NCBI GenBank assembly: GCA_964525495.1
Contig: CAZGHS010000009.1
Span: 1 to 54,910, forward strand
Direction of reading: 5' to 3'
Source: an uncultured Gammaproteobacteria bacterium
Lineage (GTDB): Bacteria; Patescibacteriota; Microgenomatia; JALYQM01
DNA length: 54,910 nt
Shown here: positions 1 to 54,910 of the stretch, one piece after another
Layout: the number at the start of each line of letters is the position of its first letter
Position numbering within the stretch: position 1 is the first letter of the stretch
Program-made: the position numbers and the translations under genes
Notes under the pieces: model-generated
Told to the model about the DNA's origin: nothing
The model's input: only the letters and a program-made list of their open reading frames with translations
Databases searched by the model: none

Positions 1-14
1 TATATATTTTAGGG

Positions 15-926
15 TTGCTTGTTATCTGCTTGGCACTGTTTCCTGGTTATTCTTATTATAGGCACGCTTCGTACCAGTCGATTCGACCTGCGTATCGGGA
101 TTTACCTGCGTTTTTTGTAAACCGAGACTTTGCGTTGTATCCTGCTCGAGTGGGTGAGGTTGGCCCTCCTGACTTGAGTGCTGAAGGAGTATTCGTGATC
201 GATGTGGACTCGGCTGTACCGATTTACGAAAAAAATTCAAATAAGATTCTGTATCCTGCATCTACGACCAAAATGATGACTGCACTTGTCGCGAGAGATT
301 TATATGATTTGGATGATGTTGTGACCGTTCCTGAAGCCACGTATTCTGGTTCGACCATGAAGTTATTCCCACGAGAGCGAATTACAGTGCGTAGTCTGTT
401 GTACGGTTTGTTGATTAATTCTGGAAATGATGCCGCCGAGGTGTTGGCCGCTCATCATCCTGGTGGGAGAGAAGGTTTTCTTAATGAGATGAATAATAAG
501 GCACAAGGAATAGGGTTGCGCTCTACTACGTTTAAAAACCCTTCCGGGCTACCTGAGTCTGGTCATGAATCTAGTGCCTGGGATTTGGGACAAATCGCCG
601 TGCTTGCTATGCGCGATGAGACAATTCGATCAATAGTGCGCCAACAGGAGTTGACAGTGTATGGACTCGGCGGTGAACGACATGTTTTGAAAACAACTAA
701 CAAATTGCTGGGTACTATTCCTGGTTTAGACGGAGTAAAAACCGGATATACAGATGAGGCAGGTGAAGTGCTCGTGTCCTCTGTTATGCGAAACAATCAT
801 CGAGTTATTGTTGTCCTCCTTAAGAGTAAGGATCGATTTGCAGAGACTCGTTCGATTGTAGACTGGGTATTTCGTAATCACGAATGGACGAGTGTGGAAC
901 CCTCGGAACGATTATTGAACCGGTGA
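15..926 (+). CDS. D-alanyl-D-alanine carboxypeptidase (peptidase S11, low-MW PBP)
   Basis: 303-aa ORF with serine-PBP motifs SxxK (ASTTKMM), SxN (NSGND) and KTG (VKTGYT). It has an N-terminal hydrophobic anchor. The TTG start lies at the window edge, so the true start is uncertain. Confidence 0.8.
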   Translation: MLVICLALFPGYSYYRHASYQSIRPAYRDLPAFFVNRDFALYPARVGEVGPPDLSAEGVFVIDVDSAVPIYEKNSNKILYPASTTKMMTALVARDLYDLDDVVTVPEATYSGSTMKLFPRERITVRSLLYGLLINSGNDAAEVLAAHHPGGREGFLNEMNNKAQGIGLRSTTFKNPSGLPESGHESSAWDLGQIAVLAMRDETIRSIVRQQELTVYGLGGERHVLKTTNKLLGTIPGLDGVKTGYTDEAGEVLVSSVMRNNHRVIVVLLKSKDRFAETRSIVDWVFRNHEWTSVEPSERLLNR

Positions 927-2060
927 TGAATAGCTTGCTGCAGGAACAATGGCGCGGAAGAGAAACTTACTATCATCTACTTTGTCGCCTTCAAAGACCC
1001 AGACTGGCTGAATATATTTTGCTGGAATCTCTGGTTCAAAATATGCCATATATACTTTGCGGACGTTAAAATTATCGCCTTGATTCACCGCGTTTAAGAT
1101 GTACCCTTTGCCTGCTTGTAATTCTTGCCATGCTTGAAGTGTTGGTTTAAGAGGATAGATACCCTGATCTTGTATCGGGAGTTTTCCAGGTTCTTCATCG
1201 ATTGGCCAGAAGATGATTTTGCCATAAAGAAGTCGATACTGCTTTTGATTAGGATTACTCGATCCACTGGAAGTTATTCCCGTATATGCAAATTTAATGA
1301 GCGAATCTTCAGTTGATGAGGAAATGAGCGGCGTGCCGTTTAGAGGAGGGCGAGTCATGTTTAGTATGGTTATATTTGCTTGCGGTTGCGTGCTGACTTC
1401 CTGTTGCTCGCCTGAAGCTGGTTGTACATACGTATATGACGGTCGAATCATCATAGTGTCAAGGATTTTTCTGTTAGATCTTAAAATGTCGGGACGTACC
1501 GTGTTTATAAAAGTTTTTGCCAAGTTTTCTGCGTCTTTGGCTGTTGGAGACGATCCTATTTCGAGTGATACGTAACTTGTTAAATTCTCGTATTTATATT
1601 CGATGTTGTCGTACACGTAATGGAACGTCATTCGCTGATTTTGGTCTGCAGGATTTATGAAGAGGAATGTAGTGTCTGAGTTTTGTTCCTGTTGGGCACC
1701 TTCTAGACCAGCATTGTCAGCAGCTGCTTTGGCACGTTGTGCGTAATCTAGTCCCGCACCTTTTTGTGGAATTGGATACACATATGCAGTTTTGGTTGCT
1801 TCTTTTGGAATCTGTCCGTCTACCGTTTCTAAGTTAAAAGTGACACCGGAGCTGAGTGTTGGTTTTTGGGCGAATTGTAAATTCTCCAGTACACCAAATG
1901 TTACATTGACTATGGGGGAAGGTGATGCTTTTTTGGTACAACATGCTTCGTAGGAATATCTTCCTAAATTGTATATGAGAACAACTCCGACGAGTCCAAA
2001 TATGACAAAGATACCGTATTGTCTGATACCGTATGAAAGTTGGGAGAGCTGCGTGGACAT
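912..2060 (-). CDS. hypothetical membrane-anchored extracytoplasmic protein
   Basis: 382-aa ORF with one N-terminal TM helix (IFVIFGLVGVVLIY) followed by a soluble domain. I recognise no motif. It has a 15-nt convergent overlap with the PBP ORF. Confidence 0.5.
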   Translation of the reverse strand: MSTQLSQLSYGIRQYGIFVIFGLVGVVLIYNLGRYSYEACCTKKASPSPIVNVTFGVLENLQFAQKPTLSSGVTFNLETVDGQIPKEATKTAYVYPIPQKGAGLDYAQRAKAAADNAGLEGAQQEQNSDTTFLFINPADQNQRMTFHYVYDNIEYKYENLTSYVSLEIGSSPTAKDAENLAKTFINTVRPDILRSNRKILDTMMIRPSYTYVQPASGEQQEVSTQPQANITILNMTRPPLNGTPLISSSTEDSLIKFAYTGITSSGSSNPNQKQYRLLYGKIIFWPIDEEPGKLPIQDQGIYPLKPTLQAWQELQAGKGYILNAVNQGDNFNVRKVYMAYFEPEIPAKYIQPVWVFEGDKVDDSKFLFRAIVPAASYSSPVQ

Positions 2061-2115
2061 AATCTTCCTTTCAAATCCATTTTAAGTATACGAATCCGTA
2101 TGATAAAATGCAAAC

Positions 2116-3543
2116 ATGGTTAGAACACGAATAGCCCCTTCACCAACAGGTTTTCCACATATTGGAACTATATATCAAGTGCTTTTTGACTATGCTGTCG
2201 CGCATAAAGCGAATGGTCAATTTGTATTTCGTCTCGAGGATACAGATCGAGCCCGTTTGGTCGATGGTGCTGAAGAAGCTGTCTATGAGAGTTTGGCTTG
2301 GTTCGGTTTGAATCCTGATGAGAGTCCCGTGGTAGGTGGACCTTGTGGACCATATCGACAATCTGAGAGACTTGATATTTATCGACCGTATGTAGATGAA
2401 CTGATTGTGAAAGGTCATGCGTATCACTGTTTTTGTACTAAAGAGCGTTTGGAAGAGATGCGCAAGCAGCAGGAAATAGAGCATAAACCTCCGATGTACG
2501 ACAGGTTGTGTCGGGGATTGTCAGCAGAGGAAATAAAAAAGAACTTAGATGCTGGCATGGCGTATGTTGTGCGTATGAAAGTACCGGATGGTGAGGTATT
2601 GGCTTTTGATGATGTTATTGCTGGTCATATTGAATTTAAGAGCGAACTGATCGATGACCAGGTTTTGCTTAAAACTGACGGTTTTCCTACATATCATATG
2701 GCTGTAGTGGTCGATGATCATTTGATGAAGATCACTCATATCTTGCGTGGTAAAGAGTGGATTTCTTCAACTCCTAAACATGTATTGCTCTATCGATTTT
2801 TTGGATGGGATATGCCGATCCATGCACATTTGCCTTTGATTCTTAATTCGGATGGTAAGGGGAAATTGTCAAAGCGACATGGTCATTCATCGGTTAATTA
2901 TTATCGGGAGCGAGGATATTTGCCTGAAGCGATTTTGAACTATATGTCTTTGATCGTCTGGAATCATCCAGAGAAAAAAGAGATTTATGGTTTGGACGAG
3001 TTTGTGAATTTATTTGAGATATCTGGTATTACTTCTCAGGGTCCACGGTTTGATTTGGCAAAGCTTGATTGGGTGAACGGACAGTGGATCCGGACAATGC
3101 TGACGGATTCAGACTTAATACAAAGAATTAAAGCGTATTCAAAGTATTCTGTCGAACAAATTGAAAGGGTTTTGCCTTTAGTAAAAGAGCGTTTAGTGCG
3201 ACTTGATGAGTTTGATGAATTAGTTGCGTTCTTTTTTAATGACGTCGAAGCTTACGATTCTAGTTTGTTAATTCCTAAGAATAAGAGTGCAGCGGATGTT
3301 AAAGATGTTTTGCCCACAATTATTGAGCGGCTTGATGTGATGTCGACATGGACACATGCTGATTTGGAATCTGCTTTGCGTGGGATAGTAGAGGAAAAGG
3401 GATGGAAGGTTGGAGAGTTGTTTATGGTCGTGCGTGTTGCGGTGACTGGTAGAACAGCTACTCCTCCGTTGTTTGAGACAATGGAAGTTATTGGTAAACC
3501 TGAATGTTTAGTTCGTCTTCGAAATTCGCTTTCACTTGTATAG
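2116..3543 (+). CDS. gltX: glutamate--tRNA ligase
   Basis: 475 aa. The N-terminus RIAPSPTGFPHIGT carries the HIGH motif and KLSKRHG the KMSKS motif. The overall class-I GluRS layout is present. Confidence 0.93.
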   Translation: MVRTRIAPSPTGFPHIGTIYQVLFDYAVAHKANGQFVFRLEDTDRARLVDGAEEAVYESLAWFGLNPDESPVVGGPCGPYRQSERLDIYRPYVDELIVKGHAYHCFCTKERLEEMRKQQEIEHKPPMYDRLCRGLSAEEIKKNLDAGMAYVVRMKVPDGEVLAFDDVIAGHIEFKSELIDDQVLLKTDGFPTYHMAVVVDDHLMKITHILRGKEWISSTPKHVLLYRFFGWDMPIHAHLPLILNSDGKGKLSKRHGHSSVNYYRERGYLPEAILNYMSLIVWNHPEKKEIYGLDEFVNLFEISGITSQGPRFDLAKLDWVNGQWIRTMLTDSDLIQRIKAYSKYSVEQIERVLPLVKERLVRLDEFDELVAFFFNDVEAYDSSLLIPKNKSAADVKDVLPTIIERLDVMSTWTHADLESALRGIVEEKGWKVGELFMVVRVAVTGRTATPPLFETMEVIGKPECLVRLRNSLSLV

Positions 3544-3948
3544 TTAGTTGTTCACACAGGCGTGGATTTTAGTACCGTTTTGATCGTAGTCGTAACAGCC
3601 ATTTGCATCAAGTTCTACTTCTTTGCCATTTAATTTGGCATATCGTTTTCCGTTGCGTGAAACGATCTCAACATTTGTTCCATTTGAACTAATGTTTATA
3701 TCTGTGTTTGAGTTAATTGTGGTCTCCGACTTTACTTCAGCTTTGGCTGATTGTGTTGGCTTTGGTGAAGGTGTCTTTGTGGCGGTTGGTGCTGCAGTGG
3801 TCGTTGGATTTGGTGATGCAGATGGTGTTGATGTAGGACTTGCGGTGGGTGATGGAGCAGGTGTGCCTACGGATGTTTGCACCTGTGCTGTGCAGGCTGT
3901 TAGTCCGAATAATGTTACTAATGAGAGTGCTGTAATCTTATTCTTCAT
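3544..3948 (-). CDS. lipoprotein with Pro/Thr/Ser-rich linker
   Basis: 134 aa with a signal peptide and lipobox (LFGLTAC). A low-complexity linker (PAPSPTASPTSTPSASPNPTTTAAPTATKTPSPKPT) is followed by a small Cys-containing C-terminal domain. Confidence 0.6.
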   Translation of the reverse strand: MKNKITALSLVTLFGLTACTAQVQTSVGTPAPSPTASPTSTPSASPNPTTTAAPTATKTPSPKPTQSAKAEVKSETTINSNTDINISSNGTNVEIVSRNGKRYAKLNGKEVELDANGCYDYDQNGTKIHACVNN

Positions 3949-3993
3949 CTCTTTACTCTAACATAATTAGAGCTAATTTTGAAGTGAGAAATC

Positions 3994-5106
3994 CTATCCT
4001 ACCCAGACAAAGTTTGTGAACTTGTTAATGAAAGTAAGCTGTATTGCGGCGAATATGAAGAGGATGATTCCTATAATATATTTACTCGGTATGAATCTAC
4101 TCATTGCGAAGAATATAGGAAATGCCAAGTAAACGTAGCGGGCCATACTTGTTGTGCTGCCGGTAGCGAGAGGTACGAGTATAATGCCAAATGAGTAGAT
4201 CCAGTACTGTCTGGGGAATGTTTTGATCATGGTTGCTGCGAATATGAGAAAAATTACAGAGAAAGCCCAGTTGTATGTGTCTTCATTTACTCCGTCGGTG
4301 CTGAGAGTGTTAATTGATGGAAGAATGGTGAATTTTTCGTAGAGAGTTTGGAGTGGAAATGTAAGTGTGCAGTTATTGTTGATTTCGCACCAATGTTTTT
4401 GCGCTACAGAGAAGTAGAGAGGGTTGTTGTAGTTTATTAAGAGAAATGTGCAATACATGAGTAGACCGATAAAACTGATAAGAACAAGTGGAATCCGTCT
4501 TAGTAACGGTATTGGCAACACGGCGAAAATTGCAGGCATAATGATTCCAACTAAGCGAGTGGCAGATGTGAGCCCACCGGTGAGTGCTGCTGCTAAGTAC
4601 TGCTTTTTCTCAATAAAGTAGAAACTGAGTAGTGAGAGGACTAGAAAAACTGACTCAGTATATCCTGCGTGGAGGAATATTGCTGCTGGAAATGTGATGA
4701 AGAGAAGGAGCGCGGCCTTTGCTTGAGGAAGGCTGAGGAGGCGTTTGGCTATGTCGTAGAAAAGAATGCAGGTAGCTAGTCCTAAAATGAAGGTGAGAAT
4801 ATAGCTTGAGAGTTCAGTATTGCCTGTAATAAACGAGCCTAGATGGATGAGAAAAGGCCAGGCGGGAAAGAAGTTCTCAAGAGGATAGACATATCCATTG
4901 GTTGCGATATTTAAATAATGACCTGCGTCCCAATAATTGCTCCATGAGGTGAAAAGGCGTTCAGAGAGTGTATCAGAAAAGTGGGATGTGGCAATGCTGG
5001 GCTGAAGAATGATTTGATAAAGGAAAATTAGTGCTCGCCAAATGAGAAATACGGCAATAGGGAAGCGGTGGTTTCGTAAAAATGATTGAATACGGGAATT
5101 TGCCAT
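3994..5106 (-). CDS. polytopic GT-C-type glycosyltransferase (PIG-V/mannosyltransferase-like)
   Basis: 370 aa with many TM segments. WDAGHYLNIATNGY...FFPAWPF resembles the first-loop signature of PIG-V-type GT-C mannosyltransferases. This is recalled from the family, not searched. Confidence 0.55.
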   Translation of the reverse strand: MANSRIQSFLRNHRFPIAVFLIWRALIFLYQIILQPSIATSHFSDTLSERLFTSWSNYWDAGHYLNIATNGYVYPLENFFPAWPFLIHLGSFITGNTELSSYILTFILGLATCILFYDIAKRLLSLPQAKAALLLFITFPAAIFLHAGYTESVFLVLSLLSFYFIEKKQYLAAALTGGLTSATRLVGIIMPAIFAVLPIPLLRRIPLVLISFIGLLMYCTFLLINYNNPLYFSVAQKHWCEINNNCTLTFPLQTLYEKFTILPSINTLSTDGVNEDTYNWAFSVIFLIFAATMIKTFPRQYWIYSFGIILVPLATGSTTSMARYVYLAFPIFFAMSRFIPSKYIIGIILFIFAAIQLTFINKFTNFVWVG

Positions 5107-5179
5107 ATAATGGCCATTTTAACACAGATAGGCATGTAAAATGTGGTTTTTTGTGTTAAAATAGGAAGGAATTTGATAC

Positions 5180-5250
5180 TGCCAGATGGTGAAATGGTAT
5201 CACAACGGACTCTGAATCCGTTTTTCTAGGTTCGAATCCTAGTCTGGCAA
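5180..5250 (+). tRNA. tRNA-Gln (anticodon CUG)
   Basis: Cloverleaf folded by eye. Acceptor stem TGCCAGA/TCTGGCA (U1-A72), D stem GTGA/TCAC, anticodon stem ACGGA/TCCGT with loop CTCTGAA, T arm CTAGG-TTCGAAT-CCTAG. No CCA is encoded. Confidence 0.85.
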
Positions 5251-5289
5251 CAACATAAGTTCTATAACTTCAACTATAACGAAACCGGA

Positions 5290-5700
5290 ATGAATAAAAT
5301 CACTGTAGAAACTATTATTAACGCTCCTGTATCAAAAGTATGGGATTATTGGAATCAGCCAGAGCATATTACTCAGTGGGCGTTTGCCTCTGATGATTGG
5401 GAAGCACCGGCTGCTGAAAATGATGTGCGCGTTGGTGGAAAATTCAAAACCACCATGGCTGCCAAGGATAAGAGCGAAATTTTTGACTTTGCTGGTACCT
5501 ATTCTGCAGTGCAAGAACATTCGCTTATTGAATACGATATGGAAGATGGTAGGCATGTAAAGATTGAGTTTCAGACAGCACCAGAGGGTGTGAAGGTCAT
5601 CGAGACTTTTGATCCGGAAAACGAAAATCCTGAGGATATGCAGCGAGCTGGTTGGCAAGCAATTTTAGATAATTTTAAGAAACACGTTGAGAGTAACTAA
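5290..5700 (+). CDS. SRPBCC-fold protein (AHSA1/Aha1-domain family)
   Basis: 136 aa. The N-terminus ITVETIINAPVSKVWDYWNQPEHITQW is typical of the Activator-of-Hsp90-ATPase-homolog/START-like family. Confidence 0.7.
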   Translation: MNKITVETIINAPVSKVWDYWNQPEHITQWAFASDDWEAPAAENDVRVGGKFKTTMAAKDKSEIFDFAGTYSAVQEHSLIEYDMEDGRHVKIEFQTAPEGVKVIETFDPENENPEDMQRAGWQAILDNFKKHVESN

Positions 5701-5709
5701 ACTGTTAGT

Positions 5710-6342
5710 ATGAGTAAAATCCTTTTATTCGATTTTGATGGCACTCTTGCGAATTCGTACGAAAATTTTCTTTATATAGTTCATGAGCTTTCTTTGAAGT
5801 ATAAATTGCCGTTGTTGTCTCGTGAAGAGTTGGAAAATCTGCGGTCTGAGGATGCGCGGACTTTAGTTAAACGTTTGAAGATACCTTTTTACTTATTGCC
5901 ATTTCTTGGTCGAGATATGAAGCAGTTGCAAGCTCAGGCAATATCCGAGATTAAACCATATACTGGTTTGCCAGAAGCCTTACATGAGTTGAGAAGTTTG
6001 GGTTATACCTTGGGAGTGTTAACTTCGAATGCGAGAGATAATGTCACGGCCTTTATTACAAGTAATAATATTGATATTTTCGACTATATTTATAGTGACA
6101 GCAGTATCTTTGGAAAAGATAAAGTGCTGCGCAAATTTCTGAATGAACGGTCGGTTACAAAAGAAGATGTGCTTTATATTGGTGATGAGATACGGGATAT
6201 TCAGGCATGCCAAAAAGTCGGAATAAAGATTGCGTCTGTCACTTGGGGATTTAACTCCAAAAGTGGACTTTTAAATCATCATCCCGACTATTGTGTAGAT
6301 TCTCCACAAGCGTTAGTCGAATTAGTTCACCGTGCTTTTTAA
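5710..6342 (+). CDS. HAD-superfamily hydrolase (phosphoglycolate phosphatase-like)
   Basis: 210 aa with HAD motif I (FDFDGTL), motif II (LTSN) and motif IV (GDEIRD). Confidence 0.75.
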   Translation: MSKILLFDFDGTLANSYENFLYIVHELSLKYKLPLLSREELENLRSEDARTLVKRLKIPFYLLPFLGRDMKQLQAQAISEIKPYTGLPEALHELRSLGYTLGVLTSNARDNVTAFITSNNIDIFDYIYSDSSIFGKDKVLRKFLNERSVTKEDVLYIGDEIRDIQACQKVGIKIASVTWGFNSKSGLLNHHPDYCVDSPQALVELVHRAF

Positions 6343-6665
6343 AGACTTGTCGGTGAGGGTGATGCTGTACTTGTATTAGTCGGTGATGCACTTGCAGCTG
6401 GTGTACTGCTTGCTGATGCTTTAGGCGTTGGACTTGCTGTCGGTGTAGCAGTTTTTTGTACAACTGGAACTGGTGATCGAGTTGGTGCAACTGATGGGCT
6501 TGCTGACGCAGTTTGAGTAGGTGATGCTGTCATTGTTGCTTCCATTGATGGTGATGGGCTTGGAGAAGCTGTAGAGCTTGCACCCATGTAATAAGAAGAT
6601 AATCCTACTACTAATATGATAAGTAATGATCCGCCGATAAGAATGATTTTTTTATTGTTGTTCAT
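6339..6665 (-). CDS. membrane-anchored Ser/Pro/Thr/Ala-rich protein
   Basis: The start is trimmed to MNNNKKIILIGGSLLIILVV, which forms the TM anchor. The rest is low-complexity ASPSPS/TASPTP sequence. It has a 4-nt convergent overlap with the HAD gene. Confidence 0.5.
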   Translation of the reverse strand: MNNNKKIILIGGSLLIILVVGLSSYYMGASSTASPSPSPSMEATMTASPTQTASASPSVAPTRSPVPVVQKTATPTASPTPKASASSTPAASASPTNTSTASPSPTSL

Positions 6666-6759
6666 ATGATTTTTAAATAATGTTATACAAGTAATGTTAG
6701 ATTTAACAATAGCGCCTCTATAAAGCAACGTCAAGGGTTACGTTTGATATACTTCCCTT

Positions 6760-7398
6760 ATGATCACTACAATAATTTTTGATATGGACGGAGTGTTGCT
6801 TAAGAGTATTCCTATTCATTTCCAAGCATGGAAGAGATTGCTTACTCCATATTTTGAACTTTCACGAGAGGATTTTAATCAATATATTGGTAAGTCTACC
6901 GCGGATACATTTTCGGCACTTCAGAAAATTCATGGTTTTAATCTGGATGCCGATGATTTTGAAAAACGAAAAGATAAAGTGTACGCGGAGCTAACTAAAG
7001 ATATTATGTTGTATCCGTATGTGATCTCGGTGCTTGAAAATTTACAAAAAACTTCATTGAAGCGCGGTGTAGCGACTTCTGAGTTACGTGAGATTGCTCA
7101 TTCGATACTCAAGACTACTGATGTGTTTAAGTATTTTTCTGTTGTTGTTGGACTTGATGGAGTACTACGCCCAAAACCATATCCCGATTTGTTTTTGAAA
7201 GCTGCTGAATTACTTGGAAGTCCTGCCGAGGAATGCTTGGTGATTGAGGATTCTCCACCGGGAATTGCTGCAGCTAAGAAAGCGGGGATGTTTGTGGTGG
7301 CAGTGACTAATAGTTTTGCGCGAGATAGGCTAAGTGAAGCCGATATTATTACGGATGACCTCCCGACGACACTTCGTGAATTAAATTTGTACTCATAG
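6760..7398 (+). CDS. HAD-superfamily hydrolase (beta-phosphoglucomutase-like subfamily IA)
   Basis: 212 aa with FDMDGVLL motif I, a cap-domain region and IEDSPPGIAAAKKAG motif IV. Confidence 0.75.
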   Translation: MITTIIFDMDGVLLKSIPIHFQAWKRLLTPYFELSREDFNQYIGKSTADTFSALQKIHGFNLDADDFEKRKDKVYAELTKDIMLYPYVISVLENLQKTSLKRGVATSELREIAHSILKTTDVFKYFSVVVGLDGVLRPKPYPDLFLKAAELLGSPAEECLVIEDSPPGIAAAKKAGMFVVAVTNSFARDRLSEADIITDDLPTTLRELNLYS

Positions 7399-7521
7399 TA
7401 TAATTATTCAAAATCGCATTAGCCTGAGGCTTGGCTTAGAGCCTACTTGGCTGATCCGATTACCGCTTGCTGTCTTTAGCAAGTGGAACATTCACAATGA
7501 GAGGTTAGAAGGAGGGTTCCA

Positions 7522-7737
7522 ATGGCTGCTGTAGTAATTCAAGGCAATAAAAAGGCACGAGCGCCAAATGGGCATAGAAAGTGCTACTGTTGTGGTAGAC
7601 ACATGCCTGCCAATCAGATGGATAAGAGAGACGGACGGTATATCTGCGGACCTACAATTATCACGGGCTGTCACAGGCGGTTGCACCGATTCGCACTAGC
7701 AGGTGAACAAACTTATGAACTTCCGGCCGATTTCTAA
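7522..7737 (+). CDS. small Cys-rich basic protein (possible zinc ribbon), hypothetical
   Basis: 71 aa. A strong SD (GAAGGAGGG) lies 6 nt upstream of the ATG. The Cys pattern is CYCC-x17-C-x7-C. The ORF is followed by a long hairpin. Confidence 0.45.
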   Translation: MAAVVIQGNKKARAPNGHRKCYCCGRHMPANQMDKRDGRYICGPTIITGCHRRLHRFALAGEQTYELPADF

Positions 7738-7743
7738 TTTACC

Positions 7744-7830
7744 CAGCGTGGTTAATTGACGGAGCGATTTAGCTTCAACGATTAATCACGCTGACTAGGT
7801 TTTCTAACCTCTTATTTTTCTTTTTTGGAT
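7744..7830 (+). terminator. hairpin(s) plus T-tract downstream of the 71-aa ORF
   Basis: CAGCGTGGTTAAT (7744-7756) pairs with ATTAATCACGCTG (7781-7793), 12 Watson-Crick pairs plus 1 G-U. A second small stem AGGTT/AACCT follows, then the T-rich run cttatttttctttttt. Confidence 0.45.
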
Positions 7831-7843
7831 TATACTAATTTTT

Positions 7844-8377
7844 ATGCATACAGAATTTGAAACAAAAGTTTTAGATATTGATGTAGATACTGTTGTAGCT
7901 AAGTTGAAATCTTTGGGAGCGACAGATTCTCCTGAGTTTTTAGCACGCAGGTATGTTTATGACTTTAGTAATGAAGCTGTGGAATGGATTCGATTGAGGC
8001 AAATAGGGAATAGGAGTACGCTGACGTATAAATATAAGGTGAGGGGAAATGTAGCGTTGGGGAAGACTGTTGAGATCGAGGTAGAGGTTTCAGATTTTGA
8101 TAAAACTGCTGAAATTATGTCAAAACTGACTTTTAAGGATGTGTTTTATCAGGAGAATAAGAGTCATATTTTTCGGCTTGATGATATTGAATTTTCTATA
8201 GATACATGGCCGATGCTGCCGACATATTTGGAAGTAGAAGCTGGTTCTATTGAACGGGTGCAAGAAGGATTGCGGATGTTGGGCTTGGAGGGAAAAGACG
8301 CGGGAGATAAGGATATTAAGATTATCTATGATGAGCGCGGAATTGATATGCATGCAAACAAAGAACTTAAGTTTTAG
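7844..8377 (+). CDS. CYTH-domain protein (CyaB-type class IV adenylate cyclase / triphosphatase family)
   Basis: 177 aa with an N-terminal ExExK motif (TEFETKV). Spaced basic/acidic beta-strand motifs (RRYVYD, IRLRQ, LTYKYK, VEIEVEV) are typical of the CYTH tunnel fold. Confidence 0.65.
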   Translation: MHTEFETKVLDIDVDTVVAKLKSLGATDSPEFLARRYVYDFSNEAVEWIRLRQIGNRSTLTYKYKVRGNVALGKTVEIEVEVSDFDKTAEIMSKLTFKDVFYQENKSHIFRLDDIEFSIDTWPMLPTYLEVEAGSIERVQEGLRMLGLEGKDAGDKDIKIIYDERGIDMHANKELKF

Positions 8378-8552
8378 GCTTTGTTTTGATTTTTATCCTA
8401 TAGTTTGTTATTATTTGTTTTAAGATTTTCTCAACGGAGAGATCGGCTCTTTACCAGCTCGCATATATTGTAGAAAGGAGTCTGGACTAAAGTCTGGATA
8501 GTCTCTTTTTTGATCTAAGGAGTAACTCTGACAACGAAAGTGAGAGATCATT

Positions 8553-8798
8553 ATGACACAAGTACCACAGCCGGCCGGAGCTTCAAAGCCAACATGGACG
8601 ATTAACATTTTTTATGGAGGTATGAAGTATATCGAGAGCTTTCCGCATGCACCTTCTTCGAATTCCTGTGCAGCTCGATTGAGGTTGCGAGGCGTGCTTC
8701 CGCAGAAGGCCAGAGTATCTTCAAAGTATGGGACAGCTCAGCAGCCGATACCACTACAAGAGGCCTTGGCGGACGGTAGTACGATCTTTCTTGAGTAG
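8553..8798 (+). CDS. hypothetical small ORF (81 aa), coding status doubtful
   Basis: ATG with only a weak GAGAG upstream. Terminator-like stems lie downstream (8814-8866, 8888-8947). I see no recognisable domain. Confidence 0.25.
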   Translation: MTQVPQPAGASKPTWTINIFYGGMKYIESFPHAPSSNSCAARLRLRGVLPQKARVSSKYGTAQQPIPLQEALADGSTIFLE

Positions 8799-9192
8799 CT
8801 TCTCCTCGTTAACGCATATTCTATTTCTAGAGTATATTAGTAGATATTTTGTGACGTAGAATATGCTTGTGCGAGTTGCCGTTCGTAGGGTTAAGAATCT
8901 AAGGAACATGTGTAAACGTGTTTTTATAGAAACTTAACCCTTTTTTTATCCTATAATATTTGATTTTTAGGTCATTTTGTGCTATAATATATCTATTCTT
9001 TTTGGCAGTTTTGCCTATTTTGAGGCTATTTCTTGTTGAGAGAATCGGAGCGTATCGCTCTTGTATTTGTTCTTTAACAGAGAGATAGCATAGATTTTTA
9101 ATTTCTCCTTTTCTTCTATGTAGTCGTCAAGAGAGCGTGGCTGATAGCCGCGTTGTCTTGGCGGCTATATTGATAGTGAAAGGACACTAGAA

Positions 9193-10134
9193 GTGAATAA
9201 TCGTGGTCGAGTTGGCGGATGTCTTCTCGTGTTGGTGGTCCTCCTTATCCTTGTAAGGCAATGCGGAGGCAACGTTGTATTAATTAACTACGGCAATGGT
9301 AATGGCACCACTAGTAATACAACTATGGGTGGCCTGGACCTCCCGTTTGCTGCGACCGCGACACCTCCATCAAGCCTGACCAAGTCGGATATTGCAGTAG
9401 CTTCGAAAATAGAAGTACGCAACGTCCCTGCCTTGATCGAGGTGATTGTCGAGACTCGTAATGATGTGGCAGTCGAGGTTGTGGGAAGGGAGGATGTCGT
9501 CAGTACCCTCACAATCAAGATGGAAAATGAGGCTTTGGTTGTTCATGGTGGATCGTGGATCTGCCGTCGGCCGGGTTGGGAAGCCAAGCTCATATTGAAC
9601 ACGCTGAATCCAGTGGTTTTTGAAAACTGCGATTATTCGCAGACTAAGATTACTTTCAGAGTTCCTGTCGAGATCGGTGTTCGCATTGTTGGCATGCACG
9701 GTAATGCGACGGTTGGTGATACGCTCGGAGTTCTCGAGGTTGACAGCTCTGGCGGGAGTAGAGTACATGCTGGCCATGTCACGTATGCTTTCGTTAGCGG
9801 CTCTGGTGGTAGTCATACCATTATTGAGTCGGTTGATGGGGAGATCGACATTGTTTTGAGTGGAGGTAGCACTGCTACCATAAACTCGGGACGAGGATTA
9901 GTCTTGGAGGTCGACTCGAGTGGAGGCAGCGTTACTATTGTCAATGCTGGAGTTGCTGGTAACGCGAGTATCTATACAAGTGGTGGGAGCCAAGTGCACA
10001 TTGGAGGTTCGATCGACGGCAACGTCACTTTCAACGGTTCTGGTGGTTCGTCGTTAGGTCTTTCGTGTGTCCGTGGGGATGTCCGTGATGATACTTCTGG
10101 TGGTAGTAACTATTCCCGCGGTACATGTGACTAG
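9193..10134 (+). CDS. membrane-anchored repeat protein, DUF4097/GIN-domain-like beta-helix
   Basis: 313 aa with a GTG start after AAAGGA and an N-terminal TM helix (LLVLVVLLILV). The C-terminal half carries seven (S/T)GG(S) turns roughly every 18-22 aa (DSSGGS, GSGGSH, LSGGST, DSSGGS, TSGGSQ, GSGGSS, TSGGSN). Confidence 0.55.
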   Translation: MNNRGRVGGCLLVLVVLLILVRQCGGNVVLINYGNGNGTTSNTTMGGLDLPFAATATPPSSLTKSDIAVASKIEVRNVPALIEVIVETRNDVAVEVVGREDVVSTLTIKMENEALVVHGGSWICRRPGWEAKLILNTLNPVVFENCDYSQTKITFRVPVEIGVRIVGMHGNATVGDTLGVLEVDSSGGSRVHAGHVTYAFVSGSGGSHTIIESVDGEIDIVLSGGSTATINSGRGLVLEVDSSGGSVTIVNAGVAGNASIYTSGGSQVHIGGSIDGNVTFNGSGGSSLGLSCVRGDVRDDTSGGSNYSRGTCD

Positions 10135-10151
10135 CTGAGTGTTTTTACAGT

Positions 10152-10200
10152 GGCGCGCAGCCTCTACAGTGTTATGCTGTGCGCCTTGTTTGGATTTTTA
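10152..10200 (+). terminator. Rho-independent terminator
   Basis: GGCGCGCAGC (10152-10161) pairs with GCTGTGCGCC (10176-10185), followed by ttgtttggattttt. Confidence 0.55.
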
Positions 10201-10266
10201 AAATGTTATCTCTCTGTATTTTTTTCTATTTCCTATCTTAATCATCTTTCTTGGTGGTTTCTTTTT

Positions 10267-10295
10267 TTGTCAATATCTGATATTATTGATATAAT
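10267..10295 (+). promoter_or_regulatory. sigma70-like promoter for the small-ORF cluster
   Basis: TTGTCA (10267-10272), a 17-nt spacer, then TATAAT (10290-10295). Confidence 0.4.
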
Positions 10296-10334
10296 GTATT
10301 AGTATTGCTCTGCTATAATAAGGAGGTGTTGTTT

Positions 10335-10499
10335 ATGACTCCTAATTACGATCCTGATAGAAAGGCTCATGACTTTCTTTATGATGAGCCGGATGATATT
10401 TTTGATAATCGTATGAGTAACGATTACTTTCCCATGCAGTCAAACCCTCCAGTAAAAGATGATTTAGATGAAGATATACTTTATGACCCGAAAGGGTAA
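10335..10499 (+). CDS. small acidic protein (54 aa), hypothetical
   Basis: The start is trimmed to the ATG, which lies 6 nt after AAGGAGG. The protein is Asp-rich (DEPDDIFDN, KDDLDEDILYD). Confidence 0.45.
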   Translation: MTPNYDPDRKAHDFLYDEPDDIFDNRMSNDYFPMQSNPPVKDDLDEDILYDPKG

Positions 10500-10508
10500 G
10501 GAGTTTAT

Positions 10509-10736
10509 ATGACATGGAAAAAGAAGTCTGTAGAGAACACTAATTTGGAAAACGATCCCCGTACGATAGATTTAAATAATAGTATCGTCGGAACTCCGAT
10601 CGATATGGTTACCGATTATGAAGTTGTTATAGATTATAGTGGCTTTGGCGAAATTGATGCTGATATGGATCCGGGATATAGAGATGTAGTATATGATTCT
10701 GGTCAAAGTAGTCATAAAACAGGTCAAGAAAAATAA
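10509..10736 (+). CDS. small acidic protein (75 aa), hypothetical
   Basis: AAGGAG overlaps the upstream stop codon and lies 5 nt before the ATG. The protein is Asp/Glu-rich. A clean terminator follows. Confidence 0.5.
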   Translation: MTWKKKSVENTNLENDPRTIDLNNSIVGTPIDMVTDYEVVIDYSGFGEIDADMDPGYRDVVYDSGQSSHKTGQEK

Positions 10737-10755
10737 ACACTAGTGTTGATTGGTG

Positions 10756-10786
10756 CAGGCGGGTTATTATCCGCCTGTTTTTGTTC
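10756..10786 (+). terminator. Rho-independent terminator
   Basis: CAGGCGG (10756-10762) pairs with CCGCCTG (10771-10777) around an 8-nt loop, followed by TTTTTG. Confidence 0.65.
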
Positions 10787-10832
10787 TTGTTGTCTTATGC
10801 AATTTTTATATACTATTGAATAGGAGGTATTT

Positions 10833-10901
10833 ATGGCTAAAGGCGAAAACCGAGATAAAAGTAATAAGAATAAAAAGAAACCAAAAAAAGATAAGAAGTA
10901 A
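10833..10901 (+). CDS. 22-aa Lys-rich micro-ORF (MAKGENRDKSNKNKKKPKKDKK)
   Basis: It falls below the ORF-track cutoff. AGGAGG lies 5 nt upstream of the ATG, and the ORF has its own terminator downstream. Confidence 0.35.
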   Translation: MAKGENRDKSNKNKKKPKKDKK

Positions 10902-10922
10902 TTGTGTTTTTGGTTAATTTAT

Positions 10923-10960
10923 AGCAGGCTTATACGCAAAGTATGAGTCTGCTTTTTTTG
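10923..10960 (+). terminator. Rho-independent terminator
   Basis: AGCAGGCTTATAC (10923-10935) pairs with GTATGAGTCTGCT (10941-10953), including two G-U pairs. TTTTTTT follows. Confidence 0.5.
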
Positions 10961-11000
10961 TAAAAAATATGCTTTAGGGTGTGTTATATTATTTACGAAT

Positions 11001-12320
11001 ATGAATGATGATCTAAAATGTCCATCGTGTGGAGAAACAATTCAAGTTACTCAAGCGTTAATGTCGCAGTTGTCGACACAGATTCGTGATGAGATGAAAG
11101 CGCAAGGAGATGCGGATAAAAAGAAATTTGAAATGTTGGTTGCAGAGAAAGAAAAGGAAACGGAGAAACTGAAGCAACTGATGGAAGATCAAACAAAATT
11201 GCAAAAAGAAAACTTAGAAAAAGAGAAGAAACGAATTGAAGAATCGCTGGTTGATCAGATGCAACAACAGATGGCGTTGACTGAGAGTGAGATAAAGAAA
11301 AAGATCACCGAGGAAAATAACTTGCAGCAAAAAGATTTGATGAATCGATTGGCGGAGCGCGAAGAGAAATTGAAAAAGAATGACGATATGCTTTTGGAGA
11401 TGATGAAGCAGTTGCGGGAGAAGGATGAGCGGGAGCGGGAATTGCGTTTGGATATGGAGAAGCGTTTGGGTGATGAAATTAAAATCACGTATTCTAAAGT
11501 GCAAAAGCAGATGTCTGAACAGTACGACATGCAATTGAAGGAGCGAGATAAATTGAACGATGATCTGCGAAAGAAGATTGAAGAATTGCAGATGAAAGCC
11601 TCTGAAGCATCGGTACAGATACGGGGAGAGATCGCGGAATTAGAACTTGAAGCGTTGCTGCGTGAACTGTTCCCGATGGATATGATCGAGCCAATTGGAA
11701 AGGGTAAATTCGGCGCTGATATTGCGCAGAAAGTGCGTGATCAATATGGTCGGGTCTGTGGAGTAATCTTATGGGAATCGAAGCATACAAAGAACTGGAT
11801 GCAAGAATGGCTGCCGAAGTTGCGTGAAGATTTGAGAACTTATAAAGCGCATGTTGCGGTACTCGCGACTCTGACTATGCCGGATGGGTTTGATACCTTT
11901 GGCATGAAAGATGGCGTGTGGATTACTAACTATGAGTGTTTGGCTGGTCTTGCTACTGCACTTCGTCATCAATTGATTTATGTTGCGTATGAGCGAAATG
12001 CTGCGAGTGGTAAGGGTGAAAAAATGGAAATGCTCTACAATTATTTGATTGGTCACGAGTTTAAACAGAAGATTGAAGCTATAGTAGAAGTGTTTACGAC
12101 TATGCGTGAGGACTTGGAAAAAGAGAAAAACGTAATGGAACGTGTATGGAAGAAACGGGAGATGCAGCTTACTCGTTTGGCTGTGAATACCTCGCGTATG
12201 TATGGAGAGATGCAAGGTTTGGTCGGGTCTGCATTACCAACCGTTTCAGGATTAGAACTCGAAGCGCTTGATTCTGGTGAGAAAAAAGAAGCAAATAGTT
12301 TACTTGATTTAATGGGATGA
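11001..12320 (+). CDS. DUF2130-like protein (N-terminal CxxC knuckle, long coiled coil, C-terminal globular nuclease-like domain)
   Basis: 439 aa. The N-terminus has LKCPSCGETIQV, followed by ~200 aa of Glu/Lys coiled coil and a C-terminal domain (GADIAQKV...ILWESKHTKNW...). The family assignment is from memory of its architecture. Confidence 0.65.
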   Translation: MNDDLKCPSCGETIQVTQALMSQLSTQIRDEMKAQGDADKKKFEMLVAEKEKETEKLKQLMEDQTKLQKENLEKEKKRIEESLVDQMQQQMALTESEIKKKITEENNLQQKDLMNRLAEREEKLKKNDDMLLEMMKQLREKDERERELRLDMEKRLGDEIKITYSKVQKQMSEQYDMQLKERDKLNDDLRKKIEELQMKASEASVQIRGEIAELELEALLRELFPMDMIEPIGKGKFGADIAQKVRDQYGRVCGVILWESKHTKNWMQEWLPKLREDLRTYKAHVAVLATLTMPDGFDTFGMKDGVWITNYECLAGLATALRHQLIYVAYERNAASGKGEKMEMLYNYLIGHEFKQKIEAIVEVFTTMREDLEKEKNVMERVWKKREMQLTRLAVNTSRMYGEMQGLVGSALPTVSGLELEALDSGEKKEANSLLDLMG

Positions 12321-12527
12321 TTATTCGCTTAAGAGTTTTTTAGCTCTAGTTATAAGTCTTCTTGTAGTCCATTTGCAAGGCTCGGACGTGCGTAATCGTG
12401 TAAAGAGGATGCCTGCTTCGGCTGTTTCATTTACGTTATGAGCAGCTTTAGCACTTAACTCTTTTTGGCCGACTTTGTTTATGAGTTCCTTCAATTGCTG
12501 AGGAGTAAGTTCTTGTGACTTACGCAT
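12321..12527 (-). CDS. hypothetical small protein (68 aa)
   Basis: The ORF starts 2 nt after the stop of the upstream minus-strand ORF. I see no recognisable motif. Confidence 0.4.
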   Translation of the reverse strand: MRKSQELTPQQLKELINKVGQKELSAKAAHNVNETAEAGILFTRLRTSEPCKWTTRRLITRAKKLLSE

Positions 12528-12529
12528 AA

Positions 12530-13117
12530 CTATTTACCTGAAAGTTTTTTTGGCGACACTCGTACTTTTACGATAAGATCTCTCTGATTGCCTTCATGAT
12601 CGTCGATTTCTTTGACGTGCATTGTTTCGTAGTACTCGAGTAACATATCTGAAAGTGATTGTTCTTGGTCTTTGAGCATTTCTCGAGATTCGTCAAATTT
12701 TCCTTGTAGTGTACGCGCTTCTTGAGTACCCATTATAGTTGCTTTGACTTGCTTTTTTACTTTCATGGCTTCTTTCGCGACTTTATCTGCTTTGTAGTAC
12801 TCTTCACTGTTTGCCATGATGTCTTTGAGTTGTTGTCCAAGCTCTGACATTTCAAGTTGTGATTTTTCAATAATGCCGAGTCTTTGTCGGATGACATTTT
12901 CTAATGCAGAAAGTGCGAAGGCTGTACTTTCAGGATTTTCCATGCTGAGTGACTCTTCGTCATCGTCGAATTTTCCTTTTAGTGCTGGTTCACTATCTGT
13001 GAAGGATGTTGCGGGAACAGCCATCATGTGTGAGTCTTCTTTTGTTTCGATTGGAGTATCAGTAATATTTTCTTCGGTTGGTTTTAGGTTTGGATCATCA
13101 GGCAGATTTGTATTCAT
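12530..13117 (-). CDS. hypothetical acidic coiled-coil protein (195 aa)
   Basis: It has an acidic N-terminal tail, a central heptad-like region and a short beta-rich C-terminus. It faintly recalls phage Gp157/Gam-like coiled-coil proteins, but this is unverified. Confidence 0.45.
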   Translation of the reverse strand: MNTNLPDDPNLKPTEENITDTPIETKEDSHMMAVPATSFTDSEPALKGKFDDDEESLSMENPESTAFALSALENVIRQRLGIIEKSQLEMSELGQQLKDIMANSEEYYKADKVAKEAMKVKKQVKATIMGTQEARTLQGKFDESREMLKDQEQSLSDMLLEYYETMHVKEIDDHEGNQRDLIVKVRVSPKKLSGK

Positions 13118-13161
13118 ACTTTGGTATACTAATTGAGATTTTTATAATTGTCAAACTTTTT

Positions 13162-13896
13162 ATGATATTGGCTTGGAAAAAAAGATATCAGACATGTCTA
13201 GAAATGCTGGAGCAGCTGCGAGTAGAAAAATCGGAGTTGCGTGACGCAAAGTTGAGCTACAACGGAATACTCGACCCGATGGCTGAAGGTGTTGTGCCCG
13301 TGCTAGTTGGGGACGAAGAGAATAAAAATAGAGATGCGTTTACGGGATCTGAGAAAGAATATGAAGTGGGGGTTTTAGTGGGTGTATCGACAGATAGTGG
13401 AGACTTGTTGGGGATTATTAAAAACTTTTCTGATATTAGTGTGAGAAGTGATGTGATTGTAGAGGCGGTAATGACTAGTGAATTGGAATTTGAACAGACA
13501 GTGCCGATGCATTCAAATCGTAAAGTACAGGGAAAGCGCTTGTGGTGGTGGATATTGAACGGAGTGCATATTCCAGAAGAAGAGCGACCAAAGAACAAAG
13601 TGAAGATTTTGGAGAGAGAATTTTTGGGGGAAGAGGTTATGCTGCTAGATGATTTGATGAAGGAGATTACAGTGATGCGTGAGAAGTTTGGCGAGCGATT
13701 TCGAATGCAACAAGCCGGGGAGAGTTGGAAAAGGTATTTTGAGAAGAGTAGTGCCGAAAAGTATGTTGTTGTGAAATTTCGATTGAAAGTGTCGAGTGGA
13801 TTTTATGTGAGGACGTTTGTGGAGGCTATCTCAAAGATTGTGGGAGTTCCGTTGCTTGTATTGACGTTAAAGCGGTCAAAGGTACACTATATATAG
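13162..13896 (+). CDS. truB: tRNA pseudouridine synthase B-like (compact, no obvious PUA domain)
   Basis: The start is trimmed to Met29 to remove the overlap with the divergent gene. The catalytic motif is NGILDPMAEGVVPVLVG (GxLDPxAxG with the catalytic Asp). KEYEVGVLVGVSTDSGD matches TruB motif II. Confidence 0.6.
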   Translation: MILAWKKRYQTCLEMLEQLRVEKSELRDAKLSYNGILDPMAEGVVPVLVGDEENKNRDAFTGSEKEYEVGVLVGVSTDSGDLLGIIKNFSDISVRSDVIVEAVMTSELEFEQTVPMHSNRKVQGKRLWWWILNGVHIPEEERPKNKVKILEREFLGEEVMLLDDLMKEITVMREKFGERFRMQQAGESWKRYFEKSSAEKYVVVKFRLKVSSGFYVRTFVEAISKIVGVPLLVLTLKRSKVHYI

Positions 13897-13900
13897 TCGT

Positions 13901-14035
13901 ATGGTCAGTCTTTCATTTCCTATTTGGGTATATATTGCTTTCTTCTTTGCAATAATTCTGTTTTTAATACTCCTGTTTTTTCTGGTTTTTAATCTCCTTA
14001 AGTTTCTAACCCTTGCTAAACATAAAGCTAAATAA
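13901..14035 (+). CDS. 44-aa hydrophobic micro-ORF, doubtful
   Basis: The sequence MVSLSFPIWVYIAFFFAIILFLILLFFLVFNLLKFLTLAKHKAK forms a single TM-like helix. There is no SD, and it fills the truB-epmA gap. Confidence 0.2.
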   Translation: MVSLSFPIWVYIAFFFAIILFLILLFFLVFNLLKFLTLAKHKAK

Positions 14036-14073
14036 TTCTAATGTGATAATATGCTTGTTAAATAGGGGTAAAT

Positions 14074-15129
14074 ATGAAGCCGACATGGCAAAAATTGCGA
14101 GACAATCCAGAATTAATGAAAAGTTATCTTGCTCGAGAGAAGGTAATAGATGCTATTCGTGCGTATTTTAAATCGTCTGGGTTTTTGGAAGTTGAAACTC
14201 CCTTGATGGTGAAGATGCCTGGGATGGAGCCTTATTTGGAAGTGTTTGAGAGTGAATTGTTGGACGCTCCAGGAGATAAACATAGAACTTTTTTGATTAC
14301 TTCACCAGAGTATGCAATGAAGAAATTGTTGGTGGTTGGGTTGCCTAAAATCTTTCAGATCTGTAAGTGTTTTCGTAATGGTGAGGATTTACGGAGTTCA
14401 ACTCACAATCCGGAATTTACAATGATTGAATGGTATCGGATTGAGTCGAATTATACTGATTTGATGCGCGATTGCGAAGAGATGGTTTGCTCGATTTATG
14501 ATGCGGTTGTTGGCGATAGGATAGACGGGAAACGAGTTTTGAAGTATCAGGGGCAGGAAGTATCGGTTGATGGACCGTGGGAACGAATCTCTGTGGCTCA
14601 AGCATTTGAAAAGTATGCAGGAGTAAACGAGGATTGGTTGCAGAATAGTGAAGAGATGAAGCGAGTCGCTATTGAAAAAGGATATTCCGTTGATGACGAT
14701 ACAACTTGGGAACAAGTGTTTCATCAGATATTTTTGAATGAAGTAGAGCCACATCTTGGATATGGTAAGCCCACTATATTATATGACTATCCTGCATCTA
14801 TGGCTGCGTTATCGCGTAAAAAGCCTGGAGATGACAGATATGCTGAGAGGTTTGAGTTTTATATTTTGGGTAAGGAATTGGGAAATGGATTCTCGGAGCT
14901 GACTGATGCGGTGGAGCAAGATGATCGATTGCGAGCAGAGTGGCAAGAGCGTAAAGATTTAGGTAAGAAAATGTATGATGTGGATGAGGATTTTATTAAT
15001 GCGCTGAAGGTAGGAATGCCGGAGGCTGCGGGGATTGCAGTAGGGATTGATAGGTTGATAATGCTGTTTGCGAACGTGTCTACGATTCAGGAGACTTTGT
15101 GGTTTCCAGCGAATGAATCATTTTTCTAA
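14074..15129 (+). CDS. epmA: elongation factor P--(R)-beta-lysine ligase (truncated class II LysRS paralog, PoxA/GenX)
   Basis: 351 aa. It matches E. coli EpmA blocks: FLEVETP, ITSPEYAMKKLLV, FQICKCFRNGE, HNPEFTMIEWY, ERFEFY..G.ELGNGFSELTD and ALKVGMPEAAGIAVGIDRL. It sits immediately upstream of efp. Confidence 0.85.
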   Translation: MKPTWQKLRDNPELMKSYLAREKVIDAIRAYFKSSGFLEVETPLMVKMPGMEPYLEVFESELLDAPGDKHRTFLITSPEYAMKKLLVVGLPKIFQICKCFRNGEDLRSSTHNPEFTMIEWYRIESNYTDLMRDCEEMVCSIYDAVVGDRIDGKRVLKYQGQEVSVDGPWERISVAQAFEKYAGVNEDWLQNSEEMKRVAIEKGYSVDDDTTWEQVFHQIFLNEVEPHLGYGKPTILYDYPASMAALSRKKPGDDRYAERFEFYILGKELGNGFSELTDAVEQDDRLRAEWQERKDLGKKMYDVDEDFINALKVGMPEAAGIAVGIDRLIMLFANVSTIQETLWFPANESFF

Positions 15130-15130
15130 A

Positions 15131-15159
15131 TTGCGCTCATTGAGCTATTTGTATATAAT
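15131..15159 (+). promoter_or_regulatory. candidate promoter for efp
   Basis: TTGCGC (15131-15136), a 17-nt spacer, then TATAAT (15154-15159). Confidence 0.35.
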
Positions 15160-15193
15160 CCCTTTCAGTTACAGTTTAGATACGGGTATTTTT

Positions 15194-15763
15194 ATGGCAG
15201 TAATTGCAGTTTCAGAACTCAAAAAAGGTTTATATATTGTTTTTAAGGACGAGCCTAATCAGGTGAGTGCTATGGATTTCGTGAATCCAGGTAAGGGCTC
15301 GGCTTTTTATCGCGTAAAGTTAAAAAGTTTAAAGACTGGTCGTGTGGTAGAAAACACGTTTAAATCTGGTGAAATGGTTGAAGATTATCCAGTGGATACT
15401 CGTGAAATGCAATTTTTATACAAAGATAATGACAATGGGTATTTCATGAACCCGTTTACATATGAGCAGATTAGCATGCTTTTGGATTTGGTCGGTGATT
15501 TTGCTCAGTTTTTGCAGGATGGTCAGACATATCAGGTGCTGATGCACGGTGATGATGCTATCGGTATGCGACCACCAAAGCGAGTTGTATTTAAAATAGC
15601 CTCAACTGAGAAGACTGCAGCAGGCAATACTGCTGGTCGTGTGTTGAAGCCAGCTACGCTCGAAAATGGCGTAGAAGTCCAAGTCCCTGCCTTTATTAAA
15701 GAAGGCGATAAAGTGGCTCTGAATCCTGAATCAGGTGAGTATTTGGAGCGGGTAAACGACTAG
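15194..15763 (+). CDS. efp: elongation factor P
   Basis: The start is trimmed to MAVIAVSELKKG. The modification loop VNPGKGSAFYRVKLK is conserved, including the Lys. The 189-aa length is typical. Confidence 0.92.
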   Translation: MAVIAVSELKKGLYIVFKDEPNQVSAMDFVNPGKGSAFYRVKLKSLKTGRVVENTFKSGEMVEDYPVDTREMQFLYKDNDNGYFMNPFTYEQISMLLDLVGDFAQFLQDGQTYQVLMHGDDAIGMRPPKRVVFKIASTEKTAAGNTAGRVLKPATLENGVEVQVPAFIKEGDKVALNPESGEYLERVND

Positions 15764-15873
15764 AATTGAGTTGGTTTTAGTTAGGTCTTGTTGGTTTATC
15801 CCTTATTGGTGCCAATATCTGTAGTATGTGTCTAGGTAGGCCTATAATATAGACGGTTTCCCTCAGTATATAA

Positions 15874-15902
15874 TTGACTCTAAGCTTATAGTGTGCTATA
15901 AT
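15874..15902 (+). promoter_or_regulatory. strong sigma70-like promoter with extended -10
   Basis: TTGACT (15874-15879), a 17-nt spacer, then TGc-TATAAT (TATAAT at 15897-15902). It lies ~80 nt upstream of the 1390-aa ORF. Confidence 0.5.
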
Positions 15903-15981
15903 CCACCAATCTTGCGTACAGTTTAACCGACTGTAGGCTCGTTTTTTATACTACAATATAGTCTTCCTGCCCAGGAAAGCG

Positions 15982-18900
15982 ATGTGTATGCGACGCACAG
16001 CATTTTTTGGGGCAGTAGCCTTCATTCTTACTTCATTATTTCTGACTAATGTGCCAGCAGTTTTTGCTGCACCACCTGCAAACTTTCAGTCAACCTTAGT
16101 TGCGGGAAGTGGTTTGAACGGTCCTTCAGCTTTCGAGTTCGCTCCTGACGGTCGTATTTTTATACTTGAGCGTGCTGGTAAGGTAAAGATATATAAGAAT
16201 GGTCAGGTTTTAGCCACACCATTCGTTGATCTTCCTTCTGCAGCTTCAGGCGATCGTGGTTTGATCGGTATCGCTTTTGACCCTGATTTTAATACTAATC
16301 ACTACGTTTATTTTTGGTACACCTCTTCAGGTGATTTCATGAATAGACTCGTTCGTTTTACTGCTACTGGCGATGTTGCTACAGATGGTCCAGTGCAGAT
16401 TTACCAGACAGCGCTTCCTTCTCAAGAACTTCACGTTGGTGGAGGTTTGGCGTTTGGTTCTGATGGAAAGATCTATATAGGTATTGGGGACAACGGTTAT
16501 TCAGCCAATGCGCAGAATATGGCTGTGCCTTTTGGAAAAATGATGAGAATTAATAAGGACGGCACGATCCCAGCTGATAATCCTTATGTAGGCCAAGCTA
16601 ATGTGTTGCCAGAAATATGGGCACATGGACTCCGTAATCCATGGAGAGCTCAGTTTGATTCCGTTACGGGACGACTCTATGTTTCTGACGTTGGAGATAA
16701 TAGTTGGGAAGAAGTAAACATGATTAGCCGTGCGGGGAATTACGGATGGCCTACAGTTGAGGGCATGTGTACCGTCAATTGCGGCAATTTTATAGATCCA
16801 GTTCATACATACTTTCATGATGACGTGAGTTCTGCTGTTACAGGTGGACCTGTGTATCGTGGTGACATGTTTCCCGAGTCATATCAAGGACGTTATTTCT
16901 TTGCAGATTATGCTCGTGGATTTATTAAGAGTCTGAGTTTAAATGCAGCTGGTACTGTTGGTACACCTTCAGATTTTGATTTGAGTGCAGGTAGCGTTGT
17001 TGATTTGAAGGAAGCCTATGATGGCTCTATTTATTACATAACATACTATCCAGGTCGTTTGTATCGTATCAGCTATTCAGAAGGTAATACTATTCCGGTT
17101 GCGAATGCTGGTGCTGATAAAACAAAAGGTGTTGAGCCGCTTACGGTTAACTTCACAAGTGCAGGTAGCTTTGATCCTGATGGTAGTCCGTTAACCTTTA
17201 ATTGGAACTTTGGTGATGGCACAACATCTACTGCTGCCAATCCTATAAAAACATTTACTGTTAAGGGTGCCTATACGGTTACTTTGCATGTAAGCGATGG
17301 AGATAATATAGCTGAAGCTGTTCCTTTAGTTATTCAAGTTGGTTTACCTCCGACAGTTCGTATTGCTGCTCCTGAGAATAATTCTTTGTGGAGAATGGGC
17401 GATACTATTTTCTATACTGCTTCAGGTATAGATGGTGCTGGCTTTGACTTGCATGATTCAGATTTTACGACTGAAGTTTTGTTCCATCATGATACACACA
17501 CTCATCCATTCCTCGGACCAATCCAGAGTAAAACAGGTACATTCGCTATTCCTCTCAGCGGAGAGCATGATCCAGATGTTTGGTTTGAGATCATGATTAC
17601 AGCTCACGACACTAATGGGCTGTCTACAACTGAACGCGTAAATATTTATCCAGTTAAGTCTTTGTATAAAGTTCAGACGAACATTGCTGGTATGAACATC
17701 AATATTGACGGAGTTCCGACTGCGGCTCCTTATGAGTCACTTGGTGTTGTGAACTATCAGCGTGAGCTAGAAGCTCCAATGTTCCAGACAGTAGCTGGTA
17801 AGTTGTATCAGTTTGAAAGTTGGTCAGATGGCGGCGCTGCGAAGCACATGGTTTCCGTGCCGGAAAATAATGTTACGTGGACAGCTACCTATCAAGAAGT
17901 CCCAGCCTTTACAGGACAGTATTTCAATAATATGAACTTGCAGGGAGCACCTGTGCTTACCCGCCAGGATCCATCAATTGATTTTGAATGGAATGCAGGT
18001 TCACCAGCTCCCGTAGTTAATGTAAATAATTTCTCAGCACGCTGGACACGTACTCAGATCTTTGGCGGTGGTACCTACACATTTACTACTACAACTGATG
18101 ACGGCGTACGTTTGTATATCGACGACGTGATGATTATGGATAACTGGCAAGATCAGGGAATGTTCCCGGCTGACAGTGTGACTGTGGATATTGCTGCAGG
18201 TGAACATGAGATTGTTATGGAATACTATGACAATCAGTTTGACGCAATTGCAAAGCTTACCTGGTCATTTGTTCCAGGCGAACCTACACCAACTCCGACA
18301 CCTACAACGGGTGGATATAATGCAGCGTTTTGGAATACTCCAACAGCAGGTAGCGCTCCAGCTATCCCTGTTACAGCTCCAGACGTAACTCGTGTTGATA
18401 CTGCTATCGACTATGATTGGGGAGATGTTTCACCAATTGCTCCAATCGCTAAGGATCACTACGTAGTGCGCTGGACAAAGGCGGTGACTTTACAAGAAGG
18501 TTTGTATAAGTTTACTACTGAATCTGATGATGGTATCCGCGTGTATGTTGATAACCTTCCGTTGATTGATCAATGGAATGATCATGGTGTGACTACACAT
18601 ACTGCTGAAAAAATATTAACAGCAGGTGTACATGATATTCGCGTTGAGTATTATGAAAATGGTTGGGACGCAGTTGCTAAATTTAAGTACGACTTTATGG
18701 GTGCTGCTACTCCAATCCCAACAGTTACACCGACTTTGGCTCCAACTGCTGTGCCTACTGCGACTGCTAGTGCTACCCCGGTAGCTTCAGCGAGTGCAAC
18801 ACCAGTTGCGACTGCATCAGCAACTCCTACTCCAGGTGCTGGTTCGGTGATCACCGTGTATGCAGCAGGCATACCAGCCTTAGGAGTATATCCAAACATG

Positions 18901-20154
18901 AATTTGTTAATCAACGATGTGGTAGTTGCTACATTTACTAATGTAGACGGCAATGGCAATATCCCTACTTACAAGCCGTATACTTATACACACGCTTCTG
19001 CTGTTACTGGTGCTCAAGTAAAAGTCCTGTTTACTAATGATGCATATGCAGGGGATGACAACGATCGTAATCTGCGTGTTGACCGTATAACAATTGATGG
19101 TGTGACATATCAGTCTGAGGACGTACGTGTTTACTCAACAGGAGCTGATCCAGGACCAGGATGCGCACCAGGATATCAGGTAACAGAGTGGCTTAATTGT
19201 AATGGATATTTCCAGTACTTTAATCAGGCAGTACCAACAGCTACCCCTGTAGCTACAGCAACGCCTATCGCTACAGCCAGTGCTACACCTGTAGGAACAG
19301 CTACACCAATTCCAACTGGAACACCAGTTTCAACAAACTATTTTGCGGAATACTGGAATAACAAAACACTAACAGGTCCTGCAGCTTTGACACGAAATGA
19401 AACCACAATTGATCATGACTGGGGAATGGGTTCGCCAGATACAATCGTACCGGTTGATAACTTTTCAGCTCGTTGGACTAAAACCGCAAATCTTCCTTCA
19501 GGTATCTATCGATTTACCGTGACTGGGGACGATGGTGTCCGTTTGTTTGTAGATGAAGTTAAGGTAATAGATAAGTGGATTGATCAAGGACGAACAACAT
19601 ATACAGTCGATCTTCCATTACAAACAGGTAATCATGCGATCAGATTTGAGTATTTTGAAACAGGATATACCGCTGTTGCTAAGATGAGCTATACAAAGAC
19701 AGCTGAACTTCCAGTTGGACCTACACCAACTGCAGTCCCAACTCCTACAGCAACACCATTTGATGGATATGTAGCTCAATACTGGAATACACCAGGTGTT
19801 GGTAGCGCTCCAGCTATGCCAGCCGGTGCTCCGACTCTTACGCGAAATGAAGCAAAAATTGATAACTACTGGGGCGCAGGTTCACCAGACGCGTCAATCA
19901 GTGTAGATAAGTTTATTGCACGATGGACACGAACTACTACATTCGCAGCTGGAACATATCAGTTCTGGACTGAGTCTGACGACGGTATCCGAGTTTATAT
20001 TGATGATGAATTGGTAATCAATCAGTGGAACGATCATGGTGTAACAGCCTTTACTGGAAATAAAACATTAACAGCAGGTGCGCATACTATCCGTGTTGAA
20101 TATTACGAAGGCGGATGGGATGCAGTAGCTAAATTTAATTGGACACAGTTATAA
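15982..20154 (+). CDS. secreted multidomain protein: PQQ-type sugar (glucose/sorbosone) dehydrogenase beta-propeller + PKD + 4x PA14 + CBM-like module
   Basis: 1390 aa with a signal peptide ending VFA/AP. The SGDH-like propeller carries GLIGIAFDPDF, HVGGGLAFG.DGKIYIGIGDNG, HGLRNPWR and NYGWP. The PKD domain has PLTVNFTSAGSFDPDG...WNFGDG. Four PA14 repeats each contain FSARW/VVRW/IARWT...DDG(V/I)R(L/V)(Y/F)(I/V)D. PT/ASATPVA linkers separate the domains. Confidence 0.85.
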   Translation: MCMRRTAFFGAVAFILTSLFLTNVPAVFAAPPANFQSTLVAGSGLNGPSAFEFAPDGRIFILERAGKVKIYKNGQVLATPFVDLPSAASGDRGLIGIAFDPDFNTNHYVYFWYTSSGDFMNRLVRFTATGDVATDGPVQIYQTALPSQELHVGGGLAFGSDGKIYIGIGDNGYSANAQNMAVPFGKMMRINKDGTIPADNPYVGQANVLPEIWAHGLRNPWRAQFDSVTGRLYVSDVGDNSWEEVNMISRAGNYGWPTVEGMCTVNCGNFIDPVHTYFHDDVSSAVTGGPVYRGDMFPESYQGRYFFADYARGFIKSLSLNAAGTVGTPSDFDLSAGSVVDLKEAYDGSIYYITYYPGRLYRISYSEGNTIPVANAGADKTKGVEPLTVNFTSAGSFDPDGSPLTFNWNFGDGTTSTAANPIKTFTVKGAYTVTLHVSDGDNIAEAVPLVIQVGLPPTVRIAAPENNSLWRMGDTIFYTASGIDGAGFDLHDSDFTTEVLFHHDTHTHPFLGPIQSKTGTFAIPLSGEHDPDVWFEIMITAHDTNGLSTTERVNIYPVKSLYKVQTNIAGMNINIDGVPTAAPYESLGVVNYQRELEAPMFQTVAGKLYQFESWSDGGAAKHMVSVPENNVTWTATYQEVPAFTGQYFNNMNLQGAPVLTRQDPSIDFEWNAGSPAPVVNVNNFSARWTRTQIFGGGTYTFTTTTDDGVRLYIDDVMIMDNWQDQGMFPADSVTVDIAAGEHEIVMEYYDNQFDAIAKLTWSFVPGEPTPTPTPTTGGYNAAFWNTPTAGSAPAIPVTAPDVTRVDTAIDYDWGDVSPIAPIAKDHYVVRWTKAVTLQEGLYKFTTESDDGIRVYVDNLPLIDQWNDHGVTTHTAEKILTAGVHDIRVEYYENGWDAVAKFKYDFMGAATPIPTVTPTLAPTAVPTATASATPVASASATPVATASATPTPGAGSVITVYAAGIPALGVYPNMNLLINDVVVATFTNVDGNGNIPTYKPYTYTHASAVTGAQVKVLFTNDAYAGDDNDRNLRVDRITIDGVTYQSEDVRVYSTGADPGPGCAPGYQVTEWLNCNGYFQYFNQAVPTATPVATATPIATASATPVGTATPIPTGTPVSTNYFAEYWNNKTLTGPAALTRNETTIDHDWGMGSPDTIVPVDNFSARWTKTANLPSGIYRFTVTGDDGVRLFVDEVKVIDKWIDQGRTTYTVDLPLQTGNHAIRFEYFETGYTAVAKMSYTKTAELPVGPTPTAVPTPTATPFDGYVAQYWNTPGVGSAPAMPAGAPTLTRNEAKIDNYWGAGSPDASISVDKFIARWTRTTTFAAGTYQFWTESDDGIRVYIDDELVINQWNDHGVTAFTGNKTLTAGAHTIRVEYYEGGWDAVAKFNWTQL
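17908..20151 (+). repeat. four in-frame PA14-domain coding repeats
   Basis: Repeat units lie at about 17908-18270, 18316-18696, 19339-19698 and 19768-20151. They are separated by Pro/Thr linkers. A non-PA14 insert at about 18840-19140 carries the motif NDRNLRVDRITIDG. Confidence 0.8.
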
Positions 20155-20158
20155 AAAT

Positions 20159-22288
20159 ATGAAAAAAGTTGTTGTAGTTTTACCAACATATAACGAAAAA
20201 GAGAATATAGAGCGTATTCTTGATGCTATTCTGATGCAAGCAAATAAGCTTGTTGATATGTCCTTGCATGTGCTAGTTGTCGATGACAACTCACCAGATT
20301 GCACAGGCGCAATTGTTCGCACCTATATGCAATCTCATCCTCAGGTTTCGATCTTGGCTGGTCAAAAAGAAGGGCTTGGAAGAGCATATATTCGTGGATT
20401 CCAATATGCGATATCACAGATGAAAGCAGATGTCGTAATGGAGATGGATGCAGATTTTTCTCATAATCCACTCGATATTCCTCGCTTGCTTGCACCGATT
20501 CATGAAGGGTATACCTTTGTTATTGGTTCGCGTTGTGCAAAAGGTGGGTCAATTCCAAAAGATTGGCCTAAGCTTCGTATCTGGAACAGTGCTATTGCTA
20601 ACGGTTTAGCTCGTTTTGTTGCCGGTATGATCGCTGCTAAAGATTGTACCGGTGGATTCCGTGCGATCGACGCTTCGTTAGTATCCTCACTGTCTTTGGA
20701 TACTTTGAATGTAAAGGGATATGCATTTCAGATTAGCTTATTGCATGCAGCGCTTAAAAAAGGTGCTCGTGTATTTGAAGTCCCAATTCATTTTACTGAC
20801 CGACAGTTTGGGCAGTCAAAAATTCGTATTTCCGATATTACAGAGTTTGTAAAAACCGTATTTGCGCTCCGATTTAGCTTTTTGATGTCACGCGCATTCT
20901 ATTTCCGTGCTGCATTGGTATTGTTTGGCATAGCCTGTGTTGTTGCAACTTTTGGGCTTAGTTACTATTTATTTATTAATGCTGTGTTTTCTACTGTTAT
21001 AATCGTTGGTTTGTGTATTTTCTCACTTGTTATGACAGCTCATGGCCTGTTTACGCTATCTTGGATGTATTATGCCTGGGCTGATGGAAGTTATGCCGAA
21101 GAGCACAAATCCCCTCGAGTTTATTCTCCAGCATCATTTAGTTTTACGGCTCTTCTTCCAGCTCGGTTTGAAGAGAAAGTAATTTATGATACGGTGATGA
21201 GTGTTGCCAAAATAACCTATCCTGAAGACCTCAAAGAAACATTGGTTATTATTCGTGAAGACGACACTAAGACAATTGCAGAAGTTGAGCGAGCAATTCG
21301 TGACCTTGGTGGAAATAATGTTCGATTAGTTATATCTAATGATTATCCTATCAACAAGCCACATAGTTTGAATATTGGTCTTGCAGAGGCTAAAAACCAA
21401 GTTGTAGCAGTGTTTGATGCAGAGGATGAGCCTCATAAAGATATTTATAACATTATTAACACTGTTATGATCCGTGACAATGCTGATGTCGTACAGTCAG
21501 GAGTGCAGTTGATGAATTATCGATCAAATTGGTACTCAACGTTCAATGTATTGGAATACTTCTTCTGGTTTAAATCAGCACTTCACTTTTTTGCACGAAT
21601 CGGAATTATTCCGCTTGGTGGAAATACCGTGTTCTTTAAGAAGGGTCCTTTACAGAAAATTGGTGGATGGGACGAGCAATGTCTTACAGAGGATGCTGAT
21701 GTTGGTATACGTTTAAGTATTGCAGGGGCTAAAATCAGTATTGTGTATGATGAGGCTCATGTTACTCAGGAAGAGACTCCACCAACTCTTTTGTCTTTTG
21801 TGCACCAGAGAACTCGTTGGAATCAAGGATTCATCCAGATTTTCTTAAAGGGAGCCTGGAAGGGATTGCCTACATTGCGACATAAATTAATTGCGTTGTA
21901 TATTCTACTTGGTCCAGAGCTCCAGACTTTGATGTTCTTGAGTCTACCGTTTACGTTGTTTATGGTTTTCTTTATCAAGCTTCCTGTCTGGGTAGTGCTG
22001 CTCTCGTTCGTGCCATTTTACATTTTGATCTTGCAGCTTTTGACTTATAACATTGGTTTGTATTTCTTTACTCGCGATTATAAGTTGCGTTACCCATGGT
22101 GGATGAGTTTGGTCACTATAGTGACATATTATCCATTCCAGTTAGTACTTGGATTCAGCGCAGTGCGTGCTATTGGCCGTGTTATGCAAAAGAATTTGGC
22201 TTGGGAGAAAACAACACACGTTAATGCACATCGTATTCAATCAGTAGAAGTATCCTCTGTTGCAGCATATGCACTCGAGCAGGCTTAA
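20159..22288 (+). CDS. fusion: polyprenyl-phosphate hexose synthase-like GT2 (Ppm1/DPM1-like) + TM segments + processive beta-glycan-synthase-like GT2
   Basis: 709 aa. The N-terminal domain has VVLPTYNEKENI...VVDDNSPD...EMDADFSH...FRAID...QSKI. Four or more TM helices follow. The C-terminal domain carries D, DxD (FDAEDE), TED (LTEDADVG) and QxxRW (QRTRW) motifs, followed by further TM helices. Confidence 0.8.
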   Translation: MKKVVVVLPTYNEKENIERILDAILMQANKLVDMSLHVLVVDDNSPDCTGAIVRTYMQSHPQVSILAGQKEGLGRAYIRGFQYAISQMKADVVMEMDADFSHNPLDIPRLLAPIHEGYTFVIGSRCAKGGSIPKDWPKLRIWNSAIANGLARFVAGMIAAKDCTGGFRAIDASLVSSLSLDTLNVKGYAFQISLLHAALKKGARVFEVPIHFTDRQFGQSKIRISDITEFVKTVFALRFSFLMSRAFYFRAALVLFGIACVVATFGLSYYLFINAVFSTVIIVGLCIFSLVMTAHGLFTLSWMYYAWADGSYAEEHKSPRVYSPASFSFTALLPARFEEKVIYDTVMSVAKITYPEDLKETLVIIREDDTKTIAEVERAIRDLGGNNVRLVISNDYPINKPHSLNIGLAEAKNQVVAVFDAEDEPHKDIYNIINTVMIRDNADVVQSGVQLMNYRSNWYSTFNVLEYFFWFKSALHFFARIGIIPLGGNTVFFKKGPLQKIGGWDEQCLTEDADVGIRLSIAGAKISIVYDEAHVTQEETPPTLLSFVHQRTRWNQGFIQIFLKGAWKGLPTLRHKLIALYILLGPELQTLMFLSLPFTLFMVFFIKLPVWVVLLSFVPFYILILQLLTYNIGLYFFTRDYKLRYPWWMSLVTIVTYYPFQLVLGFSAVRAIGRVMQKNLAWEKTTHVNAHRIQSVEVSSVAAYALEQA

Positions 22289-22296
22289 GGAAGACT

Positions 22297-24939
22297 ATGA
22301 ATACTTTCAAATCTTTCTTATCCCGTATTAAAGTTGAGCACATACTTATTTTTGTGTTGCTTGAAATTTCTGCGATTGCTCATGGCTATAACATGTTTAA
22401 TTTTCCTTATTATGAAAATGATGAAGGAACGTATATGTCTCAAGCGTGGTCTGTAGTGACGCAAGGGGAGCTGGCGCCTTACACATACTGGTATGATCAT
22501 GCGCCGCTTGGATGGTTTTTCATTGGGTTATGGACATTGGTAACGGGCGGATTCTTTACTTTTGGTATGTCTGTCAATTCTGGTCGTGTGTTTATGCTTG
22601 TATTACAAGTTGTTTCTTCGTTTTTCTTGTATGCAATCACAAAGAAGGTGACTGGTAGTAAACTCGGTGGAATTATAGCCGTGTTGCTGTTTTCGCTTTC
22701 ACCATTGGCAATTTACTTTCATCGTCGTGTGTTGCTTGACAATATAATGGTGTTTTGGCTACTGGCTTCATTTTATGTATTGACTGTTAAAAGATTACGA
22801 ATTACGACGATTGTGTTTTCGGCTTTGTTATTTGGTATAGCTATATTAACTAAAGAGAGCGCAGTATTTTTTATTCCAGCGATGATTATGATATTAGTTG
22901 TTCAGCTGAAAGCTGAGCAGCGAATCTTCTCGATCGTACAGTGGGTTGCGATTGTTGCTTCAATTGTATCTGTGTATATCTTGTATGCAGTGCTTAAGGG
23001 TGAGTTCTTTGCAAGCGGTTCCTTGCTTGGTGGTTCGGGGCAGCATGTGAGTTTACTTGAGACCCTGAAGTTTCAAGCCGCGCGTGGTAATGGTGCCCCT
23101 TTATGGGATTTGGGACGGAATCAGTTTGTGCATGAAGTGACGCAATGGTTTAAGCAAGATGCGTTTTTGATCGTGTCTGGTGGGATAGCAGTAGTGAGCA
23201 TGATTTTTGTGAGCTTTAAAAAACGTCAGTATCTTCCTTTCGTAGTTGCTGCTTTAGGATATTTGTTTTATTTAGCGCGTGGTGGAAATATTATTGAGTT
23301 TTATGTATTGCCGCTTATTCCGATTATTGCGTTGTTAGTTGGTGGTGTGGTTTGTGAAGCTTCTCGTTTAGTTTTGAGTTTGCTTTCTTTAAAAAGTAAC
23401 TCATTTAAACTGCAGTATGCGATGTATGGTATCACGACACTCGCGATGGTTGTAGGAATTTCCTATTATTATGCTAATTTTGGCATGATGAATCGTGGAC
23501 ACAATATTTATACTGCAAATCAAACTAAAGCTCAGATAGAAGCAGTTGCGTGGATTCGTGAGCATGTGAATCCGGAAACAGTGTTTACCTTTGATAACTA
23601 TGCACATATTGATTTGAAATCAACTCAAAATCCAAGTGGAGTATATTTTCCTCAAGCACAGTGGTACTTAAAAGTGGATTCAGATCCTGAAGTTAGATAC
23701 GATGCGCTTGGAGGAACTGCAGCATCGATATCCATGATCGCCATGACTCCTCAGACGCATTATGATATCGAGCATAATGAATTAAACTTTCTTAAGAGTG
23801 CAGCTGATCAGTCAGACAAGGTTAAAGTGTTTTGGAGTGAGGGATGGGGTGTCGAGATTTGGGAAACAAAATTTCCTGCACATTTAATGGCTCGGTCGTG
23901 GGATAGCTATAAAAAATCATTTATCACACAAGACGGTCGAACTATAGATCTAGAACATAGCTACGAGACATCATCTGAGATGCAAGCGTATTCTATGTTG
24001 CGTGCAGTGTGGATTGATGATAAAGAAACGTTCGATTTGCTTTGGTCATGGAGTGAGAAGAACTTACAAAAGGAGAATAAGTTGTTTGCAGGGCTTTGGG
24101 GAGAGTTGCAAAATGGAGAGTGGGGTGTAGAGGCAACTGCATCTCGTAGTAGTGCAGATGTAGATTCTGCATTGGCTTTGATTTTGGCTTCAACTAAGTG
24201 GAACGATGCTTCATATTTGGAGGATTCAAAGCAGATTGTTCAAGCGATACGAACTCATGAAATAGCATCAGGAAAATATGTATTGGCTGGAGATGCACAG
24301 TCACAGAAAGATATCGTAGTGCATGTTCCTTCATTATCACCTTATGCGTATCGAGCTTTTGCCAGTGTTGATACAGGATATGATTGGAATGGGGTTCTAA
24401 CTACTACTTACGATATGCTTGCAGGCTGTAGTTCTCTTTCTAGTGTCTATATTTCTCCAGAATGGTGTAGTGTAGACACCAAGACTAAGTTGGCATATAG
24501 AGAGGCTCAGGGCGATAATTCAGGTAGAATTGTACGCTCAAGTCAAATCCCTTGGAAGCTAGCGCTTGATTATGTATGGAGTAAAGATGCTCGTGCTTTG
24601 GAATACTTGAAAAAAGGATCATTTTATAAAGATGAGTATTCTCGTTCTGGGAAAGTTTTTACCGAGTACTCGTTGAGTGGTAAGCCTACTTCGAACTGGG
24701 AATCTGTCGCTGGATATGCAGGAGCTTTAGGTTCTCTTTCGGTGGCTGATAAATCACAATTAGATAAGCTGTATACCAATAAGATTTTGACTTCGTACTA
24801 TTATGACGATCCAGGATATGTGTATTGGGAAGATCCAGATAATGTATCGGTACAGAATTGGGGTTGGCTTATGGTAGGTCTTTACGATAATAAGCTGTTT
24901 CAGCCTACTTTTGCTGCGCAAACAGCTTCAGCACAATAA
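22297..24939 (+). CDS. fusion: GT-C (PMT/ArnT, GT39-like) membrane glycosyltransferase + C-terminal glycoside hydrolase family 8-like domain
   Basis: 880 aa. The N-terminal ~400 aa are polytopic, with YENDEGTYMSQAW in the first loop (a DE motif). The C-terminal part has GH8-like blocks (TSSEMQAYSMLRAV, SSADVDSALALILAST, SPEW). The GH8 call rests on motif recall. Confidence 0.65.
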   Translation: MNTFKSFLSRIKVEHILIFVLLEISAIAHGYNMFNFPYYENDEGTYMSQAWSVVTQGELAPYTYWYDHAPLGWFFIGLWTLVTGGFFTFGMSVNSGRVFMLVLQVVSSFFLYAITKKVTGSKLGGIIAVLLFSLSPLAIYFHRRVLLDNIMVFWLLASFYVLTVKRLRITTIVFSALLFGIAILTKESAVFFIPAMIMILVVQLKAEQRIFSIVQWVAIVASIVSVYILYAVLKGEFFASGSLLGGSGQHVSLLETLKFQAARGNGAPLWDLGRNQFVHEVTQWFKQDAFLIVSGGIAVVSMIFVSFKKRQYLPFVVAALGYLFYLARGGNIIEFYVLPLIPIIALLVGGVVCEASRLVLSLLSLKSNSFKLQYAMYGITTLAMVVGISYYYANFGMMNRGHNIYTANQTKAQIEAVAWIREHVNPETVFTFDNYAHIDLKSTQNPSGVYFPQAQWYLKVDSDPEVRYDALGGTAASISMIAMTPQTHYDIEHNELNFLKSAADQSDKVKVFWSEGWGVEIWETKFPAHLMARSWDSYKKSFITQDGRTIDLEHSYETSSEMQAYSMLRAVWIDDKETFDLLWSWSEKNLQKENKLFAGLWGELQNGEWGVEATASRSSADVDSALALILASTKWNDASYLEDSKQIVQAIRTHEIASGKYVLAGDAQSQKDIVVHVPSLSPYAYRAFASVDTGYDWNGVLTTTYDMLAGCSSLSSVYISPEWCSVDTKTKLAYREAQGDNSGRIVRSSQIPWKLALDYVWSKDARALEYLKKGSFYKDEYSRSGKVFTEYSLSGKPTSNWESVAGYAGALGSLSVADKSQLDKLYTNKILTSYYYDDPGYVYWEDPDNVSVQNWGWLMVGLYDNKLFQPTFAAQTASAQ

Positions 24940-25042
24940 TCCTACTTTATATCTGTAGTAATTAAAAAATACCTCAGTTCTTGACATCAATAGGGCGTTT
25001 ATACTATCTTTAATGTGTATTATTACTATAAAGTAATGTGTT

Positions 25043-26209
25043 ATGGATTATGTTACGCGTGAGCAATGGAATTTAATTTTTGCTCATACTTCTGAAGCAA
25101 TTTTTTTTGTTAACGAGAATGAGCTTGTTGAATCAATGAATCCGGCCGCTGAACAGTTGGTAGGGTTTACTCAGAACGAAGCATTAGGGAAATCTATTTA
25201 TGAGATTATTCGAATTGATCCCAAAAGCGATGCTTCGTTGTATCAGTTTTTGTCATTAAGAGCAGAGAATTCTGAGCTTAAACCAGGTTATCTTGAGTTT
25301 CAAATTATACAAAAAAATGGCGAACATGTATGGATTAGCTGTTCGTTTACGCGCATTTCCGACGAGTCTGAAGAGAAAATTGCAATATTTGCTCGCAATA
25401 TTAGTGAAGCAAAGAAAGCGGAACAGATGCGTTCAGATTTTATTTCGATTGCTTCTCATGAACTGCGTACTCCGCTGACAGTTATTGCCGGTTATTTATC
25501 TTTATTGATGGCAGGTAAGGTAGGTAAGCTGGCTGATAAGCAGGCCAATTTTGTGAAACAGATTTATGAAGACACGCAGAGCCTGTCCAGCTTGGTTGAG
25601 GATTTGTTGGATGTATCACGTTTGGATAGCGGGAAATTTCGTCTTCATAAAACACCACTGTCATTGTCAGATATAGTTCTTAAAACGGTCGAAAGCTTGA
25701 ATGACAAAGCACTGGAGAGAAACATTATAATTGTGTATACTATACACAAGAATTTGCCTATGATTCATGGCGATAAAGCTAAACTGCGCCAGGTGATAAC
25801 TAATATTATAGATAACGCTATTAAATATACGAATCCGGGTGGTAAAATACGAGTAGAGCTTCGAACTGATCGGAACTCATTTCTCTTGACTGTCACCGAT
25901 TCTGGTTACGGCATTGAGAAAAAAGATCTTCCGCATATTTTTGAGAGGTTCTATCGAGCTGAGAATAAGTTACTTGACCGGGTTACGGGTGCTGGGTTAG
26001 GATTGTATATTAGTAAAACAATAATTGAGATGCACGAGGGGGGAATAGGTGTGGATAGTGCTATTGAGAAGGGGACAACGTTTACTATATCTTTGCCACG
26101 CGATCATGTTTTTGAGGAAGGGCATGTGGTAGAGAGGCAAGAAAAAGGACCTAACGCTCTTCAACAATTTTTGTCACAGTTTTTACATGGTAGACGTCGA
26201 AAGGATTAA
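25043..26209 (+). CDS. cytoplasmic PAS-domain sensor histidine kinase
   Basis: 388 aa with no TM segment. It contains a PAS region, an H-box (SIASHELRTPLT), an N-box (DNAIKYT), and G1/G2 boxes (DSGYGI, GAGLGL). Confidence 0.85.
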   Translation: MDYVTREQWNLIFAHTSEAIFFVNENELVESMNPAAEQLVGFTQNEALGKSIYEIIRIDPKSDASLYQFLSLRAENSELKPGYLEFQIIQKNGEHVWISCSFTRISDESEEKIAIFARNISEAKKAEQMRSDFISIASHELRTPLTVIAGYLSLLMAGKVGKLADKQANFVKQIYEDTQSLSSLVEDLLDVSRLDSGKFRLHKTPLSLSDIVLKTVESLNDKALERNIIIVYTIHKNLPMIHGDKAKLRQVITNIIDNAIKYTNPGGKIRVELRTDRNSFLLTVTDSGYGIEKKDLPHIFERFYRAENKLLDRVTGAGLGLYISKTIIEMHEGGIGVDSAIEKGTTFTISLPRDHVFEEGHVVERQEKGPNALQQFLSQFLHGRRRKD

Positions 26210-26212
26210 CAT

Positions 26213-26596
26213 ATGAGCGATGATAAAGTAAAAGTTTTATTAGTAGAGGATGATCCACGCGTTCGTCAGCTCTATGAACTTGTACTTACCATGGAAGAAT
26301 ATGAAGTGGTATGTGCAGTTAATGGTGAAGAAGGTCTGCAGAAAGCAGAAGAGGAGTCTCCGGATCTTATTTTCTTGGATTTGCGTATTCCGAAGATAAG
26401 TGGCTTGGATTTGTTGCAAATGTTGCGAAATAATCCAAAAACTAAGGATATTCCGGTTGTAATCTTATCTAATTATGATGATGAGGCGACCATCGCAAAG
26501 GGTATTGAGCTTGGTGCTCGAGAGTACATTATTAAGTCACGTATTACTCCTAAAGACCTCCCAACAAAGGTTGAAGAGTATACGCATCATGAGTAA
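26213..26596 (+). CDS. single-domain response regulator (CheY-like receiver only)
   Basis: 127 aa with VLLVEDD, the phospho-acceptor context LIFLDLRIP, and a conserved ILSN...K. There is no output domain. The start lies 3 nt after the kinase stop. Confidence 0.85.
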   Translation: MSDDKVKVLLVEDDPRVRQLYELVLTMEEYEVVCAVNGEEGLQKAEEESPDLIFLDLRIPKISGLDLLQMLRNNPKTKDIPVVILSNYDDEATIAKGIELGAREYIIKSRITPKDLPTKVEEYTHHE

Positions 26597-26631
26597 GATT
26601 TATTAAATCACGCACGACATCTTCATAGTCC

Positions 26632-26711
26632 GTTCGAACCTTTTTGAGGACATTTTCTTGCTCCTACAAATCCCCAAGTCGCTTGAAAATGTCCTCTGCA
26701 ACGGTTTGAAC
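26632..26711. repeat. 80-nt extended imperfect inverted repeat (two-tier hairpin) in a convergent intergenic gap
   Basis: The outer tier pairs GTTCGAACC (26632-26640) with GGTTTGAAC (26703-26711). The inner tier is a perfect 12-bp stem, GAGGACATTTTC (26646-26657) with GAAAATGTCCTC (26685-26696), around a 27-nt loop. No flanking T-tract is present. Confidence 0.5.
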
Positions 26712-26723
26712 TAATCTTGAAAA

Positions 26724-27029
26724 TTAGACTGGGAGTTTGAAGTCTGGGAAGATTTCTTCCATCTTAGGTTCTTTTTTCTCACCGAGGCTGTCTAGAACCT
26801 GAAAAAGGACACGAACGCCAGCTAAATTAAGTCCCTGCTTGCGTGTTAAATACTGAATGAACCGGAGTTTGTCTATATCCATAGGGCTATAGCGACGACG
26901 GTTAGTCTTTGTTCTATGAGGGATTACGAGGTTTTCGTTTTCATAGAGCATTAATGTACGCTGGTGGACGCCAATTATCTCAGCCGCAATCGACAAAGTG
27001 AATAAAGGTTTCGTATTAGTATTCATCAT
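26724..27029 (-). CDS. MerR-family transcriptional regulator (HspR-like by context)
   Basis: 101 aa. The MerR HTH is FTLSIAAEIIGVHQRTLMLYENENLV.P.RT..N.RRYS..DI. A strong SD (GGAGGGAG) precedes the start. The gene is divergent from the hrcA-dnaK operon. Confidence 0.8.
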   Translation of the reverse strand: MMNTNTKPLFTLSIAAEIIGVHQRTLMLYENENLVIPHRTKTNRRRYSPMDIDKLRFIQYLTRKQGLNLAGVRVLFQVLDSLGEKKEPKMEEIFPDFKLPV

Positions 27030-27061
27030 AATGTGCTCCCTCCGAGAGGTAGCTATTAAAG

Positions 27062-27080
27062 TTTTGTTACACTAACAAAA
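27062..27080. promoter_or_regulatory. perfect palindrome TTTTGTTA-CAC-TAACAAAA (candidate operator)
   Basis: It has 8-bp perfect arms and a 3-nt spacer. It lies between the divergent MerR gene and hrcA. Confidence 0.3.
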
Positions 27081-27122
27081 TGTTATAGTAATGTATTTTT
27101 AGTCTATATTACTTTTGCATTC

Positions 27123-27160
27123 TTGACAAGAGTTTAGCAGTCTTCTATACTTACTGCTAG
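27123..27160 (+). promoter_or_regulatory. hrcA-dnaK promoter overlapped by a CIRCE-like operator
   Basis: The promoter is TTGACA (27123-27128), a 17-nt spacer, then TATACT (27146-27151). TTAGCAGTC-N9-TACTGCTAG (27134-27160) compares with the CIRCE consensus TTAGCACTC-N9-GAGTGCTAA. Confidence 0.55.
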
Positions 27161-27175
27161 ATTAGGAGATGTTTT

Positions 27176-27907
27176 ATGCTCGATTTAACACCACGACAGA
27201 CGAAAATACTACAGGCTATTGTTGAAGAGTATGTTGCTAGCGGTATTGCCGTAGGCTCAGAAACGATTGATAAAAAGTATAAATTAGGGGTTTCTCCGGC
27301 AACTGTTCGGAACGAGATGGTTAAGCTCATTGAAATGGGATATCTGAAGCAGCCACATACCTCCGCTGGGCGTGTGCCGACCACGAAAGCTTTCAGATTG
27401 TATATTGGCGAAATTATGAAGGAGAAGCAGCTTTCTGTACGGGAAGAGGTTTCAATCAAACAGCAGTTGTGGGATCAGCGTAATGACTATGAGCGATTGA
27501 TGCGACATGCTGTACTGTTGCTCGCTGATACTACGCAGCTTTTGAGTATCGCAATTACTGGTGACGATGATGTGTTTTATGCGGGTGCTGCTCATATTCT
27601 CGATATACCTGAGTTTTACGATATTGATGTGACGAAGACAGTGCTGACATTAATGGATCGACACCAAGCTCTTCTGACTATGTTCAGAGAGGCGACATCG
27701 AATAATCCGGTCAAAGTGATGCTTGGTGAAGAACTTGGCCTGCATTACTTAGAGGCCTGTGGATTTGTATTTACCGGGTATGATGCGGGTAAATATGGAC
27801 AAGGAATGATTGGTATAATTGGACCTTCACGATTAAATTATCCATATATTGTGCCGTTGGTGCGGTATTATGGAACTTTAGTGAGTGAAGTAGGACGTAA
27901 TTGGTAA
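27176..27907 (+). CDS. hrcA: heat-inducible transcription repressor HrcA (short form)
   Basis: 243 aa. The N-terminal winged helix is LTPRQTKILQAIVEEYVASGIAVGSETI...VSPATVRNEMVKLIEMGYL.QPHTSAGRVPT. Confidence 0.88.
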   Translation: MLDLTPRQTKILQAIVEEYVASGIAVGSETIDKKYKLGVSPATVRNEMVKLIEMGYLKQPHTSAGRVPTTKAFRLYIGEIMKEKQLSVREEVSIKQQLWDQRNDYERLMRHAVLLLADTTQLLSIAITGDDDVFYAGAAHILDIPEFYDIDVTKTVLTLMDRHQALLTMFREATSNNPVKVMLGEELGLHYLEACGFVFTGYDAGKYGQGMIGIIGPSRLNYPYIVPLVRYYGTLVSEVGRNW

Positions 27908-27928
27908 ATATTTTTTTAGGAGGAACGT

Positions 27929-28456
27929 ATGTCTGACGATACAGATGTAAAAGATGATTTAAATGCTAAATTGGATGATATGGAGGTTGAAGCAACTCCT
28001 CAATCTGATGATGATGTCATTCAAAAATTAATGGCTCAGAATGATGATCTGACAAACAAGTGGAAGCGAGCTGTGGCAGATTATCAGAATTTGGAAAAGC
28101 AGGTGAAGAAAGAAAAATCTGAGTTTATGCAGTTTGCGAGTGGTCAGGTGATGGAGCGATTTTTGCCAATTCTTGATCATATGGAGCAAGCAGTGACTGG
28201 TATGAATGACGATGAAAAGAAATCGGGTTGGGCAGTGGGAATTTTAATGACGGTGAAGATGTTTAAGGATATGTTGAAAGAAGAAGGAATGGTTGAGATA
28301 AAAGCAGAAGGCGAACATTTTGATGCGCACAAAATGGAAGCCGTTGAAGCGGTAGATGGTGAGAAGGATAAGGTTATGAAGGTATTGAGAAAGGGATACG
28401 AAATCTTCGGGAAAGTAGTACGACCTGCTCAAGTTATTATTGGAAAAGGAAATTAA
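27929..28456 (+). CDS. grpE: nucleotide exchange factor GrpE
   Basis: 175 aa. The SD is [18 protein letters not shown], the PILDHME block and a C-terminal beta domain are present. It sits between hrcA and dnaK. Confidence 0.9.
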
Positions 28457-28476
28457 TTAAAGTAAAGGAGTTATAT

Positions 28477-30381
28477 ATGGGAAAAATAATTGGTATTGAT
28501 TTGGGAACCACCAACTCCTGCGTTGCAGTGATGGAAGGTGGAAAGCCAAAAGTTATTCATAGTGCTGAGGGACGCAATGTTATTCCTTCAGTAGTGGAAG
28601 TTGTGAAGCACATCGTCGGTGATGTTGCGAAGCGACAGATGGTTGTGAATCCAGATACAACTATCTATTCAGTAAAGCGTTTGATGGGACATAAGTTCCA
28701 TGACGATTCTGTCGTACGCGATACAAAGATGCTTGCATACAAAGTGGTTGCTGGTCGTGATGACATGGCAAACGTTGAAGTGCAGGGTCGCCAGTATACA
28801 CCTCAAGAGATTTCTGCGATGATCTTGCAGAAGATAAAGGCAGATGCTGAGGCGTATCTTGGAGAAAAGGTTACTGAAGCTGTTATTACTGTTCCTGCAT
28901 ATTTTGATGATGCACAGCGACAAGCTACAAAACAAGCCGGTGAGATCGCAGGTCTTGATGTAAAACGTATTATCAATGAACCTACAGCTGCAGCCTTGGC
29001 TTACGGTTTGGATAAGAATAACGCTCATACTATATTGGTTTACGACCTTGGTGGTGGAACATTTGACGTCTCGATTTTGGAACTTGGAGATGGCGTGTAT
29101 GAAGTGAAGTCTACATCAGGTGACACACATCTTGGTGGTGATGATTTTGATCAGAAAATAATCGACTGGTTGATTGCAGAATTTAAAAACGAACAAGGTG
29201 TTGATTTGTCGAAGGATAAACAGGCTTTGCAACGTTTGAAGGATGCTGCTGAAAAGGCAAAGATTGAATTGTCTTCTTCACAAGAAGCAGAGATCTCATT
29301 GCCATTTATCACTGCCGATGCAAGCGGTCCAAAACACATGCAGATCAAAATGTCTCGCTCAAAACTCGAGCAATTGGTTGGTGAATTAATCGACAAAACA
29401 TTTGTGTCTGTAAAAACAGCTTTGAAAGACGCAGATCTTGATGTTTCAAAAATTAATGAAGTTGTTTTGGTTGGCGGTATGACCCGTATGCCAGCTGTTG
29501 GTGAAGCAGTTAAGAAATTCTTTGGAAAAGAGCCTCACAAGGGTATTAACCCAGATGAAGTTGTTGCTATCGGTGCTTCGGTACAGGGTGGCGTACTTGG
29601 TGGCGAAGTAAAAGATGTGCTTTTGCTCGACGTAACACCACTGTCACTTGGTATTGAGACTCTTGGCGGTGTTGCAACTAAGTTGATTGAAAAGAATACA
29701 ACTATTCCAACATCAAAGTCACAGGTATTTTCGACAGCTGCTGATAACCAGACATCTGTTGAAGTACATGTGGTACAAGGTGAGCGCGAGTTTGCTAACG
29801 ACAACAAATCACTTGGACGGTTTATCCTTGATGGTATTCCCCCAGCACCTCGTGGCGTTCCACAGGTTGAAGTGACATTTGATATTGATGCGAATGGTAT
29901 CTTGCATGTTTCTGCTAAAGAAAAGCAGACAGGTAAGGAACAGAAGATTACGATCACTGGATCAACTGGCTTGAGTAAGGATGAAGTAACTCGTATGCAA
30001 CAGGAAGCTGAACAGCATGCTGAGGAAGATAAGAAAAAGAAAGATGAAATCGAGATTCGAAATCATGCAGATTCAATTGTCTTTACTGCAGAGAAGGGTT
30101 TGAAGGAAGCCGAAGGGAAGATTCCAGAAGAGGTGAAGACTGAAGTTGAAAGTAAAATTAAAGATCTGAAGGACATAATTCATACTGCAGGTATTGAGGA
30201 AGTGAAGACTAAGAGTCAGGCTCTCTCGGAGAGTATGCAGAAAATTGGTCAGTCGATGTATAATCAGCCAGGCGCACAAGGTGCTGCTCCAGGATCTGGT
30301 GAAGCCGGATCAGCAGACGCAGGTGATAAGAAGCCTGAAGATGCTAAAAAAGACGCCCAAGAGGGTGAAGTAGTAGGATAA
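28477..30381 (+). CDS. dnaK: molecular chaperone DnaK (Hsp70)
   Basis: 634 aa with [23 protein letters not shown] and [10 protein letters not shown] signatures. Confidence 0.97.
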
Positions 30382-30394
30382 GGAGAATATATAT

Positions 30395-30544
30395 ATGCAG
30401 ACAGAACAACAGAATGCAGGAAGAGCTACATTTGAAACTGTTAGAAACGCTAATAAGGCTATTAGAGAGGCTCATGTCCAGAAACTTCGTATAGTTACTT
30501 TAACGCAATCTCAAAAAAGCCAGGATAAAAGGAAGGTTGGTTAA
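30395..30544 (+). CDS. 49-aa basic micro-ORF between dnaK and dnaJ
   Basis: It is not in the ORF track. AGGAG lies 9 nt upstream of the ATG. Its stop overlaps the dnaJ start (TAATG), which suggests translational coupling. Sequence: [49 protein letters not shown]. Confidence 0.35.
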
Positions 30545-31392
30545 TGGCTGATTACTACGGATCCCTTGGGGTATCCAAGAATGCTACTGCAGAAGAGATA
30601 AAAAAAGCGTATCGGCAGATGGCGCGTAAGTTCCATCCCGATGTAAATAAAGACGATGGCGCTGAGAAGAAGCTGAAAGAGCTTAACCAAGCATATGAGG
30701 TGCTTTCTGACCCACAGAAGCGACAAACATATGATCAGTTAGGCTCTTCCGCTTTTGAAGGGAATGCTGCTGGCGGTAATCCATATGGAGCCGGAGGCGG
30801 TCCTTTTGGTGGATTCGGGAATGGCGGTTATCAGTATTCTTATCAAACAGGAGGTGGCGGCGTAGATCCGTTTGATATTTTAGAACAATTTTTCGGAGGC
30901 GCATCACCGTTTGGTGGAGGACGTCGATCTCCTCGGGCACCTACGTATCAGATTCAAATATCTTTTGATGATGCAGTGCATGGTGTAGAGAAAGAAGTGG
31001 AAATTGAGAATAAGAAGCGCAAAATTAAGATTCCAGCTGGTGTGGATGATGGAATGCGGATCAAGTTTGATGATTTTAATTTGATTATCGGGGTTGCACC
31101 TTCGAATATTTTTCAGCGCGATGGACAGGATGTTGTTGTAGAGAAAGAGATTTCGTTTATGCTTGCTGCAATGGGTGGAAGTATTAAAGTTCCTACGATT
31201 AATGGTGATGTGGAACTGAAAGTGCAGCCTGGTACTCAACCTGAAACGGTAATCCGATTGAAAGAGCGAGGTATTCCTTCTCCTCGTGGTGGTCATCGTG
31301 GTGATGAGTATGTTAAATTTAAGGTGAAAGTGCCTACAAAACTTTCTGGTAAAGCAAAGAAATTAATGGAAGAGCTGCAGAAGGAGATCTAA
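30544..31392 (+). CDS. dnaJ: J-domain co-chaperone, class B-like (J domain + G/F region + C-terminal domains, no zinc finger)
   Basis: 282 aa. The J domain has DYY..LGV...A...EIKKAYR..A.KFHPD with the HPD motif. A Gly/Phe-rich stretch follows. The whole protein contains no Cys, so the CxxCxGxG repeats are absent. Confidence 0.85.
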
Positions 31393-31614
31393 ATGACACA
31401 AGAGAAGAGTGTGAAACATGGCTTGATTGATGCCATACAAGAGCGAGTAAAGCAAATAGAGGTGGTAGATGAACCGGTAATTCAACTTGGGGAAGACGTT
31501 CAACGAAGTGACGATCATGGTGAAACTGCGAGAAGGTTAAAGCGAGCGTCAGAACGTCGAGATTTGCGTCCTACAACTAGGCAGCAGAATCGACGAAGAC
31601 TATTGGGTCGTTAG
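31393..31614 (+). CDS. hypothetical basic protein (73 aa)
   Basis: The ATG directly abuts the dnaJ stop (TAAATG). The C-terminus is Arg-rich. I recognise no motif. Confidence 0.35.
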   Translation: MTQEKSVKHGLIDAIQERVKQIEVVDEPVIQLGEDVQRSDDHGETARRLKRASERRDLRPTTRQQNRRRLLGR

Positions 31615-31796
31615 TTTTTTGTTGGTCTAGTTTCTTTTCTCTTTTCGTCAATTATTCTTCTACCTTTTCCTGTTATTACAAAAGCAGTATCAGCTCGGCC
31701 TTCACTTTTTATTACATAGCCTTCAGCTACGGCTTCTGCAAGATTTCTTGCATGGCCGATGGTAGTTCTCTTTGGAACGGTTTCTTTATTTGTCAT
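31611..31796 (-). CDS. hypothetical small protein (61 aa)
   Basis: It is an ORF only. It overlaps the start of the downstream minus-strand gene by 11 nt. Confidence 0.3.
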   Translation of the reverse strand: MTNKETVPKRTTIGHARNLAEAVAEGYVIKSEGRADTAFVITGKGRRIIDEKRKETRPTKN

Positions 31797-32859
31797 AACT
31801 TTTTATTAACCTCATTATACGCACAATATCTTTTTTGTGAATATGGAATCCTAGCGGCAGGAAAAGTACCGACTTATCTTCGCTCCAGGGGCAATCGGGG
31901 AATTTTGTCCAGATATTTAGGTTATGTTTGTTGAGGTACTCGATAAGCTTTTCTGGTCTGTTGTGTTTTAAACCTAGTGGATAGACGTGTAGTTTTCCGT
32001 AGTCTGACTCAGGGATGTTTATTTTGTAGAATTGTGAATCTGGTGTAAAGAGTTCCTTTAATAATTCTGTGTAGAGTTTCGCTTGTTCTGTTTTTAACTT
32101 TTCTATTTTCTCAAAGTTTATAAAGCTATGTATAAATGGAATCCATGGTAAACCTGGATATGATTTCCAGCTATCACCGATGATGTCGTCGTGAGCTTTG
32201 AGAAGTGTGTGGTGAGCAAAATTGCTGAGCTTGCCGCTGTTAAGTAGCTGGCTGAGAAGAAAGGTGAGTCTGAATAGGATGAAAAGCATAGTGGATGAGA
32301 TTTGGTAGGTCGAGAAGTCTTGGTTGGATTGTTTGTAGTTTAATCCTTTGTGTGTGCCGTAGATGAAGCTCCCGGGAAGTGGTGAGTCTTTGCGGAGGCT
32401 GTCCATAACAAAATGGTTGTCGTTTAATAGTTCGACTTCTTTGGGATTGGTCAGTCGGTGGACGCAGTCTTCAATAATGATGGTTTCGGGCGGTATGGAT
32501 TTTATCCAGTCAGTTTGTTTAAGAAGATTTGTAGTGATCCCGCAAGCGTGGAAGAGTATGACTATTCGGGGTTCGTGTTGATGAATGGCTTCAACTAGGA
32601 TTTGAGGTGTGGATTGGAAGTTCTTGTCCAGTTCGTATAACTGCCATTTATATCCGTGTTTGGCGACGTTTTCGAGTACATCCATGCAGTAGAAATTAGG
32701 AAATAGTATAGTTGATCCGAGTGGAATTTGTTTTTTGCGCAAGAGTTCCCAGAGTGCGTCTTCCCATGAATGGTAGTAATACCGCTTTACGTGTGTCGGG
32801 GTTAAGTGTCGTTTTAAGCCCAGAAACGGTAAAAGAAACGGTTGGTAATAATTGACCAT
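31786..32859 (-). CDS. hypothetical protein, possibly fold-type-I PLP aminotransferase-like (DegT/DnrJ-like)
   Basis: 357 aa. The pattern LFPNFYCMDVLENV...RIVILFHACG...IIIEDCVHRL...DSLRKDSPLP loosely follows DegT-type spacing. The assignment is weak. Confidence 0.35.
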   Translation of the reverse strand: MVNYYQPFLLPFLGLKRHLTPTHVKRYYYHSWEDALWELLRKKQIPLGSTILFPNFYCMDVLENVAKHGYKWQLYELDKNFQSTPQILVEAIHQHEPRIVILFHACGITTNLLKQTDWIKSIPPETIIIEDCVHRLTNPKEVELLNDNHFVMDSLRKDSPLPGSFIYGTHKGLNYKQSNQDFSTYQISSTMLFILFRLTFLLSQLLNSGKLSNFAHHTLLKAHDDIIGDSWKSYPGLPWIPFIHSFINFEKIEKLKTEQAKLYTELLKELFTPDSQFYKINIPESDYGKLHVYPLGLKHNRPEKLIEYLNKHNLNIWTKFPDCPWSEDKSVLFLPLGFHIHKKDIVRIMRLIKSYDK

Positions 32860-32901
32860 AAGGGCTATTTTATCATGTTTTTGTGATATACTTGAGGTTA
32901 T

Positions 32902-33474
32902 ATGGTTACTAGTGTTTTACATAACGGTGAGAAAAAACAGTTTGTTTTTAGCTGGTTTGGCGAGGATTCGGTTGAAGAGGCGCACGAAATTATTCTGGAG
33001 GGCGATGGATCAGAAGCGGATGTGTATGGGCTTTTTTATGGTCATGATAGTCAGAAATATGTGAATAATGTACGAGTTGTGCATAAGGGTAAAGATACTC
33101 GAGCTAATGTTTTTGCGTGTGGTGTGGCTATCGATAAGTCGTTTATAGATTTTTCTGGCATGTTGCGAGTAGAACATGGAGCAAAGCGAACACGAACGTT
33201 TTTTCGGGCTAATTTGATGATTTTATCTCAGCAAGCTGCTGCGCATACATTTCCTGGCCTTGAGATAGAGGAGAATGATATTTTGCAGGGCGGTCATGCG
33301 GCAACTGTGGGTAAGGTGAATGAGGAACAGATGTTCTATCTAATGAGTCGTGGTTTGGATGAGACTACATCGAAGAGACTCGTGATACGAGGATTTTTTG
33401 AACCAGTACTGTCGCATATTGATGCGAGTGAGAGTGAGGTATTGAGGGGTAAGCTTGATTCGTATTTAGGCTAA
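32902..33474 (+). CDS. SufB/SufD-family protein, short (C-terminal beta-helix core only)
   Basis: 190 aa. GGHAATVGKVNEEQMFYLMSRGLDETTSKRLVIRGFF matches the conserved C-terminal SufB/SufD block. Typical family members are about twice this size. Confidence 0.7.
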   Translation: MVTSVLHNGEKKQFVFSWFGEDSVEEAHEIILEGDGSEADVYGLFYGHDSQKYVNNVRVVHKGKDTRANVFACGVAIDKSFIDFSGMLRVEHGAKRTRTFFRANLMILSQQAAAHTFPGLEIEENDILQGGHAATVGKVNEEQMFYLMSRGLDETTSKRLVIRGFFEPVLSHIDASESEVLRGKLDSYLG

Positions 33475-33528
33475 TTTTCTGCCAATTTTGACATTGTTTT
33501 GCAGTATTAGTGGTGTTACTGTCTAAAT

Positions 33529-33864
33529 ATGTTAACGAAACAAGATTTACTGCTTATACGAGAAGTTATTACTGAAGTTGTAAATCCTCGATTTGATGCT
33601 TTGGAAAAACGAATTGAAAAAGTAGAAAAGCGATTGGGTTCCGTGGAAAAGCGGATGGATGTCCTTGAAAAGCGCATAGGTAGTTTAGAAAAAAGAATGG
33701 ATATTCTTGAGTTTAAGATGGATGAGATGCGTGGCGCTTTGAATGGAACCATTGCATATTTGGATAAGCAAAAAAACGTTATTAATAAACGCTTTGAGCG
33801 TCTTGAAATTAGAATGGGTATGTATAATTCACAAGATCCACTGATATTGCGAGATAAGGTATAA
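33529..33864 (+). CDS. heptad-repeat coiled-coil protein (111 aa), hypothetical
   Basis: It has six consecutive 7-aa units: EKRIEKV, EKRLGSV, EKRMDVL, EKRIGSL, EKRMDIL, EFKMDEM. No SD is visible. Confidence 0.5.
   Translation: MLTKQDLLLIREVITEVVNPRFDALEKRIEKVEKRLGSVEKRMDVLEKRIGSLEKRMDILEFKMDEMRGALNGTIAYLDKQKNVINKRFERLEIRMGMYNSQDPLILRDKV
33604..33729 (+). repeat. 6 x 21-bp degenerate in-frame tandem repeat
   Basis: Each unit follows gaaaa(a/g)cg.at.g...... with a 21-nt period, read directly from the sequence. Confidence 0.8.
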
Positions 33865-33872
33865 TAATACTA

Positions 33873-35096
33873 ATGTTTGACTCTCAAGCCATAAAACAGC
33901 AATTCCCTATCATGAACCGTGAAATAAATGGAAAGCCTTTGGTTTTTCTTGATTCTGCTGCGAGTGCACAGAAGCCGCAGGGTGTCTTGGATGTGATGGA
34001 TGAGTTTGTAAAAAATCACTACGCGAATATTAATCGTGGTGTGTATACGTTGAGCGAAGAAGCTACAGAGCGAGTTGAACAAGTACGGGAAAAGGTTGCT
34101 AAGTTTATTGGAGCGGCTGCTGAGGAAATAGTGTTTACGCGGAATGCGACGGAGTCAATTAATTTGGTTGCGTATTCATGGGCGCGACTTAATTTGAAAA
34201 AGGGTGATGTGGTGGTGGTGACTGAAATGGAGCACCATGCGAATATTGTGCCCTGGCAATTGCTGCGAGATGAACTTGGTATTGAGATTAAATGGATTAC
34301 AGTGAGTGAAGAGGGATATTTGGAGTGGGGAAAATTTAAGTCTGAGAATACTGATGAGAATATTAAATTGGTGTGCGTAACACATGTTTCGAACGTAGTG
34401 GGAACTATTAATCAAGTCAAGGGAATTGGTGCGTGGGCGCATTCGATTGGCGCGAAGATTTTGGTGGATGGTGCACAAGGTGTGACGAATATTTCGGTTG
34501 ATGTGCGAGACATAGATTGTGATTGGTATGTGTTTTCCGGACATAAACTATATGGACCGACAGGAATAGGTGTTTTGTATGGGAAGAAAGAATTGCTTGA
34601 TGCAATGCCGCCGTTTATGGGTGGTGGGGATATGATTTTGGAAGTGCATAAAGAAAAGACGCAGTTTAAAGCTGCGCCGTATAAATTTGAAGCGGGAACA
34701 CCCGCGATTGTCGAGATTGTGGGACTGGGAGCAGCTATAGATTTTGTTTTGGAACTTGGAATTGAGAATATTCGAAAACATAATTTAGAGTTGCTTGAGT
34801 ATGCGATGCTGAGACTTGCAGAGATCGACGGTTTGCGCGTTTACGGACCTGAGAGTTTGGCTGATCGCGGTGGCGTAGTGTCTTTTGCTATGGAAGGCGC
34901 GCATCCACATGATATTGCGACTATTTTAAATGAAGACGGGATTGCTGTTCGTAGTGGGCATCACTGTGCACAACCGTTATGTGATCGATATGGTCAGCCT
35001 GCATTGGCACGCATAAGTTTTGGTGTGTATAACACAAAAGAAGATATAGATAGTTTGATAGAAAGTCTGAAAAAAGTAGTAGAAACTTTTAAATAA
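33873..35096 (+). CDS. sufS: cysteine desulfurase, SufS type (class V aminotransferase, group II)
   Basis: 407 aa. It has a PLP-Lys context (FSGHKLYGPTGIGVLYG), the active-site loop RSGHHCAQP, and HHANIVPW. Confidence 0.9.
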   Translation: MFDSQAIKQQFPIMNREINGKPLVFLDSAASAQKPQGVLDVMDEFVKNHYANINRGVYTLSEEATERVEQVREKVAKFIGAAAEEIVFTRNATESINLVAYSWARLNLKKGDVVVVTEMEHHANIVPWQLLRDELGIEIKWITVSEEGYLEWGKFKSENTDENIKLVCVTHVSNVVGTINQVKGIGAWAHSIGAKILVDGAQGVTNISVDVRDIDCDWYVFSGHKLYGPTGIGVLYGKKELLDAMPPFMGGGDMILEVHKEKTQFKAAPYKFEAGTPAIVEIVGLGAAIDFVLELGIENIRKHNLELLEYAMLRLAEIDGLRVYGPESLADRGGVVSFAMEGAHPHDIATILNEDGIAVRSGHHCAQPLCDRYGQPALARISFGVYNTKEDIDSLIESLKKVVETFK

Positions 35097-35222
35097 TTTT
35101 TTGTTTTTGATTTGGGAAAAAGAATACACAAGACGGGGTATAGAGAATTTGATTTAGTCAAACAATTTTTAGTCAACCTAAAAATATATTTATCCTAAGA
35201 AATTTTTCTTTACGTTTACTTG

Positions 35223-36037
35223 ATTTAGTAATAAGAGAGGGTGGCGCCCAGCAAACTATCTTGCGGCTGCAAGTCTAATTTACTGGGCGTCCCCGGCGCT
35301 GGCAGGAGCTATTTTTTATTCAGTTGTCATTCGCGCTCAATTGCGCTAGGGTTGGTTCATAGTGTCAAATCCTCTCTTGGGCGCTGTTTGTCGCGGATAT
35401 CAAGGTAGCTGCTGGTCGGTGGGGCGCAGGTGATCAAATTATAGCGCGCAATGCGCAGCGGGTTGGTACCAGGTCATCTGCATTCCTTTCTATTGCGCAG
35501 AATCGATTCTACGGCGCAGATTCGATTGGATTTTTTCAAAAGGAAAGATTACCCGCGGGTGCGGTCGGCGGCAATAGTATTAGTATTGCGTCGGCCAGGG
35601 TTGAACCCGCGGGTGTTTTTGTGTTCGCGAAAAAGAGACCAGAGCCTGCAGTGCTAAAGGCGCGGCTGCCTCTTAGCATTGATCAACTGCAGGCTCTCGG
35701 CGCGTGGCGCGCTGGCTGGCTTATCGGCCGGTGCCGCGGCGGGCGCTCTGGCTGGAGTTGGCGCTGCTCATATAGGTACCAAAACTGTTCGTGCGGATTC
35801 GTTTGTTCGGGGGCATGGCGGTGTCCTTTCTGTTGTCCTGATTCTACAGTCACTAGAGGAAGGCTACTTCTGCCTTTCAGCACCGGGACTTGCACTCTTG
35901 CGAGTACAAATTGTAAGAATTTTGCACGAGTTCTAGACCTCGAGCTACTTCTTACCTGAAGGCATTATGCACATAACAATTGATTATTATGTAGATAATA
36001 CCCTCAAAGTAAGATTAGCTTTTGTTTATTACTAAAT
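35223..36037. ncRNA. unclassified GC-rich, helix-dense non-coding element (candidate large structured RNA or MITE-like insert)
   Basis: It lies in a 1106-nt gap between sufS and sufU that has no credible ORF. It is closed by a perfect 12-bp complement (35223-35234 / 36026-36037). Several perfect or near-perfect nested helices lie inside. G-U pairs slightly favour the + strand. Confidence 0.45.
35551..35621 (+). terminator. long two-tier hairpin followed by a U-tract inside the GC-rich element
   Basis: ACCCGCGGGT (35551-35560) pairs with ACCCGCGGGT (35605-35614). The nested stem 35563-35576 / 35584-35596 has 13 bp, including 2 G-U pairs and 1 bulge. GTTTTTG follows. Confidence 0.45.
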
Positions 36038-36202
36038 AAGTCCGTCTTGTGTTAAGGGTCAAACATCCCCGGAGGGACGATCTTCACTATGTTGTGCTCT
36101 CTATGAGCTCAATTGGTGTTGATAGGTGCTATTTTTAGCATATTCTATATAATTGTCAATAGGTATTGTTATAGGCTCTTTTAGTGCTGGTATAATAGAG
36201 GT

Positions 36203-36553
36203 ATGAATTTGTATCAGGAAGAGATCCTGGATCACTATAAACATCCACGAAATAAAGGCCGTCTGGCTCATTCTACGAGCTCGGGAGAGGCTTCTAACCC
36301 ACTTTGTGGAGATAGGCTTGGGCTGGATATAGTAGTGAAAAATGGCTTGGTTGAAGAGGTTGGTTTTTGGGGAGAGGGATGTGCTATTTCACAGGCCGCT
36401 ATGTCGATGGTGAGTGAACAGGTGATAGGGCAATCAGTCGAGGATTTAAAGAAGCTTTCTAAGGATGATGTTTTGGAGTTGCTTGGTGTAGATGTTGGAC
36501 CTTCACGGTTGAAGTGTGCTTTGTTGTGCTTGTCTGTAATCGAGAGAGTGTAA
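36203..36553 (+). CDS. sufU: SufU/IscU-type Fe-S scaffold or sulfur-acceptor protein
   Basis: 116 aa with LYQEEILDHYKHPRN, NPLCGD, GEGCAISQA and KCALL. The three conserved Cys ligands are present. Confidence 0.85.
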   Translation: MNLYQEEILDHYKHPRNKGRLAHSTSSGEASNPLCGDRLGLDIVVKNGLVEEVGFWGEGCAISQAAMSMVSEQVIGQSVEDLKKLSKDDVLELLGVDVGPSRLKCALLCLSVIERV

Positions 36554-36596
36554 GCACATTGTTATAATTGCTGAATCTTGTTATAAACTTGAGTGT

Positions 36597-36860
36597 ATGG
36601 GTAAATTAATCAAAAAAGTAAAAATCGATCAGAGTATGTGTATCGGAGCTGGTACGTGTGTCGTATTGGATCCCAAGGGCTTCATGTTGGATGCTGAGAA
36701 TAAAGCATGGTACAAAGATCCTAATAAACCAGGCGTGACGTATATTGAATATGAATTTGGTGTTCCAATTGATGACTTTGATCTGGTACAAGCAGCCGAA
36801 GGTTGTCCTGTGATGTGTATATATCTCTATGACGAGAATGACGAGCAGATTTTCCCCTAA
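36597..36860 (+). CDS. small ferredoxin (single-cluster type)
   Basis: 87 aa with the C-x(5)-C...C-P pattern (QSMCIGAGTCV ... AEGCPVMC). Confidence 0.65.
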   Translation: MGKLIKKVKIDQSMCIGAGTCVVLDPKGFMLDAENKAWYKDPNKPGVTYIEYEFGVPIDDFDLVQAAEGCPVMCIYLYDENDEQIFP

Positions 36861-36926
36861 TTGCACCACTTTATTTCGTGCTGTATTATTAATGTGATCA
36901 TATTTTTTTAAATTTTGGAGGATGTA

Positions 36927-37757
36927 ATGAGCGAGGAAATTGTAAAAGATTCTATTGAAGAAAAAGCAGAGATCGTTGAGAAGCCGGTAGAGCCAGTTGT
37001 GGCTAAACCTGCAAGGATGCATAAAGGTGGTTTTATGAACGGCGGTTTCGCTATGACCGTTTTGTTTTTGTTTGCTTTTTTCTTAGCGAGTTTTAGTCTT
37101 GGTATTATGACTGAACGAAATACTAAATTGGTATCGGCACTTGGAAGTGGTGGAAATTTAGCAGCTCAACCTGGCGCTGCGGGTGCCGCAGCAGGTACTG
37201 CACAACAAACAGGATTGCAGGATAATGCCAAAGTAACCCAGAAAATTGAAATTGATGAAGGGCGCGTGAAGGGTAATAAAAATGCAAAAGTTACTATTTA
37301 CGAGTATTCAGACTTTGAATGTCCATATTGTGGACAGTTTTATACTACAACGTATAAAGAATTGATGACTAAATATGTTGATACTGGAAAAGTTAAAATT
37401 GCATTTAAAGATTTTCCTTTAAGTTTTCACCCTCAGGCACAGAAAGCCGCTGAAGCATCTCGATGTGCTTTAGAACAGGGCAAGTTTTGGGAAATGCATG
37501 ATAAATTATTTGAGAACCAGACGACTCTTAGTGTTGAAAACTTTAAGAAATGGGCTGGTGAATTGAAACTAGATACAAATAAATTTAATCAGTGTTTGGA
37601 TTCAAGTAAGTATGCTGACGCAGTGAAAAAGGATCTTGCCGAGGGCTTGAAACTCGGAGTGCAAGGAACTCCATCGTTTGTGATTGGCGATACTGCATTA
37701 GTTGGAGCACAACCAATGGCTGCATTTGAAAAGATTATCGAAGAGAAACTGAAATAA
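36927..37757 (+). CDS. membrane-anchored DsbA-family thiol:disulfide oxidoreductase
   Basis: The start is trimmed to the ATG, which lies 4 nt after GGAGGA. It has a TM helix (FAMTVLFLFAFFLASF), a Gly/Ala linker and a thioredoxin-fold CPYC motif (YSDFECPYCGQF). Confidence 0.8.
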   Translation: MSEEIVKDSIEEKAEIVEKPVEPVVAKPARMHKGGFMNGGFAMTVLFLFAFFLASFSLGIMTERNTKLVSALGSGGNLAAQPGAAGAAAGTAQQTGLQDNAKVTQKIEIDEGRVKGNKNAKVTIYEYSDFECPYCGQFYTTTYKELMTKYVDTGKVKIAFKDFPLSFHPQAQKAAEASRCALEQGKFWEMHDKLFENQTTLSVENFKKWAGELKLDTNKFNQCLDSSKYADAVKKDLAEGLKLGVQGTPSFVIGDTALVGAQPMAAFEKIIEEKLK

Positions 37758-37773
37758 TCTGGTTTTGGATCTT

Positions 37774-38937
37774 ATGCGAATATGTCTTGATGTTTCACAG
37801 AGTGTGTATGAAGGTACTGGTAGCGGTAGGTATGTAATTGAACTAGTAAAGGCTTTTTTGCGAACTTTCCCGGATGAATCGTATGTGTTGTTTGGGAGTG
37901 CGAGTAAAAAATACGAGTCTTTAGTGGAGCTAGGTTCGGAGTATAAAGAGATATCTAAGGATAGTATTACAGAGAAATATTATCGATTTCCTCCTACATT
38001 TTTTGAGTACGTTTGGAATAAGTTCCATCTTTTGCCTATTGAGCGGTTGATCGGCCAGTTTGATTTGTATCACTCATCGGATTGGACGCAAGCGCCAAGT
38101 AGTGCGGTCAAAGTTACAACTGTTCATGATCTGATTCCCTTTTTGTTCCCAGAGTATGTTCATCCGCGCATTCGTGAAGCGCATGAGCTGCGCTGGAAGC
38201 ATATTGTTGCAGATAAAGTTGAGATTGTTGTGGATGCCGCGGCGACGAAAAAAGATATTCTTGATAGGTTCGCTGTTGATGCTTCGCGCATACATGTAAT
38301 TTCGTTGGCGTGTAGTCCGAAATATTATGAGATTGGTAAGGCGAATATAGCAAATAGGTCAGACTTTGTGTCGGCTCGAGATATTGTTTTAGCAAAATTT
38401 GATATTCAAGCTAAAAAATATATTTTGGCGGTGGGAACCTTAGAGCCACGTAAAAATATTGCCAATCTGGTGGAAGCCTATACTCGTTTAGATCCGTCAG
38501 TTCGGCAGGAGTATAGTTTGGTTATTGTGGGTAAAAAATCGTGGGCAGATGATTTGCCGAAGACTGCAGGCGTGGTGTTGACGGGTTATGTGGAAGAAGA
38601 AGATTTGCCGTATTTATATGCTGGCGCGAAGTGCTTTGTAATGCCATCTTTGTATGAAGGTTTTGGACTACCGGTTTTGGAAGCAATGGCATGTGGTACA
38701 CCGGTACTTTGTTCACGGCTTTCGTCACTGCCGGAAATAGGCGGGAATGATGTACACTATATTGAGAATCCTCAGGACATTGATTCGATAAAGAGTGGTC
38801 TCAATACCGTTTTGTCGACCGATCAGACCGTTTTATCTCAAAAAATACAGGCAGCGTATACACGGGCTCGTGAATTTAGTTGGGAGCGGACTGCCACGGA
38901 GACGATGGGGGTTTATAAGCAATTAATGGGGAAATAG
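37774..38937 (+). CDS. glycosyltransferase family 4 (GT-B)
   Basis: It has the C-terminal Glycos_transf_1 signature [22 protein letters not shown]. The start is trimmed to MRICLD. Confidence 0.85.
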   Translation: MRICLDVSQSVYEGTGSGRYVIELVKAFLRTFPDESYVLFGSASKKYESLVELGSEYKEISKDSITEKYYRFPPTFFEYVWNKFHLLPIERLIGQFDLYHSSDWTQAPSSAVKVTTVHDLIPFLFPEYVHPRIREAHELRWKHIVADKVEIVVDAAATKKDILDRFAVDASRIHVISLACSPKYYEIGKANIANRSDFVSARDIVLAKFDIQAKKYILAVGTLEPRKNIANLVEAYTRLDPSVRQEYSLVIVGKKSWADDLPKTAGVVLTGYVEEEDLPYLYAGAKCFVMPSLYEGFGLPVLEAMACGTPVLCSRLSSLPEIGGNDVHYIENPQDIDSIKSGLNTVLSTDQTVLSQKIQAAYTRAREFSWERTATETMGVYKQLMGK

Positions 38938-38959
38938 TGTATAATGTCAGGCTATACTT

Positions 38960-40090
38960 ATGAGAATTGGTATTGATGGTAACGAGTCCAATATTTCGGA
39001 TCGCGTGGGAAGTGGCATGTATGCGTATCAGCTATTAAAGCATTTGTACGAGCTCGATACATGGAATGAATATACTGTTTATCTTAAAAGCCCTCCTGTC
39101 TTAGATATGCCGCGCGAGCGCAAAAACTGGAAGTACAAGGTTTTTGGACCTGAGAAACTCTGGACTCAGTTTGCGCTGCCTATTCAGCTTTTTGTTGATA
39201 AAAGTAATTTAGACCTCTTTTTTTCTCCCGGTCATTACGCTCCCCGTTTTTCACCAGTTCCTACTGTTGTTTCAGTTTTGGATTTAGCGTATGAAAAGTT
39301 CCCTGAATATTTTAAAAAAAGTGATTTGATGCAGCTGAAGAGTTGGACAGAGTACAGTGTGCGAAAAGCGAAACATGTGATTACTATCTCTGAGTCTTCA
39401 AAGCGGGACATTGTAAATTTTTATAAAGTACCTGCCGATAAAGTGACGGTGACGTACATAGGATACGATACGGAAACCTTTCACCCTGTGACAGACCAAG
39501 TTCAGATTCAGACTGTTTTGGATAAATATGGGTTTAAGCAGCCGTATATTTTGTATTTGGGTACTTTGCAGCCTCGTAAAAATATTGTGCGCTTGATCCA
39601 AGCATTTAAAGAATTAATCGACCAAGAGAAATATGCAAATCTCGGATTGAAGCTCGTGATAGTGGGTAAAAAAGGTTGGTTGTATCAAGAAATATTGAGT
39701 GAAGCGAAAAAGTTGCATATTGAAGATATTGTTATTTTTACCGGGTATGTGTCAGATGAAGAAAAGCCAGCTCTTTTGTCTGGCGCGTTAATGTATTGTT
39801 TGCCATCTTTGTATGAAGGTTTTGGAATTCCTGTTTTGGAAGCGATGGCGTGTGGAACGCCTGTAGTGGTTTCTCAGATTTCTTCATTGCCAGAAGTGGT
39901 AGGTGAGTATGGAGTGTTAGTTGATCCGTATTCTGTAAAGAGTATAAGCGGAGGTCTGAAATTATTAGTAAAAGATGTGGACTTGCGCGAGCGGCTACGA
40001 CTGAATGGACTAAAATGGGTGCAACAATTTGACTGGATGCATACTGCAAAGATTACTTTAAGTGTTTTAGAGCGAGTGGGAGGTAAATAA
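38960..40090 (+). CDS. glycosyltransferase family 4 (GT-B)
   Basis: 376 aa with [22 protein letters not shown]. It is a paralog of the preceding gene. Confidence 0.85.
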
Positions 40091-40091
40091 T

Positions 40092-40688
40092 ATGTTTACA
40101 GATAAAAATGGTCAACCAATACCTGCTGATGTTGCTATGGATAAAATTGGGATTCGGTTAGTGTCGTACCTACAAGAATTCCTTTTGCTTGTGTTGCAGA
40201 TTGTGGGTTTTATCCCGTCACATATTGTCCGAAAATTAGTGTATGCGCTGTATGGTATTAAGATTGGTTCAAAGAGTTATATTCACATGGGTGCGCGGTT
40301 TAATGAGCCTTGGAGAGTGGAGATCGGAGAGGGAACGATTATTGGTGATCATGTTTTCTTGGATGGGCGAGATGCGATACGCATAGGTAGCCATGTAGAT
40401 ATTGCCTCTGAAGTGATGATTTGGAACGCAAAGCATGATATTAATAGTCCGGATTTTCGTGCTGTACATGCTCCTGTAGAGATCGGTGATTATGTTTTCA
40501 TTGGTCCCCGGGCTATTATCATGCAAGGTGTAAATATCGGCCGTGGAGCGATTATTGCTGGAGGAGCTGTTGTGACTAAGGATGTCCCTGCCATGACAAT
40601 TGTTGGCGGAGTGCCTGCAAAGGAGATAGGAACACGACAGGTTGGAGAGTTGAATTATAGATTAGGACGGCCACGGTTATTTCAATAA
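40092..40688 (+). CDS. hexapeptide-repeat (LbH) O-acetyltransferase, WcaF/LacA-like
   Basis: 198 aa with left-handed beta-helix repeats ([40 protein letters not shown]) and a C-terminal GVPAKEI. Confidence 0.8.
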
Positions 40689-40690
40689 AT

Positions 40691-41641
40691 ATGTTGGATT
40701 TATCAATTATCATAGTAAATTATAATACGCTTGAATTGACGATGAAGTGTTTGGAAAGTGTGTTTAAATATACAAAAGGTGTTACTTTTGAAGTGATTGT
40801 GGTTGATAACGCATCGGCAGATAAAAGTACAGTGGAAATAAAAAAGAAGTATCGATCTAAAGTGCAGCTTATTAAAAATAAGGAAAATGTTGGGTTTGGC
40901 GCAGCGAACAATCAAGCAATGAATATTGCGCAGGGGCGATATTTTTGTCTACTTAACTCGGATACTGTGTTGATTGGTAACGTCTTTGAGCGAATGATTG
41001 AATGGTTTGATCAGAATACATTTTTACCTGTGCGAAGTTCGTTTAAGATTGGGACACATTCTTTTTCTGCGTCTTCAATTCCTTTAAATACACTTAAACG
41101 ATTGCCTATCGGTATGTTGGGCTGCAAATTACTAAATTCGGATCGAACTGAACAGTATAGTATTGGGTATTTTCCAACTTTGCAGCATATTTTTATGCGA
41201 TTATTTTTTGATCGTATACCGAAACGGATGCCCCAGAAAGCGGTTGAAACAGATTATGTAATGGGTGCATTTATGCTGATGAAACGTGAGGTTTTTGAGC
41301 GTGCCGGTGGTTTTGATGAAAATATTTTTATGTATGTAGAAGAAACCGAATGGTGTTACAGGATCAAGCAACAAGGATTTACTGTAGTGTATTGGCCTGA
41401 AGCATCGCTTATTCATTATGGTGGACAGAGTGCTGTCAGAGGTAGACGCGATCAGGTGCTGAATATTTTTAAAGGGTATCTGTATTTTTACAAAAAGCAT
41501 TTTCGACCAGATCAGGTAGCGGTACTTCGACTTATTTTGCGAGCAAAATCATATTTTTCGATTGTCGTCGGTAAAATTACGCATAACAGATATTTACAAG
41601 ACACATACTCCGAAGCATTACAGGTTATTAAGGAGAGTTAG
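40691..41641 (+). CDS. glycosyltransferase family 2
   Basis: 316 aa with SIIIVNYNT...VVDNASADKS...FGAANN...LNSD, typical of GT-A family 2 enzymes. Confidence 0.85.
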   Translation: MLDLSIIIVNYNTLELTMKCLESVFKYTKGVTFEVIVVDNASADKSTVEIKKKYRSKVQLIKNKENVGFGAANNQAMNIAQGRYFCLLNSDTVLIGNVFERMIEWFDQNTFLPVRSSFKIGTHSFSASSIPLNTLKRLPIGMLGCKLLNSDRTEQYSIGYFPTLQHIFMRLFFDRIPKRMPQKAVETDYVMGAFMLMKREVFERAGGFDENIFMYVEETEWCYRIKQQGFTVVYWPEASLIHYGGQSAVRGRRDQVLNIFKGYLYFYKKHFRPDQVAVLRLILRAKSYFSIVVGKITHNRYLQDTYSEALQVIKES

Positions 41642-41674
41642 TTTGACAGCCTCCTTTGTGTTTGTGCTACAGTA

Positions 41675-43276
41675 ATGGGTATGAAAGAAATTCATTCACG
41701 TTGGTCATCATATATTTTGCAGGGAGTTGTGTTTGCGCTTACATTGTTTATTCCTTTGTATCCAAAGATTCCTCTTTTTGATGTTGCGTTTACCTGGACA
41801 TATATTCGTTTAGAGGATGTGTTAGTTGCGGTTAGTTTTGCTGTTCTGACCGTTGCTTTGATTTTTAAGCGTGCACATATTAAGAATGGTTTGTTCTGGC
41901 CGATAGTCATTTTCTGGATAGTTGGTTTGCTTTCGACTATTTGGGCTTTGATGACTTTGGGTAAAGAAGATAACTGGGCGATTTTTAAACCTCATTTGAT
42001 TGTGCTTCATTATTTCCGTCGGATTGAGTATTTAGGTGTGTTGTTTGTTGCATACGCAGCTATGAGTCAGTCTAAATGGTCTGGTGTTAGGCGGTATATT
42101 GGTGTATTGGTTGTGGGACTGACTGGTGTTGTCGCGTACGGTTTAGGACAGAAGTTTTTGCATTTTCCTGCATATTTGACTATGAATGAGGAGTTTTCTA
42201 AAGGTACGCCGATAGCGTTGCAGGCTGGTTCACGACTGTCTTCGACCTTTGGTGGACATTATGATCTGGCTGGATATTTAGTTTTGGTGTTGCCGATCGT
42301 ATTAGGCTTGGCTTGGTATGCCCGTAATAAAATGTATAAAGGTTTGTTTATTGTTTTGTCGGCTTTGGGATTTTTTGTCCTCATGCTGACTTCTTCACGT
42401 ATTTCGTTTTTGGCATTCTTTGTGAGCTTGGCTGTGTTGGCGTTTCTTCTGATTAAGCAGAAGAGGACTGTTGTTATCGGTGGTATCGTGGCCGTGTTAT
42501 TGACTTTAATTGTCGGTCGCAACAGTATTGTTGAGCGACTTGGGAAGACAATTCGGTTTAAACAGGTAGTGGTTGAGCAGTCTACAGGTAAAGTAATGGA
42601 AATCCCTACCGTTGATAAGGACTGGGGAGGTTTGCCGGAGAGTGATCGAGTTTTTGTGTTGCCGTTTTTGAAGGGTGAGGCAACAGGTTCTGCATATAAA
42701 GTTACAAAATATGAAAAAGGCGATATAAATCCTTTGGACAGTACACCTGACGATGTTGTACGAAATACTGTCGAGATACCTCAAACAGCTACTAAAGAAA
42801 CTATGACTGGCGAGAAGCGGGAAATTATTGAAGAAGTGCGTACTGTGCACGGTGCGTTTGAAAAGAAACTAGCTCTAATTTTTGATATTTCCTTTACTAC
42901 ACGCATTGATGGATCGTGGCCTAAGACACTCGATGCTTTTGCTAAGCGTCCTATATTGGGACAGGGATATTCTACAGTGACTGCTGCGGTTGATAGTAGT
43001 TATGTCCGAGCTTTGGGCGAGGTAGGACTGGTAGGAATTATTAGTTTCTTGGCAATCATGGTTATTTTTATTCGTAAAGCATATCGATTTATTACTCATA
43101 CCTCAAATCCTTTCGCACGGTTGTTTATCTCAGGAGTTTTGGCTGGAGTGGTAGGTATTATGGTAAATGCAACATTGATTGATATTTTTGAAGCGTCGAA
43201 AGTTGCGTTTATGTTGTGGCTTACTATGGGTGTAGCTTTGTGGGTGATTGAAAAGAGCGAAGAAGGTCGTCTTTAA
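41675..43276 (+). CDS. O-antigen ligase/polymerase-like (Wzy_C-type) polytopic membrane protein with a large soluble insertion
   Basis: 533 aa with ~10 TM helices. The SSRISFLAFFVSL-type loop region is typical of the family. A ~130-aa hydrophilic insert spans roughly residues 290-420. Confidence 0.6.
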   Translation: MGMKEIHSRWSSYILQGVVFALTLFIPLYPKIPLFDVAFTWTYIRLEDVLVAVSFAVLTVALIFKRAHIKNGLFWPIVIFWIVGLLSTIWALMTLGKEDNWAIFKPHLIVLHYFRRIEYLGVLFVAYAAMSQSKWSGVRRYIGVLVVGLTGVVAYGLGQKFLHFPAYLTMNEEFSKGTPIALQAGSRLSSTFGGHYDLAGYLVLVLPIVLGLAWYARNKMYKGLFIVLSALGFFVLMLTSSRISFLAFFVSLAVLAFLLIKQKRTVVIGGIVAVLLTLIVGRNSIVERLGKTIRFKQVVVEQSTGKVMEIPTVDKDWGGLPESDRVFVLPFLKGEATGSAYKVTKYEKGDINPLDSTPDDVVRNTVEIPQTATKETMTGEKREIIEEVRTVHGAFEKKLALIFDISFTTRIDGSWPKTLDAFAKRPILGQGYSTVTAAVDSSYVRALGEVGLVGIISFLAIMVIFIRKAYRFITHTSNPFARLFISGVLAGVVGIMVNATLIDIFEASKVAFMLWLTMGVALWVIEKSEEGRL

Positions 43277-43315
43277 ACATGTCTACAGCGGTTTAGTAAT
43301 AGTTTTTAGATTTTT

Positions 43316-44737
43316 ATGAAATATTTTTTTGCGCTTTGTTTTTTCATACTTTTTTTCAGTTTGACTCTTTTTCGTGATATTCCTTCGCTATATTTTTTTT
43401 CAGATGACTTTATTTGGCTGTTGGATGCGAAGCATGATGGTGTGGAGAAGATTGGAACTTATTTTGTTGACTCGGGAGGTTTTTTTTATCGGCCAGTTAC
43501 CAAAGTTTATTTTTGGGTGATGTGGCGAGCAGTTCAGGACCAGGCATACTGGTATCACATAGTGAATATTGTTCTGCATATCCTGGTGAGTTTAAGTGTG
43601 TTTTTTACGTCATCACTATTACTTGGTCGGGTGTTGGATAAAAAGAAAAATGGACCGCGACTTTATATTTCTTTCGCAACGGCATTATTGTTTTTCGTAC
43701 ACTCAGCTCACTTGGAAAATATAATTTGGATAAGTGCCGTGGGTGAATTGATTCCGGCTTTGTGTACTTTGGTTGGAATGTGTTTGTTGGGTAAATATTA
43801 TAGTACTCCACGATTTGTTTATATTGGCGCTCTATTATTGCTTTTTGTATTAGGGCTGGGATGTCATGAGTATATGGTGGTGTATCCTGTAGTGCTGTAT
43901 CTGACTCATCTGTTTTTTGTTATGACCGAAAATGGAAAGCTCTCATTAAAACAATTGTTGGTACAGCCGTTTAAAAAGTCTCGAAATCTGTATGTGTCGC
44001 TTTTTATTATTGAAGTGGTTTACTTGATTCTGAGGGCCGTTGCAGGTTCACACTGGAGTGGGGGAGATTATAGCTACAATTTGGTGTTGTTGCCGTTTAA
44101 TTTTGTAGGAAACTTGATTGGGTATATTGGTATTCTGCTGAGTGGTGTCTGGTTTGTTGATATTTATTTTCAAGCACGATTCTTGTTGCGGGACAATGTA
44201 GTTTTGGCACTGGGAATTTTATTTGCTGGCGGTTTGATATCATTTTTTGTTTTGCGATATTTGTTGCCTTTGCGAAAGACGAAGAGTGCGTATCTCGTTG
44301 GTTTTTCCATTCTTTTTTTTGTTGTTACGCTTTTGCCTTTTTTAGGCTTTGGCGGATTAGCAGAGCGGTATGTGTATCTTGCGTCCTTTAGTTTCATACT
44401 AATTGTCTGTTATCTTTGCTGGTTGATTTCTGTGTGGGTTCAGAATTTTACTGACTCTGTCGCAGATGTGACAGCGTATATTTTGATTATTGGTCTATTT
44501 GTTTGTTATTTTTCATTTGTGATTCTTAAAGATCAGGATAATTGGAAATTTGCGAGTCAATATGTTGCATCGCGCGTTGTGGAGTTTCAAGACAATTGTG
44601 ATCAGTTTAGTGAAGGCGAATTGTTGGTGCGACATTCGCCACCCAATCGTCTTGGCAGGGCATGGGTATATCAGGTTGGATACGAGGAGTCTGCAAATTT
44701 ATATTGCGATAAGAACTTGCGTATCCAACGACGATAG
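43316..44737 (+). CDS. GT-C-type membrane glycosyltransferase (PMT/TMTC-like)
   Basis: 473 aa and polytopic. The N-terminal pattern FFSDDF...FYRPVT...YWYHIVNIVLH matches the FxxDD / YRP / YHxxNxxLH arrangement of PMT_2/TMTC-like enzymes, as recalled. Confidence 0.5.
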   Translation: MKYFFALCFFILFFSLTLFRDIPSLYFFSDDFIWLLDAKHDGVEKIGTYFVDSGGFFYRPVTKVYFWVMWRAVQDQAYWYHIVNIVLHILVSLSVFFTSSLLLGRVLDKKKNGPRLYISFATALLFFVHSAHLENIIWISAVGELIPALCTLVGMCLLGKYYSTPRFVYIGALLLLFVLGLGCHEYMVVYPVVLYLTHLFFVMTENGKLSLKQLLVQPFKKSRNLYVSLFIIEVVYLILRAVAGSHWSGGDYSYNLVLLPFNFVGNLIGYIGILLSGVWFVDIYFQARFLLRDNVVLALGILFAGGLISFFVLRYLLPLRKTKSAYLVGFSILFFVVTLLPFLGFGGLAERYVYLASFSFILIVCYLCWLISVWVQNFTDSVADVTAYILIIGLFVCYFSFVILKDQDNWKFASQYVASRVVEFQDNCDQFSEGELLVRHSPPNRLGRAWVYQVGYEESANLYCDKNLRIQRR

Positions 44738-44742
44738 ACTAT

Positions 44743-46281
44743 ATGAAAAATCCTAAAATACTTCTTTTGTTTGGTTTTTTGTTTCTTACTTTAATTTCGT
44801 ACGTGTACTATAAGCAGTCCGTAAATTTCGCCTACGTTGACGAGGTAAATAATATTGCGGCGGGTTATTTCATGCTGCAAGGTAGGGAATTGTATAAAGA
44901 GATCTTTTTTAATCATCAGATTCTGGGAGGATATGCAAGCTATGCTGTTCAGGCGTTACTGCATCCTCAGAGTTTATACCAGTTGATTGTTTATCACAGG
45001 GTTACTGTTATTGGATTTTCATTTTTGTGTGGACTTGCGCTCGTGTGGAGGTTTCGTTTGATGGGCTTGGGAATTGTCATGCTTTACGAAATAATCAAAT
45101 TCTATGTATTTGGACATCTTTTTCTCGCTGAAGCTTTTGTCGTATATCCATTAGTCTATCTTTTTTGTGTATGCTGGTACCGATTTGTAGCTCAGCGTTC
45201 TATTGGTCGATTTGATTTAACTGTAAGCACATTGGCTGTTTTTTTTGTTGTATTTATGCGTGAGCCGTTTATTCCGCTTGCGGTACTTTTGTATGGAATT
45301 ATTTTGTGGAAATCAAAGCGGCGAGAAGCTGCGGTATCTCTGCTGTTTTTTGTGGTGACGAGTGCTGTTTTGATTTTTACTAGCTCGTGGCAAGAGTATT
45401 ATACGCAGGTGGTGACTGCAAATTTTCAAACTATCATCCCTTCTGAACAAGCGTTGCACGAAACGGGTGGTTATCGATATCTTAAGATGGCTTTTTATCC
45501 TGTTTATATTCTGCTTGCTCCCCAGAAAGGATATTTTGGGGTGGTAAGTAGTTGGATCGCGGTATTATTTTTGGTTTGTATAGGATTACTCGTGTTTAAA
45601 TTTAAAAAATACTGGATTGTTTTGAGTGTTGTTTTTGTATTGGTTTTGGCAAATATTCGATTTGTGCCACCAGCTAATGTGTTTTATTCTGCGTTTCATA
45701 TGACGGTGTGGTACGGATTGGTGATAGCGTTTATTTGTTTATGTCTGGAATATTTGTTTAGCATTAAGCATAAGAAATTGTATATGGTGTTGCTTGGAGG
45801 ATATGTGGGATTAGTTGCTGTCGCGTTCTTTTTGCCAGGCTCGGTTGTATTTGAGAAAGTTGATACACAAAAAGCCTTTAATGAAAATTATGGGCATTAC
45901 TATGCTGCAGGTGAGACTATTCGACGCTTGTCTCAGCCGGACGATCAGGTCTTTGTCGATATGTGGGATATGCTGGTGTACTGGCAGGCGGGGCGGGAAT
46001 CGGCCTATCACTATAGTATTTTTCTACCAATAATGTTGAGTTTGCCCCAGTATTCTGATGCCAGATCGGAAATGTTTGAGCGTAATCCACCAGATTTTTA
46101 TTACGTTGGATGTGGATCTGATGAGTATTTTAGCGGCTTCCTTACTCCGGATGTAGCTCAGAAATACACTCAACTGAAGTCTCGAGGTAAATCTAGTTGT
46201 TTGTATATAAAAAATGAAAAATTGGATACAATAGCACCAGCATCATTAGAATCTATTAAAACGTTAGGTTATGAACTCTAA
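44743..46281 (+). CDS. polytopic membrane protein, possible GT-C glycosyltransferase
   Basis: 512 aa with ~11 TM helices. An acidic first loop (YVDEVNNIAAGY) and a soluble C-terminal domain are present. The functional call is weak. Confidence 0.4.
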   Translation: MKNPKILLLFGFLFLTLISYVYYKQSVNFAYVDEVNNIAAGYFMLQGRELYKEIFFNHQILGGYASYAVQALLHPQSLYQLIVYHRVTVIGFSFLCGLALVWRFRLMGLGIVMLYEIIKFYVFGHLFLAEAFVVYPLVYLFCVCWYRFVAQRSIGRFDLTVSTLAVFFVVFMREPFIPLAVLLYGIILWKSKRREAAVSLLFFVVTSAVLIFTSSWQEYYTQVVTANFQTIIPSEQALHETGGYRYLKMAFYPVYILLAPQKGYFGVVSSWIAVLFLVCIGLLVFKFKKYWIVLSVVFVLVLANIRFVPPANVFYSAFHMTVWYGLVIAFICLCLEYLFSIKHKKLYMVLLGGYVGLVAVAFFLPGSVVFEKVDTQKAFNENYGHYYAAGETIRRLSQPDDQVFVDMWDMLVYWQAGRESAYHYSIFLPIMLSLPQYSDARSEMFERNPPDFYYVGCGSDEYFSGFLTPDVAQKYTQLKSRGKSSCLYIKNEKLDTIAPASLESIKTLGYEL

Positions 46282-47929
46282 AATAAATAAATTTTTACAA
46301 AAAATCCCTTGGATTCCTCTTATTTTGTGTGTGATATTTGGAGGAGCTTTTGTATTCCGGTTGTATCACTTCAATAAGCCTATGGCTGATTTGCATTCGT
46401 GGAGACAGTCAGATACCGCTGCGGTGGCGCGCAATCTTACTACTCACAATTATGATGTGTTGCATCCAGAAATTCAGAGTGCGGTGAATATTGATGGGAT
46501 GCAGCGGGATAATAAACCACGGTATCATTTTGCTGAATTCCCTTTTTATCAGTTAGGCGTTGCGTGGTTGAGTACTATTTTTGATAACTCACCTATTGCT
46601 CATCGATTTGTGCTGAACTATGGAACCGTTTTAGATGACCGAGTAGATAGAGGCGCACCACTAATATCTGATCTGACTATTCGAATGGCCAACTATTCGT
46701 CTGATGACAGCATCGTGAGGGCGGGACGAATTGTTTCGATAGTTTCTTCTCTTGCGTGTATGTGGGTGCTTTATCTGCTAGTGCGTTTGTATTTCTCGGA
46801 GCGAGTAGGATTGTTGAGTACAGCTATTTTTGGATGGTTACCCTTTACGGTGTTTTGGTCTCGCGCAGTGCTTCCGGACATGTTCATGCTGTTGTTTATT
46901 CTCTTGTTTCTTTACTATTTTAGTCGGTGGATCAACTCCAATAAGCTTGTTTACTTAGTGGTCAGTGCTATTTGTTTTTCCGTGGCGTTGCTTCTCAAGG
47001 CATTTGCTCCCTTTATGCTTTTGCCCGTAGTTTATTTGTTATGGTCAAAATATAAATTCGCTTTTTTGAAAAAACCGGTCTTGTGGATTCTTGCACTTCT
47101 GGCTATATTGCCCTTTATTGCTTGGCGTATGTGGATGCAGCAATGGCCGATGAGTATTCCGGCGAGCAATTGGTTGTTTAACGGAAGTCAGATCAGATTT
47201 AAGCCTGCATGGTGGCACTGGATGTTGCAGCAGCGGCTAGATACGTACATGTTTAACGCAACGGGGTTGTTTTTGATTGGGGTTGGCGTAGCGTTGTACA
47301 AAGATGCTGTCGAGTTTTTGCATAATGAAAAGCATTCTCAAGTTGCGAAATATATCTGGTTTTTTCCTCTTTGTTTGCTTAGTTGTTTGATTTATTTTAC
47401 TGTGTTTGCTACGGGAAACGTGCAGCATGAGTATTATCAGATTCCAATTCTACCTTTTGGTTCTGTATTTGCAGCTCTTGGTTTTTGGTATTTGTGGATG
47501 AAAAAGGGTAGTTATATTGAAATGGTTTCCCGACGCTTGAGTGTAATATTCTTGCTTGGAATTACTTTATTGCTTGGGTGGTATTCGGTCAAAGAGTGGT
47601 ATTCAATTAATAATCCAATGTTGGTATATGTAGGACAGCGAGCTGATGATTTGCTACCTAAAGATGCTGTGGTAATCGCTGACTATGGTGGGGATACAAC
47701 ATTTTTGTATTATGTAAATCGACCTGGTTGGAGTGTGCGAGAGAAGCAAGTCGATCAATTGATCGAGCGCGGAGCAACGCATTACATTAGTATGTACCGC
47801 AACGAGTATATGAATCGATTGGCGAAGCTTTATACTGTGGTTGATGAGAGTCCTGAGTATGTTATTTTGGATTTGAGGCAGAAAACAAATAATCCGGAAT
47901 GGTCAACGATCGAGAGGTACGAGCTTTAA
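46271..47929 (+). CDS. GT-C glycosyltransferase, ArnT/GT39/GT83-like
   Basis: 552 aa and polytopic. The first loop, DLHSWRQSDTAAVARN, is typical of ArnT-like family members. It has an 11-nt overlap with the upstream gene. Confidence 0.6.
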   Translation: MNSKINKFLQKIPWIPLILCVIFGGAFVFRLYHFNKPMADLHSWRQSDTAAVARNLTTHNYDVLHPEIQSAVNIDGMQRDNKPRYHFAEFPFYQLGVAWLSTIFDNSPIAHRFVLNYGTVLDDRVDRGAPLISDLTIRMANYSSDDSIVRAGRIVSIVSSLACMWVLYLLVRLYFSERVGLLSTAIFGWLPFTVFWSRAVLPDMFMLLFILLFLYYFSRWINSNKLVYLVVSAICFSVALLLKAFAPFMLLPVVYLLWSKYKFAFLKKPVLWILALLAILPFIAWRMWMQQWPMSIPASNWLFNGSQIRFKPAWWHWMLQQRLDTYMFNATGLFLIGVGVALYKDAVEFLHNEKHSQVAKYIWFFPLCLLSCLIYFTVFATGNVQHEYYQIPILPFGSVFAALGFWYLWMKKGSYIEMVSRRLSVIFLLGITLLLGWYSVKEWYSINNPMLVYVGQRADDLLPKDAVVIADYGGDTTFLYYVNRPGWSVREKQVDQLIERGATHYISMYRNEYMNRLAKLYTVVDESPEYVILDLRQKTNNPEWSTIERYEL

Positions 47930-49164
47930 TGAGAATTTTACTTGTTTCGCCGCTCTGCCCTTTGCCATTGGAAAAAGGTGGTGCTGTGCGTATTTGGAAT
48001 ATTGCGAAGCATTTGTCTAAAAATTATGTAGTGGATCTTGTATGTTTTATTCGTGATGAAGGGGAAAAGCGGCACGAAGATTCTTTAAAAAAAGTTTTTA
48101 ATTCCGTTAAATTTATAAAGCGACGCGGACTTCTTGATCGCAGTGCTTTGACTGGCGGTTTACTTGCGCCAGTTCGATTTGTGATTTCTAATTCTTCACT
48201 TTTAAGTGATACATTGTTTTCGTCACGTCCGCTCTTGTCTCATTTGTATGATTCTGCTGAGATGCGGGAGTTTCTTCTCGAAGCGGATCGATCGGGGAAG
48301 TATAGTTTGATTTATGCAGAAACTTTTTATGGTATTGCATCTTTGAAAGATCAACTAAAAAATATCCGTACTAAAATGCTTCTTGTTGAACAAAATATTG
48401 AATCTCAAGCTTATGCAAGGCAAGCAGACCAGCAAGATAATCCTTTGCTTAAACGCTTGATGAAACTTGATGTTGCTAAAATTTATGCTGAAGAAGGGTA
48501 TTTTTGGAATAATTGTTCTGTAGTCGGTGGTTTGTCGGATGTAGATGTATCTGAGATTAAGAAACGAAGTGGTAACGATACTGTGTGGCAAATTGATAAC
48601 GGAGTAGATGTTGCTCATTTCTCTGAAAAAGTTATCTCACGTAAAGATGATGAATTATTATTTGTTGGCTCCTTAAGTTATTTTCAAAATATTGATGCGC
48701 TTAAATGGTTGATAGATGAGATTTGGCCTTCGATAAAAAATAAGAATGTTAGCTTGCGAATAGTTGGCAGAGGTGCTGACTCTGCGCTTAAACATTACGT
48801 GCATGAGCAAGGATTGGTGATTGATGAATCGGTGGAAGATATTCGTGAAGCTTTTCAGAGCGCAACAATGCTGGTTGCACCTATTCGAGCAGGTAGTGGT
48901 ACAAAATATAAGGTGTTGGAATCTATGGCTTCACATTTACCTGTAGTCACTACGACGGTGGGTGCAGAGGGCTTGCGAATCATGTCTGGAGAAGAAGCAT
49001 TGATAGCTGATTCCGCTGAGGGACTCGTTGCACATATAGATACGTTGTTACAAGATGACCAATATCGAGACGTACTGGCTCAGAAGGCGTATGAGTTCGT
49101 ATCAACCCAGTATGATTGGAAAAGTATAGTTAGTCGGTTTGAGGAAAGTTTAGCGACCTTATGA
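47929..49164 (+). CDS. glycosyltransferase family 4 (GT-B)
   Basis: The start is trimmed to MRILLVSP (TAATG overlap). The C-terminal part has GSGTKYKVLESMASHLPVVTT. Confidence 0.8.
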   Translation: MRILLVSPLCPLPLEKGGAVRIWNIAKHLSKNYVVDLVCFIRDEGEKRHEDSLKKVFNSVKFIKRRGLLDRSALTGGLLAPVRFVISNSSLLSDTLFSSRPLLSHLYDSAEMREFLLEADRSGKYSLIYAETFYGIASLKDQLKNIRTKMLLVEQNIESQAYARQADQQDNPLLKRLMKLDVAKIYAEEGYFWNNCSVVGGLSDVDVSEIKKRSGNDTVWQIDNGVDVAHFSEKVISRKDDELLFVGSLSYFQNIDALKWLIDEIWPSIKNKNVSLRIVGRGADSALKHYVHEQGLVIDESVEDIREAFQSATMLVAPIRAGSGTKYKVLESMASHLPVVTTTVGAEGLRIMSGEEALIADSAEGLVAHIDTLLQDDQYRDVLAQKAYEFVSTQYDWKSIVSRFEESLATL

Positions 49165-50081
49165 TAGATGTTTCAATTATTATCTTAAGTTATAACGGCA
49201 AAGCATTACTTGCCCAGACACTAGACTCGGTTAAGAATGCGGCTATTTCGCGCATAAATGTTGAAACTATTGTGTCTGATAATGGATCTACAGATGGAAG
49301 TATTGAACTTGTTGTTCGTGATTATCCATGGGTAAAATTGCTCGAAAACGGTGATAATTTAGGATACTCGAAAGGGAATAATCGAGGGATTGCTGTTGCG
49401 AGTGGTAAGTATATTTTGTTTTTAAATTCTGATACGAAGATTTCTCAAGGGGTTATTGAATACATATATGATCAGATGGAAAAGGACTCTTCGATTGGTG
49501 TTGCTACGTGTCGCGTAGAGCTTGCAAATGGAGAGATTGATCCTGCAAGTCATCGTGGATTTCCTACGCCATGGAGAGCATTTTGTTATTTTGTTGGACT
49601 TGAACGTCTTGCTATACAGTCCAATCTTCCGAATCCTGTTAAAGAGTTTTTTGGAGGATATCATCTGGTGGAGCGAGATTTGACTGTGTCTCATGAGGTT
49701 GATGCCTGTACGGGAGCTTTTTTGATGATTTCACGGTCTTTAGGCGATCAGATTGAATGGTGGAGTGAGGATTATTTTATGTACGGTGAGGACTTGGATT
49801 TTTGTTATAAAGTGAAGTCGATTGGTAAAAAGATACTGTATTTTCCTGAATATACCATTTTGCATTTGAAGCATCAAAGTGGATTGAAAAGAGATACTCG
49901 TGCGGATGATGTTGAATTGGAAAAGAAGCGGGCTATAAAGCGTAAAACAACTGAGGCTTTTTATGATGCAATGATAATTTTTTATGAAAAGTTTTATAAG
50001 GATCAATATCCGTTTGTTGTGCGATATATGGTTTACTCGTTTGTTCGCGTTAAGAAATGGTATGCGCTATCAAAAATATAA
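49161..50081 (+). CDS. glycosyltransferase family 2
   Basis: 306 aa with SIIILSYNG...VSDNGSTDGS...GYSKGNN...LNSD. It has an ATGA overlap with the upstream gene. Confidence 0.85.
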   Translation: MIDVSIIILSYNGKALLAQTLDSVKNAAISRINVETIVSDNGSTDGSIELVVRDYPWVKLLENGDNLGYSKGNNRGIAVASGKYILFLNSDTKISQGVIEYIYDQMEKDSSIGVATCRVELANGEIDPASHRGFPTPWRAFCYFVGLERLAIQSNLPNPVKEFFGGYHLVERDLTVSHEVDACTGAFLMISRSLGDQIEWWSEDYFMYGEDLDFCYKVKSIGKKILYFPEYTILHLKHQSGLKRDTRADDVELEKKRAIKRKTTEAFYDAMIIFYEKFYKDQYPFVVRYMVYSFVRVKKWYALSKI

Positions 50082-50089
50082 GGAGAGCT

Positions 50090-51202
50090 ATGCGAATTGG
50101 TATTGATGTGCGAATGTGGCGTGAGTCGGGTATAGGAAGATATATTCGCAATCTCGTTAGACAATTAGTTGTTCTGGATACACAAAATGAGTATGTGCTT
50201 TTTGGTTTAGATAGCGATCGCGATGCTATTCTCGAATTGATTCGCGTAGGGCAACGAAGATGGAAATTTGTATCTGCCAATTTTCGTTGGTACTCAGTTA
50301 CTGAACAACTTGGTATGCCGACTCTTTTGAATAATGAGCATTTGGATTTGATGCATTTTCCACATTTTAATGTTCCGATTCTGTACTCTAAGCCATTTGT
50401 CGTAACAATTCATGATATGACTCATTATCAGTTTTCGATGCAGAGAGCTTCGACATTGCCTCCATTTTTGTATGGAGTTAAGCATACAGCATATTCCTTT
50501 GTATTCGAGCAAGCGCTTCGTCGAAGTAAGCAAGTTTTGACTATTTCCCAGTATGTTAAAAATGCGCTGATTCAGAGGTTTGATATTGCCGATTCTAAAT
50601 TAACGGTGAGTTATGAAGCTGTAGATGACTCGTTGTCTCGCTTTGCCAGCTCACATATAAATGTTTCTTCGAGTCCTTATTTTCTGTATGTTGGAAACGC
50701 ACATCCGCATAAAAATTTGGAACTATTACTCGAAGGATTTCAGAAGTTTCGTGCTGCTCATCCTGAATATTGTTTGATGCTGGTAGGTAAGAAAAATTAT
50801 TTTTGGGAACAGGTGGAGCAATTTGCAACAGAGAGAAATATTGTTACCAATGTGGTTTTTAAGGGATATGTCGATGATTCTGAATTGGCCTCGCTTTATT
50901 CCCATGCTGCAGCGTATGTTTTTCCTTCTTTGTCTGAAGGATTTGGATTGCCGTTACTCGAAGCAATGCAACAAGAATGTCCTGTGATAAGTTCTAGCGC
51001 TACGTGTTTGCCTGAGATAGCTGGGGATGCTGCGCTTTATTTTGATCCATTGTCGGTAGACTCTTTAGTGGAAGCGATGAATAAAATAGTTCAGGACTCA
51101 GACGTAAGCCGTCAACTGATAGAACGAGGAAAAAAACAAGTTCAGAAATTTAATTGGCGAGATACGGCTGATGCTACGTTGAAAATATATACTTCAGTTT
51201 AA
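50090..51202 (+). CDS. glycosyltransferase family 4 (GT-B)
   Basis: The start is trimmed to MRIGIDV, 4 nt after AGGAG. It has PSLSEGFGLPLLEAMQQECPVI. Confidence 0.85.
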   Translation: MRIGIDVRMWRESGIGRYIRNLVRQLVVLDTQNEYVLFGLDSDRDAILELIRVGQRRWKFVSANFRWYSVTEQLGMPTLLNNEHLDLMHFPHFNVPILYSKPFVVTIHDMTHYQFSMQRASTLPPFLYGVKHTAYSFVFEQALRRSKQVLTISQYVKNALIQRFDIADSKLTVSYEAVDDSLSRFASSHINVSSSPYFLYVGNAHPHKNLELLLEGFQKFRAAHPEYCLMLVGKKNYFWEQVEQFATERNIVTNVVFKGYVDDSELASLYSHAAAYVFPSLSEGFGLPLLEAMQQECPVISSSATCLPEIAGDAALYFDPLSVDSLVEAMNKIVQDSDVSRQLIERGKKQVQKFNWRDTADATLKIYTSV

Positions 51203-51207
51203 GTTAG

Positions 51208-51846
51208 TTATTTATTTGTTTGATCATTACCAGGCTGGTTGTTCATGTACTGGTCGTACGGTGTTACGTATGTGCTTGGATCCTGTTTGACTGGTGGTGT
51301 GAATTGGCTTGGTGGTGGAACAGGGTTTGATGGTGGAACAACTTCGTTAGCTTTATTTGAGCGTCGGGCTATTACCAGTGCAACTCCTCCTCCGATAAGT
51401 AATAATCCTACGATTATGCCAATGATTATTGGAATATTGCTATTGGATTGGACCTGGACTACTGGTGCAGGTGAAGGAGTAGCGTTTTCATTTGTTTCGC
51501 CTGGAAGATTAAGCTCAAAAGTTGGTACTGGAGTTGGCTCACTTGGAATGGTTGGAGCAACTGTAGGCCGAGCTGTTGCTACTGGAGTTGCGGATGGTGA
51601 AGCGGTAGAGGTAGCTCTAACTGTTGGAGAAGGAGTAGCTGGTACGTTTGTAGCCTCATCTGATCCACCTATAGGTGGAACTGTTGAATCAACCGGTTCT
51701 TCCGCGCCAGCGAAAACAGAGTCTGATTCGCCTGTATCTGCTGAATATTTAGGGAATTGGATAGCGAAGATGCCAAGCAAAAATATAGCCACAACGAAAA
51801 GGCTTATGTAGAGTGATTTTTGGGCGCTTTGTTGTGCTTTATTCAT
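51208..51846 (-). CDS. bitopic membrane protein with Pro/Thr/Ser/Ala-rich ectodomain
   Basis: The start is trimmed to MNKAQQS. It has an N-terminal TM helix and a PT-rich stretch (TNVPATPSPTVRATSTASPSATPVATARPTVAPTIPSEPTPVPT). A second TM helix (IPIIIGIIVGLLLIGGGVALVI) and a Pro-rich tail follow. Confidence 0.5.
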   Translation of the reverse strand: MNKAQQSAQKSLYISLFVVAIFLLGIFAIQFPKYSADTGESDSVFAGAEEPVDSTVPPIGGSDEATNVPATPSPTVRATSTASPSATPVATARPTVAPTIPSEPTPVPTFELNLPGETNENATPSPAPVVQVQSNSNIPIIIGIIVGLLLIGGGVALVIARRSNKANEVVPPSNPVPPPSQFTPPVKQDPSTYVTPYDQYMNNQPGNDQTNK

Positions 51847-52083
51847 ATATATAAACTGTATCATTACCTATTTGGTCTTTTCAATACCCTAGATTATACT
51901 ACATAGTACTATGAGCATTTTTAAACCTACTTTGATATATTTTACACCCCAAGGGTACTTATGCCTTTCAGGCAAGGCGCGTCACACGCAAGCGCCTCGC
52001 GTAGTTGCTCTCTTCGCAACTATTGTATAGCTCAGAAGGTCGACTTTTAAAATATATCTACAGTGGTTTAATCGAAAGGATAT

Positions 52084-53034
52084 ATGATTCGAGATGTTAT
52101 TGTTATTGGTTCAGGGCCTGCAGGCCTCACTGCAGCACTTTATTTAGCGCGCGCTAACCTTAAGCCTTTGGTTATTGCTGGTAGCCAGCCTGGTGGTCAA
52201 TTAATGATCACGACAGAGGTAGATAATTATCCAGGGTTTCCTGAAGGTATACAGGGTCCTGAGTTGATGCAACGTATGGTTGATCAGATTAAGCGCTTTG
52301 GCGCTGAGGTTATTAATGAGGACGTCACAAAAGTTGATTTCTCTCGTTCGGATATCGAGAAAGAGCCACTTCGTTTGTGGATAGGAGATACCGAGTATCA
52401 GTCACGCGCCGTGGTTGTTGCAACTGGTGCGAGTGCCTTGTGGCTTGGCTTGGAGTCGGAAGAGCGATTACGTGGACATGGCGTATCGGCCTGTGCTACA
52501 TGTGATGGTTTTTTCTTTCGTAATAAAAATATTGCAGTAGTAGGTGGTGGCGATACTGCGATGGAAGAGGCAACATTTTTAACTCGATTTGCAGCGAAGG
52601 TTACTATTATCCATCGACGAGATAGTTTGCGTGCAAGTAAAATAATGCAGGATAAAGCAAAGAATGATCCGAAGATCTCCTTTTTGTGGGATTCAGCTGT
52701 AGAGGAAGTCTTGGGAGATGATAAAGTGACAGGTTTGAGGGTACGCAATTTGAAAACTAATGACGTGCAGGATATGCCGTTTGATGGTTTATTTTTGGCG
52801 ATCGGTCATAAACCGAATACTTCAGTGTTTAAGGATTCAGGACTTATATTTGATGATGGTGGGTATTTGGTAGCAGAGCATGAGACGTGGTCAAAATTGG
52901 AAGGCGTTTTTCTGGCGGGAGATGTCGTAGATCATGAGTATCGACAGGCTATCACTGCAGCGGGTTCTGGTTGTAAGGCTGCGATTGATGTGGAGCGATG
53001 GTTAGGAAAGGCAGTTACACAGACTAACTGGTAA
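52084..53034 (+). CDS. trxB: thioredoxin-disulfide reductase
   Basis: 316 aa with an FAD motif (VIVIGSGPAGLTAALY), the redox-active CATCDG, and an NADPH motif (VVGGGDTAMEEA). Confidence 0.92.
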   Translation: MIRDVIVIGSGPAGLTAALYLARANLKPLVIAGSQPGGQLMITTEVDNYPGFPEGIQGPELMQRMVDQIKRFGAEVINEDVTKVDFSRSDIEKEPLRLWIGDTEYQSRAVVVATGASALWLGLESEERLRGHGVSACATCDGFFFRNKNIAVVGGGDTAMEEATFLTRFAAKVTIIHRRDSLRASKIMQDKAKNDPKISFLWDSAVEEVLGDDKVTGLRVRNLKTNDVQDMPFDGLFLAIGHKPNTSVFKDSGLIFDDGGYLVAEHETWSKLEGVFLAGDVVDHEYRQAITAAGSGCKAAIDVERWLGKAVTQTNW

Positions 53035-53200
53035 TTAATTTATCTCGTAACATCTTTTTTCTCAAGAATGAAGCTTTTGTTTTCAATTTCATAAAGTGTT
53101 ACTAACTGATAACGATGTCGGCTCAAGAGTTCGCCGTCCACAATGTCGCGGGAACATTCTTAGCGAAAGAAGGATATTACTTTGATAAATGTATTACAAA

Positions 53201-53255
53201 AACAACCCCTTTGTGATAAATACCAATGTATCTATTCAAAGAGGTTGTTTTTTAT
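53201..53255. terminator. bidirectional terminator hairpin
   Basis: AACAACCCCTTTG (53201-53213) pairs with CAAAGAGGTTGTT (53237-53249). An A-tract lies on the left and a T-tract on the right. Confidence 0.55.
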
Positions 53256-53266
53256 TTTTAACTAAT

Positions 53267-53467
53267 TTATTTTGTTTCTTCTGGAACGTTAAGTGAATCG
53301 TACACGTCTTTGCCAACAAACTTTGTTAAGTTAGTGCCATTAACCTGTGCGCGAACTGCATAACGTACTTGATCGCCTTTTGAAGTCTTGCGAATATATT
53401 TTGTCTTTTTTAATTCAGTATCTGCTACGTCTACTTTTGAACGAGTTTTAACATTATAAAATTGCAT
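53267..53467 (-). CDS. small basic protein (66 aa), hypothetical
   Basis: The start is trimmed to MQFYNVKTRSKV, with AAGGTGGTGA upstream. The protein is Lys/Arg-rich and beta-strand-like. A terminator lies downstream. Confidence 0.5.
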   Translation of the reverse strand: MQFYNVKTRSKVDVADTELKKTKYIRKTSKGDQVRYAVRAQVNGTNLTKFVGKDVYDSLNVPEETK

Positions 53468-53618
53468 TTGTAGTGTCACCACCTTTCATAAAATGAGTTT
53501 CCTACTTGCTATTGTTTTGAGCTAATTTGTGCTCGACTAAAAAGTACTATACGCATGAATTTCGAGAGATGCAAGAGGATAAATTGTAAGATATAATTAA
53601 GTATACAGTATTCCGATT

Positions 53619-54722
53619 ATGTTGATGAGGTTTTATATGAATGATGAACAATATTTTTATGATATCTATAAAAAGGCGGCTTATGAAATTGTTGACGAAG
53701 TAAAAAAATATCAGGAGCATATGATTCCTACATTTCCTTCGCATGATTCATTGCGACAGGAGACTGTTCGATTTGTTGTCGATGGCGGTAAACGATTTCG
53801 TCCTACGTTGTCGTATCTGGTTGCAAAACATTATGGCTACGAAGAAATTTATCCCCATATTGCTTTAGAAACATTTCACAAATATTTATTAACGCATGAT
53901 GACATTATCGATAGGGATAGAGTTCGCTATTCGATGCCAACTGTTCATGCCAAATTGGAGGAAATTTTGGATGGAGAAATGGCTTCGGTAGGAGATAAAA
54001 ATATTGATGAAACTAAGAAAATTCATTTTGGTAATTCGCTTGGTATTATTGCTGGTGATTTGATGGAAGCGGTGACATATAAGATAATTTTTTCGTCGAA
54101 TCTTTCGTCGGAAACAAAGGTTGAACTTGGACAATTGGTAGTCAAAGCTGTGGAAGAGGTTGTGTGGGGCTGGTACGACCAATTTTTAATGGATTATTTG
54201 CCGCTGTCCTCGGATGCTCTATCCTATGAACGAATTGAAAAGTCTATTATTTGGGTGACTGGCAAATACACGATGAGTTTTCCTTTTCGCTATGGCTTTG
54301 CAATTGGTGGAGTAGGAATGCCGGATGGAATGGAGCATTTGGCCGACGATCTGGGTGTGTTGTTTCAAACAGGGGATGATTTGATTGGGATATTTGGTGA
54401 CCCTGAAGCGACGGGCAAGTCTAATTATGGTGATATCGTGCAGGGTAAAAAAACAATTCCTCTGTATCTGACTTATCAGAGTGCGAATGCGGAAGATAAG
54501 CTGATGCTAGAGTATTTAATTGGGAAACCGGATTTGACTGCTAAAGAAGCCGAAGTTGTACGAGAGATTGTAAAGCGGTCTGGTGGTTTTGAGAAAACAA
54601 AGAGGTTGATGTGTGAGTATCGCGATGCGTGTCTTGAGCAGATTGATAAGATTGCAATTCCTTCTGAGTTACGGAAGTTTTTGCGAGGATTTGCGATATA
54701 TTTGGAGAAGAGAAATTTCTAA
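53619..54722 (+). CDS. polyprenyl diphosphate synthase (trans-isoprenyl diphosphate synthase family)
   Basis: 367 aa. The first Asp-rich motif is LLTHDDIIDRD and the second is FQTGDDLIGIFGD, with KGKSNYGDI downstream. The start may instead be ATG 53637. Confidence 0.85.
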   Translation: MLMRFYMNDEQYFYDIYKKAAYEIVDEVKKYQEHMIPTFPSHDSLRQETVRFVVDGGKRFRPTLSYLVAKHYGYEEIYPHIALETFHKYLLTHDDIIDRDRVRYSMPTVHAKLEEILDGEMASVGDKNIDETKKIHFGNSLGIIAGDLMEAVTYKIIFSSNLSSETKVELGQLVVKAVEEVVWGWYDQFLMDYLPLSSDALSYERIEKSIIWVTGKYTMSFPFRYGFAIGGVGMPDGMEHLADDLGVLFQTGDDLIGIFGDPEATGKSNYGDIVQGKKTIPLYLTYQSANAEDKLMLEYLIGKPDLTAKEAEVVREIVKRSGGFEKTKRLMCEYRDACLEQIDKIAIPSELRKFLRGFAIYLEKRNF

Positions 54723-54910
54723 TATATTTCGTATATTCCTTATTCTGGCTTGAACAAGCTCATGGCAGTATAAACATACAGTCCACCTGCAAAATGACTT
54801 TATTTAAATGTAAACACTACCCTTGCTCGTTTTAGCATCAGTTCAGATGCTAAGTTACTCGCTCGGCGGAAGTTCTCGCGGGCGAATAATGAATATACTT
54901 CGATATCTTT

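Follow-up and report, generated by a model that had tools for sequence, protein, structure and literature searches.

The window analysed here, a 54,910-nt stretch of DNA, contains three consecutive open reading frames: P1 (15982-20154), which encodes a secreted multidomain protein of 1390 aa, P2 (20159-22288, 709 aa) and P3 (22297-24939, 880 aa). All three, like the promoter, the leader and the domains described below, lie on the + strand, and they are separated by gaps of only 4 nt and 8 nt. A sigma-70-type promoter, TTGACT-17-TATAAT with an extended -10 TG (-14/-15), is found upstream at 15874-15902 by direct reading, a pattern scan and a regional scan. The pattern TTGACW-N16-18-TATAAT has a single match in the 54.9 kb of the window (0.09 expected), and the regional scan returned the same site as the top promoter-like site of the region with a score of 11/12. 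The first ATG, that of P1, is located 80 nt downstream. The intervening operon leader (15903-15981) contains a weakly predicted hairpin (15914-15937) followed by a U6 run, with an RNA folding energy of -22.5 kcal/mol and a z of -2.1. No terminator-like sites were detected at the P1-P2 and P2-P3 junctions in the regional scan. The case for co-transcription of the three genes is made up of the promoter, the short gaps and the terminator-free junctions. The ORF coordinates and promoter scans bear out the promoter, the three reading frames and their 4- and 8-nt spacing as given in the original prediction, and its domain calls were all upheld by Pfam, PDB sequence searches and AlphaFold2 models of P2 and P3 (pLDDT of 89.9 each). 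The sequence had no occurrence in metatranscriptomes (share 0.00), and in DNA sequencing runs the organism turns up in wastewater and freshwater. Downstream of the P2-P3 module is an HK/RR pair that is syntenic in close relatives and not in distant ones, except near locus L004.

P1 starts with a signal peptide (15982-16068). Pfam assigns a GSDH propeller (16117-17064; aa 46-361, 208 bits), a PKD domain (17086-17316; aa 369-445), two PA14 domains (17902-18291 and 18376-18702), a CBM60 domain (18850-19137; aa 957-1052, 69 bits) and two further PA14 domains (19342-19698 and 19822-20145), and the PA14 units are visible as direct repeats in the DNA. The protein also has long P/T/A-rich linkers. Its GSDH domain (PF07995) matches a six-bladed propeller profile and PDB entry 2ism at 2e-34. 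In the alignment to 2ism, H151 and R218-N219 align with the conserved HxGG and HRNP motifs, and we take these residues to be the catalytic histidine and the PQQ-binding RN motif of sGDH. No pqq genes were seen within the window.

Synteny of a P1-like gene is confined to close relatives, most related loci have no such gene, and P1 was rejected as a core component on this basis. P1 is a lineage-specific accessory. The giant oxidoreductase originally noted beside the module is correct in its domains and position, but it has no core role. GSDH proteins nevertheless adjoin the module in five independent lineages, that of P1 and four others, and were found nowhere else in the fetched flanks. At locus L064, a giant protein beside the module carries galactose-oxidase-type Kelch repeats next to GSDH. 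These recurrent GSDH neighbours recall the CslA-GlxA pairing of Streptomyces.

P2 combines two GT2 domains in a single polypeptide. The N-terminal domain (20159-20863; aa 1-235) is a DPM1/GtrB-like polyprenyl-phosphate hexose synthase with a GT-A fold, and Pfam Glycos_transf_2 matches aa 6-175. Its closest solved relative is PfDPMS (PDB 5mlz), with E-values of 1.3e-28 for the single sequence and 7.8e-49 for the profile; ArnC and GtrB also match. Foldseek superposes the domain on 5mlz with an rmsd of 2.3 and 34% identity, confirming the Ppm1/DPM1-like domain that had been proposed for this end of P2. The DxD motif, D97-A-D99, is conserved in the homologue alignment. The closest relatives of the domain use GDP-Man, and its NCBIfam matches all fall below their cut-offs. 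A predicted transmembrane hairpin (20891-21082; aa 245-308), modelled by AlphaFold2 as helices 245-273 and 275-308, would join this domain to the second catalytic domain, with both on the cytoplasmic side.

The C-terminal domain of P2 (21143-22258; aa 329-700) is a membrane-embedded GT2 of the BcsA/HAS/PgaC class, matched by Pfam Glyco_tranf_2_3/Glyco_trans_2_3 over aa 329-623. Alignment of 52 homologues revealed that D368/D369, D420-A-E-D423, T510-E-D512 and Q550-R-T-R-W554 (Q550-R-x-R-W554 across the homologues) are invariant or nearly so. The top Foldseek matches were BcsA structures 4p00 and 5ej1, with HAS also aligned, and BcsA was the best profile match of the domain among solved synthases (1.8e-14). 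The AlphaFold2 model aligns with BcsA 4p00 over 442 columns with an rmsd of 5.7. Both the processive-synthase motifs and the BcsA-class fold predicted for this second GT2 are therefore present. The QxxRW motif does not make every GT2 enzyme processive. Approximately 4-5 transmembrane helices belong to the synthase part, so a complete channel is only a possibility; the domain ends just past the W-E-K-T loop.

Cellulose, the product that the originally drawn parallel to cellulose synthases would suggest, is no more than a candidate. Among NCBIfam families, the synthase domain scores best with PgaC/IcaA TIGR03937 (5.9e-28), at 98 bits against a cut-off of 422 bits, and the matches to PgaC/IcaA, to the XrtP-associated GT and to CelA all lie far under cut-off. 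The motif variants are not diagnostic for the polymer. Because the PgaC/IcaA match is so far below its cut-off, the sugar could be GlcNAc, Glc or Man. At locus L093, a gene of the GH113 mannanase family follows the module. A domain scan of 43 window ORFs found no BcsB, BcsC or PilZ domains, in agreement with the reported absence of BcsB/BcsC-type partners, and no BcsB or BcsC was found in the called genes of related loci either.

The N-terminal part of P3 (22297-23871; aa 1-525) comprises a GT-C transferase of the PMT_2 type and a small alpha/beta domain. The Pfam PMT_2 profile matches aa 67-226 with 41 bits (gathering score 26.1), and PMT matches with 26.7 bits (22.7). The AlphaFold2 helices and the positive-inside pattern predict approximately 11 transmembrane helices, N-in and C-out, ahead of the small alpha/beta domain, with pLDDT mostly above 90 in the GT-C model. 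An acidic motif in the first extracytoplasmic loop, Y-E-N-D42-E43, is kept in 51 of the 52 homologues, and D67, H68, R97, R143, D148, K186 and E187 are kept in all 52. A fold search with full-length P3 was dominated by GH8 matches; the GT-C part matched AglB OST alone, and weakly (TMq 0.35). The modelled topology would place both P2 catalytic domains inside the cell and loop 1 of the GT-C, together with the GH8 domain, outside.

The C-terminal domain of P3 (23881-24897; aa 529-867) has the GH8 (alpha/alpha)6 fold and is predicted to be extracytoplasmic. Glyco_hydro_8 matches aa 534-766 with 112 bits which, with the PMT_2 match, establishes the proposed fusion of a PMT/ArnT-like GT-C to a GH8-like domain. 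Foldseek comparison with BcsZ and CelA gave TM values of 0.76-0.81 normalised to the target, BcsZ itself scoring 0.77-0.81, and the family profile matched CelA 1cem at 2.7e-45. In the profile alignment to 1cem, the catalytic residues tested were CelA E95 (acid), D278 (base, equivalent to BcsZ D243) and D152. The acid is kept as E561, while S619 and R747 occupy the D152 and D278 columns, respectively. Among related GH8 domains the E-D-D combination is found in 43 of 75, and in 11 the base column is N. Given the loss of the D152 and D278 equivalents, the window GH8 is probably a glycan-binding module and not a canonical hydrolase. The trimming hydrolase of the original prediction is thereby supported in its fold, but not in its hydrolase function.

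In Patescibacteria, full-length homologues number at least 120 for the P2-type fusion and at least 120 for the P3-type fusion. Contrary to the original view, the fusions are therefore not unusual, and the idea of a unique arrangement was rejected; they condense a module that Actinomycetota encode as separate genes, with several independent fusion states overall. Of 87 non-redundant GT-C genes, 84 have a synthase-type GT2 in their locus; in 72 it is the immediate upstream neighbour, and the stop and start codons often overlap. This pairing spans Patescibacteria, Chloroflexota, Dormibacterota and Actinomycetota, in flanks that are otherwise unrelated. From the P2 side, three of three further fusions have a GT-C::GH8 gene next downstream. 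The question raised originally of whether the three genes co-localise in relatives can be answered positively for P2 and P3, and for P1 in close relatives only. GH8 occurs in 73 of 96 loci (58 fused, 15 adjacent), and a DPM1-like gene in 42 of 87 (19 fused, 23 nearby). A GtrA-like domain was identified in 31 of 96 related loci, standing alone, fused to the DPM1-like gene or, at L011, between two GT2 domains; jackhmmer found no GtrA-like ORF of at least 80 aa in the window.

The core of the module is the membrane GT2 synthase plus the GT-C, and their adjacency across three phyla supports a functional link between P2 and P3. Natural fusions provide Rosetta-stone evidence on which proteins cooperate, and the four parts (DPM1-like synthase, synthase-type GT2, GT-C and GH8), which occur together in three phyla whether fused or separate, look like a widespread surface-polysaccharide pathway. 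Full-text literature searches found no paper on the GT2 + GT-C + GH8 module or its fusions, consistent with the earlier view that the arrangement is undescribed. The Actinoplanes clusters of PMC13390465 are Wzy-type and GtrA systems that are unrelated to it. Unfused orthologous clusters occur in Frigoribacterium, Curtobacterium, Microbacterium, Plantibacter, Arthrobacter and environmental Mycobacterium species, and the presence of these clusters in cultured genera opens the pathway to genetics and biochemistry now. Patescibacteria (CPR) account for a large part of all bacterial diversity and are hard to culture, and their envelope polymers are almost unknown. The module is one of few multi-enzyme envelope systems common to CPR and cultured bacteria.

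We propose, with moderate confidence, that P2 and P3 constitute a condensed two-polypeptide surface-glycan assembly module of outer-membrane-less bacteria, in which a beta-glycan is modified extracellularly. The C-terminal GT2 of P2 would convert nucleotide sugar to a beta-linked hexosan at the cytoplasmic face and, like BcsA, HAS and PgaC, would pass the polymer through the membrane. The DPM1-like N-terminal domain would load a hexose, mannose or glucose, onto polyprenyl phosphate, and the flipped lipid-sugar would serve as the donor for the GT-C of P3, which on the outer face would add the sugar either to the polymer as it emerges or to its acceptor. The GH8 domain carried by the GT-C would hold the glycan and in most relatives would also cut it, with the window GH8 probably binding alone. 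P1, presumably co-transcribed from the strong promoter, would be secreted and would combine a PQQ-type sugar dehydrogenase with lectin-like modules, acting as a lineage-specific accessory on the same glycan. The analysis shows the folds, the motifs, the conservation of gene linkage and the loss of catalytic residues; processivity, the sugars, the GT-C acceptor and what P1 does are inferred.

Taken across loci, the DPM1-like, GtrA-like and GT-C proteins make up a complete GtrB/GtrA/GT-C three-component set. Such sets are known for extracytoplasmic glycan decoration (PMC11127046, PMC13390465), and the C-terminal domain of the GT-C ORF12 is a glycan-binding CBM (PMC11127046). The lipid-sugar link does not always exist in cis, since the flanks of 45 of 87 loci contain no DPM1-like gene. 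The absence of a GtrA-like gene from the window and of two canonical catalytic residues from the window GH8 count against the mechanism.

A bolder proposal, which we regard as doubtful, is that the GT2 and GT-C form one novel trans-membrane machine in which the GT-C replaces BcsB/PgaD as the obligatory channel-exit partner. The GT-C would either graft lipid-donated sugars onto the nascent chain or join a complete chain, primed on polyprenyl-P, to the cell wall, and the chain would be finished by GH8 or, where GH8 has decayed, by GSDH-lectin oxidoreductases. If true, this machine would add a fifth to the major architectures of synthase-dependent glycan secretion, common to Patescibacteria, Chloroflexota and Actinomycetota, and it might make a major CPR envelope polymer.

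The shortness of the synthase domain, with its 4-5 helices and its end right past the W-E-K-T loop, could also mean that the GT-C is mainly a membrane partner of a minimal synthase. It would then fill the role of BcsB, PgaD or IcaD, stabilising or completing the translocation path and presenting GH8 at the exit, with transferase activity secondary or lost. The small synthases PgaC and IcaA do need a membrane partner, BcsB is absent from the window ORFs scanned, and the stop/start codon overlap suggests a stoichiometric complex. The near-invariance of D42/E43, and of the seven further residues from D67 to E187, in the 52 homologues argues instead for retained catalysis, and the recurrence of DPM1-like and GtrA-like genes in the loci also makes this reading unlikely.

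In P2 a single chain carries both cytoplasmic GT2 active sites, with a transmembrane hairpin between them, which would favour channelling and raises the question of lipid-primed synthesis. Here the DPM1-like domain would make a polyprenyl-P-hexose primer, the fused synthase would elongate it, the lipid-linked chain would cross the membrane, and the GT-C, as a ligase, would attach the complete chain to the wall, a protein or a lipid, with GH8 setting the length. The strict coupling of the GT-C gene to the synthase gene is consistent with this scheme, and synthases are generally accompanied by hydrolases (PMC7710045, PMC9040799). However, the DPM1-like gene is away from the synthase in more than half of the loci, and a GtrA-like flippase, present in 31 of 96, better fits the flipping of a small lipid-sugar. 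Synthases of the BcsA class do not depend on a lipid primer, and we know of no GT-C that transfers a polymer from polyprenyl monophosphate. We consider it quite unlikely.

It is very unlikely that the operon serves two functions, with the DPM1-like domain and the GT-C acting as a Ppm1/Pmt-type O-glycosylation pair for secreted proteins and the second GT2 and GH8 serving an unrelated glycan. PMT and PMT_2 are protein-mannosyltransferase profiles, among solved structures the P2 N-terminal domain is most closely related to PfDPMS, and candidate targets are at hand in the long linkers of P1, as P/T/A-rich linkers of this kind are O-glycosylated in Actinobacteria. Yet the tightest and most universal partner of the GT-C is the synthase-type GT2 and not the DPM1-like gene, the GT-C is covalently fused to a glycan-active GH8 fold in 58 of 96 loci, and most loci are without P1-like proteins. 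That the three genes are mere neighbours with unrelated roles, a coincidence of a compact genome, is extremely improbable: Patescibacteria genomes are gene-dense with common short intergenic gaps, and P1 is missing from most related loci, but the recurrence of the P2-P3 type pairing across at least three phyla, in unrelated flanks and in several independent fusion states, contradicts this reading for P2 and P3.

The proposed assembly module shares features with several known systems. PgaCD/IcaAD provides the best NCBIfam match (TIGR03937), and the synthase size of approximately 400 aa and a need for a membrane partner would be further likenesses. The score, however, is far below the cut-off, the window has no deacetylase (L004 has one), and a large GT-C takes the place of the small two-TM partner. 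CcsZ is a GH5 enzyme, and CcsABZ has a BcsB-like partner. The clostridial CcsABZ system (PMC7710045) resembles the module as a Gram-positive synthase-dependent locus with a cognate glycoside hydrolase, but it has no GT-C or lipid-sugar arm.

Bcs (BcsA-BcsB-BcsZ-BcsC) likewise has a membrane GT2 with D, DxD, TED and QxxRW motifs, and BcsA is the top structural and profile match among solved synthases. It is also accompanied by a GH8, and BcsZ and CelA are the closest structures to that of P3. Unlike Bcs, the window module is without a PilZ/c-di-GMP module, BcsB and BcsC, its synthase part is much shorter, its partner is a GT-C with GH8 fused, and a polyprenyl-P-hexose synthase is attached. The Streptomyces CslA-GlxA-CslZ(-LpmP) system (PMC11022532, PMC9040799) is similar in its outer-membrane-less host, in its cellulose-synthase-like GT2 that functions without BcsB/BcsC, and in its extracellular oxidoreductase and beta-1,4-glycanase, a likeness that extends to the Kelch repeats beside GSDH at L064. 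GlxA, in contrast, is a copper radical oxidase and not a PQQ-type GSDH, CslZ is a GH6 (PMC9040799) where the module has a GH8, and the Streptomyces system has neither a GT-C nor a polyprenyl-P-sugar synthase. If our model holds, the module would represent the second independent pairing of a polysaccharide synthase with an extracellular oxidoreductase, after CslA-GlxA.

A GT-A polyprenyl-P-sugar synthase and a GT-C are also combined in the GtrB/GtrA/GtrC-type, CsbB/YfhO, ArnC/ArnT and Ppm1/Pmt systems and in the GT136 system (PMC11127046). The GtrA-like protein of 31 of the 96 related loci adds to this likeness, as does the C-terminal glycan-recognising domain of the GT-C, seen also in ORF12 (PMC11127046). 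In the module this domain has a GH8 fold instead of being a CBM, and the window lacks a flippase gene. Whereas the three-component systems decorate Wzy, ABC or teichoic-acid polymers, that of the module is tied genetically to a synthase-type GT2. Should the model hold, its product would be the first synthase-dependent polysaccharide to be decorated extracellularly by the polyprenyl-P-sugar/GT-C route.

The module identified here is built around a pair of fused genes, P2 (20159-22288, +) and P3 (22297-24939, +), which follow P1 (15982-20154, +). P2 encodes a 709-aa fusion of two GT2 domains, P3 an 880-aa fusion of a GT-C glycosyltransferase to a GH8 domain, and P1 a 1390-aa secreted protein. 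The three genes are co-directional with intergenic gaps of 4 and 8 nt. No terminator-like sites were found at the P1/P2 and P2/P3 junctions, and an AGGAAG Shine-Dalgarno sequence that overlaps the P2 stop codon lies just 5' of P3. A TTGACT-17-TATAAT promoter preceded by TG lies 3' of the EF-P gene, in intergenic DNA at 15874-15902. This was the top site of the regional promoter scan and the only match to TTGACW-N16-18-TATAAT in 54.9 kb (0.09 expected). The ORF coordinates and the unique promoter match bear out the original prediction of three closely spaced genes behind one promoter. The leader between promoter and P1 (15903-15981) contains a hairpin at 15914-15937 followed by a U6 run (MFE z = -2.1), which could be an attenuator or a chance occurrence.

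Every domain that had been named from the sequence was confirmed by Pfam: GSDH, PKD, four PA14 and CBM60 in P1, two GT2 modules in P2, and PMT_2/PMT plus Glyco_hydro_8 in P3. The fold assignments likewise hold up in confident AlphaFold2 models of P2 and P3, built on 52-sequence alignments (pLDDT 89.9 for each; pTM 0.62 and 0.86, respectively), and in structure and sequence matches. The N-terminal domain of P2 superposes on Pyrococcus dolichyl-phosphate mannose synthase (5mlz) with an rmsd of 2.3 and 34% identity, and matches it by sequence at 1.3e-28 (single sequence) and 7.8e-49 (profile); ArnC and GtrB are also among its matches. Superposition of the C-terminal domain on BcsA (4p00) covers 442 columns with an rmsd of 5.7, and hyaluronan synthases match too. 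BcsA is also its best sequence match among solved synthases (1.8e-14). The D/DxD/TED/QRTRW residues are invariant in homologues, as is a C-terminal loop, W682-E-K-T-x-H, in the position that the gating loop occupies. The double-GT2 homologues P0233, P0234 and P0237 (902 aa) have FHA-type domains in addition (PF00498, PF16697), a sign that regulation in these lineages may be phospho-dependent.

In the GT-C part of P3, the first loop, which follows TM1, has D42 and E43 in 51/52 homologues, and D67, H68, R97, R143, D148, K186 and E187 are kept in all 52. Model helices and the positive-inside pattern point to approximately 11 TM helices with the N-terminus in and the C-terminus out, and the C-terminal domain would therefore lie outside the cell. 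This GH8 domain superposes on BcsZ and CelA with target-normalised TM-scores of 0.76-0.81. In a profile alignment, the CelA (1cem) residues E95 (the acid), D152 and D278 (the base) fall on columns where the window copy has E561, S619 and R747. Among 75 related GH8 domains, E-D-D is found in 43 (L030 and L002 among them) and an asparagine at the base column in 11, while about 18 are without at least one catalytic residue, including the window copy and its 72%-identical relative L010 (L-numbers denote loci of relatives carrying the module). Since S619 and R747 replace the D152 and D278 equivalents and only the acid is kept, the window copy probably does not act as a canonical inverting hydrolase, and the trimming activity originally assigned to it does not stand. 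Judging by these substitutions, a glycan-binding role appears more likely than canonical hydrolysis; a three-component system GT-C with a C-terminal CBM provides a precedent (PMC11127046). Three Patescibacteria loci have a tandem-duplicated GT-C::GH8 behind a single synthase gene (L028, 4972-10637; L029, 5344-10655; L054, 4736-10301), and in L026 the fusion is followed by a further GH8 protein of 721 aa (10582-12747).

The fusions had been presented as unusual, a view that homologue searches overturn. Among 974 matches to P3 there are at least 120 full-length GT-C::GH8 proteins with 38-49% identity, whose sources (Woesebacteria, Pacebacteria and Patescibacteria group) give them no name other than 'glycosyl hydrolase family 8'. 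Double-GT2 homologues that match P2 over its full length likewise number at least 120 (43-72% identity). A one-genome-per-species scan returned at least 581 relatives. HMMs were built for the four parts and run on all fetched loci, and counts were taken on 96 non-redundant GT-C genes, 87 of them with enough upstream DNA. The partnership of P2 and P3 is sustained by these data: a synthase-type GT2 is present in 84 of the 87 loci and directly upstream of the GT-C gene in 72, often with overlapping stop and start codons, and from the P2 side 3/3 further double-GT2 fusions have a GT-C::GH8 gene next downstream. GH8 is fused to the GT-C in 58/96, a separate neighbouring gene in 15 and absent in 23. 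The DPM1-like GT2 is fused to the synthase in 19/87 and separate within the same locus in 23. A GtrA-like domain, sought with jackhmmer seeded from L094, is present in 31/96, standing alone, fused to the DPM1-like gene, or placed between two GT2 domains (L011). The module is carried by Chloroflexota, Dormibacterota and Actinomycetota as well as by Patescibacteria from numerous classes. Among cultured bacteria, Microbacteriaceae, Arthrobacter and environmental Mycobacterium species keep the parts unfused, arranged as GT2, GT-C, (x), GH8, DPM1-like. Pfam confirmed this unfused set in L078 and in L080 (Frigoribacterium), where the orthologues of P2 and P3 occupy 6394-7908 and 7905-9899. Because the flanks of the module vary among loci, it is the linkage that is conserved and not the wider neighbourhood. 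The fusions are thus the condensed form of a wider module, which we rate as widespread, annotated only under generic names, and open to testing in cultured carriers among the Actinomycetota (Curtobacterium, Frigoribacterium, Microbacterium).

P1 has the predicted domain makeup, and its propeller matches the PQQ sugar dehydrogenase 2ism (2e-34) with the catalytic His (H151) and RN motif (R218-N219) in place. The weight given to it as a module member was overstated: most module loci contain nothing similar, and a P1-like GSDH-PKD-PA14 gene lies 5' of the P2-P3 pair only in close relatives, which also keep the wider synteny from EF-P to the histidine kinase/response regulator pair. In four further, distant lineages GSDH-domain proteins do lie beside the module: a GSDH-PKD-DUF5648 protein in L044 (Pacebacteria); a 2426-aa secreted GSDH-PKD-Ig-legume-lectin protein in L076 (Actinomycetota, 9467-16747); a giant secreted PA14-Big_5-Malectin-GSDH-Kelch protein with galactose-oxidase-type repeats in L064 (Dehalococcoidia, 9377-14950); and a 367-aa GSDH in L083 (Mycobacterium sp.). 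The L076 and L064 genes overlap the GT-C stop codon. No GSDH away from the module was found in approximately 1.3 Mb of flanks. In 4/5 GSDH-adjacent lineages GH8 is absent or without a catalytic residue, a small number and only a lead. GC content over P1 (16001-20000) is 0.43-0.45 versus about 0.40 in the flanks, and GC skew drops to 0.10 and further to 0.009 versus 0.19-0.29; the PA14 repeats together with the Pro/Thr-rich linkers may account for this, as may a separate origin of the gene.

The upstream flank is housekeeping (TruB, an EpmA-like enzyme, EF-P). The EpmA/PoxA-like class II aminoacyl-tRNA-synthetase paralogue (351 aa) is directly 5' of EF-P (region 14074-15763), suggesting an EF-P modification pair. 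As the listed EF-P ORF begins at a TTG within the preceding gene, its true start is probably further downstream. On the 3' side, a PAS histidine kinase and single-domain response regulator (25043-26596), with their own promoter-like site (24981-25010), precede the housekeeping genes HrcA, GrpE, DnaK and DnaJ. The kinase/regulator pair is syntenic in close relatives, and a similar pair occurs near the module in L004. A second, separate glycan cluster (37765-51202, +) comprises four GT4 genes (starts 37765, 38960, 47899 and 50057), a hexapeptide acyltransferase (40092), two GT2 genes (40691, 49161), a weakly matching Wzy_C-like membrane protein (41675), two large ORFs without a Pfam match (43316, 44743) and another PMT_2 GT-C (46271-47929). 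The window's third GT-C-type gene (3994-5106, -) matches PIG-V mannosyltransferase and PMT_2 profiles, and a polyprenyl synthetase lies at 53619-54722. The organism is found in wastewater and freshwater metagenomes, and a search of metatranscriptomes gave none that contains the sequence.

The best-supported reading of the module has four steps. A BcsA/PgaC-class synthase would build and export a beta-linked hexosan; a DPM1/GtrB-like enzyme would put hexose on polyprenyl phosphate; a GtrA-like protein, in this genome encoded elsewhere if at all, would flip the lipid-sugar; and the GT-C, outside the cell, would use it to glycosylate the nascent polymer, which GH8 would hold or trim. No BcsB, BcsC or PilZ domains were found in the 43 scanned window ORFs, in agreement with the predicted lack of BcsB/BcsC partners. 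It is unlikely that the main role of the GT-C is a structural one, in the manner of BcsB or PgaD. A little more doubtful still is a lipid-primed synthesis in which the GT-C ligates the chain en bloc. Least probable of these three is that the operon also carries a Ppm1/Pmt-type pair for protein O-glycosylation.

The clues to the sugar point in several directions. The GH8 domain is most like endoglucanases, the best NCBIfam match of the synthase is PNAG synthase, far under the cut-off, and the lipid-sugar domain is most like mannose enzymes. A GH113 (mannanase family) gene lies 3' of the module in L093 (Magasanikbacteria, 10904-12562), and a chitin-synthase-like GT2 with a polysaccharide deacetylase in L004 (10535-13378). 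Such locus-specific accessory genes may indicate a polymer that varies from lineage to lineage.

The proposed pathway, as the best-supported interpretation, would unite synthase-dependent secretion with three-component extracytoplasmic glycosylation, a combination of which we found no description in the literature. In Streptomyces, CslA, a GT2 synthase without BcsB/BcsC, acts together with an extracellular oxidase, GlxA, and a GH6 glucanase, CslZ (PMC11022532, PMC9040799). With its synthase and extracellular oxidoreductase, this system is a close parallel to the GSDH-flanked form of the module.

Follow-up and report, generated by a model that had tools for sequence, protein, structure and literature searches.

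Within the window, i.e., the whole 54,910-nucleotide stretch of DNA analyzed here, the genes for the cysteine desulfurase SufS (33873–35096, + strand; Pfam Aminotran_5, E 3.4e-143) and the scaffold protein SufU (36203–36553, + strand; Pfam NifU_N, E 3.4e-27) are separated by 1106 nt. As an earlier note on this DNA had claimed, this is the largest gap, here on a crude gene map of the window, and the sharp change in composition reported within it is likewise reproduced (46 of 60 positions G or C at 35701–35760 as against 12 of 60 at 35161–35220). In 200-nt windows the G+C content reaches 63.5% at 35551–35750, a peak that lies 5 standard deviations over the window mean of 40.8% (s.d. 4.5%). The GC-rich core itself spans 35235–35945 (711 nt, 54% G+C), with a + strand rich in G+T and many local hairpins. 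To its left, 35097–35234 has a G+C content of 24%, and farther to the right an AT-rich flank (36053–36187) carries promoter-like hexamers on both strands (36119–36146 on the + strand and 36159–36131 on the - strand), at a frequency not above that in shuffled sequences.

Nine related lineages, with SufS proteins 62–70% identical, retain the gene order dnaK-dnaJ-sufBD-sufS-sufU-fdx-dsbA-GT4-GT4; a scan of a genome collection with SufS recovered only relatives that are about 50% identical. The earlier note had proposed comparing the sufS–sufU spacing in relatives: the site proves empty in six lineages, where 1–18 nt separate the two genes (as seen in L082, L085/L086, L087, L090/L091, and L092/L093), and is occupied by protein genes in the other three, the sequence seen here being absent from the site in all nine. 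This spacing shows the element to be a lineage-specific insertion of about 1.09 kb in a normally 1–18-nt spacer. As judged from the junctions in the relatives, the whole insertion occupies everything between the sufS stop codon and a point just short of the TGgTATAAT-N6-ATG of sufU (35097–36187), and thus includes the AT-rich right flank, which is also missing in the relatives. Because three lineages carry unrelated protein genes at this junction, it can be seen as one that takes insertions repeatedly. A derivation of the insert from the genes in the relatives' slot was considered and rejected, tblastn of the slot proteins against the element having found nothing. Only one further contig from this organism was found, the 1-kb L001; it starts at window position 36029 and is identical to the window from there onward. 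The composition of the insert is foreign to the host window, and no comparable GC island is encountered in about 100 kb of the relatives' loci. Perfect 6-bp palindromes are enriched in the insert (21 observed versus 12.7 ± 3.5 expected), and no tandem repeats were found in it.

The TGgTATAAT at 36188–36196 (+ strand) resembles an extended -10 box, stands 6 nt before the sufU ATG, and is native rather than part of the insert. TATAAT-N6-ATG is shared with L087, L089, and L090, and is kept both with and without insertions in the slot. Similar boxes lie 6–8 nt upstream of many start codons in the window, where Shine-Dalgarno sequences are rare, a spacing that suggests leaderless transcription units. 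The sufS–sufU slot might thus tolerate insertions because sufU keeps its box six nt before the ATG and genes here would generally carry a -10 box of their own at 6–8 nt; sufU, having its own box, would be independent of read-through from sufS.

Most of the insert is enclosed by a long inverted repeat. The earlier note had described two separate pairs of long-range arms: their complementarity is confirmed (11 of 11 positions at 35126/36042 and 12 of 12 at 35223/36026), but their separateness does not survive, the right side being one contiguous 27-nt arm (36026–36052) that pairs with three left segments, 35126–35136, 35218–35221, and 35223–35234. With one more base this right arm reads (T)TTATTACTAAAT-AAGT-CCGTCTTGTGT (36025–36052). 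The outer left arm, ACACAAGACGG (35126–35136), pairs at all 11 positions with 36042–36052 (pairing probability 0.98), and the inner left arm (35218–35235), which reads ACTT, a bulged G, and ATTTAGTAATAA(G), pairs with 36025–36041, with 12/12 perfect and 4–5 more predicted pairs (pairing probabilities 0.78–0.94). The closing arms are perfect over 11 + 4 + 12 bp, and the left side is broken by the bulged G and by an 81-nt AT-rich hairpin (35137–35217, + strand) with predicted helices at 35142–35147/35204–35209 and 35165–35172/35178–35185 (pairing probabilities 0.86–0.97).

Long-range perfect stems of at least 11 bp occur in 7 of 200 dinucleotide shuffles and those of at least 12 bp in 2 of 200; here there are two such stems, nested and collinear, and the closing inverted repeat, being rare in shuffles, is significant. 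When the left end was aligned with the reverse-complemented right end, no similarity appeared beyond the 11 + 4 + 12 arms. A third copy of ACACAAGACGG at 23926 was set aside as a chance match because it lies inside a gene and has no further similarity around it. Neither the outer nor the inner arms are flanked by a direct repeat that could be a target-site duplication, the flanks of the repeat reading ...AAAAAGAAT before ACACAAG and TAAGGGTC after CTTGTGT. About 165 nt of extra AT-rich inserted sequence (35097–35125 and 36053–36187) lie outside the repeat; the repeat-bounded unit of 927 nt is therefore not the entire insertion.

The internal helices listed in the earlier note are all present. 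The complements at 35234/35371 and 35913/35949 match at 7 of 7 positions each, and that at 35243/35279 at 11 of 13, with the 5-bp CTTGC/GCAAG nested in it; as predicted, this hairpin (35243–35291, + strand) has a 9-bp stem around CTTGC-GGCT-GCAAG (pairing probability 0.99–1.0). It is followed by a hairpin at 35426–35481 (+ strand) with a 10-bp stem that includes two G-U pairs (0.95). At 35641–35697 (+ strand) the stem AGAGCCTGCAGT/ACTGCAGGCTCT, 12 of 12 at 35641/35686, encloses a 9-bp bulged stem (0.94–0.99), and just inside the right arm lies an AT-rich 3′ hairpin (35942–36021, + strand) with four helices (0.90–0.98). The 13/14 direct repeat described in the same note is also there.

Mid-element, between both arms of the closing stem, a long irregular hairpin (35551–35625, + strand; pairing probabilities 0.94–1.0) is followed by GTTTTTGTGTT. 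Two copies of ACCCGCGGGT, a 10-mer that is itself palindromic, pair at 10 of 10 positions to form the GC stem that closes it, and GUUUUUGUGUU comes after this stem; on the - strand, too, the stem is followed by a T-rich run. The nested 13-bp stem previously claimed within 35551–35614 exists, but it is made up of two parts, of 8 bp (including two G-U pairs) and of 5 bp. With its U-tract, the hairpin resembles an intrinsic terminator and may act as one; a consensus terminator scan passed over it, since the loop is longer than the 8 nt that the scan allows.

Fold z-scores for 35120–36060 are -6.4 on the + strand and -11.9 on the - strand, and -4.9 for the core alone on the + strand (20 shuffles each). 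Low fold energy relative to shuffles does not discriminate an RNA, because DNA palindromes produce it too. Almost every helix is perfect Watson-Crick and common to both strands, and the hairpin loops are GGCU, GUUC, CUCU, and AAAA, with no GNRA or UNCG among them. Such perfect, strand-shared helices, an excess of palindromes, and loops of this kind are features expected of young DNA palindromes more than of an evolved RNA. G-U pairs number 48 for the + strand as against 19 for the - strand; the assignment of the + strand from such pairs in the earlier note has to be given up, because the + strand is G+T rich and would gain wobble pairs by composition alone.

No credible ORF had been seen in the gap, and this view stands: no frame displays a codon-position G+C bias, and codon-position G+C, Fourier period-3 analysis, and a 3-periodic Markov model yield no convincing coding signal in the insert, the log-odds of its frames being at or below 0. 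Neither the ORFs nor the stop-to-stop frames of at least 34 codons in all six frames have a Pfam match at E ≤ 1, a 92-codon frame and ten other frames concatenated have no match in 5.8 billion protein clusters, and an exact look-up of a 112-aa ORF returned nothing on record. A 198-codon frame gave two matches only against 1.84 billion representatives, and the better of these proved on pairwise alignment to be a repeat protein, matched repeatedly but weakly, and was rejected. The insert is thus shown to be without detectable coding content. The exception to this non-coding picture is a weak period-3 signal over 35660–35959, overlapping the only ORF with a coding-like signal (35679–35936, + strand), which has 85 codons, a TTG start, and the Gly/Ala-rich product ALAGLSAGAAAGALAGVGAAHIG... 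Its period-3 signal of 2.4–2.5 stands at about the 97th percentile of shuffles (Fourier), and its log-odds are about 0 against 0.13–0.27 for real genes under the Markov model, which was trained on the genes of the window. It has neither a Shine-Dalgarno sequence nor an ATG, no homolog or Pfam match was found for it, and it is probably not a gene.

At the gathering score, Rfam 15 recognized a single tRNA (5180–5250) in the whole window. The element accordingly belongs to no described RNA family, neither to GOLLD, ROOL, OLE, or the introns of the earlier suggestion nor to HEARO or raiA, there being no match at that score, and the RNase P, tmRNA, 6S, and ribozyme families have no Rfam 15 match in the element either. 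At E ≤ 10, 35050–36250 gave six chance-level matches (E 1.2–8.1, 15–19 bits) to microRNA, CRISPR-repeat, and small-RNA models, those to microRNAs falling in 35942–36021. A group I or II intron, ORF-less forms included, was rejected: no intron model matched even at E ≤ 10, the element lies between a complete sufS and a complete sufU, and in the relatives the junction is simply intergenic. Within the element, ARAGORN detected neither a tRNA nor a tmRNA. By blastn, there is no other copy of it in the 55-kb window or in the 89 loci fetched, and a search in distant mode found no match in plasmids and phages. Similarly, a 20-mer of the core has no exact match in viral or metagenome contigs, the terminal-repeat pattern has none in viral contigs, and six-pattern back-translated probes (three core segments against viral contigs and one against metagenome contigs) matched nothing. 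None of the 55 window ORFs scanned against Pfam has a transposase, integrase, or recombinase domain.

The element may well be what is left, in decayed or non-autonomous form, of a mobile or horizontally acquired element, with the split 27-nt inverted repeat as its boundary, a reading held tentatively and with slightly less than even confidence. The earlier note had offered a mobile insert with terminal inverted repeats as an alternative to an RNA; the insertion, the perfect arms, and the empty sites fit this, and a target-site duplication, a second copy, and a transposase in the window are the parts that are missing. The insert would have arrived by transposition or illegitimate recombination. 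Transcripts from sufS would run into it on its + strand and mostly stop at the hairpin and U-tract of 35551–35625, and its role would be at most that of an accidental 3′-UTR and terminator, with no dedicated RNA function.

A parallel might be struck with MITE-like repeats, which are likewise non-coding, with perfect terminal inverted repeats, empty spacers in relatives, and strong self-complementarity on both strands, and are also without a transposase. Unlike MITEs, the insert has no target-site duplication, second copy, or known autonomous partner that could be found, its left repeat is split by the 81-nt hairpin, its core far exceeds the host in G+C, and the repeats leave about 165 nt of inserted sequence outside. 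At 927 nt it is also large for a MITE, exceeding the typical size. A structured RNA gene, too, would be expected to show strong predicted structure and a high G+C in AT-rich surroundings, and these features speak to that extent against a mobile origin. A survey of GC-rich intergenic regions listed 250 mobile or repeat candidates as against 55 high-ranking RNA candidates (PMC11109978, Table 1), and most of its unexplained regions remained unnamed or low-ranking (PMC11109978). Those "Unnamed" and "low-ranking candidate" categories of the GC-IGR/DIMPL work cover regions that are represented fewer than five times and lack a consensus model (PMC11109978). The insert shares these properties as a long GC-rich intergenic region; where it differs is in its unusual length and helix density, and in the empty orthologous sites that establish it as an insertion. 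Should it be nothing more than an orphan insertion, it would be of modest value, as a record of a slot in a conserved suf cluster into which DNA has been inserted repeatedly, and as a hint at why that slot is tolerant, namely, that each gene seems to carry a promoter box at its start codon.

As against such a remnant, the insert could carry an orphan gene for a large structured non-coding RNA, read from the + strand and co-transcribed with the suf genes, in which the 27-bp helix would serve as an RNase III-type processing stem, as in rRNA precursors, releasing a GC-rich RNA of about 0.8 kb. We regard this as unlikely. Long GC-rich intergenic regions in AT-rich genomes are a signature by which structured RNAs are found (PMC8723152, PMC6429828, PMC11109978), and the insert matches it. 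The + strand z-scores (-6.4 and -4.9), the many helices with pairing probability >0.9, the shared orientation with the flanking genes, the lack of a terminator between sufS and the element, and the lack of a coding signal in the insert are all as this reading would have it. The likeness to the processing stems of rRNA precursors, which are RNase III substrates, lies in a near-perfect helix of about 27 bp whose strands sit hundreds of nt apart around a structured GC-rich segment; here, however, the left strand is interrupted by the 81-nt hairpin, and both a stable RNA from the enclosed segment and its processing are putative. Against an RNA gene stand the absence of any Rfam match or of any homolog in the collections searched, the absence of the insert at the site in 9 of 9 related lineages, and an excess of structure that is Watson-Crick and strand-symmetric, with the larger z-score (-11.9) on the - strand. 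Perfect helices and the lack of GNRA or UNCG loops weigh against it as well, and the terminator-like hairpin at 35551–35625 would end the transcript short of the 3′ arm of the closing stem. On balance, the mobile insert fits somewhat better than the RNA.

A narrower form of the same idea would make the insert a new large RNA class (about 0.8–0.9 kb, on the scale of ROOL, GOLLD, and OLE) carried on mobile or transferred DNA and excised from read-through suf transcripts at the 27-bp helix. This appears decidedly improbable, and, were it true, under-sampling of the lineage would account for the lack of a visible homolog. Like GOLLD, ROOL, OLE, raiA, and HEARO, the insert is several hundred nt long, GC-rich on an AT-rich background, helix-dense in prediction, and without an ORF. 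GOLLD and ROOL are often horizontally acquired, as the insert probably was. In contrast to these classes, it has no covariance-model match, no homologs that could be found, and no GNRA/UNCG loops, and it has perfect helices and a terminator-like hairpin in the middle. That the insert is a new large RNA has, overall, a probability on the low side. RNA classes of this size are rare, and recent work has revealed that they form assemblies of RNA alone, which had not been expected (PMC12286853). A functional RNA here would be a new large class from a poorly sampled bacterial lineage, a claim that the present evidence does not justify; the coordinates, strand predictions, and probes given here supply exact material for a decisive test.

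The insert might alternatively be the relic of a small foreign gene cassette from a GC-richer donor, which arrived with its terminator and has since been frameshifted, the ORF at 35679–35936 being its last remnant or even a still-functional small membrane protein. This, too, we consider doubtful. The period-3 signal is coding-like over 35660–35959 only, and the other ~450 nt of the core are without periodicity. The frame of the ORF has G-rich first codon positions, its in-frame log-odds exceed those of the shifted frames by 0.2–0.3 per codon, and a 36-nt direct repeat in this frame (GGCGCGCTGGCTGG/GGCGCTCTGGCTGG, 12 codons apart) encodes GALAG twice; the absolute coding score nevertheless remains about 0, as opposed to 0.13–0.27 for real genes. 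The sole start codon is a TTG inside the perfect 12-bp stem, without a Shine-Dalgarno sequence. No frame has a homolog in the 5.8 billion clusters or the 1.84 billion representatives, nor a Pfam match at E ≤ 1. The slot does hold protein genes in three related lineages, but the insert has no similarity to those proteins.

It is most improbable that the insert is an invertible, phase-variable segment, whose repeats would be sites for a recombinase encoded elsewhere and whose flipping, over 0.8–0.9 kb, would alter transcription into sufU or out of sufS. Perfect inverted repeats around a segment of ~0.8–0.9 kb directly upstream of a gene, with promoter-like hexamers close to the right end on each strand, are what such a switch would call for; however, the 55-kb window contains no recombinase or invertase, the promoter-like sites fall beyond the repeats, at a frequency not above that of shuffles, sufU has its own -10 box, and there is, in our judgement, no evident rationale for phase-varying an iron-sulfur scaffold gene.

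An assembly artefact, with a GC-rich fragment of another organism joined into the contig, can be given equally scant credence: the core is seen in this contig alone, its 20-mer has no exact match in the metagenome collection, and L001 begins at 36029, inside the right arm and just right of the core, but two chimeric junctions returning to the same locus would be required, the AT-rich sequences on either side of the core belong together around it because they are complementary to each other, and L001 confirms a long spacer upstream of sufU, the right arm included.

The DNA between sufS and sufU carries a non-coding, hairpin-dense insertion of foreign composition, closed by a significant inverted repeat. 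It is flanked by genes for a class-V aminotransferase of the SufS type (33873-35096, E 3e-143) and a NifU_N scaffold protein of the SufU type (36203-36553, E 3e-27), and the 1106-nt gap between them is the largest in the window on a crude gene map. G+C amounts to 46/60 at 35701-35760 versus 12/60 at 35161-35220; against a window mean of 40.8% (sd 4.5%, 200-nt windows), the segment 35551-35750 reaches 63.5% and is the strongest outlier in the 55 kb. An earlier note, made from the sequence alone, had named both genes, singled out the gap and listed these counts together with a set of complementary segments; gene identities and gap hold, the counts are exact on recount, and every complement was found where it had been placed. 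The observation is real and its description accurate.

The right arm of the inverted repeat is a single contiguous 27-nt block (36026-36052) whose partners on the left are three separate segments (35126-35136, 35218-35221 and 35223-35234), with an AT-rich hairpin of 81 nt and a single bulged G between them; the 10-mer ACCCGCGGGT, a palindrome in itself, occurs twice. Long-range perfect stems of at least 11 bp appeared in 7 of 200 dinucleotide shuffles, and the element has two, nested and collinear. Its structure exceeds chance expectation, with fold z-scores over 35120-36060 of -6.4 (+ strand) and -11.9 (- strand), a value of -4.9 for the GC-rich core (35235-35945), and pairing probabilities above 0.9 for most main helices of the predicted fold. 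The AT-rich left spacer also holds three copies of TTGATTT(G/A)G (35106-35120, 35148-35162 and 35220-35236), the third overlapping the inner left arm, which could be a protein-binding motif, a target-site motif or AT-rich chance. Two short direct repeats, GGCGCTGGCAGGAGCTATTTTT / GGTGTTGATAGGTGCTATTTTT (77% identical) and GCTCAATTG (exact), link 35295-35343 in the core with 36107-36136, beyond the inverted repeat in the right flank, their order differing between the two places.

That this DNA was inserted, as the earlier note had proposed, is borne out by comparison with relatives. The closest SufS matches in a set of 5.8 billion clusters have only 61-70% identity. Nine lineages with SufS at 62-70% identity share the gene order dnaK-dnaJ-sufBD-(variable)-sufS-sufU-ferredoxin-dsbA-...-GT4-GT4-hexapeptide transferase, and in five loci or locus pairs (L082, L085/L086, L087, L090/L091 and L092/L093) the site is empty, with sufS and sufU 1-18 nt apart; L088, the contig of which stops 37 nt past sufS, is uninformative on spacing. 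The slot is occupied by a membrane-like 92-aa ORF in L083 (6233-6511), by a tRNA_edit protein and a 222-aa protein in L089 (4084-5251), and by HIT, tRNA_edit and a 96-aa ORF in the P0011 contig. Since three lineages thus carry protein genes there, none similar to the element, the junction is, on these sequence comparisons, a recurrent insertion site, and the window's insert is the sole non-coding one among the insertions seen. A TATAAT-N6-ATG ahead of sufU is common to the window, L087, L089 and L090, which puts the insertion's right-hand end at about 36187; spanning about 35097-36187, it is longer than the 927-nt unit that the inverted repeat encloses. A second variable slot lies between sufBD and sufS, where the window carries a 111-aa coiled-coil ORF (33529-33864); in relatives it holds an unrelated ORF, of 218 aa (L085, 4324-4980) or 142 aa (L087, 3535-3963), or is empty.

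Many window genes have a -10-like box (TATAAT, TAAAAT, TATACT or TAGAGT) 6-8 nt ahead of the ATG, as at sufS (TATAAT-N7-ATG, 33860-33872), sufU (TGgTATAAT-N6-ATG, 36188-36202) and the starts at 2116, 3948 (- strand), 7844 and 32859 (- strand). A Shine-Dalgarno sequence can be recognised at only about one gene in four. The pattern points to leaderless transcription units as a common arrangement in the source organism. The slot is probably permissive because the genes look like separate units of this kind, each with its own box, so that a terminator-bearing insert would not silence sufU.

As to origin, we favour a source at the DNA level, in which the element, lacking an RNA role of its own, would be a mobile element that is decayed or non-autonomous, or DNA acquired horizontally in some other form. 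This reading is preferred because nearly all of the excess structure is perfect Watson-Crick pairing common to both strands (139 pairs, including every long perfect stem); because the gain over its own shuffles is greater on the - strand than on the + strand; because the element holds more perfect 6-bp palindromes than expected (21 versus 12.7 +/- 3.5), and such palindromes are unable to fold into RNA hairpins; because the element has none of the GNRA or UNCG hairpin loops common in evolved RNAs; and because a long hairpin at 35551-35625, followed by GUUUUUGUGUU, lies within the span of the closing helix, between its 5' and 3' arms, where a + strand transcript would tend to stop without reaching the 3' arm. 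In both function and structure, the nearest counterpart of the insertion is a non-autonomous inverted-repeat element. It resembles a miniature inverted-repeat transposable element in its inverted repeats and the empty orthologous sites in relatives, but differs in lacking a target-site duplication and in having about 165 nt of inserted sequence outside the repeats. No second copy was found in the window, the fetched loci of relatives, plasmids and phages (blastn), or the viral contigs and 241 million metagenome records searched with exact and back-translated probes, and the window holds no transposase, integrase or recombinase; both results would weigh against a classical element of this type. 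We class the element as an orphan, lineage-specific non-coding insertion.

The reading as a new large structured RNA is unlikely, and a version in which the closing helix serves as a processing stem somewhat more so. In its favour are the strong fold statistics and the position of the element as a long GC-rich intergenic region in an AT-rich context, regions of this type being enriched for structured RNAs in AT-rich genomes (PMC6429828, PMC8723152, PMC11109978). However, most unexplained regions in the largest survey of this type remained "unnamed" or "low-ranking", its 4714 regions included 250 mobile or repeat candidates versus 55 high-ranking RNA candidates (Table 1), and its criteria allow no classification of regions that have under five representatives (PMC11109978). 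The element fails the covariance-model test for every Rfam family: at the gathering score, the 4227 models of Rfam 15 reported just one tRNA in the whole window, outside the element, 35050-36250 yielded only chance-level matches to microRNA, CRISPR-repeat and small-RNA models at E<=10, and ARAGORN found nothing within the element. Membership of the GOLLD, ROOL or OLE class or the introns, as the earlier note had envisaged, thus finds no match; of its two readings the insertion is supported, whereas the ornate RNA has no comparative evidence behind it and is weakened by several features, the likeness to large ornate RNAs being superficial.

That the insert is the relic of a gene cassette, or holds a small ORF, is about as unlikely as a new structured RNA. 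The element has no codon-position G+C bias in any frame, no Pfam match for any ORF or long open frame at E<=1, and no match in six frames to 5.8 billion protein clusters; a 198-codon frame found two matches among 1.84 billion representatives, the better of which, on pairwise alignment, is to a repeat protein matched weakly and repeatedly. The earlier view that no credible ORF exists survives with one local caveat at 35660-35959, where a period-3 signal reaches the 95th-99th percentile of shuffles, in the same place as a Gly/Ala-rich frame of 85 codons. This frame has a coding log-odds of about 0 versus 0.13-0.27 for real genes (model trained on the window's genes), and its sole start is a TTG without a ribosome-binding site, within a perfect 12-bp stem. 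An invertible segment is very improbable, and an assembly artefact equally remote, since two junctions would be required and the AT-rich sequence flanking the core on one side complements that on the other.

The organism is sparsely sampled: the only other contig found with its SufU, L001 (1004 bp, JGI sample 3300046786), begins at 36029, so that it lacks the first three bases of the right inner arm; its positions 1-174 correspond to 36029-36202, and it is 100% identical from there on. This start could reflect low coverage, or an assembly break from the element or from a presence/absence polymorphism.

Elsewhere in the window, ARAGORN reports a tRNA-Ser (anticodon tga, 3441-3531), unreported by the Rfam tRNA model at the gathering score, which overlaps the 3' end of a glutamyl/glutaminyl-tRNA synthetase ORF (2116-3543); the tRNA call could be spurious, or the ORF could end elsewhere. 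At 14074-15763, a 351-aa short class-II aminoacyl-tRNA-synthetase-like protein (tRNA-synt_2) is encoded directly upstream of the elongation factor P gene and overlaps it, an arrangement that we take to recall the EF-P lysylation enzyme EpmA. A 1390-aa protein (15982-20154) combines a glucose/sorbosone dehydrogenase domain with PKD, CBM60 and four PA14 domains. Large glycosyltransferase and GH8/PMT fusion proteins come after it, a succession suggestive of a cluster for surface glycans or adhesion.
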